Source of the DNA: a plasmid | Sequence record: CP113993.1 | Reading direction: 5' to 3' (one strand) | Length of the DNA: 64,000 bases | In this document: positions 1 through 64,000 of the stretch, in pieces | How the letters are laid out: every line of letters begins with the position of its first letter | How positions within the stretch are numbered: the stretch's first letter is position 1 | Position numbers and translations under genes: made by a program | The notes under the pieces: model-generated | The model's database searches: none | Told to the model about the DNA's origin: nothing | What the model saw: the letters and a program-made list of their open reading frames with translations, nothing else

Positions 1-10496: not shown

Positions 10497-12599
10497 TTAA
10501 TCATGTATCGGCTTGGGGGGGGTGTTACGGATAGCAACTACCTCTCCTTTCCTGAAGTGAATAATACGATCTACCGGATAGGTTCGCTCATTTTTATGAC
10601 TAACAATTATTTTAGTGCATTCATAATTCATAATAACATCAAATACTTTCTTTTCAGAAAAAATATCGAGATTACTGTCAGCCTCATCAAGAATAAGTAT
10701 TTTAGGTTTTTTAAATAAAGCTCGTACTATAAGTAATTTTTGCTTTTCACCTCCAGATAAAAAATCACTCATATCACCAACTTGTGTAAAATATCCTAAA
10801 GGAAGTCTTGTTATTACATCATGAATGCCGATAGCATCCGCAATCTCATAAACCTGTTCAATATTGTCGAGATTGTCATTAAATGTAATATTCTCATATA
10901 TTGTACCAGGAAACAGGGAATCTCCCTGAAGAACTGATGATGTTATTTTCCTTATAGCATGCTTACCTGTTTTTTTAATATTAACACCTCCAATAAAAAG
11001 AGAACCAGCAACAGGTTCTGTTATCCCCAGCAGTATCTTTATAAACGTACTTTTGCCACTGCCTGAATCACCAGTAAGAAGTACCGTTTCATTCTCTGAA
11101 ATGTCAATATTGATATCTACCAAAACCAGAGGTGCCAGCTTATCGTACTGATGGTAAATACCTCTTGCTGACAAACTATAGTTCTCATTTAGCTCAAAGT
11201 ACGACGCTAAACTACTTTCGTCCGTGGCGTGAACGATTTCAGAAAGTCGTGAGGACTGTATTTTTAACAGCTGTATCTTATAAATAAGATTTATGACGAT
11301 AGTTGAACGTCTGGAGAATTCTACTGAATACGCCGTGAAGGCAAAAATCATACCAATTGTCATTTCATTATTAAGGGCCAATAAAACTGCCACAAACAGT
11401 ACCAGAATATTCCTGAAACCAGAAATGAACTGATTAATATTTGTTGCTATCATAGTTATGATTTGGCTTTTAGCACTAACGGAGGCTTCATCCGTTATAA
11501 TACCATGGTACTGGTTATGTATTCTGTGCAGCCCACCATAAAGTTTGTGAGTCTGAATAAATTTAAGTGTGTTAATAAGTACACTTTGCTCCCTGGATTT
11601 TAATGCAATTGTGCTCAGTTGATTTTGTTTTATGTAAAAATAAGCTGCAAATCTAACAACGGAGTATAATACACTTGCCATAATTACTATCGCTGCCAGT
11701 TCAACGTTATATGATAATAAAATAACTGCGATAATAATTGAGCTTGTTGCATTAAGAATTAGAGTAGATAACTTATCAGAAAGATAATTTTGGATTATGT
11801 CAATTGATTTAAATCTGTACATGATATTACCAAAACCACGAGATTTAAAGAAATCAACAGGTAATCTGGTTAGCTTTGAAAATACATTACTCCTCCAATT
11901 ACTTTTAAAATAAGCTTCAAACTTAATCTTGGTTAAATCACTCATAGTTGAAATAACAAATTGAAGGACCAGCAATGCTAATGAAACAAGAAAGCAAAAA
12001 ATCAGCAGATTTTTATCATGATCAGGAATAACTTTATCAAGTATTAATTGTGAAATACGCGGCATTAGCAATGCAATAATGTCAATCAAAATAGATGCGG
12101 CTAACATTTTAAAAATAAATGGAATAAAACCAATAACTTTGCCAGTAACATCACGTATGTTTATCTTCTTTGGCTTTACAGGGGAAAAACTTTCACTTTT
12201 CTTTATCTCAACAGCTACACCTGTAAAGTATTGTTTAAGTTTGTCTTGGTCAATTCTCATACACCCCAGTGCAGGATCATTTATTTCTACACTATTCTTA
12301 TTTATTTTTGTTAGTACAACAAAATGCGAAAAATTCCAGTGCAAAATACAGGGGAGTGTCAATTTTCTAAGTTCCTCAATAGTAAGGCTATATGCTATTG
12401 CACGAAAACCATGATCATTACATGTCTCCATAAGATAGCTGACTTTTGTTCCTCCTGTCTGGGCGGAGTGATTTTTTCTTAACTCTGGCAAAGAAATACC
12501 ATATCCATAGTAATTGAAAATCATTGCCAGGCAGGCCTGCCCACATTCACTGTCTTCACTTTGAAGAATGAGTTTCACTCTCTTTATAAACATGTCCAC
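10497..12599 (-). CDS. Peptidase-C39 domain ABC exporter (PCAT; CvaB/MchF-type bacteriocin/microcin exporter), 700 aa.
   Basis: N-terminal C39 motif ...SEDSECGQACLAMIFNYYG.... Six transmembrane-like segments. Walker A LLTGDSGSGKST, signature LSGGEKQKL, Walker B ILILDEADSNLD. The 700-aa size matches CvaB. Confidence 0.9.
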   Translation of the reverse strand: MDMFIKRVKLILQSEDSECGQACLAMIFNYYGYGISLPELRKNHSAQTGGTKVSYLMETCNDHGFRAIAYSLTIEELRKLTLPCILHWNFSHFVVLTKINKNSVEINDPALGCMRIDQDKLKQYFTGVAVEIKKSESFSPVKPKKINIRDVTGKVIGFIPFIFKMLAASILIDIIALLMPRISQLILDKVIPDHDKNLLIFCFLVSLALLVLQFVISTMSDLTKIKFEAYFKSNWRSNVFSKLTRLPVDFFKSRGFGNIMYRFKSIDIIQNYLSDKLSTLILNATSSIIIAVILLSYNVELAAIVIMASVLYSVVRFAAYFYIKQNQLSTIALKSREQSVLINTLKFIQTHKLYGGLHRIHNQYHGIITDEASVSAKSQIITMIATNINQFISGFRNILVLFVAVLLALNNEMTIGMIFAFTAYSVEFSRRSTIVINLIYKIQLLKIQSSRLSEIVHATDESSLASYFELNENYSLSARGIYHQYDKLAPLVLVDINIDISENETVLLTGDSGSGKSTFIKILLGITEPVAGSLFIGGVNIKKTGKHAIRKITSSVLQGDSLFPGTIYENITFNDNLDNIEQVYEIADAIGIHDVITRLPLGYFTQVGDMSDFLSGGEKQKLLIVRALFKKPKILILDEADSNLDIFSEKKVFDVIMNYECTKIIVSHKNERTYPVDRIIHFRKGEVVAIRNTPPKPIHD

Positions 12600-12601
12600 C
12601 T

Positions 12602-13891
12602 CTACTTATTATCCTTAAAAAACTTAATTAATGGCTCAAGTAACCAAGTTATAAGCATTTTTCTGTCAAGAAGGATGTCAGCATGCACATGACTTCCTGA
12701 TGGTATTAAGTATAAATGTTGAGCATATACTACATCATTGCTGTCTGGCTGAATGGTGATTCGGTACATGGGTGAGCTGTATTTAAGACCATAACTTGAC
12801 TCTATTACACTGGGGTCTATCGGATACCTGCCAATATCCTTAATAATCCCTTGATAAACACCATATTTCTGAAATGGATAGCTATCATATTTTAAGGTCA
12901 CTCTTCCTCCACAAGTAACATCGGCTATAGATGAGCTATCCAGAAAGAGGTAAACAACCATTTCTCGTGTGTCAGGTATAATTGTTAAGATTTTTTCATG
13001 TGGAGAAACACTATCGCCATTCGTTTTAGTCAGGCCGGATACATATCCCTCCACAGGGGAAGTAATTACGTAGTACTGACTGTCAGACTCTGCACTTATT
13101 TTCTGGTTTAAATCATAAATTTGTTTTTTATATTGAGTCTGAGTCTGATTATAATCATCATATATTTTTAACTTTTTATTCAAAAGCAATAATATACTTT
13201 GCTCCTCTTCATTAATATTTTTTTTATAGTTTTCAGCCTGAATGGCAAGGTTAAAGTGATTTCTTGCTATATTATTCACCTCCATATCAGAAACAGCCCC
13301 CCCTGGATGTAATTTAATTATTTTATCATAAAACGGTTTTTCACGACGGATTTCATTCTCTGTTAATAAAAGAGTTCTTTCCAAAATAACAAGAGACTCC
13401 CGCCTCTTATTAAGCTCTTTATCAAGAATTAAAAGTTGTTCTTTTGTTGATTTATACTTAGACGATAACTCCTTCTCCAGGGCTTTTTTCTCTTTATTAA
13501 GTAACCCGATACCAATCTCTGTATACTGAATCCCAGAACTGTCTTTCATTACAGAGTTAATTGAAAATAATGCCTGATCTTTGTGTACATAGTCACCGTG
13601 GTGTACGTTAAGATTACTGATAACGCCCCCAGAAGCGGCATTTACTGTGGCCACTCCTTTTAATGGTATCGTAACACCAGTGACACTTACTCTTTCGGTG
13701 TACTTTAGCGTCATCATTATAAAAATGATTAGCAAGCATATTATTGCACACACAACAAACGCTACATGTGTTGATGGAACAGAAACCGGAGATATCGATT
13801 GTTGTTTATTTTTATACGCAACCGCCTCTTCCCTAAAAATACCCTTATACACTTGTAAATTCCTCATCATACTTGTAGCTTTTTGTTTCAT
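12602..13891 (-). CDS. HlyD-family membrane fusion protein (CvaA/MchE-like accessory protein of the PCAT exporter), 429 aa.
   Basis: An N-terminal TM helix is followed by a long coiled-coil region (KEKKALEKELSSKYKSTKEQLLILDKELNKRRESL...) and a C-terminal beta domain. Its stop is 3 nt from the ABC gene start, so the two are translationally coupled. Confidence 0.85.
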   Translation of the reverse strand: MKQKATSMMRNLQVYKGIFREEAVAYKNKQQSISPVSVPSTHVAFVVCAIICLLIIFIMMTLKYTERVSVTGVTIPLKGVATVNAASGGVISNLNVHHGDYVHKDQALFSINSVMKDSSGIQYTEIGIGLLNKEKKALEKELSSKYKSTKEQLLILDKELNKRRESLVILERTLLLTENEIRREKPFYDKIIKLHPGGAVSDMEVNNIARNHFNLAIQAENYKKNINEEEQSILLLLNKKLKIYDDYNQTQTQYKKQIYDLNQKISAESDSQYYVITSPVEGYVSGLTKTNGDSVSPHEKILTIIPDTREMVVYLFLDSSSIADVTCGGRVTLKYDSYPFQKYGVYQGIIKDIGRYPIDPSVIESSYGLKYSSPMYRITIQPDSNDVVYAQHLYLIPSGSHVHADILLDRKMLITWLLEPLIKFFKDNK

Positions 13892-13974
13892 TTATACATT
13901 AAAAATAATTATGCATTCGAACTAAACGTTAAGCTATTTTAAAAGCTCAAATAGTACAAATGGAGTCGATATAT

Positions 13975-14535
13975 ATGAAAAAATTAACCTCAATGGAATT
14001 AGATTTAATTGCAGGATCTGGTATCGGTCTTGGTGAAGCACTGGAAGATGTTGCTGAAGCAATTATTGAAATTGCACATGGCGGAGATGGTGGCGTAGCT
14101 CTTGGAGAAGCCTTGGATCATGCTCCAGCTGAACATGTAACTCACTCAGGAGTCACACATGATAAAGACATTTTAAATATTGACATGATATCTGCGAATA
14201 TGGATATGCATGATATTCTTTTCCATCACGGCAATTCAGTGGGTTTGCAGAAAGATTTGAATGCCCTTACTTCAGATCAACGTGTTCATTATGATGTTCA
14301 TCTGGGAGGATATCTGGCTGGCCCAGGAACATTATTTCATGATGATGTCCAGATAAAAAGAGACCCTGAAGTTTTAAATATTGATACTTATTCTGCAAAC
14401 CTTGATCGCAGCGAAATTTTATCCGGACATGCAACACCATCTGATCAGACTGACATTAATCAACTGGTTCATGATCACAGAACTCATTATGATGTCAAGG
14501 AGGGTAAATTTGTTGCCGGGCCTGGAGAAAGATAA
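13975..14535 (+). CDS. Secreted protein with a double-glycine (class II microcin-type) leader, 186 aa. The mature part is His/Asp/Gly-rich and acidic, with an internal ~57-aa tandem duplication. It is a candidate novel PCAT cargo or bacteriocin.
   Basis: The leader MKKLTSMELDLIAGSG aligns position-by-position with the ColV leader MRTLTLNELDSVSGG. A GGAG Shine-Dalgarno lies 9 nt upstream of the ATG at 13975 (the ORF track starts 15 nt earlier at 13960). Internal repeats: DILNIDMISANMDMHDILFHHGNSVGLQKDLNALTSDQRVHYDVHLGGYLAGPG versus EVLNIDTYSANLDRSEILSGHATPSDQTDINQLVHDHRTHYDVKEGKFVAGPG. The gene is divergent from the MFP/ABC pair with a 68-bp gap at 13892-13959. Confidence 0.65.
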   Translation: MKKLTSMELDLIAGSGIGLGEALEDVAEAIIEIAHGGDGGVALGEALDHAPAEHVTHSGVTHDKDILNIDMISANMDMHDILFHHGNSVGLQKDLNALTSDQRVHYDVHLGGYLAGPGTLFHDDVQIKRDPEVLNIDTYSANLDRSEILSGHATPSDQTDINQLVHDHRTHYDVKEGKFVAGPGER

Positions 14536-14564
14536 TAGTCGTATAAAATAAAGTAGTTTTAGTT

Positions 14565-14597
14565 AAAACTGACATTCACGAATGTCAGTTTTTCTTC
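14565..14597 (+). terminator. Rho-independent terminator downstream of the double-glycine-leader protein gene.
   Basis: Perfect 12-bp stem aaaactgacatt / aatgtcagtttt with loop cacg, followed by tcttc. Confidence 0.6.
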
Positions 14598-14969
14598 ATA
14601 ACGTGTGCCTTCCCGGATGTGAAAATCATTATGCAGGCGAGTATAAAAGTATTTAAATACCATATAGATCATTAAACTTACAGTGAAAAATAATAAGGTG
14701 CGCCTCAGGTAAATAGAAAAAACTTTGCATGCAATGACAACCAGCCTTAATAAAATAGCCGCTTCTACTCTGACCATCTGATATACTTTTACTGGTGATA
14801 GCCACTGAATGTATACGTGACACCAACAATAAATACCGGTACATATTTACTCTGTACACTTTCAGAATCAGTATACGCTCTTTATGAAACCGAAAAATAT
14901 AACCGTAAAAGATATGAAAGAATTTTTACGGGACATAAGTCTCATAATTTATTTGTTAAAGGGCTCCTT

Positions 14970-15689
14970 TCAGATGACATTCTTCAGAGAAGAATCATCC
15001 GATAAGCTTATTGCTGTCCGTTGCAATTCATCACGCAGACAAATCCCTCTATATAATGCCACACGTGAGGGTGGCATATCCAACCCCTTCATGGCCTGCC
15101 TCCAGTACAGACTGACCGCATTTTCACTGAGCCGCCATTGTCTTGCAACAGAAGTACCGGAAAGACCTGTAGAGAGTAAAACTAACAGCGCATATTTTTC
15201 TATGGACACGCCAACAGGCAGCTGATGCCACATATACTGCTTTAGCGTCAACAACAGTTTCTCAGAACCAGCCGCTCCCACAGGAAATCGGCACGCTACG
15301 CTGTCCGTTTTCCTGAAGCGATACCATGCTTCAGGTTCACCACTCAAATGCTCTCCAGGCTGAATAAGTGGCGTAAGCCTATCCCGCTGTAGATAATCTG
15401 TCAGCCTGAAATATTGCATGACACACCGGTCTGTAAAATATAATCGATCCACTACAATCAGCACTTTCCGGCTCGTCAGCCAGGGCTGCAGATGATAAAA
15501 TAAAAAAACATGCTCATGGGGACGCAGACATAAAACCAGCCCAGCGTCAGGGTATCGGGATAAAAACACTATCAGCTCAGTAATATTACTGCACAGCGTG
15601 GTATCGATGCCAGTGTATCGGTTCTGGATTATGGCTATTACAGCCCTGCAGTCTGCCCAGAAATCGCCATAAATAATAATGTGTTTCAT
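14970..15689 (-). CDS. Regulator with an N-terminal receiver-like domain and a C-terminal LuxR/GerE-type HTH, 239 aa.
   Basis: C-terminus ...YALLVLLSTGLSGTSVARQWRLSENAVSLYWRQAMKGL... is LuxR-type HTH-like. N-terminus MKHIIIYGDFWADCRAVIAII... is CheY-fold-like. The gene overlaps the start of CaiF-like paralog 2 by 4 nt. Confidence 0.4.
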   Translation of the reverse strand: MKHIIIYGDFWADCRAVIAIIQNRYTGIDTTLCSNITELIVFLSRYPDAGLVLCLRPHEHVFLFYHLQPWLTSRKVLIVVDRLYFTDRCVMQYFRLTDYLQRDRLTPLIQPGEHLSGEPEAWYRFRKTDSVACRFPVGAAGSEKLLLTLKQYMWHQLPVGVSIEKYALLVLLSTGLSGTSVARQWRLSENAVSLYWRQAMKGLDMPPSRVALYRGICLRDELQRTAISLSDDSSLKNVI

Positions 15690-16111
15690 GCTTTCACCTT
15701 TCTGGATTTAACCGGCCATAGTTCCCTCAGCAATACCCTCTCCTCGTGCGATGCATTTCCAACCTGGTGCCGTCTGTTTCCTGCGATACGTACAAAAGAA
15801 CGGTATTTTTGTGAAGATGATTGCGGCAGGCGGACATTAATAATCCGAACCTCATAGCAGGTTGTCAGCGAACCTTCACTTCGGGTCTTACGGATTTCAC
15901 TATCAATAATATGCTTTTTATTCATAAGATATGACAGCTGAAACGAGGCCTTCCTGTCACTCAGTTTAAAAGCTCTGGCAATATCATTCCTGTTCACCCA
16001 TGTATTTCTGTGAAGACACCATAAAGCTACGATGATAAAAAATGGCCAGTTAGCATAGATCTCCATACCCTCCGGGAGATAACGTCCCTCGTGATTATTT
16101 TGTTTTGTCAT
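15686..16111 (-). CDS. CaiF/GrlA-like winged-helix transcriptional regulator (paralog 2), 141 aa.
   Basis: ...FFIIVALWCLHRNTWVNRNDIARAFKLSDRKASFQLSYLMNKKHIIDSEIRK... is a paralog of 6059-6496. Confidence 0.45.
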   Translation of the reverse strand: MTKQNNHEGRYLPEGMEIYANWPFFIIVALWCLHRNTWVNRNDIARAFKLSDRKASFQLSYLMNKKHIIDSEIRKTRSEGSLTTCYEVRIINVRLPQSSSQKYRSFVRIAGNRRHQVGNASHEERVLLRELWPVKSRKVKA

Positions 16112-16736
16112 ATTATTCTCTTATCATCAGTCAGTCACTTATTTATCTGTTTCCGGTCAGCTGAATTACATGCTAACGTTAATTAACAATACCGGGACGA
16201 TACATTGATATGTACAGGCTCCAGAATGAATTAATATGAAACATCTGTTTAAACTATAAATCAAGACTAATAAAACTACAGTGGCATAATATCTGTAGTC
16301 AACTGTCTCCCATTAAAAATGTATGACCTCTTTTCCTGAGTCATTACAACGTTATTATTTCCACATATTATTCCACAGCGATAACTAATCTTTCATTTGT
16401 CCTCCTCTCCGGGGAGAGACCGGACTACTGACCAGGCATCTTTTTTCTCTTTTTAAGATTAGCCATTGTACTGCCGTGACTGTTTGACTATTTTAACCTG
16501 CACTATAAAATTTCCTGCCATAAAAAAGGATACGCATCCATGCCTCCGGCAGACCCGTTCCGACAGGATCATGAAGAATATGTCTCAACAGGTATACTCA
16601 GTAAAAGGTCATAATAACCGGTATAGTTCACTGCTAATTATTGGTAATAATATACCCTATGCCTTACATTTATTTCAGTTGCCTTCCGAGAACTTACTCT
16701 TAAAGTAACCCCCACTTATTTCGTTCTCCCGGAAAT

Positions 16737-16820
16737 ATTCTCAACAAAATCAAGACTAGGGTTAGGAGATTCAAAAGTTGAAGTGAAAATATCTTATCAT
16801 GACGATAAAAAAAACAAGCC
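16737..16820. repeat. Conserved ~85-bp intergenic element, copy B.
   Basis: See copy A. It lies ~630 bp upstream of the minus-strand CaiF-like paralog 2 start, and copy A lies ~520 bp upstream of the minus-strand gene at 6625-7038. Confidence 0.7.
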
Positions 16821-17689
16821 ACATTTATTTATGTTTATATCCAACAAAAAAACAACAAAAAACACACATATATGAAATGTTTTCAGGACACTTTATGACA
16901 GAGACTCAACCTCTTGGGTAAACTAAAAAATAGATAAAAAACAACAAAATACATATAATCCAGCACAACCAGACGGTACGACTATCAGTCGGATAAGGGA
17001 ATGACGATCAGACAAGTACGGAGGTTTCTTTTATTAAGAAAGGAGAGAATAATATATTACTTATAATTAAAAGTTATAAATTTATAACTTTTAAAACTTA
17101 TTCGGTATCGAAAGAAAGACTCACCGCTTAGGAGATCTGGCGATGACAATAATACTGTCCGATTATTACTGGTTATTCTGACCGTTTTTATCAGGGCCCG
17201 TCATTCAGGGCAGGGGTTTACGGCGCGGTTTTCCGACTAACTTGGTGTTTGCTGCCCGATATATTGCCGAATGTCTGAACGACTCGTCGTGTTGACATAC
17301 AGTCTTTATAAATGGCTCCGAGATATTAAGCCTGATAACACGGGACAGCAGACACAGGGTTTACTGGATGCCAGAACAGAAATCCTGAGGCTAAAAGCAT
17401 AGCTTAAACGCACTGAGGAAGAACGGGATATTCTGAAAAAGGCAGCGCGATACTTTGCAAGGGAGCCCGACTGAAGTATCGCTTTATTAACGATCACCGT
17501 AAAATCTGGTCGCTCGTTACAATGTGTCGGGTTCTCAGGGTTCCCCGGGCCGGATTTGATGTCTGGCTCCAATACGCTGAATCTTCCGGAGAAAAGGATA
17601 ACCAGCGGCTGCTGGAGCTCATCCGTGGTTCCTGGTCACTGAGTGGAGAAGTTTACGGTTATCGCTAATCGCGTGCAGCGTGAATTTAC

Positions 17690-18535
17690 CAATTTGCGCG
17701 TAAAGCCTCACCCAATGCGGGCAGGGATATAAGCGCGGTAACTGCGTAACATTTTTTGCCCCTCGTCAATATGTCTTGTAAATTTTTGCGTATTTTTAAG
17801 CCATGAAACGCGCATATAAATACAGATTCTATCCAACACCCAATCAGGTTGAATTTCGTGTCCTGCCTTTGTGAATCTGAGCCTGCATCACTGCCGGTCA
17901 CCACTAAAACGGTCGGCACTGATGTGGGTTTAAAAAATTTGTTCGTCACCGATACCGGATTCAAAACAGGCAATCCCCGCCACACCGCTAAATATGCGAA
18001 GCGACTGGCATTGTTACAGCGCCGTTTGAGCAGGACACAAAAAGGCTCAAAAAACCGCGCCAGAGGCCGCTTAAAGGTGGCCCGGCTCCACGCAAAAATT
18101 GCCGGCTGCCGGATGGACAACCGGCACAGGTTGTCCCGCAAACGGATTAACGGGAACCAGGTTGTTTGCGTCGAATCCCTTAAGGTGAAAAACATGTTCC
18201 GCAACCAGAATCTGTCCAAAGCGATAGCAGACGCGAGCCGGGGTGAACGGGTCGCCAGCTACAGTACAAAGGCGAACGGGCGGGGCGCAGCGTGGTCGCA
18301 ATCGACCAGTTTTTCCCGTCTTCCAGACGCTGTGGTTGTTGCGGCTTCACCATGAAGAAAATGCCTCCTGATGTTCGTAACCGGACTTGTCCTGAGTGTG
18401 GAGAAGCCCATGATGGTGACATTAATGCTGCCAGAAATATCAACGCTGTCGGGCTGGCAGTGTGAGCCCACGGAGAGCCTGTAAATCCTGAATCGCATAA
18501 AGCGGCTTAGGTTCGGCTTCGTGAAGTGGGGATCC
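17690..18535 (+). mobile_element. IS200/IS605-family tnpB-only element remnant (copy 1) nested in IS3 orfB. It has a left-end structured region and an internally deleted tnpB.
   Basis: The left end at 17690-17808 (tttgcgcgtaaagcctcacccaatgcgggcagggatataagcgcggtaactgcgtaacatttttt...) is ~85% identical to 29512-29630. The tnpB spans 17809-18466. Confidence 0.6.
17809..18466 (+). pseudogene. tnpB: tnpB (IS605 OrfB family) remnant with an internal deletion and frameshifts.
   Basis: Starts MKRAYKYRFYPTPNQVEF, jumps to ...DVGLKNLFVTDTGFKTGNPRHTAKYAKRLALLQRRLSRTQKGSKNRARGRLKVARLHAKIAGC.... After a frameshift it continues ...FFPSSRRCGCCGFTMKKMPPDVRNRTCPECGEAHDGDINAARNI (C-terminal zinc finger). Confidence 0.65.
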
Positions 18536-18606
18536 CCGCCCTTCAGGGCGAGGAGCAGTCAATGTTGTGAAGCCCAATCAGGTGTGGGTAACCGATATTA
18601 TCTACA

Positions 18607-20851
18607 GTATACCCGGAGTTCGGGGCAGGTATGGAGGTTCAAATGAACCACGAGTCTGTCTGGTATATTGAACCGGTAACTCATGACGAGCGACCCGACA
18701 ATCCCACCGGGTATGACGGTGGTGAACCTGAACGGCAGCATGCCCGCAGGGTAATGTAACCCGCTGACAACGGGGATTGAGACGAGATCACTAAGCCGGG
18801 ATGATCCTCAGGCTTAATCACCGAAAGGCTGAAAAACATGCCCCCGTTAATCCGGCACTGTGGCTTGTAAACGTCACCACGACCTACGTGATCTGAAGAA
18901 GGAACAGGTAGCGATACGTATGCTCTGACAGTCGAAGGTGTTCTGACATGTAAGCAACACACCGGGGCAGCAACATCCATCGCATTCGGGCTGCTGACTT
19001 CTGCCAACCTGCAGCAAGCAAGACAAAGAGTGCGACGGGCAGTCTCCTCAGTATGTCTGAGTCCAGACAGGTAAAGCGGGCAAGGTCAGCGAGGGATGTT
19101 AAGGGGGGCATGGCACCGATGACGCGCTGGCTGGCGGAGCTTCCGTAGTAGCCCGCGATGGGGAAAGCCCATTACATGGCGAAGGGAAGCAGTTTAAATG
19201 TACCTGCAACGTGAATTAACTGACTCAATGAGGTGAAGGCCTTTGATAATCAGCGAAATGCAACGCAAGCCTGACACATGGGCAGCAACCGATCCGTCCC
19301 GACGGACCGAACGGCTGCGGCGTCTGATGACACGACCAGAATGGCTGGCTGAAGCGGCGCGGCTCATCCTTTCATCAAAAGGAGCACATACTCCCGGCGT
19401 GGATGGTGTGAACAAAGCAAAGCCACAGGCCGGACTGCCTGCTGAGTTGCAAAGACCCAGAGAAAATCTTCTCCCGGGTCATTACCAGCCCCTGCCAGCC
19501 AGACGGGTTTATATCCCGAAAACAACGGCAAACTGCGACCACTGGGGATCCCGCGTTGCGGGATCGTATTGTTCAGCGGTCCATGCTGATGGCGATGGAG
19601 CCTGTCCGGGAGAGTGATTTTCATACGCTCTCGTATGGCTTCCGGCCTGAACGCAGTGTCCATCACGCGAGCCGCACGGTGAAATTACAGCTCACCGACA
19701 GTGGGGAACGCGGGGCTCCGGGTTATTGAAGGTGATCAGGTCAGCTACTTCGACACAGCTCATCACCGGCTGCTGATGAAAGCCGCCCACCGCAGGATCA
19801 GTGACACACGCCTTATGAGCCTGCTGTGGAAAAATCAGGGCCGGGCATGTTGATGCCGGTCTCTTCCGGGTGGCCAGTGAAGATGTACCACACGACGTGT
19901 TATCCCGCCTTTACTGTCGAACATCATTCTGAATGGATTCGTCATTATCTGCATAAACGTTACCTGGGCGGACAAGCCCGTAAGGATCTCTGGTACTGGA
20001 ATCACAGTATCCGGCGGGGCCGAAGTACTGCGGTCAGAGAAAACGGGTAATGGAAACCCGTTGTGGCGTACTGTCGGTATACCGATGACTTCGTGCTTAT
20101 CGTCAAAGTCACCAAAGCGCAGGCGGAAACCCTCAGAGAAGAATGCTGAAACGTATCTGAAGGCCGTCTGAAACTCAGGCTGAACATGGACAAGACCAGG
20201 ATCACCCATATTAATGCCGGTCTTATCTTTCTGGGCCACAGGATCATCCGTAAACGCGGTCGTTACGGCGGTATGCGGGTAGTCCTGGCGATCCCGAAGA
20301 AGAAAGCCAGAAACTTCCCTGCGTCACTAACGGTTTTGTTATCAGGCAATTACAGTGAAAGCAAAATCGATATGGTTGAGAGACTCAACCGGAAACTGAA
20401 AGGCTGGACCGCGTTCTATCAGTTCGTTAATTTTAAGGCCAAAGTCTTCAGTTATATCGATCGTGTCGTGTTCTGGAAACTGGCTCACTGGCTGGCCCGA
20501 AAATATCGTAAAGGTATCGCATCCCTGATGAGGTGGTGGTGTAAATCACAGAAACCGGGACAAGGTAAAACGTGGGTTTTATTTGGTGAAATCAACCACG
20601 AGAAGCTCAACGGTGAAGTACTTTATCGGTTGGTAGGACAAGGTAAGAAGCTGTTCCGCTGGCGCTTACCAGAAGGTAACCCTTACCAGAGGACAGAAGC
20701 CAGGAATACATATACATCGCGTTTCGCTGAAGTGGCAATGGTGTTCGCCAGCGTTTAAATGAAGAGCCGGATGTGCTGAAAGGTACATGTCCGGTTCGTA
20801 GAGGAGAGGCAGGGAAATAGTCCGACTACGCCCTGTCTCTTACTCTACTAC
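18607..20851 (+). mobile_element. Group II intron of ~2.2 kb inserted in IS3 orfB. Domain V lies at 20764-20797, with domain VI and a bulged A just before the 3' end. The 5' boundary is uncertain.
   Basis: The 34-nt domain V gagccggatgtgctgaaaggtacatgtccggttc is canonical. A domain VI helix gaggagaggcaggg...ccctgtctcttActc follows, with the intron ending ...ctactac. Joining the flanking sequence restores the IS3 OrfB motif DIIY|IRTWQG(W)[10 protein letters not shown]. The 5' end at 18607 (gtatac...) does not match the GUGYG consensus, so the 5' boundary may be off by tens of nucleotides. Confidence 0.6.
19243..20758 (+). pseudogene. Intron-encoded reverse transcriptase/maturase (LtrA-like) split into at least 4 frames.
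   Basis: Fragments include ...PARRVYIPK..., ...ALRDRIVQRSMLMAMEPVRESDFHTLSYGFRPERSVHHA..., ...YTDDFVLIV... (a YxDD motif) and ...RLNRKLKGWTAFYQF... (maturase/X domain). These are read from several frames. Confidence 0.65.
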
Positions 20852-21321
20852 TTCGTACCTGGCAGGGCTGATTGTATCTGGTAGTGGTTATTGATCTTTT
20901 TGCCCGTAATGTGGTGGGCCGGTCGATGAAACCAACACTCTCACGCGAGCTGGCGCTGGATACACTGCTGATGGCGGTCTGGCGGCGTAAGCCGCAGAAA
21001 ACGTCATTGTGCACAACGTAAGGCAGTCAGTATGGTAGTGATGACCGGCAACGGTCTTACCGGGCCAATAATCTGGCACCGGGCATGAGCCATCATGGTA
21101 ACTGCTGGGATACTCATTCTAATATACTTTTAAATACCCGATCGGACTGGCCCGTGCTGGGATTGGCTCAGATGCTTTTGTACTGACCTGTCGTCCAATT
21201 CTGGTATTTCCCTGCTATATCCGGGCACAGCGTTTGTGACCTGACAGAAACTTTGTGCTGCATCCCGAGAGTCCTGTTCTGGAATAGGGATGGTTGTGCT
21301 ACCAGTAATTTGGAGGTAAAC

Positions 21322-21600
21322 CATGCAAAATGACGTTCAATCTTCTGAAATCGTTATTCTGGGGGTAGATACCCATCTTGATATTCATGTTGGTGCTGTT
21401 AGCAGCCTGACAGGAAAGTTGCTGGATACTCACGTTATTCAAACCAATCAAAATGAATAACTGGACCTGCTTGATTGGGCCCGATCTTTTGGGACTCTTG
21501 AACAAGCAGGCATCGAAGGAGCGGAACCGATGGTACTGCACTGACACGCCTTCTCATTAAGAATGGCCTTAACATTGCTTAAGTTAACCGGGCAGACTGG
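21322..21600 (+). pseudogene. IS110-family transposase N-terminal fragment (frameshifted and truncated).
   Basis: MQNDVQSSEIVILGVDTHLDIHVGAVSSLTGKLLDTHVIQTN... resembles the IS110-family N-terminus (hLGIDhhKD.H..A). Downstream fragments read ...GTDGTALTRLLIKNGLNIA.VNRAD.... Confidence 0.5.
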
Positions 21601-22240
21601 CAGGTCACAAGATGGATATCGTATTTCAGGATGTTGCTCTGGATAAAAATATCTTTCAGATCTACGGCATCAACTAAGCCAAGCAGTTTACTCTAAATTT
21701 AACTGACCAGCATACAATTAAATATGCTTACTTCAAACAATATCGTTAGCACTATTAAAAACTGGATTATTCTCTGTGCTGATTTCATTTTCGAAATACC
21801 ATTTTAAAACCAAATATTTTTTGATAGCTGTACTATATAATTTTACAGGAGTGATAGATTTATTATGAATAAAGGTTGTTAGATATGTAAAGTCATAATT
21901 TACGACGACGTTTCAGCTGAGGTCTTATTAGTTCTTACTAAGAAAAACACCCCCATGTTATTTTGATCAAGATCACAATTAATAATATACAACATTGACC
22001 TGACATATTGCATAAAATTAGAGTAATGACAATCCATTGTTAATGGTATATTTATATATAAAGTTCAGAATGTACTGATGAACAATCAAACACACAAAAA
22101 AGATTGCTAATAAAAAGATTGACCATACGAAAATTCCAAAAACTTACTTACACTGAAACCACAAGGAGATTGTACTAAATCATATAAAAGAGTATTTTTT
22201 GAATCTAAAAGTTTATTTGTTAACAACAAGGGATTATTTT

Positions 22241-22528
22241 ATGATAGTTATTAGCGAGCTAGATTGTTCATATATTAATGGTGCTGGTGGCGGGGTGAGC
22301 GAAGCTTTACATGGCGTAGCTCATGCTGTTGAAGGAGCCGCACATGTATATAATGCAGCAACTGGAGATAATGTAGGTGAAGGACTAGGTGGAAGGTGGG
22401 GGAGTGGAGGTGCAAGTGATTATTGTACAAAATATGCCACTCAAACAGATGATATGGATAAACAAATGTATGATAATTGTATGAAAAATCCTACTCGCTT
22501 TGGTTATAAAGATCCAGGTCCATGGTGA
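22241..22528 (+). CDS. Double-glycine-leader Gly/Ala-rich peptide precursor of 95 aa with two C-terminal Cys residues (class IIa microcin-like, MccV/MccL style). No exporter or immunity gene lies next to it.
   Basis: The leader MIVISELDCSYINGAGGG aligns with the leader of the 13975 protein (TSMELD-LIAGSG versus ISELDCSYINGAG). Both then continue G.G..EAL..VA.A....AH. The mature part is ...NAATGDNVGEGLGGRWGSGGASDYCTKYATQTDDMDKQMYDNCMKNP..., with two Cys that could form a disulfide as in MccV. An AAGGGA Shine-Dalgarno lies 7 nt upstream. The ORF track starts earlier, at TTG 22199. Confidence 0.55.
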   Translation: MIVISELDCSYINGAGGGVSEALHGVAHAVEGAAHVYNAATGDNVGEGLGGRWGSGGASDYCTKYATQTDDMDKQMYDNCMKNPTRFGYKDPGPW

Positions 22529-22602
22529 TAGTTTTAGGTTTATTATAGCCGAATGTGTTATTTAACAGTAACGGAAGCTTAAAAAGCCCGTTCAGCTGCG
22601 AT

Positions 22603-22640
22603 GCCAATTCATTTGTTTGAATTGGCATTTTTTATTCACA
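22603..22640 (+). terminator. Rho-independent terminator after the microcin-like gene.
   Basis: Stem gccaattca / tgaattggc with loop tttgtt, followed by attttttatt. Confidence 0.5.
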
Positions 22641-23229
22641 CTGTTTATTAAGAGTTTAAATAAATCATAGTTTACGGTATCTCATACAGTCTGTGAATAT
22701 TCAATTGATAGACAGTTAAAACAACGCACTTATCATCAATCTAAATGAAAAAAAGCAAAGTGACAGGTACTACTTGCTCCCGCCACATTACATGTATTAC
22801 TTAAAATTGAAACAATCAGGAAATTAGATAAATGAATTATTATTCATCAATATGAAGTTTATCTTAATAAACAGATATCTAGATATGAGATAGTTGATCT
22901 CTTTATAGGGAGCGCAGCGAGAATTGTACAATTATCTATTGGCAGCTATAATTACCAGATGGGCTAAACAATACCAATCATAGCGCCAATTCACAGATTT
23001 GAACGATATTTGATTGACCATGGTTCAGATTTAGTACAGTGCTAATAATATTTCCGCTGTATGTAGGTTCGTAACGATTTTATTGGCAATATAACCATCT
23101 CTTATTACTTACTCGATATTCCTGATAACTTGATCTGCATCTACTTTTTGTTAATTATACTTGTCATGATATGCAATGATCATAAGTCGTCACAGAAATA
23201 CTGTTGAGCAGACCTGGATTTCCATGTTC

Positions 23230-24279
23230 TTATTGATATGAGAATGTTATTGTTGATACAGCCTGTACGGTACCAGTCCGGATATCTCCTGTACGGATAT
23301 AATTAATTTTAAGGCTGGCCACAGGATTCAGTTCACCTCGGTATGAGGAAAATCGCCACTGATTTGTATTCCCTTTTACTGATGAATCAGGACCGAATCT
23401 TAAGGCTTCCGGGTTTCCGTCTTTGTATATCTTCAGACCAACTCCACTTGCTGTTGATGTTTTATCCAGCGAGAGCACCGGGCTCTGGTTTGCTGGCTCC
23501 GTTGCATCAGTCAGTGTCGCATAGACATCAATATTATCCTGACATTTTAACCGTAAATTAAGGTTTCCCCCGGTAATCTCTGAGCCAACTGAAGGAAACT
23601 GTTTTTTATAGACAGCAGCTAACTGAACGGTGTAGTTACTTTGTGAAAGGCTGCACGTTTTGGTTTTAACAAAGAAGTTAAAACCGTTCAGAATAATAAA
23701 CGACGTCCCCCCCAGACGGCTAACTCCACTGTTACTTGAAGTGACTGAAAAGTTTCCCACATGAACGGGGGGAACATTAACCCACCCGGGTGAAAGCCTG
23801 CCCAGTGCAATGATGCCAATCCTAATCGACGCCCCCATTCTCGGAACAAGATACCATCTGCCATTTGGAGGAATCACATCCATCAGGTTATTCCCCTTCA
23901 TCTTAACCCCTTCCCCGAATCCGCTTTCCTGACTGTCGGCTATGGTAAAAGTCACACCGATATTGGGAACGCCAATATCGTAAATGTCTTGTCCGTCATA
24001 CTGCCCAAGTACAGGGCGAGTTATTGTAGCCTGCCCCCTGAGATAATATGGCCAGCAGTAATCAAACAACACATTTTCACTGTAATAAGAACTTCTGCCA
24101 ATCTGTAATGGATAAGAAGAGGCATCAGCCGGCACGTCAAGATTATTGAACAGAATGTCCGGTCTTAAAATAAAATTTCTAGGGGTGTTATTACAGAAAC
24201 TGGCCGCTGCGACTTGCTTTGCCAGAAAAAGAAAAAAAAGCACAACAAAATAATGTGTTTTAACCTGTAAGTTCGTCAT
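23230..24279 (-). CDS. Fimbrial tip adhesin (two-domain, FimH-like position), 349 aa.
   Basis: It is the last gene of a chaperone-usher operon. It has a signal peptide (FLFLAKQVAAA) and a C-terminal pilin-like domain ending ...TITFSYQ. Confidence 0.55.
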   Translation of the reverse strand: MTNLQVKTHYFVVLFFLFLAKQVAAASFCNNTPRNFILRPDILFNNLDVPADASSYPLQIGRSSYYSENVLFDYCWPYYLRGQATITRPVLGQYDGQDIYDIGVPNIGVTFTIADSQESGFGEGVKMKGNNLMDVIPPNGRWYLVPRMGASIRIGIIALGRLSPGWVNVPPVHVGNFSVTSSNSGVSRLGGTSFIILNGFNFFVKTKTCSLSQSNYTVQLAAVYKKQFPSVGSEITGGNLNLRLKCQDNIDVYATLTDATEPANQSPVLSLDKTSTASGVGLKIYKDGNPEALRFGPDSSVKGNTNQWRFSSYRGELNPVASLKINYIRTGDIRTGTVQAVSTITFSYQ

Positions 24280-24435
24280 AATCGTCCTCTCTGTTTTTTC
24301 AGTTACGCTGTCGACTGATAATCATTTAGATACTTTTCATCTCAGCGCTCATCATTTTATTGCCCGGTACTCAAGTTTTTGTTACTGTTCAGGAAAATAT
24401 ATTAGGGCCACGTATTATTTAGGAATGTTAATAAT

Positions 24436-27018
24436 TTAGTGTCCCGAATACACTGTATGCTGTTTCTGAACAATAGTAGCATTTCTCTTTTCCGGTCTTA
24501 TACAGCGCACGGGTTGTATGGTAGCTACAGGATTATTCGCCTGATGTTTTGCAACAATGTGGTAAGAAAAGGTACAGTTATCGGTAATATAGCTTCCCCA
24601 TACTACCTTTATATTTCCTTTATCCTTCAGCCCACGGGCAAAAAGTCTTCCTCCCTGAACAACATACCCAACGGATTTCCCCTGAGTATCAAAAGCTTCC
24701 GATGCCATAGGAGGAGTACTTCCGTCTGACATTCGTATATCAAACAACACAGCTTCACCTGACTGCGTGGTGAAATTCACCAGCGTCGCACTGTTTGCCC
24801 GCGGAATAATTTCCTGTTCTGTCGCTGACAGCTCAACATTCAGCGGCAACGCTTCGGGATCGATACTGACCGCATTTTTTTCATAAGGTGTGACGGATGG
24901 CACAATACCGTTACCCCAACGATCAATACGGTTTCCTGGAGAATTATTAATCGTTGCCCCACGGGCACCTTCTGCATGAATAATCGCGAATGTATCACTC
25001 AGTTCGTTACTCAGGGTAAGCCCAAATGGATGGACCACCACAGCACCGGATACACCAAACGAAGACTGGCGATGATTGAGACTGTCATTACCAGCAGTTG
25101 CGGTTAAATAAGCATAAGGCGAACGGTAACCGGCACTGGCTGAATATCCGGTACCACCTTTTTCCATCGTGCTGGCAGAAAGGCCATATGAAAACTGATT
25201 GTCTTCCCCGGTGACACCACTGACCGAGGTTTGCAAACTGTTCCCGTCTCCTCTGCTGTAATTCAGCGTAGTGGATAACAGCGAACTCTGAGGGCTTTCG
25301 CCCAGTGGAACGGAGAAATTCGCATAAATACGACGATCATCGCGCAACTTGTCCGTGTCAAATGACCGGGAATAACCCACCTGATAGTTCAAACGCCGGT
25401 ATACGTTACTGTACCCTGCCTGATATTCGCTACGGGTCCCTTTGCGAGTCCAGTAGCTGTACGTTGTTCCCGTCAGGTAAAGATTACCCCAACCAGTTCC
25501 CAGCTCCTGGTTAACGGAAATCTGAAACTGATTTCTGGGACGCCAGAGCATTATATTTCCGGTCTGACTGTTCCCGGAATAATCTCCCCGGCTGGTCCAC
25601 ATGGCATCACGCAGATTATAGAAATCTTTCGACATATACCGGTAGGCAGCCAGTGTCAAACTGGTACTTATTGATGGCACCATAACACTGTAACTGGTGT
25701 GCAAGCTGTATCCTTTCCGTGTAATGTCATCACCGGGTAATATTGTCCTGGAAAATGTTACGTCAGTGGCTATAGCACCCAGTGGAGTATTAAATGCCAC
25801 ACCGGCCAGGCTGGCAGCATAACGGGGCGCTGTCGTCAGCCCGGTATTTACCGTAACATCATTCACTAACCCGTACTGCAGGGTCCCCTGAAAAACGATA
25901 TCATCCAAGGTATTGTCTGCATAACGGTATCGACCGGATGATATCTGATACCGGATATACCCGGGCCGGACAAGTTGCGCCACAGAAGCAAACGGGACGG
26001 TGAACAGGCGAGTCTGTCCATCTGCTTCTGTAATGATAACCGTCAGGTCTCCCCCATATCCGGAAGGATAGAGATCGCTGACAGTAAATGGCCCTGCCGG
26101 AACGGTTGTTTCATAAATGATATTACCATTCTGTCTGATGGTTACTTTTGCATTACTACTGGCTACCCCATGCACTACCGGCGCATAGCCTCTCAGGGAA
26201 CCCGGTAACATCCTGTCATCAGATGCCAGTTTCATGCCACGGAGGCTAATGTTCTCCATCAGCTCCCCTCCGGTACTGAAGTCCCCCGCCGTCAGCTGCC
26301 CTCTCAGTGCGGCCACATCATGCTGGATACTGGTTTCTGTACTTCGGTAACCACCGGCGGACCAGTTTCCCCTGTGCCGTAACGCAAATCCTTCTACATT
26401 CAGCCCTGCACGGATCCCCAAGTAAGTCTTATCTTCCTGTGTACCGGCTACCCGGTAACGGTAATTATTCAGGTTATAGTTAACAAACGCGGCAGGTACA
26501 CCCGTCTGCCACTGTGCCGGTGAAATATATCCTCGGGGACGGTGGATGAGCAGCGCCTGTGGGAGGTCGATATTCAGACGCAGTTCCGATGGTATAAACC
26601 GTGTTCTGGCTGCCGGTAAGGCAGAAGAAATATCAGTACAACCACTAATTTTTCTCATTACTTCTTTTTTTAGCACTTCTTCGTTCAAGTCCAGTAATGA
26701 TAACAGCTCAGGTGTCAGGCAAAGTACGGTCCGGTCCATGTCAACTGATGCCTGAAAATACAATACCGTTCTTCCTTTCCATTCTCCGTTAAGCCAGATA
26801 TCAGAATAGTATTCACCTGCCGGAACCGGCTCTCCATGACTGAATTTTTTCACATCAATGACACTTTCTCCGGGAATATGTTGTAAAAATGCCGGATTAA
26901 ATTCAGCGTCTGTTGCCGCCTGTATGTTACGGGCCATCAGGCCAAACAATATACTGAAATATAATAGTAGCGATGACCTGCCTGCCATTGTCCTTTGTGC
27001 CTGGCATTTCTTTTTCAC
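24436..27018 (-). CDS. Fimbrial outer-membrane usher (FimD/PapC family), 860 aa.
   Basis: Its size and sequence are typical of ushers, and it sits between the chaperone and adhesin genes. Confidence 0.85.
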   Translation of the reverse strand: MKKKCQAQRTMAGRSSLLLYFSILFGLMARNIQAATDAEFNPAFLQHIPGESVIDVKKFSHGEPVPAGEYYSDIWLNGEWKGRTVLYFQASVDMDRTVLCLTPELLSLLDLNEEVLKKEVMRKISGCTDISSALPAARTRFIPSELRLNIDLPQALLIHRPRGYISPAQWQTGVPAAFVNYNLNNYRYRVAGTQEDKTYLGIRAGLNVEGFALRHRGNWSAGGYRSTETSIQHDVAALRGQLTAGDFSTGGELMENISLRGMKLASDDRMLPGSLRGYAPVVHGVASSNAKVTIRQNGNIIYETTVPAGPFTVSDLYPSGYGGDLTVIITEADGQTRLFTVPFASVAQLVRPGYIRYQISSGRYRYADNTLDDIVFQGTLQYGLVNDVTVNTGLTTAPRYAASLAGVAFNTPLGAIATDVTFSRTILPGDDITRKGYSLHTSYSVMVPSISTSLTLAAYRYMSKDFYNLRDAMWTSRGDYSGNSQTGNIMLWRPRNQFQISVNQELGTGWGNLYLTGTTYSYWTRKGTRSEYQAGYSNVYRRLNYQVGYSRSFDTDKLRDDRRIYANFSVPLGESPQSSLLSTTLNYSRGDGNSLQTSVSGVTGEDNQFSYGLSASTMEKGGTGYSASAGYRSPYAYLTATAGNDSLNHRQSSFGVSGAVVVHPFGLTLSNELSDTFAIIHAEGARGATINNSPGNRIDRWGNGIVPSVTPYEKNAVSIDPEALPLNVELSATEQEIIPRANSATLVNFTTQSGEAVLFDIRMSDGSTPPMASEAFDTQGKSVGYVVQGGRLFARGLKDKGNIKVVWGSYITDNCTFSYHIVAKHQANNPVATIQPVRCIRPEKRNATIVQKQHTVYSGH

Positions 27019-27028
27019 TGTTCACCCT

Positions 27029-27760
27029 TTACTGAATTGATGACCTGCCTTCTTCATCACCACCATAATCATTAATGACAGTCCAGATGACACTGCTGCC
27101 CTGGGCATTTTTTCCCGGTGAGACAAATTCTTTGAAGGAATATGGTGAGACCATACCTGGATGACTGAATGACAACATATCCTGCCCGGTCTTCAGCAAA
27201 ATTTTTCGGTATGTAATGAAATAGGGCGTCTGGTTGTCGGCCCTGAGAAGAATCCGACCCTCTTTGTGTATCAGTGACCATTTGACCTGCCTGCGTGCAT
27301 CAGCCGGAGACTGACTTAATGTATCAGGCCGAAAAAAAAGCTTAATTCGGCTGCGGACAGCAAGCTGAAGATAATTTATATGACCGCCATCGGTTTCACT
27401 TTCTTCAGTTTCGGGTCTGGAAGGGATATCGAGTACATTCAGATAAAACACCGACTCCCTGTCCCGGGGGAGGGGTTCCCCGGTATACATAATCCTTAAA
27501 GTTTGCCCTGTGCCCGCCTCCACTCTGGAAACCGGGGGAGTGATAATAAAAGGAACTTTGACAGAATCAGGGGGACTGTATGCATTACCGGTATCAAGCC
27601 ATGCCTGAACTAACGACGGTGAGTTTTCTCCATTATGGAGCTGAACATTAATACTTTTTTTCTGCTCAGGATATATCACCCGTGTCCCCATAATAACAAC
27701 GCTGGCACTGGCAGAAAAAGATATCAATGCTGATATAATAAAAAGTATCAATCCGGGCAT
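27029..27760 (-). CDS. Periplasmic fimbrial chaperone (PapD/FimC family).
   Basis: From the internal start, MPGLILFIISALISFSASASVVIMGTRVIYPEQKKSINVQLHN... matches the PapD-like chaperone N-terminal motif. Confidence 0.8.
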   Translation of the reverse strand: MPGLILFIISALISFSASASVVIMGTRVIYPEQKKSINVQLHNGENSPSLVQAWLDTGNAYSPPDSVKVPFIITPPVSRVEAGTGQTLRIMYTGEPLPRDRESVFYLNVLDIPSRPETEESETDGGHINYLQLAVRSRIKLFFRPDTLSQSPADARRQVKWSLIHKEGRILLRADNQTPYFITYRKILLKTGQDMLSFSHPGMVSPYSFKEFVSPGKNAQGSSVIWTVINDYGGDEEGRSSIQ

Positions 27761-27812
27761 GATAACCTCGGTTAAGGCAAAAAACAGATCTCTGCATGAC
27801 GCACATAAATAA

Positions 27813-28349
27813 TTATTCGTATGCAATCGTGTAGTTCACAGTAGCAGCAACATCTCCGGCTGTTGCTGCCCCTGTTGCATAGTATCTCGCGTTGTAGCGC
27901 AACTTGATATCTGAAGTGTCAATTCGGGTCGCAACGGTATTCTGAGAGGCCACATCCTTACCCAATACAACAGGAGTGCTTCCATCCGCATTTAATAACT
28001 GGACCTGCACATTTTTTGCAGTACCGGTATTCGTCAGATTCCCGGTATTAAAATCTGTCGTGGCGTTTGGTTCAAAATAAGCTTTAACATTTTGGCCACC
28101 GGAAGAAGCCCCGGCATCACATCCATTTAGCTCAATAATAAACGGCGTTAATGCTGCAGTCTTGGCAGTAGTGTCCAGTAATGCTTTTGAAACCGCAGGT
28201 AATGTCACGGTCATATTTTTACTACCGGTAGTGACTGAGCAGGTCTGGTCCAGTATTTTACCCACAAAGTTAATTGTACCATCATAGGCCTGAACTCCGC
28301 CTGAAAACGCAAGGGACAGCATACCAGTTGCGACAAAAATATTTTTCAT
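27813..28349 (-). CDS. Major fimbrial subunit (FimA-like pilin), ~178 aa.
   Basis: MKNIFVATGMLSLAFSGGVQAYDGTINFVGKILDQTCSV... with a C-terminal ...NYTIAYE beta-strand motif. Confidence 0.8.
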   Translation of the reverse strand: MKNIFVATGMLSLAFSGGVQAYDGTINFVGKILDQTCSVTTGSKNMTVTLPAVSKALLDTTAKTAALTPFIIELNGCDAGASSGGQNVKAYFEPNATTDFNTGNLTNTGTAKNVQVQLLNADGSTPVVLGKDVASQNTVATRIDTSDIKLRYNARYYATGAATAGDVAATVNYTIAYE

Positions 28350-29511
28350 ACACCAGCTCCTCAATAACAGAATTAAGCAATGATGACATCATTATTGAAA
28401 TAAAATAGATAAGACCTTTATAAACAACCAGGAGTTATCTGACAGAAAGTATTATTGACTGCAACATAAAATTCAACGTGTTTATATCATTTGATTACCA
28501 TTTTATCAATAGACATAAGCTATCAATTATAACAATTCGATCGCCAGTATCGATTTCCTTCTATTGCCAATTTACTGCCATCCAACATTAAAAACCAATT
28601 AAAACAATACGTTAATCACTTAAACAATAAAAGACTAACTCAATAAAACACCGGTTTGACCGTGCTATAAACACTATTTTTAAACTGAGATCACCCACAT
28701 GAAAATAATAACTATGTTTATTTTATCAGACTCAACAGATCTTAAGTGATGGTACAAAAGTGGATTGTTATATAAGACAAACATGAAGAAGTTAAACTGA
28801 CAACCAGTCTGTCCTGCCTGATGTATCAAGGGTTGTATTGCGGAGTAATATATACTCTGTAAGGTGTAACCGTGACTCACTGAAAAATAATCCCACATAA
28901 TTATCATTAAATATAATTTATATTTTTAGGATTTATCTGTTAATCTCAGCAATGAAAGTCGTGTAAATTGTGCACTATTGCACCAGTAACTATTGGACTG
29001 GAATTATCGTTAATACATAAAAATAGCTTGATAACTTATCGGTGTAGTATAGGAGGTCGTTGGCGGAGAAGTCACTCAGAATTTAACTTATACCACCTGC
29101 TTTATTCACAGTAAACGGGACCTTTTTATCCCAGGATATCGCTGATGCGCTCAAGGTCACCATGCCCGGATATAAAAAATCAATCCAAGACAGAAAAAAG
29201 AAGACGAAGATCTGATAACGATGTAATTCTGGAAGCCACGATAGTATCAGGAAAAATAATTCATACAGAAAGTACTCTTATTCAGCAAATGAAAAATCGG
29301 GAAAAGGGAATCGTTTATCTGAAATTGCCACAGTGATATGAACCGTATGTCCGGAGAACGCTGAAAGTTAATAAAAATGTGACATACTGGTACTATGAAG
29401 AAGTTTGGCTTCATTACACGGTAGATGTAAATATTATTTTTTTATACATCTACTCAGGGGAGGATGTCTTTGACTCCATGGTCTGCTGTGCAAATGAAAT
29501 CACGGACACTT

Positions 29512-30347
29512 TATCTATTTGCGCGTAAGACCTCGCCCAATCGGGCGGGAACATAAGCGCGGTAACTGCGTAACATTTTTTTGACCTTCGTCAATAGAGC
29601 TTATATTTTTCAGCGTATTTTTTAAGCTCTGTGAAACGCGCCTGTAAATATCGGTTCTATCCAACACCCGTTCAGGTTGAGCTTTTGGCTCAAACGTTCG
29701 GGTGCGTGCGTTTTGTCTATAACAGCATTTTGCGCTGGCGCACTGACGCGTACTATAAGCGCCAGGAGAAAATCGGCTATACGCAAGCCAGCGCACGATT
29801 AACAGCGCTGAAAAAGGAGCCAGAATTTGCCTGGCTCAACGATGTTTCCAGCGTGCCGCTACAGCAGGCCCTGCGCCATCAACAGGCCGGATTCTCAAAC
29901 TTTTTCGCCGGACGGGCCAGATACCCGACATTCAAAAGCAAACGGTCATACACAGGCCGCTACGCTCACCGGTGCCGCGTTTAAATACCGCGATAGCAGG
30001 TTGTACATGGTAAAGAGCAAAGCGCCTTTAGACGTGCGCTGGAGCCGCCCGCTGCCGTCCGTGCCGTCTACCGTCACCGTGTCCAGAGATGCCGCCGGGC
30101 GGTACTTTGTTTCGTGCCTTTGCGGGGTTAAAAGATTTGTTCGTCACCGATACCGGATTCAGGTCCGGCTATCCCCGCCATACCGCTAAATACGCGGCTC
30201 GCCTGGCGCCACTCCAGCGCCGGTTAAGCAAAAAGGCTAAAGGCTCAAAGAACCGCGCCAGAGCCCGCTTAAAGGTGGCCCGGCTCCACGCGAAAATTGC
30301 CGATTGCCGCCAGGATGCCCTGCACAAGGCCACCCGCGAACTTGTCG
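29512..30347 (+). mobile_element. tnpB: IS200/IS605-family tnpB-only element remnant (copy 2), 3'-truncated. The tnpB is frameshifted at 29631-30347.
   Basis: MKRACKYRFYPTPVQVELLAQTFGCVRFVYNSIL...; ...LKDLFVTDTGFRSGYPRHTAKYAARLAPLQRRLSKKAKGSKNRARARLKVARLHAKIADCRQDALHKATRELV, where similarity stops. The left-end region 29512-29630 is homologous to 17690-17808. Confidence 0.6.
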
Positions 30348-31085
30348 TTCGGCCACCGGCGTCATGGCCGCAATCGTGGCACGTGAGTAACCCGCTTTCA
30401 GAAGTACCGTCCGGGTCAGCAATTGTTCTCTCGAACCAGTCGCGGGCGTTGCGGGCCCGGGCCAGCATACAGCACTGTACCGATCGCGCGCCGGCCAGCA
30501 AATCGCCGGGAAAACTGGCATCAAAACTGGCGTTATAGATGATGACATCCTGGTCCTGTACCGCAGTCCTGATCCGCGACGCCGGTTCATCCGGCGTGAA
30601 TTTATCACGTACCATCGCCGGCGTGATGCCGTGGGCAACCTGTGCCGCCGGCCTGGCTTTGAAAGTGTCAGGCGGACAAATCAGGGTATTCGGGAGGGGC
30701 ACGCCAGTATCACTGATGATGGCAGTCTCCGGCAGGGCATCCGATGCCGGACTGAGACAGGTGGATTCAGTATCCGGACAGACGCGCGACCGTGTCATGA
30801 CGTCGTGTTCTCCCTGTCCGTGCGCAGTCGCCAGACCGCCCCGCCGAACTCTGTTCCCCCGACGGTCTGTGTACAGGTTTCATCACAGACCGGCCACTTC
30901 TGTACCACCGCAAAATCCATATGACAGAGTGGGGTATCCCCGGGTTCACCGGGTGTTTCCAGCACAAGCCCGTCCGGAACGATCGGAGAGGACGTACCTG
31001 CCAGTCTGGCGGAGCGGCGCCAGAAACTCCGGATACAGCCTCCCTGCCTGAGTACGCAGAGAAGCACCTGCTCGCTGACACGCAT
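30348..31085 (-). pseudogene. DEDD-family 3'-5' exonuclease (DnaQ-like) gene, frameshifted and 3'-truncated at the junction with the tnpB remnant.
   Basis: The Exo II-like motif ...VIIYNASFDASFPG... and an N-terminal ...LVLETPGEPGDTP... segment lie in two frames. Meaningful sequence stops near 30400. Confidence 0.4.
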
Positions 31086-31086
31086 G

Positions 31087-31612
<526 letters not shown>

Positions 31613-32039
31613 GATAAGCCCTCATTAACATACCTATAATATGCCTATCAGTATAGATGAAAGACACACCTTGGTGATAGCCAGAAAAAGCATACCATTA
31701 ATTCGCCATAAGTTTTTTAATACGATTTTCCCTGCCGTGATGTTTTCTTATTGCGATAATTATCAGCCTGATAACACAGACAGTAAATTACCGGACGGCT
31801 GTTTTCGGGTGATCCGACTTTTTGCTTATTCGCGAATTTCCGGAAGTGTACTACGGACAGGGAATAAGAGAAGCGGTCTTTCTGGCCCCTGCACGCCGGA
31901 TCACGAATAAGGTATCAGACACTACATACAGAATGGCGGTCCGACTGATGGGGGCATATGTTGTGGTGAGAGGGCGCCGGGCGGAATTGCAGGGTTCGAA
32001 GATCCGTATAGCTTTTTTCGGATCTCAGCGGAAAAGAGA

Positions 32040-32165
32040 GAACTATGTATAGGTGTGAGATATCCATATGCCCAACATCTGCATATGCGTGGCATACGCA
32101 TATCCTCACCATCTGCATATGCTGCATATATACATATGCTGAACATCTGCCTATACTGAACAGAT
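32040..32165. promoter_or_regulatory. Cluster of GCATATGC-type palindromes and ATCTGCATATGC direct repeats just upstream of vapB. Likely an operator or autoregulatory region, less likely iteron-like.
   Basis: acatctgcatatgc (32086), ccatctgcatatgc (32119) and acatctgcctatac (32148), plus the palindrome atgcgtggcatacgcat at ~32090-32107. Confidence 0.35.
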
Positions 32166-32235
32166 GCACACACCCGGTGCAATGAACATCATTCCGGATA
32201 TGCATCACATATCCACACTTACCCGGGAGAGAATC

Positions 32236-32466
32236 ATGAGAACCGTATCTATTTTTAAAAACGGCAACAACCGCGCCATCCGCCTTCCCCGCGATCTGGA
32301 TTTTGATGGAGTGAGCGAGCTGGAAATCGTCCGGGAAGGGGACAGCATCATCCTGCGCCCTGTCCGGCCGACCTGGGGCTCGTTCGCGCAGCTCGAAAAA
32401 GCTGACCCGGGCTTTATGGCGGAGCGTGAGGACGTTGTCAGCGACGAAGGACGATTTAACCTGTGA
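32236..32466 (+). CDS. vapB: VapB antitoxin (AbrB/SpoVT-type), 76 aa.
   Basis: MRTVSIFKNGNNRAIRLPRDLDFDGVSELEIVREGDSIILRPV.... Confidence 0.85.
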   Translation: MRTVSIFKNGNNRAIRLPRDLDFDGVSELEIVREGDSIILRPVRPTWGSFAQLEKADPGFMAEREDVVSDEGRFNL

Positions 32467-32879
32467 AGAAAATGTATATGCTCGACACGAACATCTGCTC
32501 GTTCATCATGCGCGAGCAGCCCGAAGCGGTGCTGAAGCGCCTGGAGCAGGCGGTGCTGCGCGGCCACCGTATTGTGGTCTCGGCCATCACCTACTCAGAG
32601 ATGCGCTTCGGCGCCACCGGCCCGAAGGCCTCGCCGCGTCACATTGAACTGGTTGACGCGTTCTGCGCCCGCCTCGATGCTATCCTGCCCTGGGACCGGG
32701 CCGCGGTGAACGCCACCACGGAGATTAAGGTGGCGCTACGCCTCGCCGGGACGCCGATCGGCCCGAACGACACGGCGATCGCCGGGCACGCTATTGCCGC
32801 CGGCGCGGTACTGGTGACAAATAATACGCGGGAGTTTGAGCGGGTGCCGGGTCTTGTTCTGGAAGACTGGGGAAGATAA
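32463..32879 (+). CDS. vapC: VapC PIN-domain toxin.
   Basis: ...MLDTNICSFIMREQPEAVLKRLEQ...VVSAITYSEMRFG...LVTNNTREFERVPGLVLEDW is the PIN signature. Its start overlaps the vapB stop. Confidence 0.85.
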   Translation: MKKMYMLDTNICSFIMREQPEAVLKRLEQAVLRGHRIVVSAITYSEMRFGATGPKASPRHIELVDAFCARLDAILPWDRAAVNATTEIKVALRLAGTPIGPNDTAIAGHAIAAGAVLVTNNTREFERVPGLVLEDWGR

Positions 32880-33448
32880 CGCTGTAAAACAAAATGTGCG
32901 GAGGCGTTTCCGCTCACGGCCTCCCGGTATGAGACTGACGTCGGCGACGCGCTGGACGCTCTGCTGGCACGCGCTAGATTCAACGCCGCCCAGGCACAGG
33001 AGCTGCGGTGGCACCGCATACGCTGGCCGCTGACGGGTGATGAAGAATTTGAGCAGCGCTACGGGAAATCTTGATTAAACGCATCCGTGAAAAAAGGAAT
33101 ACTGAAAATGGCCAGAATTCAGTGCAACCGTGATCGGGGCAATAATTCATTCGACGGGGTGATTTGTCTGGCCCGGGGAAAATCGTTAACTGTGTACTAC
33201 ATGTTGCTTTTCGTTTTAAAAAACTTATATACAGCGAATGTTATTCAGAACGAAAGTACTTTCTCCAGCCGCAACCTGCTCATCTGGTATTCCTCATCTG
33301 TTACACTCCCCGCTTACAGTCTGTCCAGACCGTATCGTATAGTTCCGGGAGGAGCTCCTTCTCAGCCAAATTAAAGCCACACGGTCAGGATTATACCCAG
33401 AAGCCCGTTAATCGTGCTGCCCACAGGGGGACGTATTTTTATCCGCAC

Positions 33449-34297
33449 TCATGACGTCGTTGTCCGGCTGAAGCGGTAAAACCGGTCTGGCTCACTGACT
33501 ATCCACAGCGAATTCCGGCCATCAGAAGCTATCCCTTCCGCCTGCGGAATGTCCCGCTCCAGACCACTGTGTCCCCGGCGCAGCGGCATCACCCTCCTGC
33601 CGCCCTCCGGGTCTGACACCAGCACCAGGGCTGATTCATGGGAAAGCACATACAGCCGCCTGTTTATCCTGTCGTAATGCAGACCGGAGATATCCTTCAG
33701 GAACCACGGCAGGGACAACCGGTGCGTCAGTGAATCACTGACCGACAGAGAGTCATGGCTGTGGTCCGTTTCTAAAAAACGAAGCGGTTTCTTTTCCTGC
33801 GCCACCATCAGGGCATTCTCTCCCCGTCCACGGGCAAGGCCTTCAAAACCGGCATTGTCGCTTTTTCTGTCCACATCCAGGGTCAGGGTGTATGACGCCG
33901 GCGGCAGGACAGACGTATTCCTGTCAATGTGGTGGGTGGTGAGTATCCGCTCCCGTTCCCGGGACAGGACATAGCGGTTCCGGCCGAGATACTCAATGGC
34001 CTCAAAATCATGGTCGCCATCCGATGGTATCACCCGCAGCACGTTCCCGTCCGTGTCCAGCTCCACCACCGACGACGGATGGTCGGTCACGGCAAACAGC
34101 GTTCCGCTGTCCGGGTTCCACGTCAGGCCGGAGAGACCGCCCTGTATACCGGGAATGTCTTTTTCTGTCGCAAGCTGCCACTGCGTTTCCTCCGGGTACC
34201 AGGTTTCCGGAAAATACAGTGTGGCCGCACCGGCCACCATCAGAAGAGCGCCAGCCAGCAGTGCCGGTTTTTGTTTAAGTAAACGTCTCAGAGTCAT
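33449..34297 (-). CDS. SdiA-regulated / YjiK-family periplasmic beta-propeller protein, 282 aa.
   Basis: A signal peptide is followed by repeated ...SGLTWNPDSGTLFAVTD... and ...IEYLGRNRYVLSRER... motifs typical of the YjiK/SrgE family. Assigned from memory. Confidence 0.45.
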   Translation of the reverse strand: MTLRRLLKQKPALLAGALLMVAGAATLYFPETWYPEETQWQLATEKDIPGIQGGLSGLTWNPDSGTLFAVTDHPSSVVELDTDGNVLRVIPSDGDHDFEAIEYLGRNRYVLSRERERILTTHHIDRNTSVLPPASYTLTLDVDRKSDNAGFEGLARGRGENALMVAQEKKPLRFLETDHSHDSLSVSDSLTHRLSLPWFLKDISGLHYDRINRRLYVLSHESALVLVSDPEGGRRVMPLRRGHSGLERDIPQAEGIASDGRNSLWIVSEPDRFYRFSRTTTS

Positions 34298-34744
34298 GGT
34301 TCCGGATATTCAATTCATCGCATTACATGCAGTCAATGACAAACCAGAGCATGGCCAGGGCTCCGGTCAGGAAGCCGGAGATGAAAGCGCTGGTCAGCAG
34401 CAGTAAAATCAGCGCCCGGAGCGAAAAGCGTCCCCCGCCATACCCGGCGCGTCTTTCGTCATCCGGCATGTTGTCCTTCTGCAAAAAAATTCTCCGGGGA
34501 ATTACCGGTATGGAGATGTCCGGATAAAAAGAGCTTTATTCCCGTAAGGCCTGTCATGCAGCCCCGGATTATATTCATTCCATATTCAGTAACAGGAATA
34601 CCGATACAAAAAACACCAGTGATATCATGACGACAAAAGAAATACAGATGTAATAAATCATCTTCAGAAAGTTCATCAGTCAGTTACCGCAATATCTGTT
34701 CCGGCCACTTGTTCTCTCCATGCCCTTGTTTTACCGGATATCGG

Positions 34745-34957
34745 TCAGACCAGCCGCCATCGTCCGGACACGCCTTTATCTGCATTCATTTTCTCCACCA
34801 CCCCGGCTCCCTCAAGCGTGGCCAGGTAAGACCGGGCCTGGTATATTGTCAGTCCGGCCGCATCCGCAATACTCCGGGTCCTGACCGGTATATTTATCCT
34901 GCCGTTTGCCTGTGACTGCATAAAAGACAGAATTTTGTCGCAAGCGTCATTACTCAT
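34745..34957 (-). CDS. PapI/FaeB-family small regulator, 70 aa.
   Basis: MSNDACDKILSFMQSQANGRINIPVRTRSIADAAGLTIYQARSYLATLEGAGVVEK... matches PapI (...[28 protein letters not shown]...). An AGGAGA Shine-Dalgarno lies 6 nt upstream. Confidence 0.6.
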   Translation of the reverse strand: MSNDACDKILSFMQSQANGRINIPVRTRSIADAAGLTIYQARSYLATLEGAGVVEKMNADKGVSGRWRLV

Positions 34958-35022
34958 TTTGTTCTCCTGTATCAACGGGCAGATAACGGCCCCCCGGAAG
35001 CTGAAATACCTGCCCCGGGTCT

Positions 35023-35613
35023 TCACCTGTCAGAACCGTTGTCCGGCTCATCAGTAATCACCCCGGGCAACAGGCCGCTCGTGCACAGCACATGCAGGTT
35101 CTCCACCCCCGCATACTCCACCATACAGGCCCGGAGGTAATAATCCTTGCGTGATGCCGCCTTCAGTGACGCATTCCTGGTTATGGCCGTACACAGGGAT
35201 ATCAGAGTCCGCTTTCGCAAGTCAGTCAGTTCACCTGAGCTTTCCGGCCCGGCACTTCCCTTAAGCGCCTGCCGCAGCATGTCACGCAGCCGGAGGAGGC
35301 TGTCCCGGCCACTGATAACCTGCGCGGTTCCTCTCAGGAGCCGCATTTCCTGCAGCCGCGAAGGTACCAGAACAACCATGGGAACCGGACTGGCCGCGTG
35401 CAGCATTCTGATGCCCTGCAGATGCCGTCCCCAGCCGGCCAGCGGCTCCGCACTCAGTGCCACCAGGACCAGGTCATATGCCCCGGGAGGTGACATCTCC
35501 GGCCGCATCACGGCATACCCCATACCGGCAAGCAGATATGACAGCCCCAGCAGTTCATATTCACAGTTACCCGTCAACAGTATGCGTTTCCGGCGGGACA
35601 TGGTATTTTCCAT
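35023..35613 (-). CDS. Atypical receiver-like/HTH regulator, 196 aa, at the distal end of the Fae-like operon.
   Basis: MENTMSRRKRILLTGNCEYELLGLSYLL...YDLVLVALS... has a CheY-like fold signature. Confidence 0.35.
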   Translation of the reverse strand: MENTMSRRKRILLTGNCEYELLGLSYLLAGMGYAVMRPEMSPPGAYDLVLVALSAEPLAGWGRHLQGIRMLHAASPVPMVVLVPSRLQEMRLLRGTAQVISGRDSLLRLRDMLRQALKGSAGPESSGELTDLRKRTLISLCTAITRNASLKAASRKDYYLRACMVEYAGVENLHVLCTSGLLPGVITDEPDNGSDR

Positions 35614-35815
35614 TTATTCTGCCCCCGCTAACTTAACGCCAGGCTCATCAGCCCTGCCAGCCCCACAAGAACCAGCAGATAAACCGTGACCAGTACACGT
35701 ACAGATATTTTCATTACGATCCCTGCTCAGAAATAGTTCACCACCGGCGTCAGGTTGCCCTGCCAGCGCATCCGGGCGGGCCGGGACATATTCAGGGATA
35801 CGGACACCGGTGGCC

Positions 35816-36580
35816 TCACCGGTATTCAATGCTCACTGCCAGGGAGGTGTGCCAGCGGGACGGTATCTCCCCCTTAAAACGCAGTTCCCCGCTGTCCGCC
35901 ACCGTCTGTGCGCCGTATACCCCGTCAACCTGGCGCAGGGCGGCGTCACTGAACCGGCTCAGTCCGGTCACGCTGCTGACCGTCATCTCCCGGAGCCAGG
36001 CCGGGCCTTCACTGTCAAACAGGGTCTGCAGTACACCCGGCGTCTGCTCCGCCGGCATCACCTGCCCCTGCGCCGGCAGGCCGTTACCCTGCAGGTCGTC
36101 ATACAACCCGGCATACTCCGCCCGGTCTCCCCGGACATGGCGCAGCACACCCGCCGTCTGCAGCCTGAAGCTGAACGTCCCGGTACGGACATTTCCCTCC
36201 CCCGTCACCGGCAGTGTCACCGATGCCGTCCCCGGTGCCGTCCACATCAGTGCAAAACCCTCTGTTCCATTACCGTACGTCACCTGCGGCGCAAGCCCCT
36301 CCCGGCCTGCCGGGGTGGTCAGGATAGTTTTTCCCAGCAGGACCGTCATGGCCGGCAGGGGAACCGGTATTACCTGCTCCCCACTGCGCAGGACTGAGTG
36401 TGCCTTCGTGTTTATCTGTGTGTTCCCTTCCCCGACCTTCCAGACCCAGGGATTACGGGTGCTGGTCACCGGCCCGCCCAGCTTCAGCTCTCCGCTGAAG
36501 TCTTCCCCCGGCGTGTTCCACGCCAGCACACAGGACGGCAGCAGACTGGCGGCCAGCAGTAAAATCGTCATTCGTTTCAT
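35816..36580 (-). CDS. Minor fimbrial subunit (FaeI-like), 254 aa.
   Basis: Signal peptide MKRMTILLLAASLLPSCVLA. Its size and position match K88 FaeI (254 aa). Confidence 0.55.
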   Translation of the reverse strand: MKRMTILLLAASLLPSCVLAWNTPGEDFSGELKLGGPVTSTRNPWVWKVGEGNTQINTKAHSVLRSGEQVIPVPLPAMTVLLGKTILTTPAGREGLAPQVTYGNGTEGFALMWTAPGTASVTLPVTGEGNVRTGTFSFRLQTAGVLRHVRGDRAEYAGLYDDLQGNGLPAQGQVMPAEQTPGVLQTLFDSEGPAWLREMTVSSVTGLSRFSDAALRQVDGVYGAQTVADSGELRFKGEIPSRWHTSLAVSIEYR

Positions 36581-36607
36581 TGTGTTCTTCCTCTCCCTGC
36601 CCGTTCT

Positions 36608-37399
36608 TTACTGGACCGTCACACTCAGCCCGGCCTGCCACTGCGCCGGCGTATTTTCTGCCGGCAGGCGCAGCTCAAAATCCGAGACGGCGGACGCATA
36701 GGCAGCCGCCAGCTGCGTCACCCGGGCGTCAGCCAGCACGCCCTGACTGATAACCTGACCGTTATCCGCCGTGCTCATTCCGTTACCGAAGCCCCGGTTC
36801 AGCATCAGCAGGGAAGGCAGGCGGCTTTTAAGCCACTGCGGCAAGGTGCCGGCCTGCACGCCGCTCACGCTCTGCCCGTTAACGAGCGACATACCTGCCG
36901 GCAAAACCGCCCCGTCTTCCTGGTGTCCGGCGCTGACGGCCATTCCCTGGTCAAGGGTGAAAGAAAGCTGTCCCGCCACGTGACCGTTCTCCGGGTTACG
37001 TACCGGGACAGAGGCGCGGAAGTGCTGCGCCGTCGTGCTACCGCCAGCCGTCACGGAAAACGGCTGACCGTTACTGCTGAACGTGATGAAAGGCGTGAAG
37101 CCGGGACCACCGCGCTCTGCCACCTCATACAGGTGGCCTTCCAGAAACGGCAGGGTGCCCTTACTGCGCAGGTCAAAAACAAGAAAGCCGTTTTCATTAC
37201 GGGCATCAGCGGTGTCCACCGCCCATGTCTGGTCAGGAGAGCCCACCTGCCAGGTCCATTTCGGGGCCTCGTCAGTGACCAGACCGTGAAACTGTATTTC
37301 CCCGCCGTCAAGAATTCCGGCCCGGGGTGCTGCGGAATAAAACAGGGCCAGCGCGGCCAGGGCGGAAATAATAGATTTATAATGATGCGTTATTTTCAT
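36608..37399 (-). CDS. Minor fimbrial subunit (FaeH-like), 263 aa.
   Basis: It has a signal peptide. Its size and position match FaeH (265 aa). Confidence 0.55.
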
Positions 37400-37559
37400 C
37401 GTTATTCACTCTGTTTTATCCGGACATACAACCCCAGACAGGTCAGAAACTGGTTTTTTATTAAAATAAAGGACAAGCTGGCATTCTGAGCAAAAAACGC
37501 AGAAGGCCAGACTTGAATTAACCCTTGATGGTTATAATATAATATTTAAAAGACAGATA

Positions 37560-38384
37560 TTAAGAATAAGAGACAGTAATATGCAGCGGTGCAACCCACT
37601 CCGTATTTTCAGTAACAGCCTCATTGAATTTTACCTTCTGGGACACTCCAGCTTTTATACCAAAGGCATAAGAAGCAGCACCACCACTAATTCTATCGAT
37701 AGTCCCCTCCATGGGAGTGTTACCACCTTTTTTTGTTACGTCTGGATACTTTTTAGTTACGAGAGCCAGCAAATCATCACTTCCAAGCCCCCCAAATGAA
37801 ACGAGTCCTGAGTATGAAACCGCATTTTCAGGTGCGCCACCATAAAAAATCTGGCCAGGCTGCTTCGAGTACACTGAGCCGAAGAACGCCATATCATTTC
37901 CTTTAGCGTGATACATCACTAAGGTTTGTGCTGTTCCAGTAAGAGTAAAAACACCGCTCTGGAGAGAGTCTTTCCCTTTTACAGGGATCTGTAAGCTAAC
38001 AGAACTTCTGTCGTTAGATACCATTTCGATTTTATTACCATCAAATCCACTGAACTGGATTTGCGGAGCAGCCCCATATCCAGCCTGAAAATCTAGAGGA
38101 AAGGCCTCCGTTACCTTCCCCACAAGAACAGGCATATTCTCTTTGGCTGCAAATGTTAATTCAGTCTTGTCTTCTGACAGATCAGTGAAAGAGCTTTGGA
38201 AACTATCAAATCCAGCTCCAACACCCCATACCCATTGATTCTGGTATTCAGGTTTGGTAATTGTACCACCAAAATTCACAGTCTGATCTAGATTACCGGG
38301 TTGCTGCCAGCTTACATCAGCCATAACTTGACCAGACATTAACGCAGAAGCAGCCACCGCCAGTGCCATCAGTGTTTTTTTCAT
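37560..38384 (-). CDS. Major fimbrial subunit/adhesin (FaeG-like), 274 aa.
   Basis: Signal peptide MKKTLMALAVAASALMSGQVMA. Its size and position match FaeG (K88 major subunit). Confidence 0.55.
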   Translation of the reverse strand: MKKTLMALAVAASALMSGQVMADVSWQQPGNLDQTVNFGGTITKPEYQNQWVWGVGAGFDSFQSSFTDLSEDKTELTFAAKENMPVLVGKVTEAFPLDFQAGYGAAPQIQFSGFDGNKIEMVSNDRSSVSLQIPVKGKDSLQSGVFTLTGTAQTLVMYHAKGNDMAFFGSVYSKQPGQIFYGGAPENAVSYSGLVSFGGLGSDDLLALVTKKYPDVTKKGGNTPMEGTIDRISGGAASYAFGIKAGVSQKVKFNEAVTENTEWVAPLHITVSYS

Positions 38385-38608
38385 GAGTTTAAATTCCTTT
38401 CAGTTTTATAAAACAATTAAAGAACTATTTTGTTATTAAATGGTAATTCCGTCTGTTACCCGGTCTTACCGCAAAACCATCCCCTGCCACCTTATTCAGG
38501 TGGCATCACTGAGATATTTATCCCTGTAATACAGAATGGCTTTACGTTATTGCCGTAAATAACAGTGCGGCATTCACTCCGGTAATGCGTGGTGTCCTGC
38601 CGTTCTTT

Positions 38609-39103
38609 TTAACTGACGCTTACTCCTTCCACTTCCACCGGCACCTGCACATTTCCCCGGTAGTTCGCCGGCACCTCCAGCTCCGCCGGCGCGTCACTTC
38701 TCAGCTCCACCTGCCGGGTTGCCGCCGGTACTGTGATCACCACATCCTCTCCCCGCTGGCTGGCCGAGAGGGCCGCCCGCTGCCCGTCCACCATCAGGGT
38801 GGTCTTCAGCGTGAGCCGTGCATCCCGGCCGTCTCCCAGTGTCCGTTTCACCGTGATATACACCATGTTTCCGGAGGCCGGACGGCTTTCCGCATTACGG
38901 ATAACCAGCGTCTCCGGCAGCGGACCGTTGCTCTCCGTCCGGTACAGCACCGGGTCCGCCGGGGTGCGCGTCACCTTCACCACGCTGTTGCCCACCACCT
39001 GACCGTTCACCACGCCCAGGTACTGCGTCTTCTCGCTGTAATCCGCCGCCAGGACCGGCAGGGCGCTGAAGAGGGCTACCGCCATCAGTGCTTTTTTCAT
39101 CAT
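38609..39103 (-). CDS. Minor fimbrial subunit (FaeF-like), 164 aa.
   Basis: Signal peptide MMKKALMAVALFSALPVLA. Its size matches FaeF (163 aa). Confidence 0.55.
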   Translation of the reverse strand: MMKKALMAVALFSALPVLAADYSEKTQYLGVVNGQVVGNSVVKVTRTPADPVLYRTESNGPLPETLVIRNAESRPASGNMVYITVKRTLGDGRDARLTLKTTLMVDGQRAALSASQRGEDVVITVPAATRQVELRSDAPAELEVPANYRGNVQVPVEVEGVSVS

Positions 39104-39135
39104 GGTTTCTCCTTACTCCGCAGGACCGGAAAGGA

Positions 39136-39930
39136 TTATTTTTTACCTGCCCCGGCCGCTGTTTTCGTCTCCGGGACCGTCTTTGCCTCCGGTGCCGCCA
39201 CTTTTTTCTGGTTGATGGTCCAGGTCTGCAGCTCGCCGTAATCGTTCAGGGAATCCACCTTCACCACATTCCCCTTCACCTGCACCTCATCCCCCGGCAT
39301 AAACATCAGCAGTTTCTGGGCGGTGTCGTTGTCCACCGCAACCTTTTTACCGTTCGCATCCAGCAGGCTGCCGATGGCGTAGATATACGGCGTGGTGTTG
39401 ACCAGCATCGTCCGCCCGTCCGGACGGACCTGCAGGCTGATGCCTTCCTCGGCGCCTTTACGGTCCTTCAGCAGCGCCTCCGGGCGGTAGAACAGCTTCA
39501 GCTTCGTGCGCAGGGCAATGGCAATTCCGCTGCCCTTCAGCGCCGGCGGAATATCCTGCAGGTTCAGCCAGTACACTGACTCTTTATCCTTCGGCAGGTG
39601 GTCAGAGGCCATGATGATACGCAGCGTCTGCTGCCCCTGCGGTTTCACCTTAAAAAAGGACGGTGTCACCACAAACGTCGGGCGGGTGTCTTTCTCCACA
39701 ATATTGTCCACCCACGCCTGGCCGCCGAAAGTACGCTCCTTGTCATTGTTGGTCACCGTGATGGTCAGCGCGTCCTTGTCGCCGCGAAAAATATAGCGGG
39801 TCTGGTCCGCCGCCAGGGAAGCCAGCGCACTCTGGCTCGCCATCATCAGGGCCAGGGTCATTCCCAGCGCCTTCGTCACTCTGTTACGGAAAAAAGAACG
39901 CATTTTCTGGGTCTGTTTCATCGTCATCAT
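39136..39930 (-). CDS. Periplasmic fimbrial chaperone (FaeE/PapD family), 264 aa.
   Basis: It sits immediately after the usher gene. It has a signal peptide and a C-terminal Lys-rich tail. Confidence 0.7.
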   Translation of the reverse strand: MMTMKQTQKMRSFFRNRVTKALGMTLALMMASQSALASLAADQTRYIFRGDKDALTITVTNNDKERTFGGQAWVDNIVEKDTRPTFVVTPSFFKVKPQGQQTLRIIMASDHLPKDKESVYWLNLQDIPPALKGSGIAIALRTKLKLFYRPEALLKDRKGAEEGISLQVRPDGRTMLVNTTPYIYAIGSLLDANGKKVAVDNDTAQKLLMFMPGDEVQVKGNVVKVDSLNDYGELQTWTINQKKVAAPEAKTVPETKTAAGAGKK

Positions 39931-39943
39931 TGTCCGGTTATGC

Positions 39944-42376
39944 TTATTCGCACGTAATTTCCTGTAGTTTCGCCGTCTCCTGCAGTTTCGCCGCAGGTAT
40001 CCGGCACTGTCCCAGCGTGATATCGCCGGGGCGGTCCACCGCGTTAATCATCAGCACGCCGTTGTTCGCCACAAAGCCCAGCGGCGTGTTATTGCTGTCC
40101 CGTGCCCATGTGCCGCCCGGCACAAAGGCCCCGTCCGGCATCCTCACCTGCAGCAGGTAACGGTGCACCTTCAGAGCATCAAACGGCATCCACACCACCG
40201 CCCTGTCCGTCGGCACCACCTTCCGGCTGGTCGTGGACAGCTCCGTGTCCAGCGGCAGCGTGCCCGCATCTATGGTCACCGTATTCCAGTCATAGCTGTT
40301 CAGCGGCACCACCAGGTTCCCGTCACTGTCCGACGTTTCATTGCCGGACATCACCTTCACCCCCGGCGTGTCCTTCACGCTCACCACCGCCACCGTGTCC
40401 CCGGTGGTCCGGCTGAACATGATGTCCCGCGCCGCCGGCACCGCCAGTACCGAACCGCTGGCTGACACCGAACCACTGGTGCCCGAACCGGACGAGTGGT
40501 TCACCGTGCCGTTCAGGTTCGCCCGGTCGCCGCTGTAGGCGGCGTTCAGGTAACTGCTGACACCGCCGTCACTGTCACGGCCGCCGCCCAGACCGTAACT
40601 GAACCGGTCGTTCAGGGCCCCGGAGATACCGGTACTGACGCCGGTGCCGCCATCTTTACCGGTGCTCACCGTGGTGCTGCTGCTGTACTTCCGCTCAAAC
40701 AGGGTGAACGGCACCGACACCGACGCGGAGGCCGACCAGGTGTTCTCCCCGTTCATGTTCCGGGACCCGGACCAGCCCAGATTCAGGCTGACGCTTTTTA
40801 TCTGTGTGCTCAGGGTACCGGTAATTCCTGTCTCCTTACCGTTGTCATCAGCGTACCGGTAACTGCCGGTCGTGGAGGCCGGGTAATAGCTCCGCTGCCA
40901 GCCCGACGCCGACAGGCTGAACAGCCCCCCCACCGGCTGGCTGATGCCCGCATTCCACTCATCCCGGGTCCGGCGCCCCTGGTTCTGCTGCAGCCATGTT
41001 TCAGCCGGGTTAAAGGAGGACATGTCCTCATACTCCGCACTCTGCCGTGACCAGCTCACCCGCAGTCCGGTGTTCGTCAGTTCAAGCTGTTTGCTCCAGG
41101 CCACCTGTACCTTGTTCCCGCGGCGGCTGCCGTCCCGGTACTTCGCCGTGGCATACGCCCCGTCAGTGGAAAGCGCCCCCAGATAACCGAGCCCCAGCAC
41201 CGCACCGGCGCGGGCGCCCTGCCAGTCCTGGTTGAACACGCCCCCCGTGCGCAGCGTCAGCCCGTCCAGACCATACCCGTATGACGCGGCAAACACCCCG
41301 CCCTCCAGGTCGCTGTCATCGTCCGGTATCCCGGCCGCCACGCTGAACTCGTGCTGTCCCGGGCTCAGCTGCCCGGCCATTACCGACAGCGGGAAGACCT
41401 GCGTCTGCTCCCGGCCGTCATCCCCGGTGACGGTCATCGTCACATCCCCGCTGCTGTACAGCGGCACATCCGTGACGGAGAACGGCCCGGCCGGCATCAT
41501 TCCCGAGTACAGCGTCCTGCCGTTCTGCGTCAGGGTCACCCTTGAGGGTCCGTTCGCAATGCCGCTGAACACCGGGGTGTACCCGAGGTTACCCGGCTTC
41601 ATGCTGTTGTTCCGCGACAGGGACACCCCGTACGTGCCGGTACTGCCCAGCAGGCTGTCGCCGGTGGAGGTTTTCCCGACCGCCAGGTCCGCACTCAGGG
41701 AGCGAATGGCCCGGGTGGCCGTGAACATGTTTATCGTGGCATCGTTGTTCCCGCCGTCACCGGTGCTGGCCGTGGCTGACGAACTCACCACCCAGCGGCC
41801 GATGTTGGCGTTCAGGTCCGCAGACCCGAACGCCGAGGAGTTATTTCGCCCGGTGTTGGCGTTCGCGTTGTAGTTCATCCGGAACGCCTCCGTCCCGTAG
41901 TCCCACTCCACGTTCTCCGGCATTTTCACCAGCCCCTTCTGGGGGATGGCCAGCGACAGGCTCTGGGTGGCGACATCGAAGTCCACCTTCACCGCCGGCG
42001 CTTTCGCCAGCACATAACACTGCCGGGTGGCGTCATACCCCTCACGGAAGTACTCCGCGCTGACATAAATCCCGGCCTTTGCCAGCCACGCTTCTGACAG
42101 ACACAGCGCCTCGCTGTCCTGCGGCGTCACGTCCAGAATGTGCTTCCCGGCCTCCTTCCCGTTCAGGGACAGGTCCACCAGGTAGCGCCCCGGCGCATAA
42201 TCTCCGTTCAGCGCCGCCCAGACTTCCGGGTTAATTCCCGCCCCGCCCTGTATAAAGGACATGTCCAGTTTTTCTCCGGCACTTGCGGTACCGCTGCCCA
42301 GGGCAACCGCTGTCGCAAGTGCCAGCGCTGTCCTGCGTGCCCCCCTCTCCTCCGGTGACATCCGCATCAGTCTCAT
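39944..42376 (-). CDS. Fimbrial usher (FaeD/PapC family), 810 aa.
   Basis: Its 810-aa length matches FaeD (812 aa), with typical usher sequence and position. Confidence 0.85.
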   Translation of the reverse strand: MRLMRMSPEERGARRTALALATAVALGSGTASAGEKLDMSFIQGGAGINPEVWAALNGDYAPGRYLVDLSLNGKEAGKHILDVTPQDSEALCLSEAWLAKAGIYVSAEYFREGYDATRQCYVLAKAPAVKVDFDVATQSLSLAIPQKGLVKMPENVEWDYGTEAFRMNYNANANTGRNNSSAFGSADLNANIGRWVVSSSATASTGDGGNNDATINMFTATRAIRSLSADLAVGKTSTGDSLLGSTGTYGVSLSRNNSMKPGNLGYTPVFSGIANGPSRVTLTQNGRTLYSGMMPAGPFSVTDVPLYSSGDVTMTVTGDDGREQTQVFPLSVMAGQLSPGQHEFSVAAGIPDDDSDLEGGVFAASYGYGLDGLTLRTGGVFNQDWQGARAGAVLGLGYLGALSTDGAYATAKYRDGSRRGNKVQVAWSKQLELTNTGLRVSWSRQSAEYEDMSSFNPAETWLQQNQGRRTRDEWNAGISQPVGGLFSLSASGWQRSYYPASTTGSYRYADDNGKETGITGTLSTQIKSVSLNLGWSGSRNMNGENTWSASASVSVPFTLFERKYSSSTTVSTGKDGGTGVSTGISGALNDRFSYGLGGGRDSDGGVSSYLNAAYSGDRANLNGTVNHSSGSGTSGSVSASGSVLAVPAARDIMFSRTTGDTVAVVSVKDTPGVKVMSGNETSDSDGNLVVPLNSYDWNTVTIDAGTLPLDTELSTTSRKVVPTDRAVVWMPFDALKVHRYLLQVRMPDGAFVPGGTWARDSNNTPLGFVANNGVLMINAVDRPGDITLGQCRIPAAKLQETAKLQEITCE

Positions 42377-42400
42377 TCTGCTGCTCCTCCTTATTTTGTT

Positions 42401-42940
42401 TTACTGATACGTCACCACAAAGGTCAGGGCGCCGCTGTATTCCCCGGCCTTCACGTCCGCCGGAAACACCGGCTGTGCATGAAACCGGAACTGCCCCCTG
42501 GCAGCAAAATCCACCGGGTACTTCACCGCATGGTTTGCCTGCGTGATGCGCCCCCGGAAGTCTGCCTGCGTGTCCGCGGCCCGCACATCGATACGGATAC
42601 CGTCGCCGGCGCCACGGGTGACCACGCCCTGTCCGTCCAGCTGGCCCGGGTTGCCAAAATTCAGGGTGGCGATCTGCCCGGCCAGAAAGGCCGAACAGCC
42701 CTGAACGGTGGCACCGGTCTCATACAGCCGCACGGTGAAGTCACGCGGCGACACGGGTGCAGCGGACGACTTACGGTATGTCCCGAACGTCAGCCGGCTG
42801 CTGCCGGTACCGTCAGCATCCACCACCACATGACAGGCAGAGGCCACCACATCAGCGCTGAACAGGATTTTCTGAACAGAAGCGTGAGAAAGCCCGCCTC
42901 CTGCCAGCAGCAGAAGGTAAAATATCTTTATTTTTTTCAT
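42401..42940 (-). CDS. Fimbrial subunit (FaeC-like, first structural gene), 179 aa.
   Basis: [20 protein letters not shown].... Its size matches FaeC (~180 aa), with a C-terminal ...LTFVVTYQ donor-strand motif. Confidence 0.6.
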
Positions 42941-42984
42941 AGGTTCACGTTTGCACGGAAATAAAGACCAGTTATCTCATTATC

Positions 42985-43305
42985 TCAGCAAATAACCGGA
43001 ATTGTCTGTCCTGTAAATTCCCCCTGCGGAATGTAATATGGCATAAGCCGGGATACAGTCTGGTTAACACGCTGGAGCCGTTTCAGCGCCCCTGAAAAAT
43101 AGCCGGGAGAAACATGATGCCGTTCACAGGCTTCCACGCGGGTATATCCCAGCACAAGATGGTCTTTAAGCGACTGAATCACTTTTTCACTGTGAATAGG
43201 CGATACTTCCACCAGTAACCAGAAATGAATTTCCGGCATTTCTCCCGGAATGAGGGATTTCCCGAAACTCCTGGTCAAAAGCAAATAACTGTCTTGTCCT
43301 GACAT
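42985..43305 (-). CDS. PapB/FaeA-family fimbrial transcriptional regulator, 106 aa.
   Basis: ...EMPEIHFWLLVEVSPIHSEKVIQSLKDHLVLGYTRVEACERHHVSPGYFSGALKRLQ... matches PapB (SEMHFFLLIGISSIHSDRVILAMKDYLVGGHSRKEVCEKYQMNNGYFSTTLGRL). Confidence 0.8.
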   Translation of the reverse strand: MSGQDSYLLLTRSFGKSLIPGEMPEIHFWLLVEVSPIHSEKVIQSLKDHLVLGYTRVEACERHHVSPGYFSGALKRLQRVNQTVSRLMPYYIPQGEFTGQTIPVIC

Positions 43306-43853
43306 ATAACGGTACCCCAGAAATAAAAGCTGCTCTGCATCAGGCCGTATGACACCTGCAGTAATCCGGGTGGAATACAGGCTGCACTAAGGCTGATTGT
43401 TCTGGGGAAAAAAGATATCACAGCCATTTATATCGAAAAAGACAAAATACACGATCTTTAATACCACAAATAAAAGAAAAGCAAGAATAAAGAACCAAAA
43501 CACAAGCAACTTAAAGAGGATTACTCTAAAAAACACAAAAATTACCAGATAAGAGTTTATTTTATGTATAAAAATCAATATTTATGCCTAAGTAAATTAT
43601 TAAGCATAATCCAGATCTTAATCAAAAAACGATTAACAAAATTACGTAAAAATATGAAGTTAATAATCATTAAAAATATTAAGTGGTGGTATTAATGCAG
43701 CGTTTATTAATAATTCAAATAAATAACACCTTAAAAAGAGATATGACAAAGATGAAAGATCACCCTGCTCATGAAAAATCACGAGAATTCAGCATTACAA
43801 TACGTAGAAAGTAGTAATAAAATTTTCACAAAGCAAAAGTTAACGGAAAAAAT
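43306..43853. promoter_or_regulatory. Divergent papB-like/papI-like intergenic region containing GATC sites and an A/T-rich region. It is a candidate Dam/Lrp phase-variation switch.
   Basis: GATC at ~43453 (acacGATCttt) and ~43612 (ccaGATCtta). Pap-type operons use two GATC sites in this position. Confidence 0.35.
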
Positions 43854-43988
43854 ATGAAGCGCCAGATAGTCCAGTATATGTGTGGTAAAAGCGAGGGGTG
43901 TGGTACAGCGGAAATTGCTTATGCTCTGAAATTAAGCTCTTACCAGGCCCGTTATTATCTGCAGCAACTGGAAAAGGAAAAAAAGTAA
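43854..43988 (+). CDS. PapI-family small regulator, 44 aa, divergent from the papB-like gene.
   Basis: MKRQIVQYMCGKSEGCGTAEIAYALKLSSYQARYYLQQLEKEKK matches PapI (...[29 protein letters not shown]...). Confidence 0.6.
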   Translation: MKRQIVQYMCGKSEGCGTAEIAYALKLSSYQARYYLQQLEKEKK

Positions 43989-44266
43989 CCCGCACTCCCC
44001 TGCGTCGCGGAGCCAGAACGATATGGACAGTGTCAAACTAACGTTACCGGTAAAGAATTCAGTGTCGCCTGACAAACAGGTACCCGGTGTTTCAGTTTCC
44101 GGGCTGCACTGGCCTGCCCGTCGGCTGTCTAAGTGTTGCTGGCAGTGGCGACAGGGGAAATTAAAGCGGCCATCAAAAACTGAAACAAAAATGCAGCCGT
44201 AGTGTACGACATAGGGCCTTTGTAGAGACATTCAGAAAACCATAACAGTCTCCTGTTTGCTACCAT

Positions 44267-45234
44267 CTATACAGGTGTCGGGGGCTCCCAACCCTTTTCA
44301 TCCTCCTGAAACAGTGGAGCTCTATCGCAACCAGCATGCACATTAATATAGCCGCGATAGTACTTCTCACTACCTTCGCGATGATGATCCACATCTGGCC
44401 GGGAAATAATGTAATCACCGTGACCGGTACGTTCTGTCACGTTATGCCAGGCCACCATTTCAGCAAAGACCTGATTAAACTGACGGTCATTACCTTCGGG
44501 TTCAAAGCCCATTCTGGGGTCCCGCTCAAACAATACCGGAGCAATCAGATCCAGTTTATCTGCCAGTTCGTTACGGTCATGATGATTATGGAATACCACC
44601 CTGTCACCATAATCCGTGCAGACAAATTGATCAGTCCGGCGATCGCGGAACCGGACACTGCCGTTTTTCTGCAGGCGCGCCTCCAGATCCCCCTGTTTTC
44701 ATATACCGGCGTTCCGCCAGGTTCACAAAGTATCACGCAGCGATCGGCTGTCGTGGTTCGTGACTTGTCCTTACGGCGATCGCGATAATCCCATCCACGG
44801 AGTTGCGAAACAGCAGCCCTGTCTCCCTGTACAGCCTGAGCTTCCACCCACTGGCGATATGACGAAGGATACCATTTCCCTTCAGCAATAAGTTTCTGTC
44901 GCTCATCCCTGACCTCTTCTTTAAGCCTGATCAGGGCCTGCATACGCTGCACCTCGGCAATGTGATAATGCAGCTTACGTAAAACAGGATCGTCATACTG
45001 AACACGAATATGAGACTTACGCAGACGACACGCCTGGTGAATTTCCCGGCAGCGTTCACTATAACGCAGCTCAGGTTTACGCCAATGCTCCCGCCATGCA
45101 AGATAGCGGGCACGAAGGTCTGCCCGTGCTTCTGCTCTCGCCTCGCGACGCTGACGACGCAGAACAGGATCACGCCTGCAGCTCCTCATCCTCCAAATCA
45201 TCCCGGACGGAGACATAGGATACCAGGTCTTCAA
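44267..45234 (-). pseudogene. Probable MobA-like relaxase remnant (frameshifted), downstream of mobC.
   Basis: Fragments ...ISRPDVDHHREGSEKYYRGYINVH... and a basic Arg-rich ORF. The assignment rests mainly on synteny with mobC and is weak. Confidence 0.25.
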
Positions 45235-45300
45235 ACGAAGACTTGCCGTCCCTTCTCTTTTTCGGAATGCTGCCGTTCACAATAAAACCTTAGTTTTCCA

Positions 45301-45623
45301 TTAACTGTTTACGTACTGTATTAGACAGTTCGGTGATGGCAACAAGCACACTGGCATACTCTTTGTCACCCGTTATTTTCCCTTCAACAAACAGATGCTT
45401 TTGCATCCATCCCAGCCTCATGAGTTCCTTCAGGAACTTATCATCAATTCAGGAATGTACGCGTTTGTTCAATGCCGCACTTCGTATGTAGGCAGAAACA
45501 GTAAGCCTGGCATCTTCAGCTTTTTTTCTTATGATCTCATCTTCATCGGGAGAAAACCGGACCGCTCTGAGGAGGGTCTTCTGCCGTTTTTCACTACCAC
45601 TTCTTTCTCGCTTATCACTCACG
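45301..45623 (-). pseudogene. mobC: MobC-family mobilisation protein gene with an internal stop/frameshift.
   Basis: From a GTG start with an AAGGAG Shine-Dalgarno: VSDKRERSGSEKRQKTLLRAVRFSPDEDEIIRKKAEDARLTVSAYIRSAALNKRVHS*. The next frame continues IDDKFLKELMRLGWMQKHLFVEGKITGDKEYASVLVAITELSNTVRKQLMEN (MobC RHH + C-terminal). Confidence 0.5.
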
Positions 45624-45639
45624 GTGTGCTCCTTACCGG

Positions 45640-47230
45640 GGTGTCGGGGCGAAGCCCTGACCAAGTGGTAAATGTATGGCCGCGCGTGCGCGGTTATACA
45701 TTTACACATCCTGCCCCCGGAAAGTCCGGCTGCGGGGAACAGGCCGCAGAAGTGGCTGCGGGAGGACAAACAGCAGCACCATCCGGCGCTGTGACCTTAC
45801 ACCCCTTGACATCCTCCACACCCTGAATGACGTGGATCCCTGCTACGTTCAGGCTGTCGCCTGAATCATTTCGGTGGGTTCCTGCTTCAACGGGCGGCCT
45901 GACTGCACCCTCCCTCCACAGGCAAGAACGGCGTGCCCCGCCGCTAAAATGTTACGAGCACCATTTACATCGGCGTTCGCTGTATATCCACATGCCTGAC
46001 ACTCGAATTTGCTTTGTGACGGGCGATTTTCTTTCGCTGTATGACCACAGCACACACAACGCTGGCTTGTGTACGCTGGCGGTACTGCCAGTACCTGACC
46101 GCCACGCCAGATCTGCTTGTACTCAAGCTGGCGGCGCATTTCATACCAGCCCAGATCCAGTATCGAACGGTTTAAACCTGATTTTGCCCGGACATTGCGC
46201 CCCGGCTGGCTGACCGTACCCGCTGCTGACCTGGACATGTTGCTGACCTTCAAATCCTCAATGACTATCATTGCGTGGTTTTTGCTGATTGTCGTTGTGA
46301 CTTTGTGTAGGTAGTCCCTGCGGATATTTGCGATACGGGAATGCAGGCGCTGTATTTTGCGTTTCTGCTTCTGCCAGTTGTTGCTGAATTTAACTTTGTG
46401 ACTTAACTGGCGCTGAAGTCTTGCCAGCTTTTTCTGTTTTTTCTGAAAACTGTTTACAGGCTCAAAGACTGTGCCATCTGACAGCGTGGCAAGTTTAGCC
46501 ACGCCAGCATCCAGTCCGACCATTGATACTGAAGGGTGAACAGGATCAGATACTTCACTTTCAGTCTGAATGCTGATGTACCACTTACCGTAGGACTGGC
46601 TGACTGTGACATTTTTTACAACATCCGTGACCTGACGACTGTTTCGGTAGCGCATCCAGCCAGGTTTCGGCAGAAAAATACGGCTGTTTTCCTGATCGAG
46701 CTTAACGCCCTGCGGGTAGCGGAATGCATCATTCTGTCCCCGCTTTTTGAATCGGGGAAAAGCCGCACGCTTCTGGAAGAAATTTTTGTAGGCTCGCTCA
46801 AGGTCTTTCAGTGACTGTTGCAATGGCTGTGATGGGGCATCTTTAAGCCATTGGGTTTCAGTGGCATTTTTCCACTCAACCAACCACGAGGTCATTTTCG
46901 TGTAGGAAATATATTTATTTCCGGCCTCATGATTCTCATTCTGAAGTGCCAGGGCACGATTGAAAACGAAACGACACGCACCCGCGAAGCACCTCATTTC
47001 ACGCTCCTGTTGACCATTTGGTCTTAACTGGAATTTAAATGCCTGTAGTCGTTTCATCCCGCTATTTTAAACAAAAAAAGTTAGGCGGAAAACCGCGCCT
47101 TATATCCCCGACCTGAAGGACGGGGCTTTACGGCGCACCGGGGTAAGGGTGCGGGGAGCGCCGTCACCGGCGCGACAGGGGCGGATGAACAGCACTACGG
47201 TGCCAGATAGTTTTCCTGAATCGGAAACAC
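45640..47230 (-). mobile_element. IS200/IS605-family tnpB-only element (IS1341-like) inserted just upstream of mobC. It has a left-end structured region (47060-47230) and a right end/omega-RNA region (45640-45850).
   Basis: Left end with G-rich hairpins ccccgacctgaaggacggggc.... The right end holds a long imperfect hairpin gtaaatgtatggccgcgcgtgcgcggttatacatttac at 45669-45706. An intact tnpB lies between them. Confidence 0.7.
45849..47057 (-). CDS. tnpB: TnpB (IS605 OrfB family RNA-guided nuclease), intact, 402 aa.
   Basis: [36 protein letters not shown].... A RuvC-like motif sits at ...[17 protein letters not shown].... The C-terminal zinc finger is [37 protein letters not shown]. Confidence 0.9.
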
Positions 47231-47412
47231 CTGATTGTGTTCGAACGGATGTCTGACGACACCAGATAAACCCGGGGTTAAGGGGACAAAAGAAAATAAA
47301 CCAGTGATAAAAAGTGAAGTTTTTACACTTTTTAAAAGCAATAAATACGCTTTATCGCAGGGAGAATATGATAAAATAAAGTGTAATTATTTCACTTTTT
47401 CAAAGGTGTTTT

Positions 47413-47664
47413 ATGACAGGTTGGGAGCTGCGCATCTGGAGAAAGGGGATGTGCTGGTCACGCGAAAAAGCTGCGCGGGAGTTCGGCGTAACTTTGCGGA
47501 CATGGCACGCGTGGGAAAATGCGGAACAGGTGGATGTCACAGTCTGGCGAACCACCCAGGCACTTTCTGTCCTCGACCTGTTACCGCTCATGCATCGGAT
47601 GCGCAAAACTGACATCATCACTCGTCTGGAAAATGAATTGGGGAAAACGGCAGTGGGAGTATGA
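47413..47664 (+). CDS. Small hypothetical protein of 83 aa (possible HTH) between the IS left end and the Rpn tail gene.
   Basis: ORF only: MTGWELRIWRKGMCWSREKAAREFGVTLRTWHAWENAEQ.... Confidence 0.25.
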   Translation: MTGWELRIWRKGMCWSREKAAREFGVTLRTWHAWENAEQVDVTVWRTTQALSVLDLLPLMHRMRKTDIITRLENELGKTAVGV

Positions 47665-47705
47665 ACCTTAAGAAAACAAAGCCCGGCAAAAGTGGGCGGT
47701 ACACT

Positions 47706-47933
47706 TCAGTCAGCAAATAATTTTTTCAGTTCAGCACCGGAAAGCCCGGTTGCCTGTTCAATCTGCTCTGGTGTCATTCCCATATTCCGGAGCTGTCGTG
47801 CAATAGCCTGTGCTTTTTCAGCAGCGCCCTCCTGACGACCTTCCTGACGACCTTCCTGACGACCTTCCTGGAGACCTTCCTTGCGTCCTTTCTGCTCAAG
47901 ACGTTCAGCAATAGTCATCAATTCCCCCTGCAT
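47706..47933 (-). CDS. Free-standing copy of the Rpn C-terminal tail domain (RpnS-like small protein), 75 aa.
   Basis: MQGELMTIAERLEQKGRKEGLQEGRQEGRQEGRQEGAAEKAQAIARQLRNMGMTPEQIEQATGLSGAELKKLFAD. It is ~90% identical to the last 75 aa of the upstream Rpn protein. The DNA at 47690-47935 duplicates 47985-48235. Confidence 0.5.
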   Translation of the reverse strand: MQGELMTIAERLEQKGRKEGLQEGRQEGRQEGRQEGAAEKAQAIARQLRNMGMTPEQIEQATGLSGAELKKLFAD

Positions 47934-47976
47934 GATTTTACAAAAATCCCGGCATTTGCCGGGATTTTCAGTTCAG

Positions 47977-48990
47977 TTAGTGAATAACCTTTTTCAGTTC
48001 AGCATCGGAAAGCCCGGTCGCCTGTTTAATCTGCTCCGGCGTCATTCCCATATTCCGGAGCTGTCGTGCAATAGCCTGTGCTTTTTCAGCAGCGCCCTCC
48101 TGACGACCTTCCTGACGACCTTCCTGGCGCCCTTCCTGGAGACCTTCCTTGCGTCCTTCCTCGCGACCTTTCTGCTCAAGACGTTCAGCAATAGTCATAA
48201 GTTTATCCTCATGTTGCGGCAGACGCGCAGCCAGCGCCCGCATAAATTCCGGGGAAGGTGAATCTCCCGCATTCACCATGTAATGAATCAGTACGCGTAC
48301 CTGCTCATCAGATACCATCTCCACCATTAACAGAGGGAGCTTATCCAGTAGCTCCATCAGGTCACGCTGGCGGATATGCTTCATCAGCAGTGTCAGCGCG
48401 GCCATGCGGCGATGGCACATGATGTCATCGTCATCAATGACGGTGACATCAACCAGCGGAAACGGGTTTGTATATATTTTACCCGCAACTTCCGGATTAC
48501 TGAAGCAGTCCAGCCAGTTTGTTGAATGTGGGTAGGGGCTGCGCTCTCCGTGATAGAACTGCAGCGGTATGACCAGCGGCAGCCTGCTATGCCCGGCTTC
48601 CAGGTGCCTTTGCATCGCTGCAATGGCATAACGCATCTGGCGAAACGCCATCATTTTATCATCGCTGGACTGATGTTCGATTAAAACATGGATGTATCCG
48701 TCATCGCCGTCAGTGGTTTTCATGCTCCACAGGATATCGCTGGCATACTGGCGCAGGTCTTCCTCAACGAACGTACCGGATTCCAGCTTCAGCGTGTCCA
48801 GGTTACAGACAGCCCGTAGTTCAGCCGGAAGGTGCAGTTCCAGAAAATCTCTGGCAACGTCGGGATTCGCCAGGAACGACCGGAACGCAGCATCATGCGG
48901 CGTGGGCGTTGTGGTGTTTTTCTTTTTACTCACTGTGCCTCCTGGTGAGATATCAGTACCAATCTTGCCGCCTGCTTTCGTGGACGGCAA
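47977..48990 (-). CDS. Rpn-family (YhgA-like, PD-(D/E)XK) recombination-promoting nuclease, 337 aa, with a C-terminal (EGRQ)n repeat tail.
   Basis: ...DAAFRSFLANPDVARDFLELHLPAELRA...YIHVLIEHQSS... is the YhgA-like core. The tail is ...LEQKGREEGRKEGLQEGRQEGRQEGRQEGAAEKAQAIARQLRNMGMTPEQIKQ.... Confidence 0.75.
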   Translation of the reverse strand: MPSTKAGGKIGTDISPGGTVSKKKNTTTPTPHDAAFRSFLANPDVARDFLELHLPAELRAVCNLDTLKLESGTFVEEDLRQYASDILWSMKTTDGDDGYIHVLIEHQSSDDKMMAFRQMRYAIAAMQRHLEAGHSRLPLVIPLQFYHGERSPYPHSTNWLDCFSNPEVAGKIYTNPFPLVDVTVIDDDDIMCHRRMAALTLLMKHIRQRDLMELLDKLPLLMVEMVSDEQVRVLIHYMVNAGDSPSPEFMRALAARLPQHEDKLMTIAERLEQKGREEGRKEGLQEGRQEGRQEGRQEGAAEKAQAIARQLRNMGMTPEQIKQATGLSDAELKKVIH

Positions 48991-49232
48991 GGGTTAATCA
49001 GTTTCAGGCACGTTTTATTTCAAGTGCGCGGAGTAAATGCCCCCACTCGCCTGAACGCATGGCGGGAACATGTACCCGCTGCTGTTTGCTGCAGCGTCTG
49101 ACAAGATGACAACCCGGCGCCAGGATTTCGGGGTCAATTTCATCCGGTGTCATCTGCCGCCGTGTGACGCGGGTCTGACGACGTACTTTTTTATCCTTCT
49201 GCAGACACTCTTCGCGTTGCTGCTTTACATAA

Positions 49233-51800
49233 TCAGCCATTGCCATGATAAATAACCTTACGCATTGGGTCATCCGTCGGGAATACCTTACGTTTCTTGA
49301 TGGCTGCCCGGATAACGCCGTTCAGCACTCTTATCGCGTTCGTGGTATAGATGGCCTTACGGATATCCGGCGGAAAGCCGAAGAGCGTATTGCGGTTTTC
49401 CCGGTGTACGCGCCAGCTTTTGCTGAGCTGCAGATATTTGTCATCCCAGGCACCCGCGAACACATCCAGCGCCATCAGCGTGGGGCCTGATACACCGCTT
49501 TCAGCCCACTGGTGACGGCTTTGTAGTCCTTCCGGGACACATATTTCTGACTGTCACGCACTCTATGGATGGTGCACAGCCGGATATGGATCTTCGGGTA
49601 AACGCTGTTTATCGCCACCGGGAAGCCCTTCAGACCGTCCACGCCGGCAATCAGGATATCCTCAGACCACGATTTTTAAGCTCTGTCAGCACACTAAGCC
49701 AGAACTTTGCGCCTTCATTTTCGGCCAGCCACATGCCGGGGAATTCCTTCTGGCCTCCGGTTGATACCCGGCGCGAGGACGACGGCTTTGTTTATTACGC
49801 TGCCATTCTGGCGGACTTTTACGACAATGCAGTCCATATAAACAATGGGATACAGCGCATCCAGTTGCCGGTTTTGCCACTCCGTAACCTGCTCTTTGAC
49901 GGCGTCGGTGACTTTAGATATCAGCGTGGGCGACACATCCGCGTCGTACATCTCTTTGAAGGTGGCGACGATTTCGCGGGTGGTCATGCCTTTGGCGTAG
50001 AGGGAGAAAATCTGGCTGTCCATCTGCGTAATACGCGTCTGGTCCTTCTTAAATCAGCTGCGGTTCAACGGTATTCTCACGGTCACGCGGTGTGTTCAGC
50101 TCTGTCTTGCCGTCATCGTAAAGCAGCATTTTTGACGAATAGCCATTGTGGGTATCAGAGCTTTTCTGGGGGCGTTTTTCTCGTGCCCGGGATGGTCGGT
50201 CAGCTCAGCATTTATCCCGGAGTATTTCATATCCTCTGCAGTATTTTGTACTTAGTAGTAAGGCTCCCCGTCAGCTTTATCAATCAGACCATCAGCGGAA
50301 ACCATTGTCACTGTTCATGGGGTCTTCGGAGCGTTATTTTGGTTGAAGACGGTAAACAACAAAGCGACTGATAGTCTTTTATATTCTTTATCAATCAGGT
50401 CAACTTTAAGTTTAGACTCCATCTCTGGTTTCTCGTCTCTCGGTACCAGTGAGCTGCGAAACCGTGGAGTTGTAGGCGTCCTGATAGCTTGAGTGAATGG
50501 GCTGACTGGCTTCCCAGTGGCAATAAACAGCATTTATCCGCAGACAGAGGTACAATTATCAAATCGTGTCGCAACACCATAAAACGTTCATGGCTGACCT
50601 GAAAACCGGTTTACCGTGCAGTGGCGAAAAAGGCGGCAGAAACGGTACTGGCTGAGCTGGAGGCGAAATGGGGCCAGCAGTATGCGATCGTGTTTCTGCC
50701 GTGGCGGCGTAAGTGGAAAAATCTGTCAGTGTACTTCCGCTACCCGGCGAATATCCGCAAGGTGATTTACACAATCAACGCGATAAAATCGGTACATCGA
50801 CTGGTAAAGGCTGAAACGTAGTTCAGCGCAGGGCGTAACGACTTCCTGCTCCTTAATAATTCAGCGTCGGATATTATTGAACATATTTCCAGACCGAGGC
50901 GGGTACCTTGTCATAAAGTTTATTCATCGTTAGTTCCGCCAGCCTGTGATCAGCAGCAGAATTAAATGCTTCAATATCATCTGCTGTTAATTTATATTGA
51001 TTATGGGATATTATTTTTTCCAGTGTTTTTAGAGATGAACAGCGTCGTAGTTGATATAACCATTCCTGTTTTGTCTTTGCCATAGCAGTATTCTTACATG
51101 TGGATTTAATCGAAGCTATAATAGCTTATGGAACCCTGCCAGTAAATACAACCGTTTCGGATAAGTGATAACAGAAATAATCTGATAGGGTCCATCTTTT
51201 AATAATACCTTTTTAATTGCATGCTTTGAACAAAAGACAGCTGGTCAGATATACATACCGAAACGGAAATGACGATGGGGTATTCGACGCACCATCATCA
51301 GCCACTCACTTAATATGAAAGGGACCAGACTGGAGTCTGTCACAGTCAATATTTCTGTCAGAAGGAGAGCGTTCAGAATTCTGTGTCACGTTAAAAATTC
51401 TACAGTGTCATCACCTTATTCAGTCGCCCTTCAAAATAAATGGCTAACTGCGACAATGTCAAATTCCAGCTCTGGATTGGCATTGTCCATTTTTCCTGTG
51501 CTTTCATCAGTCCCAGATAAAGCAGCTTCAACAGACTGTTTTCATTTGGGAAAGCTCCTTTGGTTTTGGTCAGTTTCCTGAACTGCTGATGTACCGATTC
51601 GACAGCATTTGTGGTGTAAATCACCTTGCGGATATTCGCCGGGTAGCGGAAGTATGCCGACAGGTTTCCCCACTTGCGACGCCATGACTGGAGGACTATC
51701 GGATACTGCTGGCCCCATTTCGCCTCCAGCTCATCCAGCGCCGTTTCTGCCGCTTCTTTTGACACCGCACGATACCGGCTTCAGGTCTGCCATGAACGTT
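49233..51800. mobile_element. Cluster of IS256-family transposase fragments in both orientations (49233-49475 minus, 49715-50023 minus, 50621-50821 plus, 51400-51765 minus).
   Basis: ...WDDKYLQLSKSWR...IRKAIYTTNAIRVLNGVIRAAIKKRKVFPTDD...; ...YAKGMTTREIVATFKEMYDADVSPTLISKVTD...; ...AELEAKWGQQYAIV...YFRYPANIRKVIYTINAI.... These are IS256/mutator-type motifs. All fragments are shorter than an intact ~400-aa transposase. Confidence 0.6.
50874..51083 (-). CDS. hha: Hha/YmoA-family nucleoid-associated modulator, 69 aa.
   Basis: [69 protein letters not shown] matches chromosomal Hha (...[29 protein letters not shown]). Confidence 0.85.
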   Translation of the reverse strand: [69 protein letters not shown]

Positions 51801-52140
51801 CTGTGGTGTTTTGACGCCACATATTTACCCTGTACCACAAACTGCAGGTATGCACAGTCTCATGATCAACAAACCATCCCGTGAACGACACGATCATGCA
51901 GACAGTGCACCCCGCAGACAGAATTATACTGAATCTGCCGCCTCTGTCTTCCTGTACCTGTCTGAACTTGTTCGGCACCATCCATCGTTCCATCCTGCAG
52001 ACAGGTCTAGCAATCTCACATGAAGTGGGCCTCGTGAGGTAATGGAATTATGTGACTGCTCCCCACCGTAAACGGCGAGGCTTCCCACTTCTCAGGCTGC
52101 AATCGAAAAGAACCGACCTCACCAGTCTTTTTTTACGTCT

Positions 52141-52623
52141 TTAAATCTTGTAGAACAATGTATTTGGCGCAATGGGAGACTGAACAAAGCCAAAGTATTC
52201 ATAGAATGTTTTCGCCTGTTCATCAATAGCATGAACCATGATCGCTTTAATACCCACCTGGTCTGCCAGGTTAGATACCCGTGTTACAGCATCATTAAGC
52301 AGCCATTTTCCAAAACTATGCCCTTGAGTACACTCATCAACAGCAAGACGTCCCAGCAAAACAACCGGAACAGGATCGGGCATATTCTGGCGTAAACTGC
52401 GACCTAAACTGGCATGACTTACAGACCCCGTCGCAATAGAGTAATATCCCACTACTCGCTTTGTGCCTTCAGGGCAGATAACAAATGTACGGGAGGCATT
52501 GAGGTATTGGTTCTTCATCGCTCTGCGGCGAAGCCAGTCACTGAGCACATCATTCCCGCAATCAAACTGTTGAAGATAGTGTTCCTCGTTTAGCAACTCC
52601 GGTGCAGTAACACTTATTTCCAT
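52141..52623 (-). CDS. GNAT-family acetyltransferase toxin (TacT-like), 160 aa.
   Basis: GNAT fold motifs ...VVGYYSIATGSV... and ...HSFGKWLLNDAV.... It overlaps and is co-transcribed with the DUF1778 antitoxin. Confidence 0.7.
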   Translation of the reverse strand: MEISVTAPELLNEEHYLQQFDCGNDVLSDWLRRRAMKNQYLNASRTFVICPEGTKRVVGYYSIATGSVSHASLGRSLRQNMPDPVPVVLLGRLAVDECTQGHSFGKWLLNDAVTRVSNLADQVGIKAIMVHAIDEQAKTFYEYFGFVQSPIAPNTLFYKI

Positions 52624-52898
52624 TCAGGTTTCACATCCATCAGGCGCTGACGACCTTCAGTATTCTGTACAGGAGCTTCAAGTTGTTTAATAAAAGCCTG
52701 ATAGCGGGCATCATCCAGAACAAAAACGCGTTGATCCAGAATGATATTCTGGGCCTCGCTCACAGCCTTTTCTATGATGAAGTCGGTACGGTTTTTACTG
52801 ACCAGGCTCGCTGCATAATCAATCACAGCACGTTCCTCATCAGTAGCCCGTATATTTATTTGTTTATTACGCACAGATTTGCGGATTGTAGTTTGCAT
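52614..52898 (-). CDS. DUF1778 (TacA-like, RHH) antitoxin.
   Basis: MQTTIRKSVRNKQINIRATDEERAVIDYAASLVSKNRTDFIIEKAVSEAQNII...VKPEW. Confidence 0.7.
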   Translation of the reverse strand: MQTTIRKSVRNKQINIRATDEERAVIDYAASLVSKNRTDFIIEKAVSEAQNIILDQRVFVLDDARYQAFIKQLEAPVQNTEGRQRLMDVKPEWK

Positions 52899-53185
52899 GG
52901 CTCCTCCGGAAGGTAACAAATTGCTATACATAGACTATAGAGCCATTGGTAACAAATTGCTATACAAAAAATCAGATTTACATCCGTACAAAACTAATTT
53001 TTATCGAAAGCGCGGAAGATGACTATTACCACACTATCAAGCCGTGAACTGAATCAGGATATTACCCGAGCCAAAAACAGGGCATTGAGATACTCAGCCT
53101 GTTCGGAAGTGGGGTAAATGCGTATTTTGGTCGCTCTTAACATAGTCAGCGCTCATTGCTATAGACTTTTTATGTTAACGCCGGA

Positions 53186-53464
53186 ATGATTTTTTTTAAA
53201 GCCCTTCAGGCTTTTCCGCCTTTCCTCCCCGGCCACATTGGGCGAGGGTTCTCGGCAGGTCTTGCTGAGTTTTCCGGCAGAACGCTACCCGTTGATACTG
53301 CTGTAGCCCTACGTTGTGCCAGATTACACGTATCAGATAAACGCGGTGAGCGTGACGCTTTTATCGCAGCTACGGCACTTGTACACGGTATGACAGTCGT
53401 TACCAGGAACATAGCTGATTTCGAGACAACAGGAGTGGCGATTGTTAATCCGTGGATTTACTGA
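53186..53464 (+). pseudogene. C-terminal fragment of a PIN-domain (VapC-like) toxin.
   Basis: ...DAFIAATALVHGMTVVTRNIADFETTGVAIVNPW is a VapC C-terminal signature. No intact N-terminus or vapB was found. Confidence 0.4.
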
Positions 53465-53685
53465 TCTCCTGCCGCTATCATTATTCAGCGCCCTCACTAT
53501 GTGATCACTATAGGCTTGAACTACATTATCCAGCCGGCGTTCTTCTACCTGTACTTTTTCACACTGGAAATCTTCCAGATTCACCGTCTCCCCGAATGAT
53601 CTTCCGACCTCTTTCACCTTAAAAAATTATCCGCCGGACATCCATGCCCGCCCCCTGGTATTCGATTTTCATAACGGCATCTGCA

Positions 53686-54021
53686 TCAGTGTAACTGCGG
53701 GTGTTTTGCCCGCTCAGCGCAACATTCAGGGCACTCACAGGGTTCCTCCATTTCTTTGCGTACGTTCTCCAGCCAGGCAATAAACTCAGGCGGCACATCC
53801 CTCATCCGCAAAATTTCACTGGTGGCAAGCAGGGATGAATCCGTCAGTCCTGCCGGGCCATCCAGATACAGCGAAAGGAATCGGTTAATATCCCGTTCCG
53901 TCCGGCTAACCAGCGCGGCGATAACCAGCGGCACACCATTTTCCACGCAAACGTCGTGAAGTTGTCTGATTAGCGACTCAATTTTGTCAACGGCTTCCGG
54001 CAATGTGTTGATATCCTTCAT
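53686..54021 (-). CDS. Hypothetical protein of 111 aa with a Cys-rich C-terminus (CECPECC).
   Basis: ORF only. Confidence 0.3.
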   Translation of the reverse strand: MKDINTLPEAVDKIESLIRQLHDVCVENGVPLVIAALVSRTERDINRFLSLYLDGPAGLTDSSLLATSEILRMRDVPPEFIAWLENVRKEMEEPCECPECCAERAKHPQLH

Positions 54022-55059
54022 AACTGTAACTCCTGTAATTCGATTTTCATGCAGATTTAGCTTCCTGGTAATTCCCCCGATAAAATGCCAGTACGCGCTG
54101 CATCACCTCGCTGTTCCTGCACTCCTGGCCAATATTATTTTTGCGTCGGTCACAGGCACACATTCCGTCACCCAATATTTCCTGACGGGATTTAGCCTGC
54201 CTGATCAGTTCTTTCTGTTTTGCCTGTTTTGCCTGTTTTGTCCGCTTGTTATTCCAGGCAGGGAAAGCCTGATCTGACGTAAAAACACCGAGCCCTGGGG
54301 CCAGATACATATCACCACAGCTCAGCAAGCCTGACAGGCAACGACGGTGTGTTCCATTATATTCCTGTCACTCTCTGCAGTTGTCCTGTCGTCATGCGCC
54401 CGTTTTTATGTACTCACTCAGTTATACACTGTTGTACTTTCTTCCGATGCTCCGGTGTGTAAGGCACTGCCATTAAATACTTCATCAAAAAATACCCCAC
54501 AACCTTTGTATCATCCTGTCGCTGTAAGTTGTTTCCAACAAACGCAATATTCATGGCTATGTCCCGAAATGTGTTCAGATAGCGCAGGCTTCGGGTTTGG
54601 CTCATCCTGCTCTGTAATGCAATGCACCGGGTACGGTTTCCATCAAATCCCCCTGTTAAATTTTTTGATATTGTTTCACGTTTTTCCGCCTGCTTTCCCA
54701 GCCCAAAATCACCCAGCGACTGCCGTTTATCCGAAAGCGATCAGTTCCCCCCTCAACGGCCAGTTTTTTCAGTCTGTCGGAATTCAGGTTGGTCAGTATC
54801 CACAGCCTTCATCGACGCGGTTTGCCTGTCAACAATCTGGTTCAGGAAGATGAACTCGTTTTTCGTATCGCGCTGCATACCAACCTCGTCGAGCCCCAGC
54901 AGGTCAACATCGCAAAGTCCGGCAGGAATGTTCCCTCGAATTTGCCCACGTCATGGCAGGCACGCTACCGCACGCCTCCGTACAGCCGTATGGTTACCCT
55001 GCGTACACCGGAGGTTTTTGTGGGTTATACGGGTTTTAACGGGGCGGAGAAGGGGCGGG

Positions 55060-55365
55060 TTAACGTTTCCGGGACTGAGAGGCGATTTTCCGGGCGGTGT
55101 GGAGTACCCGCAGGATACGTACATGCTCTTTTTCGGCTACATAGACGATGATGAACGGGAAGTGAGGCACCACAAGCTTACGCTGATTCTCCAGCCTCCC
55201 GGCCTTTACCCCAGCCAGCGGGTTTTCCTCCAGGATACCCGTCATGCCCGCCAGACGGTCGTCTGCGGCTATGGCAACCTCATCCCCGGCTTCCCGGTTC
55301 AGGTACAGGAAGATGTCTTCCCTGTCCCTCTGTGCGCGCTTTTCCCATTCAACCCTGACCGTCAC
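55060..55365 (-). CDS. ParE/RelE-family toxin, 101 aa.
   Basis: MTVRVEWEKRAQRDREDIFLYLNREAGDEVAIAADDRLAGMTGILEENPLAGVKAGR...VPHFPFIIVYVAEKEHVRILRVLH is a ParE-like pattern. Confidence 0.7.
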   Translation of the reverse strand: MTVRVEWEKRAQRDREDIFLYLNREAGDEVAIAADDRLAGMTGILEENPLAGVKAGRLENQRKLVVPHFPFIIVYVAEKEHVRILRVLHTARKIASQSRKR

Positions 55366-55685
55366 AGCCTGCCCCGCATGGCCTGTTGTTTCAGCGTGTT
55401 CATCCTGTTTTCCATTTCATCGTGGCCGATATACTCGCCTTCACCGGCATCATAGCGGCTGAATGCCTGAGCTATCTGCTCTTCCAGCCAGTCTTCATGT
55501 ACGCTGCTCTGATAGCGGCGTTCTTCTTCTGCCAGCTCTTCGGCACGCTGGCGCATCAGCTCTGTCAGGCTCACCTGCTGACGCTCTGCTGCCTGCATGG
55601 CCAGTCGTTTGGTTTCTTCAGCTATCCGGAAGTGGATCGTACTGCTCATCATTCCCTCCACATGTGGTGTCGTTTGTGTTGTCAT
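55362..55685 (-). CDS. ParD-like RHH antitoxin.
   Basis: ...MSSTIHFRIAEETKRLAMQAAERQQVSLTELMRQRAEELAEEE.... It overlaps the toxin start by 4 nt. Confidence 0.65.
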   Translation of the reverse strand: MTTQTTPHVEGMMSSTIHFRIAEETKRLAMQAAERQQVSLTELMRQRAEELAEEERRYQSSVHEDWLEEQIAQAFSRYDAGEGEYIGHDEMENRMNTLKQQAMRGRL

Positions 55686-56530
55686 TATGAACGGTATATC
55701 CCGTTATGTCATCCAGGGTTTCCCGTTCTGCCGGATGTGTGCTGGCGTGAACCGCCTGAAGCGCCCGGACCGACACCTGCGTATAGATCTGCGTGGACTC
55801 CACGCTGGCATGACCCCGCATCGCCTGTATCCACCGCAGATCTGCACCATTCTCCAGCATCTGTGTCGCCATCGCGTGCCGGAACAGGTGGCAGCTCCCG
55901 TGCCCAACCAGGCCGGAGGCTTTCATATAGTGGCTGACGATGTTGGTGATGCCGTTCGGCCCCACACCCCCTCCACGACGTCCAGCGCCACGAACAGCGC
56001 CTTACAGTGCGGATTAACCAGCAACTGCGGTCTTAGCTGATGCAGATAATGCTGTACCCACCACAGCGCACGCTCACCCACCGGCACCACCCGGTCCTGT
56101 TTCCCCTTTCCCTGTACGATAGTCAGGATACGACGGTTCGCATCCACGCTGAACACGTCAAGACCCGCCGCCTCACTCCTGCGTACGCCCGTTGACCACA
56201 GCAGCTCCATCAGCACCCGGTCACGAATACCCGCAGGCGTGGTCAGGTCCGGCAGTGCCAGTACCTGCTCCACTTCATCCACGCTAAGGATATACCGTGG
56301 CAGGCACTTCTCCAGCCTCGGCAGCTCAAGGTCTGCCGCCGGGTTGGCCAGTATCAGGTTCTGTCGGGTCATCCAGTGGAGCCAGACCTGAAGCGGCTGT
56401 AAGGCCGTACGCTGGGTCCGGGTGGTCAGCGGGGCACCATTACGTTTACGGTACTGGTACAGATGCCGCTGGTGATGCCTCTATACCGGAATCTATTGCA
56501 GTCCCCATGTGAACATCCGGTGAAGTCATC
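55618..56530 (-). pseudogene. Tyrosine recombinase (phage-integrase family, Xer/ResD-like) with a frameshift near 55940.
   Basis: N-terminal fragment ...LVNPHCKALFVA... and core ...RDRVLMELLWSTGVRRSEAAGLDV.... After the frameshift it reads ...GHGSCHLFRHAMATQMLENGADLRWIQAMRGHASVESTQIYTQV (an R..H..R...Y catalytic tail). Confidence 0.6.
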
Positions 56531-56594
56531 TTCACAGGAGTTTTCAGTCAGTTAGCATTACCGACATCCATTCACCGACTTACCGGAGGAACCG

Positions 56595-57078
56595 ATGTCA
56601 AAACACCGATGGTCCATTGAACAGAAAAGGCAGCACGTTGCCGCCTGGCGCACCAGCGGCCTTACACGCCAGCAATACTGTGAACTCAACGATATCCCCT
56701 TCAAATCACTTCGCGAATGGCCGAAGGATGTCGCAAAAGCTGAACGTCGGGCTAATGACCCCACCATTCTTCCCGTTCAGATTGCGCCAACACTGCAGGC
56801 TGATACTCCACCGCCCGTCACAAACGAGCCGGTTACACTCTTCATCCCCGGCGGGATACGGATGTGCTGTCATCCTTCACAACTGACTGATGTCTTCAGG
56901 GCGCTCAAATATGCTGACGCCTGATAATGTTTTCCTCACTGTTAAACCTGTCGATATGCGGCGCGGCATCGATACGCTGACACAGTATAGACAGGATGAA
57001 CTCAGGTCGACGTGGCATGAGGGCGCCGCCTTCGTCTTTGTCAACAATCTATGGTCACCCCCATTTTTGCAATACTGA
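56595..57078 (+). mobile_element. IS66-family element 5' portion (tnpA 56595-56924 and the tnpB N-terminus 56890-57078), truncated by the downstream IS110-family insertion.
   Basis: TnpA-like ...QKRQHVAAWRTSGLTRQQYCELNDIPFKSLREW. TnpB-like MLTPDNVFLTVKPVDMRRGIDTL.... Confidence 0.55.
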
Positions 57079-57089
57079 TTTTTGATTAA

Positions 57090-58436
57090 TGGTGGGCTTG
57101 CTTCAATCTATCCGGCGTCTGTATGGGCAAGAATGCCCGCGCCACGATGAGTTCCGCGCCTGATGCACCTGAAAAAGCCCTCGGCTTCAGTGAGCCATTT
57201 GTTGTCTAAGGTTTCTCATCAGGCCGATATGCCGTTCATGTCATCAATAATCAGTCTTCGCAAAACCAGATGGGTAACTACTGTTTAACTACTTAATAAT
57301 CAATCTGTTGATTCAGCGCGACATATATCAGGCCTGATATGCATTGTGATTCGTCGTGATTGCCCATGCTATTCGCGCCAGTTTGTTTGCCAGAGCGCAG
57401 GCAACCACATTCGAATGCTTCTTGCTGAGTTGCTCTCTGACCCATTCGGCCAGTCTGCCCTGCTGATGTTCCAGTCGCATCATGAACGAGCGGGCACACT
57501 GAACCAGTAAACGGCGGAGGTTTTTGTCGCCCCGTTTGCTGATACCCAGCAGAGTCGATTTACCTCCTGTACTGTATTGCCGGGGGACAAGCCCTGTGGA
57601 AGCAGCAAAAAGCCCTGTGGAAGCAGCAAAATCCCTGCTGCATGAAAATTGTTTGCCATCACCGAGCTGTGATGAAAGCAGACTGGCCGTAATCGGCCCA
57701 ACACCGGGTATTGTCATGATGCGTTGAGTTGCATCATCAGTTTTGATTGACTGGTTTAATTCTGATTCCAGTTCTGTTATTTGCTCAACAAGGTAAAGAT
57801 AGTGAGCGTGTAATTTCATCAGCAAACGGCTCAGATATTCAGGTATTTCGTGTTCCACGAGCACCAGGGGCAGCCGCTTAATGACAGTATCGCCTACTGG
57901 CAGACTGATACCAAATTCCAGCAAAAAACCGTTGATCTGGTTGGTCGTTTTCACCTTGTCTCTGATAAGTGATTCTCTGGCCCGATGCAGCGCTCGCATC
58001 GCCTGCTGAACTTCGGTTCTGGGCTGGACAAACCACATTGATGGTCGCGATGCGGCTTCGCATATTGCCTCAGCGTCGACAAAATCATTTTTATTACTTT
58101 TGACGAACGGACGCACGAATTGCGAAGAGATAAGTTTTGCTTCATGACCGATATCACTGATACGCCGTGCCATAAAATGCGCACCGGCACAGGCTTCCAT
58201 AACAACAACAGTGGACGGACATGTCGCCAGAAACTGCATTAGATTAGTGCGCGTGAATTTCTTACGCTGAAGCGCCTTTCCGGACTTGTCCTGACAGTGA
58301 AGATGAAAAGAGTGTTTACCGAGAGCGATACCAATAAGCGCAACGTTTTCCATGATGGCCTCTCCTGAAAGAAAAACATCCTGCCAGCATACCGCTCACA
58401 GAGTGGGGGTGACCATCTCATTAAGCCCTGAGGGTA
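57090..58436 (-). mobile_element. IS110-family insertion sequence with an intact 341-aa transposase (57328-58353). It is inserted between the IS66 remnant and a P4-type integrase 3' fragment.
   Basis: The transposase is MENVALIGIALGKHSFHLHCQDKSG... The C-terminal domain contains ...TIPGVGPITASLLSSQLGD... and ...LVPRQYSTGGKSTLLGISKRGDKNLRRLL.... An in-frame 15-nt tandem duplication (DFAASTGLFAASTGL) lies at ~57585-57620. Confidence 0.8.
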
Positions 58437-58712
58437 ATGGGGTATGACATAACCAAGGACGTCTGTAGTCATGGATTCCGGGCTATGGCATGCAGTGCGT
58501 TGATTGAATCAGGTTTGTGGTCCCGCGATGCTGTTGAAAGGCAGATGAGTCATCAGGAGCGTAACGGTGTACGAGCAGCTTATATCCATAAAGCCGAACA
58601 CTTGGAAGAGCGGCGACTGATGCTACAGTGGTGGGCGGATTTTCTGGATGCAAACTCGAAAGAAAGTACCAGCCCCTTTGAGTATGCAAAGATTAACAAT
58701 CCATTAAAATAG
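58437..58712 (+). pseudogene. C-terminal fragment of a P4-type tyrosine integrase.
   Basis: ...HGFRAMACSALIESGLWSRDAVERQMSHQERNGVRAAYIHKAEHLEERRLMLQWWADFLD contains the catalytic H..R...Y region typical of P4/CP4-57 integrases. Confidence 0.6.
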
Positions 58713-59035
58713 TAAGCACTCCGGGCAGATTGTCCGGAGTGCTTTGAATGACGATTTTCTTTGGTAATGATGAAGAAGGTTGATGGTAAGGCAAATTATC
58801 CCCGCCCCTCATTAATACTCATGTAGTCAAGTCATTTATAGCTGGCATCACGGACTTCTGATCTCCCCTAGTTGCAGGTAACGACTTCAGTCCGCTGAAA
58901 GCGAAAAGCGGAAGTTCGGGAGGGTTGTGATCTACTTTTAACCTTTGTAATTTAGAAGTATTCTTTTAAGATTAATCCACTTCCCATCGTCATCCTTTCG
59001 GTGCCCGTGAAAAGCTTTTTTAAGGTTACTGCCTC

Positions 59036-61345
59036 ATGGAGTTATGGATATTTATAATAGCTATTTATTTGATTTATATTCTTTTTTTCAAAAAGAAGAA
59101 ACCTAAGTCCGCGGGCTCTTATACTTCCGCTCCTGTGAAAGCACCACCTAAAGAATGGCTTGCTAACAACAAAAAAAATCAGGCGGTAATGCACAACGAT
59201 GACAGCGAAGATGACAATCTGGCTACGTTTACACTAAGTGGCGGACGGAATGTCGAATACAGCATAACAGCCACTCAACGCCAGAATCTCTCAAAAAATA
59301 CCGGTGCTTTGGCTCGCTGGATTTTACCGGGAGAGGTGATCACAGTCGGTGGGGTAGAGGTTACCGGTGCCCACTTCTATCTTGGACAGCGTATGAAACC
59401 TGCCGGGCATAACTCAGGTGGTTATTATGATGATAGTAGCGAGGCATCGCTAATTGACGACACGCTTAAGATATACCCCACACCTTACATTTACGAAGAT
59501 AGTTCATTAGGGTATTGGCCCAGTTTTTCCTCACTTTCACCTGAAGCACGTGGTGCGTACCTGAGTTGGCTTGCCAGCGACAGATGTGACACTTCTTGCC
59601 CAATTGGTTACGTTTTTATTTATCTGTATGGTCTGGAAAGACGGGCGCTTGTTGACAGCAGGGACAACAATATATCTGACGATGAGTTCTATTCTCTTTT
59701 CAAAGAGATCTGCCGTCTCAGATCGGTTTTCAATGAAAACCGATCTTTCCGGAACTACTCGTCCCAGCTACTTGAAGCGATGTCCATTCTTCGCCCGAAC
59801 GAAAATCTTGCAGCAGCTCTCGTCAATGATTCGGAGTTCAGCAATAGAATGCAATTCAGGCTAATCCTGGCAAAGACAGTTGAGGCAGGAGCCCCGGTGC
59901 CAGCTGATCTGGCTCTGACGTGGGTGACAAACCATACTGAATACTCATTGCGAACCCCTGCCCGCCGTTGCGCGAAAGAATTTGCTGCACTTTTTAAACG
60001 GCGTTACACCCTTAAATACGGTGAAGGGATGGTAGTGAAGCCGAATAAAGCGCGTCTGCGTTTAGATTACACACCTGCAAGTCCCAGTTTGCGAGGTATT
60101 CGGCTTCCTGTTCCCGACTTGCCTGATCCAAGTGCATTGAAAGGCCCTGTTCAGCAGCTTATGACCCTTGCCGATATATGCACAGATGAACTAGATGCTT
60201 ACAGTCGTTACCTTGGTAGAAAAGGCACTTCAGCAAATGATACCGCTGCAATTTTGTTGCTGCCTTCAGAAATCGTTAACGAAAGCGCAGAAAAAATATT
60301 AAGTGCATTCAAACGCTGGGCTGATGACGCGATCCTCAGTAAGGGTGGAGTAGTTTCAGTTGCTGACTACTGGTCACATATGAATGCTACCTGTCCGGCG
60401 AAGATCAATAAAAAAGAGGCCGACTTGATGCAGGCCTTTGCACAGAAAATGGGGTACTGTCTGGCTCCTGACCCCTATTACCACCACGTAAAGGCAGATG
60501 TCGATGGTGTTCTTGTTTTATTCCCTGCAGGAGAAGGTGGACGCTTCTCACCTTCTCCTGAATTTATCACAGCTGTATTGACGCTCCGATTAGGTGCGGT
60601 AGTCGCCTTGATTGACAATTCTCTCGATCAAGCCGAACAGAAAGTGCTCGAGAATGCCATCAACAACAATGCCGGCTTCAGCGATGATGAAAAGCGCTCT
60701 CTACACGCATATTTAACGTGGCAGCTTCATACCCCGGCGAACATGACGGGAATGAAGAGCCGGATTGAATTACTTGATACTGCGGAAAAATCAGCTGTTG
60801 GTAAGGTTATCGTTAGTGTTGCTTGCTCTGATGGCAGAATTACGCCTGCCGAAATCAAACAGCTTGAGAAGATTTATACAAGCCTGGGGCTGGATCCCTC
60901 ATCCGTATCAAGCAATATCCACCAGCATTCCGCAACTGAAACTGCTCTCGTTTCATCTGTACCAGCTAATCAGTCGACGGCAGGGTTTACACTGGATGCC
61001 AACGTACTTGCCCGCCACGAATCTGCCACTGATGATGTTCGTAAATTACTGAACTCGATTTTCACTGAAGAAGAACCAGAACAACCAGAAAGCACTCCAG
61101 CCTCATTAACCGGGGAAGGGGGCCTTGACCCCGCTCATAGCCAACTTTATCGCAGGTTGCTGGAGAAAGAACAATGGTCCAGAAAAGAGGCGACAGAGTT
61201 ATGCAGTAACTGGAACTTGATGCTCGGCGGTGCGCTTGAGGTGATCAATGATTGGTCCTATGCGGTGGTTGATGCACCAGTGCTGGAAGATACTGATGAT
61301 CATATTTGGGTTGACCTGGAAATAGCCAAAGAATTAGAGGGTTAG
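59036..61345 (+). CDS. sngA: TerB-domain protein of 769 aa with an N-terminal TM anchor (SngA-like, Shango-type defence component A).
   Basis: N-terminal TM helix MELWIFIIAIYLIYILFF followed by KKKKPK. An internal TerB-like helical module reads ...AVVALIDNSLDQAEQKVLENAINNNAGFSDDEKRSLHAYLTWQL...VIVSVACSDGRITPAEIKQLEKIYTSLGLD. An acidic C-terminal domain follows. It is the first gene of a 3-gene operon with an ATPase and a helicase. The domain calls come from pattern memory, not an HMM search. Confidence 0.6.
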   Translation: MELWIFIIAIYLIYILFFKKKKPKSAGSYTSAPVKAPPKEWLANNKKNQAVMHNDDSEDDNLATFTLSGGRNVEYSITATQRQNLSKNTGALARWILPGEVITVGGVEVTGAHFYLGQRMKPAGHNSGGYYDDSSEASLIDDTLKIYPTPYIYEDSSLGYWPSFSSLSPEARGAYLSWLASDRCDTSCPIGYVFIYLYGLERRALVDSRDNNISDDEFYSLFKEICRLRSVFNENRSFRNYSSQLLEAMSILRPNENLAAALVNDSEFSNRMQFRLILAKTVEAGAPVPADLALTWVTNHTEYSLRTPARRCAKEFAALFKRRYTLKYGEGMVVKPNKARLRLDYTPASPSLRGIRLPVPDLPDPSALKGPVQQLMTLADICTDELDAYSRYLGRKGTSANDTAAILLLPSEIVNESAEKILSAFKRWADDAILSKGGVVSVADYWSHMNATCPAKINKKEADLMQAFAQKMGYCLAPDPYYHHVKADVDGVLVLFPAGEGGRFSPSPEFITAVLTLRLGAVVALIDNSLDQAEQKVLENAINNNAGFSDDEKRSLHAYLTWQLHTPANMTGMKSRIELLDTAEKSAVGKVIVSVACSDGRITPAEIKQLEKIYTSLGLDPSSVSSNIHQHSATETALVSSVPANQSTAGFTLDANVLARHESATDDVRKLLNSIFTEEEPEQPESTPASLTGEGGLDPAHSQLYRRLLEKEQWSRKEATELCSNWNLMLGGALEVINDWSYAVVDAPVLEDTDDHIWVDLEIAKELEG

Positions 61346-61348
61346 TGA

Positions 61349-62665
61349 ATGTCTGTAACACGTATAAGAGTGAAAGAGCGCGACGCTATTATTCAGTCAC
61401 TTAAGTCAGGAGTAACGCCAAGGATAGGGATTCAGCATATCCAGGTTGGCCGCGTGAATGAGATAACCGCCCTCCATCAGGATATTGAACGGATTGCTGA
61501 TGGAGGGGCGAGCTTCAGACTTATCATTGGTGAGTACGGTTCCGGGAAAACGTTCTTTTTAAGTGTTGTGCGGTCTATTGCGTTAGAGAAGAAGTTGGTT
61601 GCGGTCAGTGCAGACCTTTCTCCCGACAGACGTATTCACTCATCGGGAGGTCATGCTCGTAATCTCTACTCAGAGCTTATGAAAAATATGTCCACCAGAA
61701 ACAAACCAGATGGCAATGCGTTACTTAGCGTTGTGGAAAGGTTCGTTACTGAGGCAAGGAAGGAAGCTGATGCGAACGGCTCCCAAGTCTCATCCGTTAT
61801 TCATAAACGCCTTGCTGCTTTGTCAAATATGGTGGGCGGATATGACTTTGCGAAGGTCATTGACGCATTCTGGCGCGGGCACGAGCAGGATAACGAAACC
61901 TTAAAATCCAATGCCATTCGCTGGTTGCGGGGCGAATACACCACCAAAACTGATGCCCGTAATGATCTCGATGTCCGAACTATTATCTCAGACGCCTCAT
62001 TCTATGATTCTTTGAAGTTGATTAGCCTTTTTGTCCGTCAGGCAGGCTATGCCGGACTTTTAGTTAGCCTCGACGAGATGGTGAACCTCTTTAAGTTGAA
62101 TAATACGCAAGCGAGAACAGCCAACTACGAACAGATCTTGCGGATCCTGAATGACTGCCTGCAAGGCTCCGCCGAAAATATTGGTTTTATCCTCGGGGGG
62201 ACGCCAGAGTTTCTTTTCGATCCACGTAAGGGGCTCTACAGCTATGAGGCGCTCCAGTCGCGTCTGGCAGAAAACCGATTCGCACAGAAAGCAGGCGTGA
62301 TTGACTACTCGTCTCCCACGCTGCATCTTGCCAGCCTCACTCCTGAGGAACTGTATATTTTACTGAAAAATCTTCGTCATGTTTATGCTGGTGGAGATCC
62401 CGCGAATTATCTGGTGCCAGATGATGCTCTGACCGGGTTTCTGCATCACTGCAGCAAAACCATCGGAGATGCTTACTTTCGTACTCCCCGCAATACCATA
62501 AAAGGTTTTCTGGATATGCTAGCTGTGCTGGAGCAAAACAGAATGATGAACTGGCAAGCGCTCATCGAGGGAGTGGCGATTGAAGAAGACAAGCCCAGCG
62601 ATATGGATGACACCACTGTGGAGGAAAGCGATGACGACGACGGCCTGGCGAATTTCAGACTATGA
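61349..62665 (+). CDS. sngB: P-loop ATPase of 438 aa (DUF2791/BrxD-like; SngB-like).
   Basis: Walker A IIGEYGSGKTFFLS and Walker B LLVSLDEM. Its ~430-aa size is typical of BrxD-like ATPases. It starts 4 nt after the upstream stop, and its stop overlaps the next start (ATGA). Confidence 0.65.
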   Translation: MSVTRIRVKERDAIIQSLKSGVTPRIGIQHIQVGRVNEITALHQDIERIADGGASFRLIIGEYGSGKTFFLSVVRSIALEKKLVAVSADLSPDRRIHSSGGHARNLYSELMKNMSTRNKPDGNALLSVVERFVTEARKEADANGSQVSSVIHKRLAALSNMVGGYDFAKVIDAFWRGHEQDNETLKSNAIRWLRGEYTTKTDARNDLDVRTIISDASFYDSLKLISLFVRQAGYAGLLVSLDEMVNLFKLNNTQARTANYEQILRILNDCLQGSAENIGFILGGTPEFLFDPRKGLYSYEALQSRLAENRFAQKAGVIDYSSPTLHLASLTPEELYILLKNLRHVYAGGDPANYLVPDDALTGFLHHCSKTIGDAYFRTPRNTIKGFLDMLAVLEQNRMMNWQALIEGVAIEEDKPSDMDDTTVEESDDDDGLANFRL

Positions 62666-64000
62666 GCAGTGCCTACAATAGTCTCGATCCCCGTGTCCGT
62701 AAGTGGGTTTATAAGCAGGACTGGTCATCATTAAGGCCCTTGCAGGAGAGTTCTATTCCGGCAATTTTAGCCCGCGATCGTGATGTACTAATTAGTGCAG
62801 GTACAGCAGCGGGTAAAACAGAAGCTTTCTTTCTTCCTGCCTGTTCGGCGGTTGCAGATCTCACCGGTGGATTTGGCATTATCTATATCAGCCCGTTGAA
62901 GGCATTGATTAACGATCAGCACCGTCGTCTCGAGAGTCTTGGTGAAGCCCTGGAAATGCAAGTGACGCCCTGGCACGGGGATGTACCACAAAGCAAAAAA
63001 AAGAAAGCACGGACAAACCCGTCTGGCATCTTACTTATCACACCTGAATCACTTGAGTCTTTGCTCATAAACTCATTGGGTTGGCTCAAACAGGCGTTTT
63101 CTTCAGTGGCATACATTGTTATTGATGAGTTCCACACTTTTATTGGCTCAGAGCGTGGTATACAGCTGCTTTCTCTGCTTAATAGAATTGACCATGTGCT
63201 AGGACGCCAGTTAAATCCAATTCCCCGTGTCGCGTTGAGTGCCACGCTGGGAGAACTGGAAAAAGTGCCAGAACTATTGCGCCCGGATAAGAGATTACCT
63301 TGTGAAACGGTAACAGACAGTAATAGCACAGCCACACTACAGGTTCAGGTTAAAGGTTATCTTGAGCGGGAGCCCGAAAAAGGAGAAGAGCTCCAGAGCT
63401 CTGCCGAACAGCTCGTCTGCGCGGATATTTTCAGGCTCTGCCGTGGCGATTCCCACCTGGTCTTTGCTAACAGTCGAAAGCGTACTGAAAGCATAGCGGC
63501 AACACTGAGCGACATGTGTGAGGCAAATGTCGTTCCTAATGAATTCTTTCCTCATCATGGTTCCCTGGCCAGGGAGTTACGTGAGACGCTTGAAGCCCGA
63601 CTGCAGAAAGGGAATTTGCCCACAACCGCTGTTTGTACAATGACGCTAGAGCTGGGTATTGATATTGGTAAGGTGCAGTCGGTCATACAAGTTACACCTC
63701 CGCATTCTGTTTCCAGTCTGCGTCAACGTATGGGACGTTCAGGGCGGCGCGATTCCCCAGCGGTACTGAGAATGTTAATTACTGAACCTGAACTTACCGC
63801 AACCAGCAGCATTGTGGATCATTTACGTCTGCAGTTGGTACAGGCGATGGCAATGATCAGGTTGATGATCTCTAAACGCTGGTTCGAGCCTGCAGATGTC
63901 CGGCAGAAACATTACTCCACGCTGCTACACCAGATCCTTGCTATTACTGCGCAATGGGGCGGAGTTCGTGCCGATCAGCTCTGGTCACAACTTTGCCAGA
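62662..64000 (+). CDS. sngC: Lhr-like DEAD/DEAH-box SF2 helicase (SngC-like), 3'-partial because it runs off the window end.
   Basis: Motif I ISAGTAAGKTEAF, Ia IYISPLKAL, II IVIDEFHTF (DEFH), III LSATLG and VI QRMGRSGRR. At least 446 aa are visible. Confidence 0.75.
   Translation, partial: MSSAYNSLDPRVRKWVYKQDWSSLRPLQESSIPAILARDRDVLISAGTAAGKTEAFFLPACSAVADLTGGFGIIYISPLKALINDQHRRLESLGEALEMQVTPWHGDVPQSKKKKARTNPSGILLITPESLESLLINSLGWLKQAFSSVAYIVIDEFHTFIGSERGIQLLSLLNRIDHVLGRQLNPIPRVALSATLGELEKVPELLRPDKRLPCETVTDSNSTATLQVQVKGYLEREPEKGEELQSSAEQLVCADIFRLCRGDSHLVFANSRKRTESIAATLSDMCEANVVPNEFFPHHGSLARELRETLEARLQKGNLPTTAVCTMTLELGIDIGKVQSVIQVTPPHSVSSLRQRMGRSGRRDSPAVLRMLITEPELTATSSIVDHLRLQLVQAMAMIRLMISKRWFEPADVRQKHYSTLLHQILAITAQWGGVRADQLWSQLCQ

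Follow-up and report, generated by a model that had tools for sequence, protein, structure and literature searches.

A C39-peptidase ABC exporter of the Salmonella Infantis megaplasmid is linked to a large double-glycine-leader protein with a microcin-like N-terminal module

What does a microcin-type exporter carry when the double-glycine-leader protein encoded beside it is far larger than the verified class II microcins? This question is raised by a three-gene secretion module (positions 10497-14535) in the 64,000-nucleotide stretch of plasmid CP113993.1 that was analysed here (the window), which is of the type of pESI, the epidemic Salmonella Infantis megaplasmid. The module comprises genes for a peptidase-containing ABC exporter (PCAT), an HlyD-type adaptor or membrane fusion protein (MFP), and a divergently oriented 186-residue cargo. 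All three genes are intact in pESI, and 105 of 109 plasmids carry the module region with 99% identity or more. In most lineages the module has a GC content of 31-35%, whereas that of the window is 48%. Our favoured explanation, held as a whole at slightly less than even odds, treats these genes as one self-contained type I secretion unit that is horizontally mobile.

An initial annotation, made from the letters of the window, had paired a PCAT and an MFP with a divergent 186-residue double-glycine-leader gene, and matches to C39, ABC_membrane, ABC_tran and HlyD domains bear this out. The PCAT gene (10497-12599, minus strand) encodes 700 residues, the RefSeq version having 698 residues from 12593. 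Its product matches the Pfam families Peptidase_C39 (1.9e-36; profile positions 2-132 of 133), ABC_membrane (1.5e-29; residues 164-426) and ABC_tran (3e-26; residues 495-640). The C39 cysteine motif QSEDSECGQACLAMI is present in the 700-residue reading frame, Q14, C19, H92 and D108 align with the catalytic residues of CvaB, including the oxyanion glutamine, and the NBD carries a Walker A motif (GDSGSGKS at 510), an LSGG signature (at 614) and a Walker B motif (ILILDE at 634). As judged by these residues, the PCAT is catalytically intact with a C39 domain of the active type, and it has the defining combination of PCAT/AMS proteins, a catalytic C39 domain, a type I TMD and an NBD with its motifs. 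The MFP gene (12602-13891, minus strand) encodes 429 residues (416 from 13852 in RefSeq), with matches to HlyD_3 (1.8e-13; 51.6 bits, cut-off 22.2), HlyD_D23 and Biotin_lipoyl_2 (31 bits, cut-off 29.8). Its score against TIGR01843, 106.6 bits, lies under the cut-off of 208.65 and thus marks it as a divergent member of the HlyD family. Its translation shows an N-terminal hydrophobic anchor which, with these domains and a gene beside the ABC gene, identifies it by sequence as an HlyD-family MFP of a type I secretion system.

The large cargo gene (13975-14535, plus strand; WP_023994119) is annotated as encoding a hypothetical protein, and its product has no match in Pfam, NCBIfam, PHROG, PADLOC or PDB. 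The protein begins MKKLTSMELDLIAGSG, of which the first 15 residues, MKKLTSMELDLIAGS (13975-14019, plus strand), form a double-glycine-type leader. Such leaders are defined by Leu(-12)-X3-Glu(-8)-Leu(-7), a hydrophobic residue at -4, Gly at -2 and Gly, Ala or Ser at -1. In the cargo the canonical residues at -12, -8, -7, -4 and -2 are L4, E8, L9, I12 and G14, and S15 stands at -1. The leader fits Motif 2 of the published microcin signal patterns, its homologues fit Motif 1, and the likeness to the ColV leader reported at the outset holds: 7 of 15 positions are identical, in the same register, to the CvaC leader MRTLTLNELDSVSGG taken from the real cvaC locus. By these measures the 186-residue protein carries a genuine double-glycine leader. 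The proposed check against curated double-glycine-leader HMMs, such as Bacteriocin_IIc and models of the TIGR01847 type, turned out otherwise, in that no Pfam or NCBIfam family matched the cargo at E <= 1, although the signal patterns and register did; stray leader-level matches to the MccV and Mersacidin models appeared for 2 of 14 members (best E 0.2 and 0.013). The curated models are short and derive mostly from Gram-positive or specific families.

The register set by L4, E8, L9, I12 and G14 places the predicted cut (G14-S15/G16) most likely after S15 and not G16, which corrects the expected processing at GSG by one residue. Among 24 family members L4, E/D8, I/V12, G14 and G16 are invariant. 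At position 15, 11 members have C, 7 have G and 3 have A, while S, Y and N occur once each. The predicted -1 residue is therefore non-canonical in 13 of the 24, those with C, Y or N, which we count against the explanation favoured below; either the -1 position is unusually tolerant in this family, or the cut follows G16.

The AT-rich divergent intergenic region (13892-13974) carries the cargo Shine-Dalgarno sequence GGAG (13962-13965), 9 nt 5' of the ATG, which supports a start at 13975. From this ATG to the start of the MFP reading frame at 13891 the gap is 83 bp, and the distance of 68 bp given earlier has to be corrected; the smaller figure arises from counting at an upstream in-frame ATG at 13960. 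A consensus scan of 13892-13974 found no sigma-70-like promoter upstream of the cargo gene. On its 3' side lies a hairpin terminator (14565-14592), formed by a stem of 12 bp, A-U pairs included, with a U-rich tract behind it, and with a centroid energy of -12.4 kcal/mol in RNA folding and z = -2.8 relative to shuffles.

The predicted mature cargo has 171 residues, a mass of 18.4 kDa, a pI of 4.8 and no hydrophobic segment; 15 residues are His (8.8%) and 30 are Asp or Glu (17.5%). The motifs on which the description as acidic and His-rich was based (HGGDGG, FHHG, HYDVH and HDHRTHYDV) are all found in the pESI protein, whereas His-richness is not a trait of the family. Residues 16-50 (14020-14124, plus strand; GIGLGEALEDVAEAIIEIAHGGDGGVALGEALDHA) form a conserved N-terminal module that is common to a small microcin-like family. 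Self-alignment delimits two repeats beyond it, repeat 1 at residues 60-118 (14152-14328, plus strand; VTHDK...HYDVHLGGYLAGPG) and repeat 2 at residues 126-184 (14350-14526, plus strand; QIKRD...HYDVKEGKFVAGPG), with 27 of 59 residues identical. The local score of 132, against 27 +/- 5 for shuffles, puts the duplication far above chance. The internal duplication of about 57 residues first described thus stands, including the AGPG at the end of each copy, with its dimensions revised to a core of about 59 residues and a period of 66-67 residues (201 nt). In the DNA, matching is confined to short stretches (71% over 35 nt, at a spacing of 201 nt), indicating that the duplication is old. Two AlphaFold runs predicted a helix-helix-beta-hairpin for both repeats at low confidence (pLDDT 34 and 39). 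By its sequence, the large cargo seems to join an N-terminal module of the microcin type to a duplicated domain of about 60 residues.

A scan of the whole window for leader patterns revealed a second double-glycine-leader gene (22241-22528, plus strand; MIVISELDCSYINGA/GGGVSEALHG...), encoding 95 residues and preceded at 7 nt by a GGGA Shine-Dalgarno sequence; RefSeq has a 109-residue version from TTG 22199. A hairpin terminator follows (22600-22629, plus strand), a 12-bp stem and then UUUUUUAUU (RNA fold z = -3.2). The mature part of the small protein, Gly-rich and with two Cys, is similar to class IIa microcins. Comparison of the large and small families by hhalign gave a probability of 95.1% (E = 3e-8, columns 1-50), BLASTP gave 35% identity over 49 residues, and the N-terminal profile scored the small reading frame at 18.8 bits compared with 8.3 bits for CvaC. 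At the level of sequence, then, the two proteins share a homologous leader and first ~35 mature residues. The small family, with members on the Salmonella plasmids CP024166 and CP053407, has the pattern GxGLGEAL...VExAxH in common with the large cargo; it is unannotated, occurs on Salmonella plasmids only and accompanies the large cargo in two lineages. Its mature part, of 80-82 residues, is rich in Gly, carries two conserved Cys and terminates in GYKDxGPW, whereas the large family has ~135 residues of duplicated acidic domain in place of this C-terminal part. A copy of the small gene, 92% identical, lies 4.9 kb from the cargo in the lineage S4, and the relative in CP053407 directly follows an MFP-PCAT pair in a typical microcin cluster, with small TM reading frames after it. 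Possibly the small protein is a second substrate of the same exporter. Neither this gene, nor the ~50-residue homology, nor the cleavage register figured in the initial annotation.

Homologues of the large cargo form 28 clusters among 5.8 billion proteins, all in Enterobacterales, and by sequence the cargo founds a new, unannotated family restricted to this order. The family is acidic throughout (pI 4.35-5.7) and has no membrane-spanning-type segment (maximum KD19 <= 1.12). As had been anticipated, homologues co-occur with PCAT exporters: in each of the 11 lineages examined, the cargo adjoins genes for the MFP and the PCAT or what is left of them. Orientation varies, the cargo being divergent from the exporter in Salmonella and part of a tight cargo-MFP-PCAT operon with gaps of 38-50 bp in four lineages (Yersinia, two E. 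coli and one S. enterica). In the lineages L002, L007, L012 and L019, identity to the window protein is 69, 68, 32 and 31% for the cargo, 43, 42, 27 and 26% for the MFP and 54, 56, 35 and 34% for the PCAT. These sequence comparisons show that the three proteins co-diverge and that their linkage is obligate. The cargo dN/dS of about 0.1 or less, with dS saturated, indicates strong purifying selection. The exporter has decayed beside an intact cargo in S4 (MFP remnants only), in K3 (a C39 fragment only), in one E. coli lineage with a split PCAT and on one Klebsiella plasmid with IS1 in the MFP gene. Klebsiella cargo loci sit among cloacin/colicin-type toxin and immunity genes.

Verified class II microcins have an adjacent immunity gene in every case. 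The impression that none is evident here extends to the family: across 12 locus types no gene within 2.5 kb is conserved besides those for cargo, MFP and PCAT, and the 38-50 bp between cargo and MFP leaves no room for one in the four tight operons. A weak candidate, the only one and possibly spurious, is an unannotated 72-residue reading frame with two hydrophobic segments (14559-14777, minus strand) just downstream of the cargo on the opposite strand (maximum Kyte-Doolittle 19-residue window 2.18). It is called by gene finders in other assemblies and not by RefSeq, is limited to the pESI lineage with no homologue in other lineages, lacks a clear Shine-Dalgarno sequence, and its 3' end runs through the terminator hairpin. 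Bacteriocins with a double-glycine motif and no immunity protein do exist, namely the bacteroidetocins of Bacteroides, which are small peptides from a different phylum.

One of the nearest known systems is colicin V/microcin V (CvaA, CvaB, CvaC and Cvi, with TolC), likewise a plasmid-borne combination of active-C39 PCAT and HlyD-type adaptor with a 15-residue double-glycine leader and no outer-membrane gene in the locus. The present system differs in that the PCAT is only 32% identical to CvaB and the MFP only 20% to CvaA, the mature cargo has 171 residues instead of 88 and is acidic and non-hydrophobic where microcin V is Gly-rich, no cvi-like immunity gene abuts the cargo, and the cargo gene either precedes the exporter genes or diverges from them. 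Verified class II microcins have precursors of 75-120 residues and mature sizes of about 10 kDa or less, so that the 186-residue precursor is far larger, as was remarked at the outset; the cargo shares with them a dedicated PCAT and MFP and departs from them in size and in the missing adjacent immunity gene. The largest verified class IIa members, MccPDI and MccS, are also double-glycine-leader proteins exported by a PCAT and an MFP, but have precursors of about 120 residues, dedicated immunity proteins and no detectable sequence relationship to the cargo. The substrates of RTX/HlyA-type systems are likewise acidic, Asp-rich and exported by an ABC transporter, MFP and TolC. Theirs, however, is a C-terminal signal, with GGxGxD repeats and an exporter whose C39-like domain is inactive or absent, whereas the cargo has an N-terminal signal that is predicted to be cleaved, an active-type C39 domain and no GGxGxD repeats; the earlier suggestion of an RTX-like protein is not upheld.

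We propose that the C39 domain of the PCAT docks the cargo leader through L(-12), E(-8), L(-7), I(-4) and G(-2) and cuts after residue 15, and that the PCAT, the HlyD-type adaptor and the host chromosomal TolC would export the 171-residue, 18.4 kDa protein in one step; TolC dependence is carried over from knowledge of CvaAB. The exported protein would consist of a ~35-residue Gly/Ala/Glu-rich helical module and two diverged helix-helix-hairpin units of ~60 residues each, and would take part in competition outside the producing cell in the manner of a bacteriocin, no dedicated immunity gene being kept. The N-terminal module and the large C-terminal domain may split activity and target recognition, as in modular microcins and colicins. 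Cleavage and export are very probable. Antibacterial activity is a good deal less secure, at just short of even odds, and to the cargo as a bacteriocin-like competition protein, our leading reading, we assign a probability of about 0.45. In its favour are the exporter motifs, the leader register, the linkage, co-divergence and selection, the microcin N-terminal homology, the small-family member in a canonical microcin-type cluster, the toxin and immunity neighbours in Klebsiella and the bacteroidetocin precedent. Against it stand the missing conserved immunity gene, an acidic family with no membrane-spanning-type segment, the curated HMMs with no match, structural models that are not usable at their pLDDT values, and a cargo whose conservation exceeds that of its exporter, the reverse of the usual pattern for bacteriocins engaged in an arms race. 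Its acidity and lack of such a segment set the family apart from known class II microcins, for which the inner membrane is the listed site of action. In the MccV system, secretion falls sharply with a cargo of 116 residues, so that export of 171 residues is a prediction only.

Several of these points would suit an exported cargo that does not kill, such as a factor acting outside the cell in colonisation, in the matrix, in modulating adhesion or on the host, for which a microcin-type exporter would have been recruited; we regard this as the nearest competitor, with about one chance in three. Immunity genes are absent in every lineage examined, the cargo is hydrophilic and acidic, its conservation exceeds that of the exporter under strong purifying selection, and the module lies repeatedly in surroundings rich in virulence or adhesin functions, near genes for K88-type, Afa and other chaperone-usher fimbriae, a SPATE, two-partner secretion and a large autotransporter. 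Those associations were, however, judged without reference to a background rate, and on plasmids accessory genes tend to cluster in any case. PCAT cargos other than bacteriocins are documented: RaxX/RaxABC of Xanthomonas, the EbfG biofilm proteins of Synechococcus and the biofilm-promoting, self-assembling microcins of A. baumannii combine PCAT-type double-glycine-leader export with a role other than killing or in addition to it, though all are under 10 kDa and unrelated to the cargo in sequence. The homology of the N-terminal module to a microcin-like family speaks against such a function, and neither sequence nor structure points to any specific non-toxic one.

That the mature cargo is mainly a secreted binder of divalent metal (a Zn, Ni, Cu or Ca scavenger or buffer) is improbable. 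The 15 His and 30 acidic residues of the pESI protein invite this view, and the four members of the Salmonella clade all have 13-17 His, as does, separately, P0030, which comes from Salmonella but belongs to the other clade. The remaining members have 4-9. Across 24 members H35 and H171 alone never vary and H84 hardly does, and the analysis found neither His tracts nor a known metal-binding motif, an RTX-type Ca motif or a match in Pfam or PDB. Metal binding, suggested earlier, is not supported as the defining property of the cargo; it would at best be a clade-specific trait added to some other function. We consider it similarly unlikely that the pESI locus is a decaying or silent relic whose large cargo is not exported, being too large or lying in H-NS-silenced AT-rich DNA, and that the real or former substrate is the small protein of 22241-22528. 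Exporter decay beside an intact cargo in several lineages, the low GC content of the module, the missing sigma-70-like promoter and the size limit of the MccV system agree with this. Yet the three genes are intact in a region nearly invariant among pESI plasmids, the exporter operon begins with the large cargo and not a small peptide in most lineages, and selection on the cargo is strong.

Published microcin screens left out proteins over 150 residues. The cargo, probably exported and possibly a bacteriocin-like competition protein, is uncharacterised and roughly double any known microcin in size, and its N-terminal homology ties it closer to the microcins than the original wording, an effector "rather than a pore-forming microcin", would suggest.

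Three genes of the window, which belongs to a Salmonella enterica serovar Infantis megaplasmid of the pESI type, form a putative secretion module, and they lie precisely as the initial annotation had described them: a 700-aa C39-peptidase ABC exporter (PCAT; 10497-12599, minus strand; 'peptidase domain-containing ABC transporter' in RefSeq), a 429-aa HlyD-type membrane fusion protein or adaptor (MFP; 12602-13891, minus strand; 'HlyD family efflux transporter periplasmic adaptor subunit'), and a divergent 186-aa cargo protein (13975-14535, plus strand; 'hypothetical protein') with a double-glycine (GG) leader that starts MKKLTSMELDLIAGSG. The sequence GGAG is read 9 nt upstream of the cargo ATG at 13975, and RNA folding places a hairpin terminator, a 12-bp stem followed by a U-rich tract, 3' of the gene at 14565-14592; the cargo gene is therefore transcribed as a separate unit.

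The Peptidase_C39, ABC_membrane and ABC_tran domains of PCAT are all full-length, alignment with CvaB sets its Gln14, Cys19, His92 and Asp108 opposite the catalytic residues, and its Walker A, ABC signature and Walker B motifs are intact. Because the catalytic residues and ATPase motifs are preserved, PCAT is a true peptidase-containing exporter and not one with an inactive C39-like domain, as used by RTX toxins. With the C39 residues of PCAT intact and no GGxGxD motif in the cargo, the earlier suggestion of an RTX-like protein falls, and the cargo is not RTX-like. The label 'CvaAB-type' stands for the architecture but not for close kinship, as sequence identity is just 32% between PCAT and CvaB and just 20% between the adaptor and CvaA. 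No gene for an outer-membrane component was found in any locus examined, and, by analogy with CvaAB, the module would presumably use chromosomal TolC.

The published signature of PCAT substrates comprises Leu(-12)-X3-Glu(-8)-Leu(-7), a hydrophobic residue at -4, Gly at -2 and Gly, Ala or Ser at -1, and residues L4, E8, L9, I12, G14 and S15 of the cargo fill these positions exactly. The cargo leader fits the published Motif 2 (M-[KEQI]-x-[IL]-x9-G-[GAS]), and its Salmonella and Klebsiella relatives fit Motif 1, the source of which was all ten verified class II microcins. The cvaC leader from the real locus (MRTLTLNELDSVSGG, followed by ASGR after the cut) is identical to the cargo leader at 7 of 15 positions in the same register. 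Because the register matches both the signature and CvaC, cleavage is predicted after S15 (G14-S15/G16), one residue earlier than the cut after GSG first proposed, and would release a mature protein of 171 residues and 18,445 Da. The curated GG-leader HMMs of Pfam and NCBIfam, suggested earlier as a check on the leader, gave no match for the cargo.

Among the 24 family members of alignment A3, G14 and G16 are invariant and residue 15 is C (11 members), G (7), A (3), S, Y or N; either unusual -1 residues are tolerated by this exporter lineage or the cut falls after G16. Cys occupies position -7 (residue 9) in 19 of these 24 sequences as well as -1 in 11, which is unusual among GG leaders. A second near-invariant motif, E-G-[GA], follows the conserved His35 (cargo residues 35-40, window approximately 14077-14094) and recalls the double signal sequence of MccPDI; a second cleavage at this motif is speculative, because the residues upstream of it misfit the canonical leader pattern. 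In the mechanism that we propose, and hold to be highly probable, PCAT would bind the leader, cut at G14-S15/G16 and export the 18.4-kDa protein through the adaptor and TolC. In the MccV system, cargos of 116 aa are poorly secreted, and this exporter lineage would therefore need to handle a larger substrate.

A search of 5.8 billion proteins, with an exhaustive HMM scan of 1.84 billion representatives, defined a cargo family of 28 clusters whose members, all unnamed, come from Salmonella, E. coli, Klebsiella and Yersinia and measure 186-193 aa, apart from one of 206 aa and five partial sequences. One hit, P0007 (2,318 aa, nine matching stretches), was rejected as an MBG_2 repeat protein whose score is a sum of weak hairpin-like matches. 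The species-representative genomes of GTDB contained no relatives of the cargo family or of the small family discussed below, and a megablast search of complete E. coli genomes with the module gave no match; E. coli relatives exist at the protein level. The expectation that homologues would lie beside PCAT exporters was borne out: intact MFP and PCAT genes adjoin the cargo gene in 8 of 11 lineages examined, and recognisable exporter remnants are present in the other three. Cargo and exporter genes diverge in the Salmonella clade and run in the same direction elsewhere, and in Yersinia, two E. coli and one S. enterica the three genes form a tight cargo-MFP-PCAT operon with a cargo-MFP gap of 38-50 bp. 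At loci L002, L007, L012 and L019, identity to the window proteins is, respectively, 69, 68, 32 and 31% for the cargo, 43, 42, 27 and 26% for MFP, and 54, 56, 35 and 34% for PCAT. The trees of the three proteins agree, and cargo, MFP and PCAT have therefore evolved as a unit.

The cargo gene is a real gene under strong constraint (dN/dS about 0.1 or less, with synonymous sites saturated), and silent decay in pESI is unlikely. It is unusual in being more conserved than its own exporter. Exporter decay beside an intact cargo gene has occurred repeatedly (loci L008-L011, L016-L018, L028-L029, L013 and L005-L006): nothing but remnants of MFP is left, PCAT is down to a C39 fragment of 138 aa or split into 200 and 519 aa, IS1 sits in MFP, or MFP carries frameshifts. 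A 70-aa zinc-ribbon-like ORF (CxxC...CxxC) convergent to PCAT, considered as a fourth component, was rejected as lineage-specific, being confined to one Salmonella lineage (L002-L004, e.g. L002 1863-2075).

The 4.3-kb module region is 100% identical to that of pN55391; matches were found in 109 Salmonella plasmids, of which 105 reach at least 99% identity. Salmonella chromosomes also carry a near-identical copy within the same island of about 16 kb, beside phage-like genes, for example CP020492 at 1.93 Mb. This island (window 1-16111; loci L031-L036) holds, in order, an autotransporter, a NusG paralogue, CaiF/GrlA, PCAT, MFP, the cargo, a 239-aa gene and a second CaiF/GrlA; being common to pESI and chromosomes, it does not belong to the plasmid backbone. 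In most lineages the module has a GC content of 31-35%, whereas the window has 48%. A block of 54-65% GC at 30000-42000 contrasts sharply with the 34-36% of the secretion module, and the window is a mosaic whose segments differ in origin. Directly beyond the PCAT gene lies a transposase-like ORF (9491-10123, plus strand), and inside this IS remnant an Rfam scan gave a match to the STnc290 sRNA (10051-10120, minus strand) of 29.4 bits, below the gathering score of 60, and nothing else. An operon (14970-15689 and 15686-16111, both minus strand) that encodes a CaiF/GrlA-family regulator and the 239-aa protein converges on the cargo gene, and a second CaiF/GrlA copy (71% identical; 6059-6496, minus strand) lies upstream with a remnant of the 239-aa gene (about 5877-6059, minus strand), near the NusG paralogue. 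The 239-aa protein is 27% identical to an SprB-like activator of plasmid CP024166, on which the same regulator pair stands immediately 3' of a small-family GG-leader gene; these proteins may therefore regulate GG-leader genes.

A strict leader pattern applied to all Met starts of the window matched only the cargo and an ORF at 22241-22528 (plus strand; MIVISELDCSYINGA/GGGVSEALHGVAHAVEGAAH...), which encodes a 95-aa precursor with an 80-aa, Gly-rich mature part containing two Cys. This small gene, which is unrecognised and microcin-like, has its own Shine-Dalgarno sequence and a strong terminator; the RefSeq version (109 aa, from an upstream TTG) probably has the wrong start. It occurs in 125 Salmonella plasmids, its exact sequence is present in 4,809 blocks of the assembly collection, a second lineage carries a 92%-identical copy 4.9 kb from the large cargo gene, and more distant relatives are found on other Salmonella plasmids. 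'C39 domain' proteins in its 90% cluster, considered as fusions, are N-terminal fragments of PCATs. Directly beyond the small gene is a chaperone-usher fimbrial operon (23230-28364, minus strand; a 349-aa fimbrial protein, an 860-aa usher and a chaperone), and 5 of the 11 lineages have a fimbrial operon no further than about 7 kb from the module. On CP053407 (L038, an unannotated record) a small-family gene is directly 3' of MFP and a CvaB-like PCAT, with small hydrophobic ORFs after it, as is classic for class IIa microcins; those small TM ORFs (L038 6365-6689, plus strand) resemble immunity candidates, and the record holds a further GG-leader peptide (…QFVSGA/GAAEDG…, 85 aa; L038 1248-1505, minus strand). 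No immunity-like ORF was found after the small gene in pESI, and the regions upstream of the two GG-leader genes have no motif in common (score 17 vs a shuffle mean of 20).

Profile-profile comparison aligned the large and small families over residues 1-50 (95% probability, E = 3e-8), and the N-terminal profile of the large family scored the small ORF at 18.8 bits vs 8.3 bits for CvaC; homology therefore runs about 35 residues beyond the leader. Because of this shared N-terminus, the large cargo looks like a microcin-type module joined to a different, much larger C-terminal part.

The mature cargo proteins consist of a conserved N-terminal stretch (GxGLGEAL...AH-x-EGG-x-LAEAL) and two units of about 59 residues, and so the internal duplication noted earlier is real, although its unit is longer than the 57 residues first given. 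Members of the Salmonella clade show it strikingly (z = 18-25) and the others barely (z = 0.4-5); from comparison of the DNA, it is old. All members are acidic (pI 4.35-5.7, net charge -6 to -20), 19-residue hydropathy windows do not exceed 1.12 across the family, and the mature part is almost without Cys. Both AlphaFold2 runs gave each unit as helix-helix-beta-hairpin at a confidence too low for use (mean pLDDT 34.5 from a 5-sequence and 39.4 from a 14-sequence alignment). Profile searches of Pfam, NCBIfam, PHROG, PADLOC and the PDB returned no relative. The pESI cargo contains 15 His; most of the family has 4-9, and H35 and H171 are the only His that never vary. Metal binding, suggested earlier, is at most a property of Salmonella members. 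P0030 (L026), a Salmonella member of an otherwise His-poor clade, has 16 His, and this separate enrichment suggests host-linked convergence.

When all ORFs of at least 30-35 aa within about 2.5 kb of the module were compared all-against-all across 12 locus types, no gene beyond cargo, MFP and PCAT was conserved, which upholds the earlier remark that no immunity gene is evident; the other items shared between loci were IS elements, integrases and lineage-specific neighbours. Whereas cvi overlaps cvaC at the ColV locus, the module has no conserved counterpart. pESI offers only one immunity candidate, an unannotated ORF of 72 aa (14559-14777, minus strand) that has two hydrophobic segments and is called by some gene finders; it is a weak one, because every other lineage lacks it, its ribosome-binding site is not clear and its reading frame crosses the terminator hairpin. 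Hydrophobic mini-ORFs beside the module at other loci were rejected as lineage-specific and situated in AT-rich DNA.

A bacteriocin-like function in competition is ranked first, at a probability of roughly 0.45, because of the microcin kinship of the cargo, because all characterised enterobacterial PCAT cargos are, to our knowledge, microcins, because the Klebsiella cargo loci sit among colicin-type genes, and because GG-motif bacteriocins without immunity genes have precedent. The absence of an immunity gene, together with the hydrophilic, acidic chemistry of the cargo, its being more conserved than the exporter and its recurrent adhesin and virulence neighbours, argues for a non-bactericidal extracellular role, which we rank second as a possible though less probable function. 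A more specific form of this second reading seems to us doubtful: that a microcin-type PCAT/MFP pair was repurposed in Enterobacteriaceae for an immunity-free, non-bactericidal effector of about 19 kDa that kept a microcin-derived N-terminal module, would have its effect on the host, on biofilm matrix or on the availability of metals and, on pESI, would add to the fitness of Salmonella Infantis in the gut and to its epidemic success.

By its leader and its export machinery the module belongs to the known class II microcin-type T1SS. Among the traits that define class II microcins are size and adjacent immunity, and the cargo, which departs from both, is for that reason not filed among them. 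Two large microcin screens excluded proteins of more than 150 aa, so the cargo is invisible to such systematic searches. No published description of the module was found, the pESI papers checked name unrelated bacteriocins only, and neither the sequence strings nor the RefSeq accessions of the cargo and small gene were found in the literature searched or in its supplements in text form. Known type I secretion cargos are either smaller than 10 kDa with N-terminal GG leaders or larger than 50 kDa with C-terminal signals, and an 18-kDa cargo with an N-terminal leader sits in the gap between these groups, here on pESI, the plasmid that has driven multidrug-resistant Salmonella Infantis to spread across the world in poultry and people. 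If antibacterial, the cargo would define a class of microcin-like toxins that is larger, modular and immunity-free; if not, the module would be a rare enterobacterial PCAT system that secretes a non-bacteriocin. Either outcome widens the known cargo range of PCAT exporters.

Follow-up and report, generated by a model that had tools for sequence, protein, structure and literature searches.

We find that the 95-codon gene at positions 22241-22528 of the window (the whole 64,000-nucleotide stretch of plasmid record CP113993.1 that was analysed) probably encodes a genuine class IIa-type, microcin-like precursor made for export by a C39-peptidase ABC transporter (PCAT). It would represent a new core family, displaced here from its native exporter and plausibly secreted by the one resident on the same plasmid; we give this reading as a whole a probability of roughly 0.55. 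Over the 1 kb around the gene, more than 100 Salmonella enterica plasmids of ~170-330 kb match at 99-100% identity; they are IncFIB and mostly conjugative. Because the matches include plasmids such as pN55391 of serovar Infantis, the window is, on sequence identity, part of a pESI-like IncFIB megaplasmid of Salmonella Infantis. By megablast, the region was not matched in complete E. coli genomes.

In the proposed pathway, translation would start at ATG 22241, the C39 peptidase domain would recognise the 15-residue leader and cut after Gly14-Ala15, and the resulting 80-residue, 8.4-kDa product, acidic and hydrophilic, would exit through the PCAT, its adaptor and TolC, with the resident exporter at 10497-13891 as the expected route. 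TolC is chromosomal and generally present in Salmonella. Cys62 and Cys80 would form one disulfide across a C-terminal helix-loop-helix. The gene lies at the edge of a Salmonella-restricted PCAT island other than its native one, the native adaptor/PCAT clade being absent from the window. By analogy with known microcins, the likeliest role is a narrow-spectrum antagonism of related enterobacteria; an antibacterial function is what we infer from the class to which the peptide would belong.

The precursor gene, its start and its leader

The gene and its signals are the following:
22199-22240, plus strand: TTG extension of 14 codons, part of RefSeq WP_139142174.1 (109 aa), judged untranslated
22228-22233, plus strand: Shine-Dalgarno sequence AAGGGA, 7 nt before the ATG
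22241-22528, plus strand: precursor gene, 95 codons and a stop, with homologues and purifying selection
22241-22285, plus strand: leader, 15 codons, MIVISELDCSYINGA, predicted cut after Gly14-Ala15, matching the family and the MccH47, MccL and MccV leaders
22286-22525, plus strand: mature peptide, 80 aa, 8371 Da, pI 5.0, with Cys62 and Cys80 (precursor numbering)
22600-22638, plus strand: intrinsic terminator with a 12-bp stem, a 6-nt loop and a T-run

The preliminary description of this DNA had proposed a 95-aa precursor with its own ribosome-binding site and terminator, and these elements are all present. The frame translates to MIVISELDCSYINGAGGGVSEALHGV...GYKDPGPW, and an open frame of this length is improbable by chance, since only ~0.09 ORFs of at least 95 codons are expected in the surrounding stretch of 27-33% GC. 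The Shine-Dalgarno sequence has a counterpart at equal distance from the start in 10 of the 10 loci compared. The terminator, earlier placed at 22603-22640, is essentially the same feature as the hairpin at 22600-22629 followed by TTTTTTATT (folding energy -22.7 kcal/mol, z = -3.7), which is the sole terminator-like site in 21600-23300. Upstream of the gene, promoter-like matches are weak ones only. The exact 95-aa protein is present in UniProt as an uncharacterized protein; both it and the 109-aa form have been deposited, named only as hypothetical or uncharacterized. UniProt A0A637TRV8 and UniRef UPI000BE447AF are entries of the family.

A true start at the upstream TTG (22199) had been put forward in advance as the outcome that would undo the leader. 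Instead, the start Met of the family relatives aligns with ATG 22241 in every lineage, each preceded by an AGGA- or GAGG-type Shine-Dalgarno sequence, and an in-frame upstream start codon is absent in 7 of the 10 loci compared. The RefSeq TTG start is therefore an over-extension, and these comparisons across lineages establish both that the frame is coding and that it starts at ATG 22241. The over-long RefSeq start conceals the leader, and signal screens anchored at the start codon would miss the 109-aa form.

The leader was earlier called double-glycine-type, and comparison bears this out. It has G-A at -2/-1, Ile/Val at -4 and Ile/Leu at -12, and it fits the published Motif 2 for double-glycine signals, <M...[KEQI]x[IL]x9G[GAS], a regular expression from an Enterobacteriaceae signal-sequence screen (PMC12219008), which the 109-aa form does not fit. 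It also aligns in register with the verified leaders of MccH47, MccL and MccV, taken from the cinful supplement. The basic residue usual at leader positions 2-3 is missing from the pESI leader.

The predicted mature peptide has a GRAVY of -0.71 and contains 30% Gly+Ala, three His and two Cys; no membrane-like hydrophobic stretch was found in it, and its size and composition lie inside the range of verified IIa microcins. The Cys-X17-Cys pair pointed out earlier is there, with 17 residues between Cys62 and Cys80. When AlphaFold2 was run on an 8-sequence alignment, the mean pLDDT was 50 and residues ~58-90 alone reached ~71, as a helix-loop-helix containing both Cys. One Cys62-Cys80 disulfide probably spans this C-terminal hairpin; the model is compatible with such a staple and is not proof of it. 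Foldseek of the model against the PDB returned zero matches, and no fold-based inference was drawn.

A rare peptide family and the exporter clade beside it

Relatives were sought among 5.8 billion and 1.84 billion proteins. Four full-length Salmonella relatives were recovered at 57-77% identity by alignment, together with three more distant ones at 39-57%. A profile search of the 1.84 billion representatives added only three small relatives; its larger matches were spurious, among them P0013, which was rejected as a WD40-type repeat protein. GTDB species-representative genomes gave pattern matches and zero true relatives. C39 fragments found in the 90% cluster of the peptide were set aside as a clustering artefact, being N-terminal pieces of the pESI PCAT. 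The family is rare and Salmonella-centred. All members are 95-99 aa long, with a leader of 15-16 aa (...SGA/GGG, the slash marking the predicted cut), a conserved N-terminal half rich in Gly, Ala and His, and two invariant Cys, which are among the 15 columns invariant across 8 aligned sequences. The family signature reads ...[IV][SN]G[AT]/G-x-G... in the leader and at the cut, then H-V-x-N/D-A-x-x-G, the two Cys and a [NK]P...[GW]G[YF]K C-terminus; the pESI peptide fits it and retains all family-invariant residues.

Pfam-A and NCBIfam gave zero families at E<=10, a sequence profile against the PDB gave noise only, the motif HVYNAATG was absent from all full texts that could be searched and from the cinful supplements, and a search of the literature on pESI microcins and bacteriocins returned nothing on the locus. 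Judged by its sequence features, the family is of unmodified class II (IIa-like) microcin type and previously unnamed.

The mature part is, from codon comparisons, under purifying selection, with dN/dS values of 0.07-0.27 computed pairwise between lineages at saturated dS. The leader diverges far more rapidly than the core, and between lineages DNA homology runs from about the cleavage site to the stop codon, neither flank being conserved. Compared with the copy in pSAbAus (serovar Abortusovis), the mature part of the pESI peptide shows 5 nonsynonymous to 1 synonymous differences; in four of them it is pESI that has left the family consensus (GGGLGEAL became GGGVSEAL, and CRN became CTK). This 5:1 pattern is compatible with relaxed as well as with diversifying selection.

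In four lineages, family members were found in linkage with an exporter:
P0003 (metagenome contigs), all on one strand: AraC-type regulator, 424-aa adaptor, 696-aa C39-PCAT, 210-bp gap, peptide
P0006: adaptor and PCAT, then the peptide 780 bp downstream
P0008 (5.3-Mb chromosome): three GG-leader genes in a row (69, 63 and 98 aa), with adaptor and PCAT transcribed divergently from them
CP074645.1 (plasmid): the same exporter clade, then a 57-aa peptide with MccN-matching ends; family member 8 kb away

The exporters of these four loci form one clade, with PCATs 68-89% and adaptors 64-88% identical. That the linkage to a single exporter clade recurs in four lineages is our main ground for taking the family to be cargo of a PCAT (HlyD adaptor/C39-ABC). 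Among the exporter-linked loci there is also classical microcin-like cargo, namely a Gly-rich peptide of 66-69 aa and the MccN-like peptide. The family member of CP074645.1 adjoins a CaiF/GrlA-type regulator. The other Salmonella copies, P0001, P0002 and P0004, resemble the window copy in being stranded, with IS elements, toxin-antitoxin genes and fimbrial operons around them.

Candidate immunity genes were looked for in the same loci. Just downstream of the peptide gene there are plausible candidates: in the P0003 locus (L005, 7846-8028) a 60-aa ORF with a Shine-Dalgarno sequence and a single strong TM segment, and in the P0006 locus (L016, 8685-8945) an 86-aa ORF with two TM segments; the two are not homologous to one another. 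Using tblastn, candidate immunity ORFs and co-cargo peptides from the exporter-linked loci gave nothing in the window below E = 0.18, and an all-vs-all BLAST of flanking small ORFs across 14 loci found in common only the gene and its out-of-frame shadows. Around the window copy, as had been noted before, neither an immunity gene nor an exporter is adjacent: within +/-1.3 kb there are only hydrophobic ORFs of 22-29 aa without a Shine-Dalgarno sequence. An Ivy-family gene beside the peptide in pSAbAus was considered as an immunity factor and rejected, as it occurs in pSAbAus only, has a 5' end truncated by IS3 and is flanked by 105-bp direct repeats. The window copy has neither its native exporter nor a recognisable immunity gene.

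The resident exporter and the pESI setting

The surroundings of the gene in the window comprise:
10497-12599, minus strand: C39-peptidase ABC transporter (PCAT), 700 aa, with the Pfam domains C39, ABC_membrane and ABC_tran, intact
12602-13891, minus strand: HlyD-type membrane fusion protein, 429 aa, identified by Pfam
13975-14535, plus strand: 186-aa double-glycine-leader protein, constant partner of the pESI exporter lineage
14970-16111, minus strand: regulator pair, a CaiF/GrlA-family regulator (15686-16111) and a putative 239-aa regulator (14970-15689)
18525-21544, no strand: pESI-specific insertion, absent from pSAbAus, with group II intron maturase and rve fragments

The preliminary description had located the nearest PCAT at 10497-13891, separated from the peptide by IS debris. 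Pfam confirms a PCAT and an adaptor there, the adaptor start lies 8.35 kb from the peptide start, and the gap holds fragments of an IS605 OrfB, a group II intron maturase and rve (integrase core). GC content is mosaic, at 33% around the ORF and 34-38% in the exporter region. The PCAT carries the triad Cys19/His92/Asp108 with the spacing of CvaB. With the native clade the pESI exporter shares only 33% identity in the PCAT and 22% in the adaptor, which puts it about as far from that clade as from CvaB. The idea that the peptide was split from its own exporter by an inversion was ruled out, because the pESI exporter belongs to a different lineage.

The same genes occur together elsewhere. The sequence of pSAbAus is collinear with 10149-28555 of the window at 93-99% identity, and the order common to pESI and pSAbAus is exporter, 186-aa gene, regulator, peptide, fimbrial operon. 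Relative to pSAbAus, the insertions specific to pESI (17494-17948 and 18525-21544) together account for ~3.5 kb of the gap. The linkage of the peptide to the exporter island is therefore older than pESI, and the gap was formerly ~3.5 kb shorter. The annotation of pSAbAus shows apparently fragmented exporter genes and an intact peptide ORF, with 94.7% identity. The earlier label of "orphan" holds in that no exporter or immunity gene is adjacent, but it is only relative, since the block of exporter, peptide and fimbriae is collinear between the two plasmids. A distantly related pair of regulators like the one at 14970-16111 flanks a family member in plasmid CP074645.1.

The only close relatives of the pESI PCAT are two Salmonella PCATs at 54-56% identity. 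This exporter type is Salmonella-restricted, and in all three lineages a divergently transcribed protein of 186-188 aa is the invariant neighbour. A gene of the 95-aa family was not found beside the two other pESI-type exporters. The leader of the 186-aa protein, MKKLTSMELDLIAGS, is followed at the cut by GIGLGEAL (...AGA/GVGVGEAL in its relatives), and its body consists of two His/Asp-rich repeats of ~55 residues each, without Cys. When the 186-aa and 95-aa families were compared by hhalign, they aligned with a probability of 91.6% (E = 8e-7) over 35 columns, which take in the leader and the 20 residues that open the mature part (G-x-G-x-G-[ED]-A-[LI]...A-H). Both proteins are Salmonella-restricted and unannotated, with a homologous leader and 20 residues after it, and they are unrelated beyond residue 35; the 186-aa protein always adjoins the pESI-type exporter, whereas the native partner of the 95-aa family is an exporter of another clade. 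It is plausible from this homology that the 95-aa peptide is a second cargo of the resident exporter, as the preliminary description had offered among its alternatives, and this exporter would be the most likely exit route because its 186-aa cargo has the same leader and 20 mature residues. According to PMC12219008, leaders were swapped to obtain good secretion through a foreign PCAT, and cross-export by a foreign PCAT is therefore not guaranteed.

A bolder picture, which we regard as a long shot, would make the two proteins a modular and polymorphic cargo. A shared leader and ~20-residue module would serve export, and perhaps uptake, and would carry interchangeable C-terminal effectors, either a helical hairpin stapled by a disulfide or a tandem repeat rich in His and Asp. 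Both would leave through the one Salmonella-restricted PCAT under CaiF/GrlA-type control, and together they would equip the S. Infantis clone, which is emerging globally, with a competitive weapon that works without an immunity gene of its own.

Competing readings and known microcins

The reading that competes best is unlikely in our view: the gene would be an intact yet dead passenger, moved by IS elements away from its native exporter and immunity gene, unexpressed or unsecreted, and persisting because pESI is young and clonal. Such a stranded relic would account for the native exporter clade missing from the window, the failure to find an immunity candidate, the weak promoter-like matches upstream and the leader that lacks the usual basic residue at positions 2-3. 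DNA homology that ends exactly at the ORF is as expected for an IS-moved cassette, with IS and intron debris lying upstream, and the recent 5:1 nonsynonymous:synonymous pattern with its four derived departures from the consensus points the same way, as does the stranding of P0001, P0002 and P0004 among IS and toxin-antitoxin genes. Nevertheless, the ORF, its Shine-Dalgarno sequence and its terminator are intact, the family-invariant residues are all kept, and pSAbAus has an intact copy too, 94.7% identical. Full-length ORFs are kept in at least four separate stranded lineages, under strong purifying selection against one another, which is hard to explain if stranding means loss of function, and the same plasmid carries an intact PCAT and adaptor with a related cargo leader.

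A second reading accepts secretion and gives the peptide a role other than killing, as a signal, as a factor for matrix or adhesion, or as one directed at the host, in which case an immunity gene would be unneeded. We hold this to be rather improbable. The exporter-linked loci carry plausible TM ORFs downstream (L005, 60 aa with a Shine-Dalgarno sequence; L016, 86 aa with two TM segments) as well as classical microcin-like cargo, and hydrophilic Cys-containing microcins exist, MccPDI being an example. These facts weigh against what is otherwise suggested by a hydrophilic, acidic peptide without a TM-like segment, by the lack of a nearby immunity gene at every stranded copy and by the recurrence of the family beside CaiF/GrlA-type regulators and fimbrial operons; in PMC13188072, microcins are also reported to promote biofilm in Acinetobacter. 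Finally, the reading that RefSeq implies, a 109-aa cytoplasmic hypothetical protein begun at TTG 22199 with the leader buried internally, is hardly credible: PGAP annotates the 330-nt form and the open frame continues upstream in both pESI and pSAbAus, but the equivalent extension is impossible in 7 of the 10 loci compared, the Shine-Dalgarno sequence stands before the conserved Met in all lineages and none stands before the TTG, the two differences from pSAbAus in the extension are both nonsynonymous, and the 95-aa form is deposited too.

Several facts count against the preferred reading, of a displaced microcin-like precursor exported by the resident PCAT: the missing immunity candidate, the hydrophilic character of the peptide, the distance of the resident exporter from the native clade, the two sister exporters that lack a 95-aa family gene, the leader swaps used for secretion through a foreign PCAT, the 5:1 pattern, and the seemingly fragmented exporter genes beside an intact peptide gene in pSAbAus. 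This reading bears on the biology of the plasmid. pESI is the megaplasmid tied to multidrug-resistant Salmonella Infantis, which has emerged in poultry worldwide, and resistance genes, fimbriae and yersiniabactin are the fitness factors known for the plasmid; a secreted antagonistic peptide of pESI was not described in the literature searched. Should the peptide be both exported and active, perhaps along with the 186-aa cargo, interbacterial competition would join the traits that could explain the success of pESI, and class II microcins would gain a new core family. Such a family would be unsurprising in itself, because many diverse putative class II microcins were catalogued in 2022-2025. Were the gene a stranded relic only, the finding would be ordinary. 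Its points of interest are an epidemiologically important plasmid, an annotation error that conceals the gene product, and a module shared with a larger second cargo.

How close the peptide comes to known microcins can be stated feature by feature. Relative to the definition of class II microcins given in PMC9746304 and PMC12219008, the pESI peptide has the double-glycine signal and a mature mass below 10 kDa (80 aa, 8371 Da), and the plasmid encodes a C39 PCAT with its triad and a membrane fusion partner, this PCAT being non-adjacent and of a non-native clade; a neighbouring small membrane-spanning immunity protein was not found within +/-1.3 kb. The preliminary description had seen a class IIa microcin-like precursor with an architecture reminiscent of MccV and MccL. 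The first part stands on the leader, the size, the two conserved Cys and the PCAT linkage of the family; the specific relationship to MccV and MccL does not, as the mature-core profile scores -0.3 bits against MccV and 0.0 bits against MccL and the peptide is hydrophilic. A core homologous to the C-terminal region shared by MccV and MccL (...PEG[IL]P..EAWNYA.GR.CNWSPNNLSDVCL) was not found in the pESI peptide, and on these comparisons the resemblance is generic (size, Gly/Ala content, Cys pair) and not one of homology.

Against MccV, MccL, MccPDI, MccH47, MccM and an E492-like sequence, the mature-core profile scored at most 1 bit, and the full-length profile aligned the leader and, weakly, a stretch after it, with bit scores of at most 7. 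MccH47 was the best among these weak matches. Its leader, MREITESQLRYISGA before GG, has the same length and the same ...ISGA/GG junction as the family (MKKINDKDCVYISGA before GGG in P0001), and the similarity stops a few residues past the cleavage site. Being a IIb microcin, MccH47 has a Ser-rich tail that serves siderophore attachment, and that tail is absent from the pESI peptide. No Gly/Ser-rich, Ser-ending C-terminus is present, and no siderophore-attachment genes are among the annotated neighbours; the C-terminus, ...RFGYKDPGPW, is not Ser-rich, and the peptide is therefore not of class IIb.

The class IIa microcins (MccV, MccL, MccN, MccPDI and MccS) likewise have a 15-aa leader, G-A cleavage, a mass below 10 kDa, ~30% Gly+Ala and two Cys. 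The pESI peptide is not hydrophobic but hydrophilic and acidic; it differs also in having no adjacent immunity gene and in an exporter 8.35 kb away that belongs to a different lineage. Unlike pore-forming microcins, it has no membrane-inserting stretch, and MccPDI offers the precedent of a hydrophilic Cys-containing microcin. The peptide also fits Motif 2 and the size limit of the Enterobacteriaceae screen published in Nat Commun in 2025 (PMC12219008), and family members may be listed in that screen, since UniProt/UniRef contains the 95-aa form and P0002 and both match the motif used there.

Genes beside the pESI-type exporter

A gene for a second, larger protein with a double-glycine-type leader lies divergently next to the adaptor and PCAT (C39-peptidase ABC transporter) genes of the pESI-type exporter, followed by a pair of overlapping genes that has a counterpart on plasmid CP074645.1 (locus L024):

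Window 13975-14535, + strand: 186-aa protein with a double-glycine-type leader
Window 14970-16111, - strand: CaiF/GrlA-family regulator and overlapping gene of ~240-250 aa
L024 9821-11084: CaiF/GrlA-family regulator and overlapping gene of ~240-250 aa

After its leader, the 186-aa protein has two ~55-aa repeats, rich in His and Asp, with the pattern …LNIDxxSANxDxxxI…HYDVxxGxxxAGPG. It had no match in Pfam and was found in Salmonella only. Since its gene adjoins the adaptor/PCAT genes divergently in all three lineages of the pESI-type exporter, we consider it a candidate PCAT cargo, of unusually large size. The overlapping pair recurs beside both exporter lineages or beside family members (window versus L024: 42% identity for the CaiF/GrlA-family regulator, 27% for the ~240-250-aa gene), and these genes may be regulators of the exporter and family loci.

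Start codon and protein cluster of the 95-aa peptide

In RefSeq (WP_139142174.1), PGAP starts the peptide gene at an upstream TTG, giving a 109-aa form in which the leader is buried behind the extension (window 22199-22240). A signal-sequence regex anchored at the protein start matches the 95-aa form but fails on the 109-aa form. The 90%-identity protein cluster that holds the peptide also contains N-terminal fragments of the pESI PCAT (~120-255 aa). These fragments are unrelated to the peptide in sequence, and their co-clustering is an artefact. One of them, truncated and 237 aa long, is from a 4.4-Mb contig of S. enterica subsp. houtenae; this hints that the pESI-type exporter lineage has a decayed copy on a chromosome.

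Mobile-element debris and repeats

Two element fragments lie in the interval between the exporter island and the 95-aa peptide gene, and on pSAbAus (L025) a further segment lies between the peptide gene and the fimbrial operon:

Window 17849-18355: IS605 OrfB fragment, straddling the boundary of a smaller pESI-specific insertion
Window 20186-20758: group II intron maturase-domain fragment, within a pESI-specific insertion
L025 9479-12537: 2.85-kb segment

The pSAbAus segment contains an IS3 as well as an Ivy-family gene (lysozyme inhibitor) that is truncated at its 5' end, and is bounded at both ends by 105-bp direct repeats (94% identical); pESI carries this repeat in single copy (window 22718-22822).

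Elsewhere in the window, a 303-bp unit is repeated in tandem (2092-3123, 3.4 copies, 99% identity), read on the + strand as back-to-back 100-aa ORFs (2012-3229). The repeat may belong to a gene for a large, repetitive surface protein that is read on the other strand. A short 9/18/36-bp tandem repeat of CCACCATTG type (4172-4248, ~8 copies) lies in a stretch of 52% GC.

Double-glycine-leader genes at exporter-linked loci

Leader-bearing genes were present at the loci of family members P0008 (L022, L023) and P0006 (L015-L017), and on CP074645.1 (L026):

L022 7491-8297 and L023 3995-4801: three consecutive genes (69, 63 and 98 aa)
L015-L017 3420-3617: copy of the 69-aa Gly-rich peptide (85% identical), upstream of the exporter
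L026 7563-7736, - strand: 57-aa peptide (MRELDNKELNIVGGAGDPLTDPNSQIMRQIMAGAAQIPVNVPIPKVPMGPTWNGSKG)

The 69-aa peptide resembles the 95-aa family in its leader and N-terminus (36-41% over 58 aa). The gene of the 57-aa peptide lies ~470 bp downstream of the CP074645.1 PCAT. Compared over its full length, this peptide appears to be an internally deleted form of MccN, a known microcin. Its C-terminus matches the MccN sequence given in the cinful supplement.

Follow-up and report, generated by a model that had tools for sequence, protein, structure and literature searches.

A separately encoded RpnS-like gene next to rpn in a conserved module of I-complex and pESI-type plasmids

Rpn toxin-antitoxin systems, which have only recently been recognised as a defence against phages, encode the antitoxin within the toxin gene, and for this reason the two must co-evolve. 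A separate copy of the antitoxin breaks this link. In the window, a 64,000-nt stretch of a Salmonella Infantis pESI-type megaplasmid (sequence record CP113993.1), an rpn gene is followed by a small open reading frame (ORF) resembling its own 3' end, which raises the question of whether such genes are spare antitoxins, antidotes to other Rpn variants or cassettes for recombination. Genes of this kind, in which RpnS is encoded once more 3' of rpn, were named rpnSs by Zhong et al. (PNAS 2023, PMC10400941), who described them on chromosomes and plasmids, with ypaA/rpnESs and rpnCSs as examples, and the arrangement is thus not new by itself. The question can be addressed in the thousands of I-complex and pESI plasmids, which with their varied alleles and visible conversion tracts form a natural data set for the rpnSs class. 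pESI and IncI1 plasmids rank among the main vehicles of antibiotic resistance in Salmonella and E. coli of poultry, and a role of the small gene in plasmid establishment, if true, would be of practical interest.

The rpn gene and the small gene downstream

The rpn gene (RpnL) was located on the minus strand at 47977-48933, with a GTG start and an AGGAGG Shine-Dalgarno sequence, and is predicted to encode a 318-aa Rpn/YhgA-like PD-(D/E)XK nuclease toxin. The sequence-only reading of this DNA had described a 337-aa Rpn-family protein. The family was supported by matches to PF04754 (E = 4.6e-81, with profile positions 1-197 of 203 aligned to residues 30-227 of the longer, 337-aa product) and TIGR01784 (201 bits, cutoff 52), while the length was not retained, the reading from TTG 48990 being probably too long by 19 aa. 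The preferred start at GTG 48933 is the RefSeq call (WP_023994155) and gives an N-terminus that aligns with those of RpnA and RpnE. The conserved catalytic-core motifs YASDILWS (with the Asp of its SD motif) and LIEHQS (with IEHQS) also align with their counterparts in RpnA and RpnE. Asp63 of RpnA is said to have been recognised as catalytic by Kingston et al. in 2017.

Within rpn, a 73-aa intragenic RpnS ORF was predicted on the minus strand at 47977-48198 from an internal ATG at 48198, preceded by GAGGA at 48206-48210; this GAGGA-N7-ATG arrangement was read straight from the sequence. The initiating residue, M246 of Rpn, aligns with M244 of RpnA, the mapped internal translation start (iTIS) of RpnA-S (Zhong et al. 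2023, PMC10400941). The predicted RpnS has a long helix with six 4-aa units (GREE GRKE GLQE GRQE GRQE GRQE, 48097-48168) which begin at residue 11, followed by an HTH-like end.

The small gene, of the rpnSs type, lies on the minus strand at 47706-47918 and is listed both among the ORFs and in RefSeq (WP_023994154) as 70 aa from ATG 47918. It had been read earlier as a 75-aa ORF with its own ATG. That frame and its in-frame ATG at 47933 exist, but a Shine-Dalgarno sequence was found only before ATG 47918 (the G-run AGGGGGA at 47923-47929, 5 nt from the last G to the ATG) and none before ATG 47933. In the common allele P0031 (72 contigs) the second Met of the small gene is replaced by Ile, and the start codon is therefore uncertain. 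Separate translation would be expected from the Shine-Dalgarno sequence with its ATG and from the precedent of YpaA (RpnESs), the protein of which was detected by tagging (PMC10400941).

A repeat search confirmed that the similarity to the rpn tail is real and far beyond chance, with an ungapped core of 172 nt at 95% identity between 47722-47893 and 47990-48161. The tail repeat claimed within 47690-48990 was upheld in this way, although its high-identity part extends over approximately 200-210 nt (47722-47918 against 47990-48198) and not 245. MAFFT alignment showed a single 12-nt indel, the small ORF being one 4-aa unit shorter with five units (GRKE GLQE GRQE GRQE GRQE, 47829-47888), and homology reached the common start ATGACTATTGCTGAACGTCTT, located at 47918 in the small ORF and at 48198 in rpn. 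Upstream of the small-gene ATG and downstream of its stop, weak similarity to the rpn copy remains. The small ORF is the counterpart of the final 73 codons of rpn, and a tblastn search of the window with the 70-aa peptide gave two matches, itself and the rpn tail (89% identity, E = 4e-36). In addition, the small ORF matched the C-terminus of the TIGR01784 profile (E = 5.7e-9), its homologues are assigned to PF27070 (HTH_Rpn_C), and its start corresponds to the residue aligning with RpnA M244, where internal initiation was mapped experimentally. Overall, these comparisons support the small ORF as a free-standing copy of the C-terminal RpnS-type domain of the adjacent Rpn. The RpnS-like tail copy proposed by the sequence-only reading was upheld, with a start that aligns with RpnA M244 and a class already published as rpnSs.

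The AF2 model of the small protein, of moderate confidence (pLDDT 76), contained helices at 3-45, 50-57 and 61-69. A Foldseek search against the PDB returned zero matches at E ≤ 0.001; the second-ranked hit was the crystal structure of E. coli RpnA-S (7th0) with a probability of 0.97, 36% identity and a TM-score of 0.75 normalised to the target, and its E-value of 0.55 was due to the very small size of the protein. The sequence match to 7th0 had an E-value of 0.62. PADLOC assigned no defence system and gave only a weak match, between the repeat helix and a 'putative invertase' model. An exact-sequence look-up of the Rpn of the window and both versions of the small ORF in a protein collection gave none.

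The spacer between rpn and the small gene is 58 nt long and holds a terminator-like hairpin on the minus strand at 47942-47969 (AAAAUCCCGGCA-AA-UGCCGGGAUUUU, then U-rich). The hairpin has a 12-bp stem and a folding energy of -19.4 kcal/mol (z -5.7), and none of 200 shuffled sequences folded as well. It looks like an efficient terminator and its position is kept in E. coli plasmids; a simple terminator scan missed it because the U-run lies within the stem. A second hairpin, 3' of the small gene, is decayed in the window. As for the promoter suggested for checking, a promoter scan of 47300-49400 gave no sigma-70-like site able to serve the small gene and none between the hairpin and the start. 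An Rfam search of 45000-50000 returned nothing close to a gathering score.

The I-complex module and the origin of the small gene

Dozens of complete plasmid records of Salmonella contained the 1.5-kb segment at 100% identity, 104 records had it at 99% or more, and allelic variants were found in hundreds of further assemblies. A false duplication by assembly, the artefact that had been named for checking, was thereby ruled out: more than 100 complete plasmid records, independent of each other, have this sequence, and the two copies differ at fixed sites common across alleles, which leaves this explanation practically no probability.

The rpn gene, the small gene and a convergent HTH gene constitute a conserved module by oriT/nikA of I-complex plasmids, and this is newly added here. 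The block has the order 80/88-aa ORF, rpn, small gene and convergent HTH gene and belongs to the leading region of conjugative plasmids of the I-complex (IncI1/I-gamma/K/Z), where it adjoins oriT/nikA; E. coli IncI1 loci read psiB-psiA-ardA...rpn-small gene-HTH...nikA-nikB. A total of 26 Salmonella and E. coli assemblies carried the module, and in a plasmid sample picked on the rpn N-domain it was present in 8/8 I-complex plasmids against 0/5 non-I-complex plasmids. In the I-complex relatives, the small gene is placed between ardA and oriT, at 2-3 kb from the latter, and is co-oriented with ardA, psiA and psiB. A scan of genome contigs for Rpn yielded 10 loci, of which two, on contigs of I-complex plasmids, had the small gene and one, from Yersinia, had two RpnS-like ORFs upstream; the remainder had none.

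In the window, the convergent XRE-type HTH gene (83 aa) is on the plus strand at 47413-47664. It is a constant neighbour of rpn and the small gene, found at every I-complex locus examined, and its product matched PF13560 (HTH_31) at E = 1.8e-4, under the gathering cutoff. The 80-aa ORF 5' of rpn (minus strand, 49004-49246, RefSeq WP_023994156) is the upstream limit of the block common to IncI1 plasmids. Positions 49251-47143 are 97% identical to positions 2683-4791 of a Salmonella IncI1 locus (L015), and this block copy of pESI stands beside a decayed oriT-nikA remnant (minus strand, 45173-45769, 97% identical to L015 6539-7083). The NikA-like ORF at 45449-45769 is truncated (PF21983, E = 1.9e-13, profile positions 1-45 of 72). 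The rpn block is approximately 2 kb from the remnant, with an insertion in between that holds an IS200/IS605-family TnpB gene (minus strand, 45849-47057, from the annotation and blastn breakpoints); where IncI1 plasmids have the DUF4942 and 111-aa genes, the window has this TnpB gene.

I-complex plasmids of E. coli, Shigella and Klebsiella have an orthologous small gene at this site, with the flanks, the terminator hairpin and the convergent HTH neighbour in common. In these plasmids the orthologue has another repeat type (GF[DK]E) and only approximately 60% identity to the resident tail, and in E. coli-type plasmids the small genes group together, apart from their own tails. With orthologous flanks and an E. 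coli-type small gene at the same site, a fresh tandem duplication of the resident tail, as the sequence-only reading had it, was rejected.

Zhong et al. reported that rpnSs clusters with its own upstream RpnS, as expected of independent origins (PMC10400941). In the window the small gene is a mosaic, in which the interior resembles the resident tail (95%) and the flanks and 3' end resemble the E. coli small gene. Three-way informative-site analysis and allele comparison placed a gene-conversion tract on the minus strand at 47739-47918, which follows the resident rpn tail and not the E. coli small-gene orthologue (5 synonymous and 1 non-synonymous differences). The 3' end of the small gene (LSG..KKLFAD) and the flanks are still of the small-gene type in the Salmonella clade, and 47143-47738 (minus strand), which comprises G61, KKLFAD and the downstream flank, is orthologous to the E. 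coli I-complex small-gene locus and not to the rpn tail. The small gene was thus shown to be an old paralogue and not a fresh duplication; in the Salmonella clade, gene conversion by the rpn tail replaced approximately 180 nt of its interior. The alleles likewise showed that patchy exchange continues in both directions and that 12-nt units are still being gained or lost. The tail and the small gene of L027 share a Q-to-R change, and the small gene of L034 is without two small-gene marker sites that are present in the tail of L037.

The dN/dS between the small gene and the rpn tail was 0.05 for codons 1-59 (the conversion tract) and 0.09 for codons 1-66, which extend past the 3' boundary of the tract, with 5-6 synonymous and 1-2 non-synonymous differences. 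Against the E. coli small gene it was 0.18-0.20. The frame was intact in hundreds of assemblies of several I-complex incompatibility types, and length variation was always in whole 12-nt units. The alignments showed an intact reading frame in which change is mostly synonymous; the low dN/dS could partly result from recent conversion by the constrained rpn tail and not from selection on the small gene itself.

The exchange between copies also bears on whether they serve mainly as donors and acceptors that alter the repeat number or type of RpnL/RpnS, the protein being secondary. Besides the patchy conversion in both directions, this is favoured by the near-reciprocal arrays of L009 and L032, by tandem pairs of unlike small genes in E. 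coli plasmids, where one member equals the tail type found in a different plasmid, and by fusions of the rpn N-domain to rpnSs reported by Zhong et al. (PMC10400941). However, the Shine-Dalgarno sequence and ATG are conserved, as is the small-gene-specific C-terminus, and dN/dS is low even in comparison with the E. coli orthologue, a distant one; a translated product under selection is therefore indicated, and a role mainly as a reservoir of tails is very unlikely, although it does not exclude the explanation preferred below. A lower probability still was given to the small gene being a non-functional, passively carried remnant left when the 12-nt repeats recombined unequally. The annotation of K-12 ypaA as a pseudogene in RefSeq, the lack of a promoter in the scan and the decayed 3' hairpin would fit a leftover, but the frame is intact across so many assemblies and incompatibility types, lengths change only by whole units, synonymous differences predominate and the YpaA protein was detected experimentally.

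Repeat numbers and the possible role of the small protein

By the published rule only equal repeat numbers neutralise, one added repeat having abolished neutralisation in RpnC; the rule is based on this one RpnC experiment with a one-unit difference. In the window the small gene has five units and the resident tail six, and under the rule the small protein would probably be a poor inhibitor of the resident toxin. Among the alleles, tails had 2-7 units and small genes 1-6, or 0-6 over the plasmid family as a whole. The two counts were equal in none of the 12 Salmonella-type haplotypes and in one of the eight members of an I-complex spread sample. Independent unit counts would give approximately 1.2 matches in 12 against the 0 observed, which shows no selection for matching and does not imply selection against it.

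The sequence-only reading had proposed a captured antitoxin or an anti-defence decoy, both of which are putative roles. The repeat counts weigh on the possibility that the small protein is a supplementary antitoxin for the resident RpnL, with the separate gene raising the antitoxin-to-toxin ratio. The helix region has 95% nucleotide identity to the resident tail, the gene is adjacent to rpn on the same strand, and RpnS proteins are antitoxins whose ratio to RpnL varies by expression context. However, the five-versus-six mismatch argues against a simple cognate antitoxin under the RpnC rule, matched counts were absent from the Salmonella-type haplotypes, and most I-complex small genes are of the other repeat type with approximately 60% identity to the tail. 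A supplementary cognate antitoxin is considered unlikely.

The mismatch could instead suit an orphan antitoxin that is expressed early from the leading region and neutralises Rpn proteins of other repeat counts in the recipient or on resident plasmids, as part of mobile-element conflict or anti-defence. Orphan antitoxins are enriched in plasmid leading regions, where an anti-defence role has been proposed (Samuel et al., Nature 2024, PMC11541004), and the distance of the I-complex gene from oriT and its orientation with ardA, psiA and psiB agree with this. Moreover, small gene and resident tail are systematically mismatched, and some small-gene arrays equal tails of other plasmids, that of L015 being identical to the tail arrays of L007 and L037 and that of L009 to the tail array of L032. 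Nevertheless, the recombination history could explain shared arrays equally well, and the oriT-nikA of pESI is a truncated remnant. When the five-unit array of the window was placed in a synthetic rpn tail and PLSDB was searched with it, 0 records had ≥99% identity, so no known plasmid RpnL is an exact partner of the window allele. Neutralisation of foreign Rpn proteins is distinctly unlikely as the explanation for the window. For the RpnS-like genes of I-complex plasmids in general, the bolder proposal that they are deliberately non-cognate, neutralise Rpn of other lengths early and maybe also act as exchangeable tail cassettes, so that the mismatch is the functional state, is speculative and unlikely.

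The best explanation, held to be probable, is that the small gene is an rpnSs-type paralogue of the RpnS domain of the adjacent Rpn, carried in the I-complex block, gene-converted and encoding a putative trans-acting antitoxin or modulator. The small gene would be transcribed through read-through of the rpn terminator hairpin and translated from its own Shine-Dalgarno sequence and ATG at 47918. Its product would fold like RpnS, with a long repeat-bearing helix and two short HTH-like helices. The long helix may pair with the matching helix of Rpn-family proteins, through which the product would act in trans, and the best partner of the five-unit protein is predicted to be an RpnL with five units.

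Comparison with known systems

The systems of Zhong et al. include a plasmid-borne one, RpnP2, from strain ECOR13. Stand-alone RpnS-like proteins of the DUF4351 family (PF14261) were also mentioned by Zhong et al. (PMC10400941) and are, like the small protein, free-standing, small and related to Rpn C-termini. Unlike them, the small protein had no match to PF14261 at E ≤ 0.1 in a Pfam scan, its homologues falling in PF27070.

Like the leading-region orphan antitoxins and toxin-antitoxin genes of Samuel et al., the I-complex small gene lies in the leading region, where it is placed between ardA and oriT and oriented with ardA, psiA and psiB. The main text of that study (PMC11541004) does not contain YhgA, Transposase_31 or PF04754 and does not name Rpn or RpnSs. 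In contrast to the leading-region genes described there, the gene of the window adjoins an oriT-nikA that is a remnant.

The rpnE-ypaA pair of E. coli K-12 and the rpnC-rpnCSs pair share with the window a small gene directly 3' of rpn on the same strand with its own Shine-Dalgarno sequence. In rpnE-ypaA, as in the window, the copy begins at the MTIAERL methionine corresponding to the internal RpnS start, is one 4-aa unit off the resident tail and differs at the extreme C-terminus. However, ypaA lies 12 nt past the rpnE stop without a hairpin, whereas the window has the longer spacer with a strong hairpin. The gene of the window also differs from rpnE-ypaA in belonging to an I-complex-conserved module with a convergent HTH gene, and in being a mosaic, part old paralogue and part resident tail, and not a lineage-specific duplicate.

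Finally, the intragenic RpnS proteins, represented by RpnA-S (PDB 7th0), share the HTH_Rpn_C domain with the small protein, which is predicted to have a similar three-helix layout with the variable 4-aa repeats in the long first helix. Unlike an intragenic RpnS, the small protein is encoded by its own gene and not from an internal start in the toxin, and therefore its sequence and repeat number are free to drift from the toxin tail, as they have done.

The rpn gene and its free-standing tail homologue

The large minus-strand protein of the window was identified as an Rpn/YhgA-like nuclease (PF04754, E 4.6e-81; TIGR01784 score of 201 bits against a cutoff of 52). The 3' end of its gene, rpn, was placed at 47977 in the ORF list. 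The start was likely GTG 48933, preceded by AGGAGG and giving a protein of 318 aa; RefSeq calls the same start, and it suits the RpnA and RpnE N-termini. The sequence-only reading had thus named the family correctly, while its TTG 48990 start (337 aa) is probably too long. A small ORF on the same strand was found at 47706-47918 (70 aa), or at 47706-47933 when counted from an upstream in-frame ATG. A repeat search showed a direct repeat of 172 nt with 95% identity (47722-47893 and 47990-48161). Alignment showed that the homology between the rpn tail and the small ORF reaches a common start, ATGACTATTGCTGAACGTCTT, and spans from 47918 and 48198 down to approximately 47722 and 47990 with a single 12-nt indel. 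In tblastn against the entire window, the 70-aa product matched its own ORF and, at 89% identity and E 4e-36, the rpn tail, and no further Rpn copy was found. The earlier description of a copied rpn tail standing downstream as a separate ORF was therefore borne out with small coordinate corrections.

Met1 of the small protein and the internal Met246 of rpn both aligned with Met244 of RpnA, which is the mapped start of RpnA-S (Zhong et al., PNAS 2023, PMC10400941). The internal ATG of rpn has GAGGA 7 nt to its 5' side, and ATG 47918, which opens an intact frame, is preceded by a G-run Shine-Dalgarno (SD) sequence, AGGGGGA (47923-47929); 5 nt separate the last G of this SD from the start codon. 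A strong terminator-like hairpin (stem of 12 bp, -19.4 kcal/mol, z -5.7) lies after the rpn stop, in the spacer that precedes the small gene, and a promoter scan found no promoter-like site for the small gene 3' of this hairpin. In P0031 (63 aa, 72 contigs), a small-gene allele common in Salmonella, the second Met is replaced by Ile (MQGELITIAERL), so either the upstream ATG must serve there or translation is lost, which makes the true start codon of the small gene uncertain. The small ORF annotated in E. coli plasmids (5118-5363 in locus L003; protein variants P0053, P0070 and P0096) has a start ATG that shares bases with the rpn stop (ATGA), and it runs in frame across the terminator hairpin (MRTTKPGKMPGFFVSRSRANS-MTIAERL...); translational coupling or an artefact of annotation could account for this.

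PF27070 (HTH_Rpn_C) was the precomputed Pfam family on the small-protein homologues. The AF2 model of the small protein (pLDDT 76) showed helices at residues 3-45, 50-57 and 61-69. A Foldseek search with this model returned RpnA-S (PDB 7th0) as the second hit (prob 0.97, 36% identity) with a weak E of 0.55, in line with the small size of the protein.

Occurrence and surroundings in plasmids

The 1.5-kb segment was 100% identical in many complete pESI-type megaplasmids of Salmonella enterica serovar Infantis (about 170-320 kb; IncFIB replicon, MOBP relaxase, MPF_I), and 104 PLSDB records matched it at a minimum of 99% identity. An assembly artefact, for which a check had been proposed, was ruled out by the identical sequence in many complete plasmids, and the duplication is genuine. 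The same layout was found in E. coli IncI1 plasmids, running from psiB-psiA-ardA to a 144-aa ORF, an 88-aa ORF, rpn, the small ORF, a convergent HTH gene (47413-47664 in the window), DUF4942, a 111-aa ORF and nikA-nikB. A lookup of eight small-protein variants gave 34 assemblies. The 26 with 4-kb flanks showed the leading-region context of E. coli IncI1, in which rpn, the small gene, ardA and psiA share one strand. The context was less uniform in the eight with 1.5-kb flanks, where L032, L034 and L035 had the rpn-small gene-HTH-DUF4942 core, L033 and L036 had a TnpB neighbour of pESI type, and L037 had an amidase gene behind a truncated HTH ORF. In a second sample picked on the rpn N-domain only, rpn, a small RpnS-like gene and the HTH gene were present in all eight I-complex plasmids (IncI1, I-gamma/K1, K2/Z), and the small gene in none of the five plasmids of other types (IncF, a Klebsiella virulence plasmid, Serratia). 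Overall, the rpn/small-gene arrangement is a conserved plasmid module and not a private duplication.

Homologues of the rpn N-domain (query 48250-48933) were found in 4360 of 72,556 PLSDB plasmid records, chiefly Escherichia, Klebsiella and Salmonella, so Rpn is a very common plasmid gene; within the sampled plasmids the downstream small gene was confined to the I-complex subset. Six E. coli IncI1 contigs (L021-L026, 3792-4526) carried two tandem free-standing RpnS-like genes after rpn, each preceded by the hairpin region, the first of EGR[QM] type (the tail type of other plasmids) and the second of GF[DK]E type. In Yersinia alsatica (L047), free-standing RpnS-like ORFs were located at 1132-1320 and 1366-1527, upstream of a chromosomal rpn (2501-3424), and one of them had the repeat type of the resident tail with fewer units.

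By blastn, 49251-47143 was 97% identical to a Salmonella IncI1 leading region, and 45717-45173 corresponded to the oriT-nikA segment of the same region. An IS200/IS605-family TnpB gene (45849-47057) stands in place of the IncI1 DUF4942 and 111-aa genes. The adjacent NikA-like ORF (45449-45769) is truncated, and nikB homology is reduced to about 100 nt. The pESI block therefore adjoins a decayed oriT, and the oriT region here looks like a remnant. An element of ~95 nt (45713-45805) with the invariant core CTGCGGCCTGTT..GGACTTTCCGGGGG was present in two to three copies per IncI1 leading region (e.g., 1843-1894 and 4792-4884 in the Salmonella locus L015; 2966-3058 and 5883-5975 in L003) and showed no significant structure when folded as single-stranded DNA. 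Just upstream of the IncI1-shared block, ORF fragments on both strands (49475-50800) resembled pieces of IS256-family transposase when their translations were inspected by eye. At ~59000-64000 (NZ_CP016413.1 16625-22473), the annotated genes encode a TerB N-terminal domain protein, an ATP-binding protein and a DEAD/DEAH helicase, a three-gene cluster that looks like a candidate defence system. Finally, several type II toxin-antitoxin pairs (RelE/DinJ, GNAT/DUF1778, VapBC and CcdAB) were present elsewhere in the window.

Mosaic sequence and repeat numbers of the small gene

The sequence-only reading had taken the small gene for a tandem duplication of the resident tail. This origin did not hold, since the hairpin, start region and downstream flank in the window each have their orthologue in the small-gene locus of E. 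coli plasmids, and the interpretation as a whole was partly supported. The repeats of the E. coli-type small gene are of a separate type, GF[DK]E, and the gene shows just ~60% identity to the resident tail, which carries EGR[QM] or GIQ[QK] repeats. The window small gene, its own rpn tail and the E. coli small gene were compared in a three-way informative-site analysis. The window locus tracked the E. coli small-gene locus 5' of the ATG, its own rpn tail from the ATG to approximately codon 60, and the E. coli small gene again from codon 61 (Gly) via KKLFAD and onward. This pattern indicates that the interior was overwritten by the tail, and at the sequence level it identifies the small gene as an old paralogue modified by gene conversion from the rpn tail. 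The diagnostic small-gene sites (ACA, CCA, GAA (Glu), GCA, GGT (Gly) and LFAD) were common to all Salmonella alleles, so the main conversion is older than the allele diversification. Exchange between tail and small gene is ongoing in both directions: a lineage-specific Q-to-R change was common to the tail and small gene of L027, and two marker sites missing from the L034 small gene were present in the L037 tail. The window tail and small gene differed by 5-6 synonymous and 1-2 non-synonymous changes (dN/dS 0.05-0.09), and dN/dS between the window and E. coli small genes was 0.18-0.20. Such low ratios fit a constrained, translated gene, and conversion from a constrained donor would lower them too.

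The window tail has six 4-aa units (GREE GRKE GLQE GRQE GRQE GRQE) and the small gene five (GRKE GLQE GRQE GRQE GRQE). Equal counts were found in none of the 12 distinct Salmonella-type haplotypes (tail/small gene: 6/5, 6/4, 5/4, 6/2, 7/2, 6/5, 6/2, 2/6, 6/3, 6/3, 7/3 and 5/1) and in one of the eight I-complex plasmids of the N-domain sample, in which the repeat types differ. About 1.2 matches in 12 are expected if the counts are independent; the unit counts show no selection for matching, and avoidance of matching is not indicated. The small-gene array of L015 equalled the tail arrays of L007 and L037, and that of L009 the tail array of L032. No tail equal to the five-unit array of the window was found among PLSDB plasmids.

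Putative function and relation to known Rpn systems

The rpn genes encode the toxic nuclease RpnL, and the small antitoxin RpnS, a three-helix protein in which the number of 4-aa repeats along the first, long helix varies, is made from an internal start in the same gene (PMC10400941). An extra dose of cognate antitoxin would be the simplest reading of the small gene, but the unmatched unit counts argue against it in view of the published rule that RpnL of RpnC is blocked only by RpnS of equal repeat number (PMC10400941). The small protein is most likely an antitoxin-like, trans-acting modulator. Its gene would be transcribed through read-through of the upstream hairpin and translated from ATG 47918, and the product, with a predicted RpnS-like fold, may pair via its repeat helix with the C-terminal domains of Rpn-family proteins. 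The partner is uncertain and may be the resident six-unit toxin, weakly bound, or five-unit variants elsewhere. A rival reading, a non-cognate antidote acting at plasmid entry, suits a gene sited in the leading region and what Samuel et al. 2024 proposed for orphan antitoxins; the other rivals to the modulator are a cassette for recombination and a relic carried along passively.

RpnS has also been found "as a separate gene" on chromosomes and plasmids, and downstream copies are termed rpnSs, with ypaA/rpnESs behind rpnE and rpnCSs behind rpnC; the YpaA protein has been detected, and rpnSs can be lost through deletion or fusion with the rpn N-domain (PMC10400941). The rpnE-ypaA pair of K-12 resembles the window pair in that YpaA likewise begins with MTIAERL and has its own SD; YpaA and the RpnE tail differ in one 4-aa unit and the C-terminus. 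Overall, the arrangement in the window belongs to the published rpnSs class and is not a new kind of system. The additions to the accessible literature are the I-complex module, the mosaic left by conversion and the unmatched repeat numbers, and these make the role of RpnSs proteins directly testable.

Follow-up and report, generated by a model that had tools for sequence, protein, structure and literature searches.

A complete Shango (SngABC) operon, approximately 97% identical to the allele of Escherichia coli KTE113, very probably resides on a pESI-like plasmid of Salmonella enterica serovar Infantis and originates from an E. coli-type tRNA-Phe island. The identification of the operon as Shango is, as judged from its sequence, essentially certain. 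It lies at the end of the window, i.e., the whole stretch of 64,000 nucleotides of plasmid DNA (record CP113993.1) that was analysed. Shango was named, and shown to be antiphage, with the operon of E. coli KTE113 (Millman et al. 2022, bioRxiv 10.1101/2022.05.11.491447; Cell Host Microbe), and a second, independent validation was reported for Pseudomonas aeruginosa PA14 (Johnson et al. 2023, PMC10250203); the name given in the initial annotation of this DNA was right. An earlier comparative-genomics prediction for the triad (Anantharaman, Iyer & Aravind 2012), to which that annotation had also alluded, is supported through its citation by Millman et al. and Johnson et al. In Table S19 of Millman et al., Shango is listed for the second contig of strain N55391, which we take to be the pN55391 plasmid, and the table suggests another copy on the first contig, presumably the chromosome. 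Since Shango has been published under this name, validated in two species, included in PADLOC and DefenseFinder and catalogued for N55391, the find is already known and carries little weight as a discovery.

Gene organization and protein families

ORF calling placed sngA at 59036–61345 (769 amino acids) and sngB at 61349–62665 (438 amino acids), followed by sngC, which starts at 62662 and is still open at the window end (64000), with 446 of its 740 codons in the window and no stop; all three genes are on the plus strand. At the sngA/sngB junction, the TAG codon ending at 61345 is followed by tga and then by the ATG of sngB at 61349, and sngB and sngC share an ATGA overlap at 62662–62665. The genes are translationally coupled and have the same orientation. 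On re-checking, the previously claimed ORF coordinates, co-orientation, ATGA overlap and 3-nt gap all proved exact. The order sngA-sngB-sngC is common to the window, pN55391 and the E. coli loci. On an identical plasmid, sngC extends for another ~885 nt past the window end; we infer that the source genome continues beyond 64000 identically to the matching plasmids and so probably codes for a complete SngC.

None of the three reading frames is disrupted, every catalytic motif is kept, and the assignment of the three genes is far beyond chance, given the E-values of Pfam matches which are all above the gathering cut-offs. Comparison with the KTE113 proteins, limited to the first 399 residues of each as printed in the supplement of Millman et al., revealed identities of 96.5% (SngA), 98.0% (SngB), and 97.5% (SngC) in alignments without indels. 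Among 5426 complete E. coli genomes, 574 carry the same operon. RefSeq gives the products the separate names “TerB N-terminal domain-containing protein”, “ATP-binding protein”, and “DEAD/DEAH box helicase”; because these names are generic, annotation of this kind hides the operon, as the initial annotation had supposed, and the hidden-unit problem extends to thousands of S. Infantis assemblies.

The TerB-like module claimed for the first gene was resolved by Pfam into TerB_N (2e-47; residues 98–309, positions 59327–59962), TerB (1e-7; residues 519–624, 60590–60907) and TerB_C (2e-27; residues 644–768, 60965–61339), each above its gathering cut-off, with a conserved middle region (residues 310–518) between TerB_N and TerB. 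The SngA profile was the top-scoring PADLOC model by a wide margin (1.1e-101). The N-terminal anchor that had been proposed corresponds to a predicted hydrophobic helix of residues 2–18 (59039–59089; mean Kyte-Doolittle value 2.45), which is followed by KKKKPK. This segment is helical in the AlphaFold2 model, and the helix and the KKKK stretch are kept in homologues. The model, computed from a 32-sequence alignment, is of moderate quality (pLDDT 64.7, pTM 0.46), residues 19–193 being disordered or of low confidence. A Foldseek comparison of the SngA model with the PDB gave nothing at E ≤ 0.001, and searches of the SngA and SngB sequences against all PDB chains gave no match at E ≤ 0.01. A possible winged helix in SngA, hinted at by modelling, is a weak lead.

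SngB matches the Pfam family BrxC_BrxD (PF10923; 1.2e-149, above the gathering cut-off), in agreement with the earlier reading of the second gene as a Walker A/B ATPase of the BrxD/DUF2791 kind. The best PADLOC model is SngB, which covers the full length of the protein (1–439 of 439; 1.6e-185) with 615 bits, as compared to 147 bits for BrxD as second best. The Walker A motif GEYGSGKT (residues 61–68, 61529–61552) and the Walker B motif LLVSLDE (residues 237–243, 62057–62077), identified by direct reading, are both intact. As predicted from these similarities, SngB is a BrxD-type (ORC/Cdc6-like AAA+) ATPase.

Direct reading of SngC likewise bore out its description as a DEAD/DEAH (DEFH) SF2 helicase, revealing a Q-motif (LRPLQ, residue 24) and motifs I (GTAAGKT, residue 47; 62800–62820), Ia (ISPLKAL, residue 76), II (DEFH, residue 155; 63124–63135), III (SAT, residue 193), and VI (QRMGRSGR, residue 355; 63724–63747). 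Pfam matches to DEAD (8e-33) and Helicase_C (6e-16) are above the gathering cut-offs; the C-terminal helicase domain is found inside the window, and the protein is complete, with 740 amino acids, on the plasmid. The SngC model of PADLOC is matched at positions 3–444 of 720 by residues 1–446 encoded in the window (3.8e-191) and at positions 3–719 of 720 by the full 740 amino acids from the identical plasmid (2.4e-278). Its score of 924 bits compares with 384 bits for BrxHI, the second-best model, which aligned over the full length. The nearest solved relatives of the motor domains are Lhr (5V9X/7LHL) and YprA/MrfA (6ZNP), with E-values of 8e-29 to 4e-24, and there is a weak match to the winged-helix domain of Lhr. 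On these alignments, SngC is classified as an Lhr/BrxHI-like SF2 helicase, whose polarity and substrate presumably correspond to those of Lhr, from which they are extrapolated. SngC groups with BrxHI, DruE and DpdJ in a defence-specific clade of SF2 proteins (PMC12278908). In pESI, the sngC stop codon is mutated as compared to E. coli (TAG to TCG), adding 8 residues and thus accounting for a length of 740 amino acids versus 732 in KTE113. A terminator hairpin is kept directly 3' of sngC.

Plasmid location and origin of the operon

Sequence identity assigns the host replicon to the conjugative pESI-like IncFIB megaplasmids of S. enterica serovar Infantis. Some 100 pESI-like plasmids of S. Infantis match the window with 100% identity over 9 kb; one of them is pN55391, which shares 18,000 of 18,001 bases with it. 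An identical intact operon is present in five of six independent assemblies, record L005 carrying a frameshifted sngC.

Upstream of sngA, both the IS110-family insertion and the integrase fragment noted beside the operon were recovered. The transposase gene (57328–58353, minus strand) is recognized by Pfam (DEDD_Tnp_IS110, 3e-15; Transposase_20, 5e-20) and termed “IS110 family transposase” in the RefSeq annotation of pN55391. The 3' remnant of a tyrosine recombinase (integrase) gene, together with downstream DNA, occupies 58420–58825 on the plus strand according to its homology limits; ORF calling assigned its coding part to 58437–58712 (plus strand, 91 amino acids). This part aligns with profile positions 122–170 of 172 of Pfam Phage_integrase, a match which the shortness of the fragment keeps below threshold; full-length integrase genes of E. 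coli are 94.3% identical to the remnant. The integrase gene is truncated by the IS110 element, whose gene belongs to the context and is outside the Shango system. E. coli OkiPb01717 shows the undisturbed arrangement tRNA-Phe–int (1266 bp)–sngABC, and on the basis of this homology the remnant is regarded as left over from the Shango-carrying tRNA-Phe island. A piece of ~6.7 kb from an E. coli-type tRNA-Phe island, comprising the 3' end of the integrase gene and sngABC, would have reached the plasmid, and after this transfer the IS110 element would have cut the integrase gene.

A non-coding region conserved in E. coli Shango loci (58839–59035, plus strand) precedes sngA; the homology starts at 58839 or 58899, depending on the locus (L009 and L001, respectively). 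In the KTE113 clone, for which the native promoter drove expression (Millman et al. 2022), the DNA preceding the operon can be aligned with this region, where the native promoter and the 5' UTR presumably lie. A sigma-70 consensus scan upstream of the sngA start codon gave no convincing site.

A location in a defence island, as initially suggested, found only partial support, and the idea was rejected for the pESI replicon, because nine plasmid neighbours searched against PADLOC gave no convincing match, only one hypothetical protein being marginally PbeC-like (1e-5). In pN55391, the neighbours of sngABC are toxin-antitoxin and IS genes, forming a mosaic region.

Such surroundings of IS and toxin-antitoxin debris, together with the integrase cut by IS110, would also fit an operon that is an inactive or irrelevant passenger of pESI, i.e., a hitch-hiking fragment from an E. 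coli island, retained only through the clonality of the plasmid lineage. The 100% identity among the plasmids would then reflect recent clonal expansion rather than purifying selection, and the mutated stop codon of sngC with its 8 additional residues, the frameshift in record L005 and the weak protection afforded by a validated relative could be read in the same way. However, the three frames with every catalytic motif, the upstream region common to the natively expressed KTE113 clone and the terminator hairpin 3' of sngC have all been preserved, and the operon is identical and intact in most of the independent assemblies, which argues against a mere passenger; we consider this explanation improbable.

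Somewhat less probable still is that the system serves mainly in competition between plasmids, in plasmid stability or against competing plasmids and other mobile elements, rather than against phages. The location on a conjugative plasmid amid addiction modules is in line with such a role, as are the genomic islands that E. coli Shango shares with the anti-plasmid system ApsAB (PMC11096173) and the fact that other helicase/ATPase systems, e.g., Lamassu/DdmABC, target plasmids as well as phages. All reported experimental phenotypes of Shango are nevertheless antiphage, and our literature search found no anti-plasmid test of Shango.

Relation to other defence and repair systems

The plasmid-borne Shango operon resembles that of E. 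coli KTE113 (SG206) in gene order, in the lengths of SngA (769 amino acids) and SngB (438 amino acids), and in the upstream region, but differs from it in being located on a Salmonella megaplasmid instead of an E. coli chromosomal island, in the longer SngC, and in the truncation of the integrase gene by IS110. The PA14 system (PMC10250203), compared by gene composition, likewise consists of a TerB-like protein, an ATPase and a DEAD/DEAH helicase; unlike the pESI copy, it resides in a core chromosomal defence hotspot, and in another genus. Both the KTE113 and the PA14 systems cut phage plating 10- to 100-fold (Millman et al. 2022; Johnson et al. 2023, PMC10250203), and PA14 Shango (cDHS1), for which the 10- to 100-fold reduction refers to the EOP, also conferred protection in liquid culture (PMC10250203). 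The protection by a validated relative has also been summarized as modest, amounting to ~10-fold against two phages.

The BrxD-BrxHI dyad of type 2 BREX is another close parallel, as SngB is homologous to BrxD and SngC aligns over its full length with BrxHI. In both Shango and type 2 BREX, the ATPase and helicase genes are adjacent and their products presumably work as a pair. In contrast to type 2 BREX, the locus studied here is devoid of the PglX methyltransferase, PglZ, BrxC/PglY and PglW, and thus of modification-based discrimination of self and non-self, and the TerB protein SngA stands where the BREX partners would be. The motor domains of SngC resemble those of Lhr from Mycobacterium smegmatis and YprA/MrfA from Bacillus subtilis, but the Lhr-core helicases and YprA/MrfA are DNA-repair enzymes without TerB or BrxD-like partners. 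A TerB domain is shared with Bunzi (BnzA) and Dionysus (DinB), for which membrane association or surveillance has been proposed; these systems, however, combine TerB with membrane or pore-forming partners rather than with an ATPase and a helicase, and they lack the TerB_N/TerB_C architecture of SngA.

That the operon is a fragment of another system, i.e., a type 2 BREX remnant, a tellurite-resistance determinant or an Lhr-type DNA-repair module, is highly implausible, since the Sng models outscore the second-best Brx models of PADLOC for both SngB and SngC, and the annotation of the flanking 9 kb on each side contains neither a BREX core gene nor any gene of a ter operon, even though some homologues are named “tellurite resistance TerB family protein” in RefSeq and the best NCBIfam match of the helicase is a ligase-associated DEXH helicase.

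The individual candidates were rejected on the following grounds. For type 2 BREX (Pgl), PglX, PglZ, BrxC/PglY and PglW are missing from the annotation of the 9 kb flanking the operon on each side in pN55391, and identity of SngB with BREX BrxD was rejected with an NCBIfam BrxD score of 145 bits versus a cut-off of 350. A ter operon would have adjacent terZABCDE-type genes and TerB as the main feature of a protein of ~150 amino acids; the pN55391 annotation contains no ter genes in the same neighbourhood, and in the multidomain SngA of 769 amino acids, TerB is matched internally with a low score (32.7 bits). For SngC, a ligase-associated DEXH helicase (DEXH_lig_assoc, 214 bits versus an NCBIfam cut-off of 850, with no ligase annotated nearby) and an Lhr repair helicase (PRK09751, 103 bits versus an NCBIfam cut-off of 1496) were discarded.

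Possible mode of action and significance

By analogy to related systems, we tentatively propose that membrane-tethered SngA cooperates with SngB, which would load SngC onto phage DNA. SngA would be anchored to the inner membrane by its single predicted N-terminal helix, with its bulk (TerB_N, middle region, TerB and TerB_C) in the cytoplasm, and might serve as a sensor or platform at the site of phage DNA entry or replication. SngB, as an ORC/Cdc6-type AAA+ protein of the BrxD family, would load or activate SngC, and SngC, as an Lhr/BrxHI-type SF2 DNA translocase or helicase, would act on phage DNA or replication intermediates. ATP-driven unwinding or translocation might then stop the phage from replicating, or make its DNA accessible to host nucleases. 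The translational coupling, the intact Walker and helicase motifs and the conserved N-terminal helix and KKKK stretch of SngA were counted in favour of this mechanism, as were BrxD and BrxHI as second-best PADLOC models of SngB and SngC, respectively. BrxD and BrxHI form a tightly linked dyad, in which BrxD has been proposed to be a helicase loader (PMC12839542). In the literature as of 2025, it was stated to be unclear how TerB proteins contribute to defence.

Pfam, NCBIfam and PADLOC gave no signal for a hidden nuclease or effector in SngA, SngB or SngC. Direct interference is weakly favoured over abortive infection. Counted against the best explanation were the modest protection by the relative, the mutated sngC stop codon, and the fact that no effector nuclease was found.

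A literature search found no paper that connects Shango with pESI or with Infantis. It is possible, albeit less likely than not, that pESI, which is spreading worldwide, provides emergent S. Infantis with a working Shango system, in addition to the copy that Table S19 suggests for the first contig, and that the plasmid-borne system measurably shapes resistance to phages, whether natural or therapeutic, or to rival mobile elements and thereby aids the success of S. Infantis. The presence of Shango on an epidemiologically important conjugative plasmid offers a practical hook for work on phage biocontrol in poultry; if the proposed function holds true, the pESI-borne system would contribute to the ecological success of the clone and would matter for such biocontrol.

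The sngABC operon and its products

The end of the window is occupied by three co-oriented genes on the plus strand, as the initial annotation had described: sngA (59036..61345, 769 aa in the ORF listing), sngB (61349..62665, 438 aa) and sngC, which starts at 62662 and stays open over 446 codons to the window end. Read-out of the junctions likewise matched the earlier description, with the stop codon TAG of sngA followed by tga and the ATG of sngB, and an ATGA overlap between sngB and sngC; judging by the sequence, this is the usual layout of genes in a translationally coupled operon.

The proposed combination of a 769-aa protein with a TerB module, a BrxD/DUF2791-type ATPase of ~438 aa and a DEFH SF2 helicase was recovered by Pfam matches, all of which exceeded the gathering cut-offs. 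SngA matched TerB_N (2e-47, residues 98-309), TerB (1e-7, 519-624) and TerB_C (2e-27, 644-768), SngB matched BrxC_BrxD/PF10923 (1e-149), and SngC matched DEAD (8e-33) and Helicase_C (6e-16). The catalytic motifs of SngB (Walker A GEYGSGKT, Walker B LLVSLDE) and SngC (Q-motif, motif I GTAAGKT, Ia, DEFH, SAT, QRMGRSGR) are intact; the closest solved structures to SngC are those of Lhr and YprA/MrfA. SngA starts with a conserved hydrophobic helix (residues 2-18) that precedes KKKKPK, and is accordingly predicted to have one membrane anchor and to be otherwise mostly cytoplasmic. Neither a nuclease nor any other effector domain was detectable in SngA, SngB or SngC.

The top models of the PADLOC library were SngA (1e-101), SngB (2e-185, full length) and SngC (4e-191, model positions 3-444 of 720), with the second-place models BrxD and BrxHI far below SngB and SngC for the window proteins. 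Generic annotation does hide the unit, as had been anticipated: not one NCBIfam model scored above its cut-off (BrxD, 145 versus 350 bits; ligase-associated DEXH helicase, 214 versus 850), hence the generic product names in RefSeq.

Carrier plasmid and origin of the segment

About 100 Salmonella enterica plasmids of 270-323 kb match positions 55000-64000 at 100% identity. One of these is pN55391 of serovar Infantis (IncFIB, conjugative, MPF_I), from which window 46000-64000 differs by 1 base in 18,001. The plasmids of this group are the pESI-like megaplasmids. The remaining genes of the window fit typical cargo of such plasmids. Domain matches, all on the minus strand, identified an export pair of bacteriocin/microcin type (10497..13891), made up of a C39-peptidase ABC exporter and its HlyD-type partner, the ushers of two chaperone-usher fimbrial operons (23230..27018 and 39944..42376), an SdiA-regulated-family protein (33449..34297), an IS605-type TnpB of the RNA-guided nuclease family (45849..47057) and a YhgA/Rpn-like protein (47977..48990); toxin-antitoxin pairs of GNAT/TacA-like and ParE type are also present. 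In the assembly collection, 8472 indexed blocks contain the exact SngA sequence, which fits heavy surveillance sequencing of the clone. In assembly GCA_021412515.1 (contig JAKCLH010000001.1, 4.77 Mb; locus L002, locus coordinates 10001-22310), the plasmid-type Shango and its usual plasmid neighbours lie on a chromosome-sized contig and are followed by ccmG/ccmF-like genes, where the plasmid version has IS630 and pilus genes; either pESI sequence has integrated into the chromosome here or the assembly is chimeric.

On pN55391, sngC is complete and codes for a 740-aa protein that spans the SngC model from one end to the other (2.4e-278), with BrxHI again the runner-up, also across its full length. 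The pESI protein is 8 residues longer than its E. coli counterpart (added tail STGYVVRV), since TCG has replaced the TAG stop codon of the E. coli gene. The lost stop and the extension lie at 18858-18885 of the compared locus L008 (64857-64884 in window coordinates, outside the window). Directly 3' of sngC lies a strong terminator-like hairpin, into whose stem the 8-codon extension reads. The operon is identical in five of six independent assemblies. In the remaining one, the plasmid record CP193635.1 (locus L005, locus coordinates 13627-15851), two indels shift the sngC reading frame, which then meets a stop at codon 174, and the gene is uncalled; long-read sequencing error may account for this, or the gene may be a genuine pseudogene.

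The segment homologous to E. coli Shango loci extends from window position 58839 to about 240 bp beyond sngC. Identity of the flanks to E. coli is only about 83%. The integrase remnant and the IS110 insertion reported beside the operon were both found: just upstream of the homologous segment, 58420-58825 shows 94% identity to full-length tyrosine recombinase genes of E. coli at their 3' end, and an IS110-family element identified by domain matches (57328..58353, minus strand) cuts the integrase. Since the intact order in E. coli OkiPb01717 is yqgA, tRNA-Phe, integrase, sngA, sngB, sngC, the integrase 3' end and the limits of homology identify the pESI segment, on sequence grounds, as a ~6.7 kb fragment of a tRNA-Phe/integrase/sngABC-type island. 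The IS110 transposase gene contains an exact, in-frame 21-bp tandem duplication at 57589-57631 (FAASTGL-FAASTGL).

Between the IS110 element and a xerC-like tyrosine recombinase gene (55618..56372, minus strand) are fragments of IS66-family accessory genes, a tnpA-like HTH and a truncated TnpB_IS66 (56595..57078, plus strand). Two overlapping ORFs (55923..56372 and 55618..55965), each with a Phage_integrase match, make up the recombinase gene, which is probably a frameshifted pseudogene; it adjoins a ParE-toxin/antitoxin pair (55060..55685, domain matches). The homologous E. coli block is annotated as xerC, damage-inducible protein J and RelE/ParE toxin. A PADLOC scan of nine plasmid neighbours of sngABC gave no convincing match, and the annotation shows toxin-antitoxin, IS and hypothetical genes around it; the description of the site as a classic defence island is thus not supported on this replicon.

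Relation to characterized Shango systems and possible mode of action

The name Shango goes back to Millman et al. 2022 (10.1101/2022.05.11.491447), who described the system as TerB-containing and speculated on membrane surveillance. According to their supplement, the E. coli system tested (SG206, strain KTE113) comprises SngA, SngB and SngC of 769, 438 and 732 aa. Over the first ~400 residues of each protein, as printed there, the window proteins share 96.5%, 98.0% and 97.5% identity with SngA, SngB and SngC of KTE113 with zero indels, indicating that the operon is an allele of the validated system; the pESI-type SngC differs in its length of 740 aa. Of 5426 complete E. coli genomes, 574 carry the same operon at 95-97% DNA identity. 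For the Shango system of Pseudomonas aeruginosa PA14, Johnson et al. 2023 (PMC10250203) independently showed a 10- to 100-fold decrease in EOP and protection of liquid cultures; they summarized E. coli Shango as inhibiting two phages about 10-fold. The triad recognized in the initial annotation is confirmed, and the evidence supports its interpretation there as the antiphage system Shango. Shango is a known system, and a ~97%-identical allele has been validated.

No mechanism has been published for Shango, and a preprint of 2025 still described it as unclear what TerB proteins do in defence. SngB is a member of the BrxD family. BrxD was described in a 2026 analysis (PMC12839542) as an ORC/Cdc6-type AAA+ ATPase forming a "tightly linked dyad" with BrxHI, and was put forward as a helicase loader or activator; SngC falls into a defence-specific clade of SF2 proteins together with BrxHI, DruE and DpdJ (PMC12278908). 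In the scheme that we favour, although as a whole it is less likely than not, SngA would serve as a membrane-tethered platform, and SngB would load or activate the translocase SngC on phage DNA that is entering the cell or being replicated. Replication would then be blocked, or the DNA would be passed to host nucleases. By analogy, the protection of cultures by PA14 Shango across a wide range of phage inputs (PMC10250203) weakly favours direct interference over abortive infection.

Shango copies in Salmonella Infantis

Table S19 of Millman et al. (10.1101/2022.05.11.491447) has two Shango entries for S. Infantis N55391, one on contig Ga0175241_11 and one on _12, and the same two-instance pattern (_11, _12) for FSIS1502169. 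From the contig numbering, we infer that _11 is the chromosome and _12 the plasmid pN55391; if so, the exact locus was already included in the Shango discovery paper. SngA homologues with ~53% identity, which may represent a chromosomal type, occur in other Salmonella serovars (e.g. P0117), and two Shango systems may be present in the emergent S. Infantis clone. A literature search found no paper connecting Shango with pESI. Any novelty would at most lie in the contribution of the plasmid copy, together with a probable chromosomal copy, to phage resistance of the S. Infantis clone.
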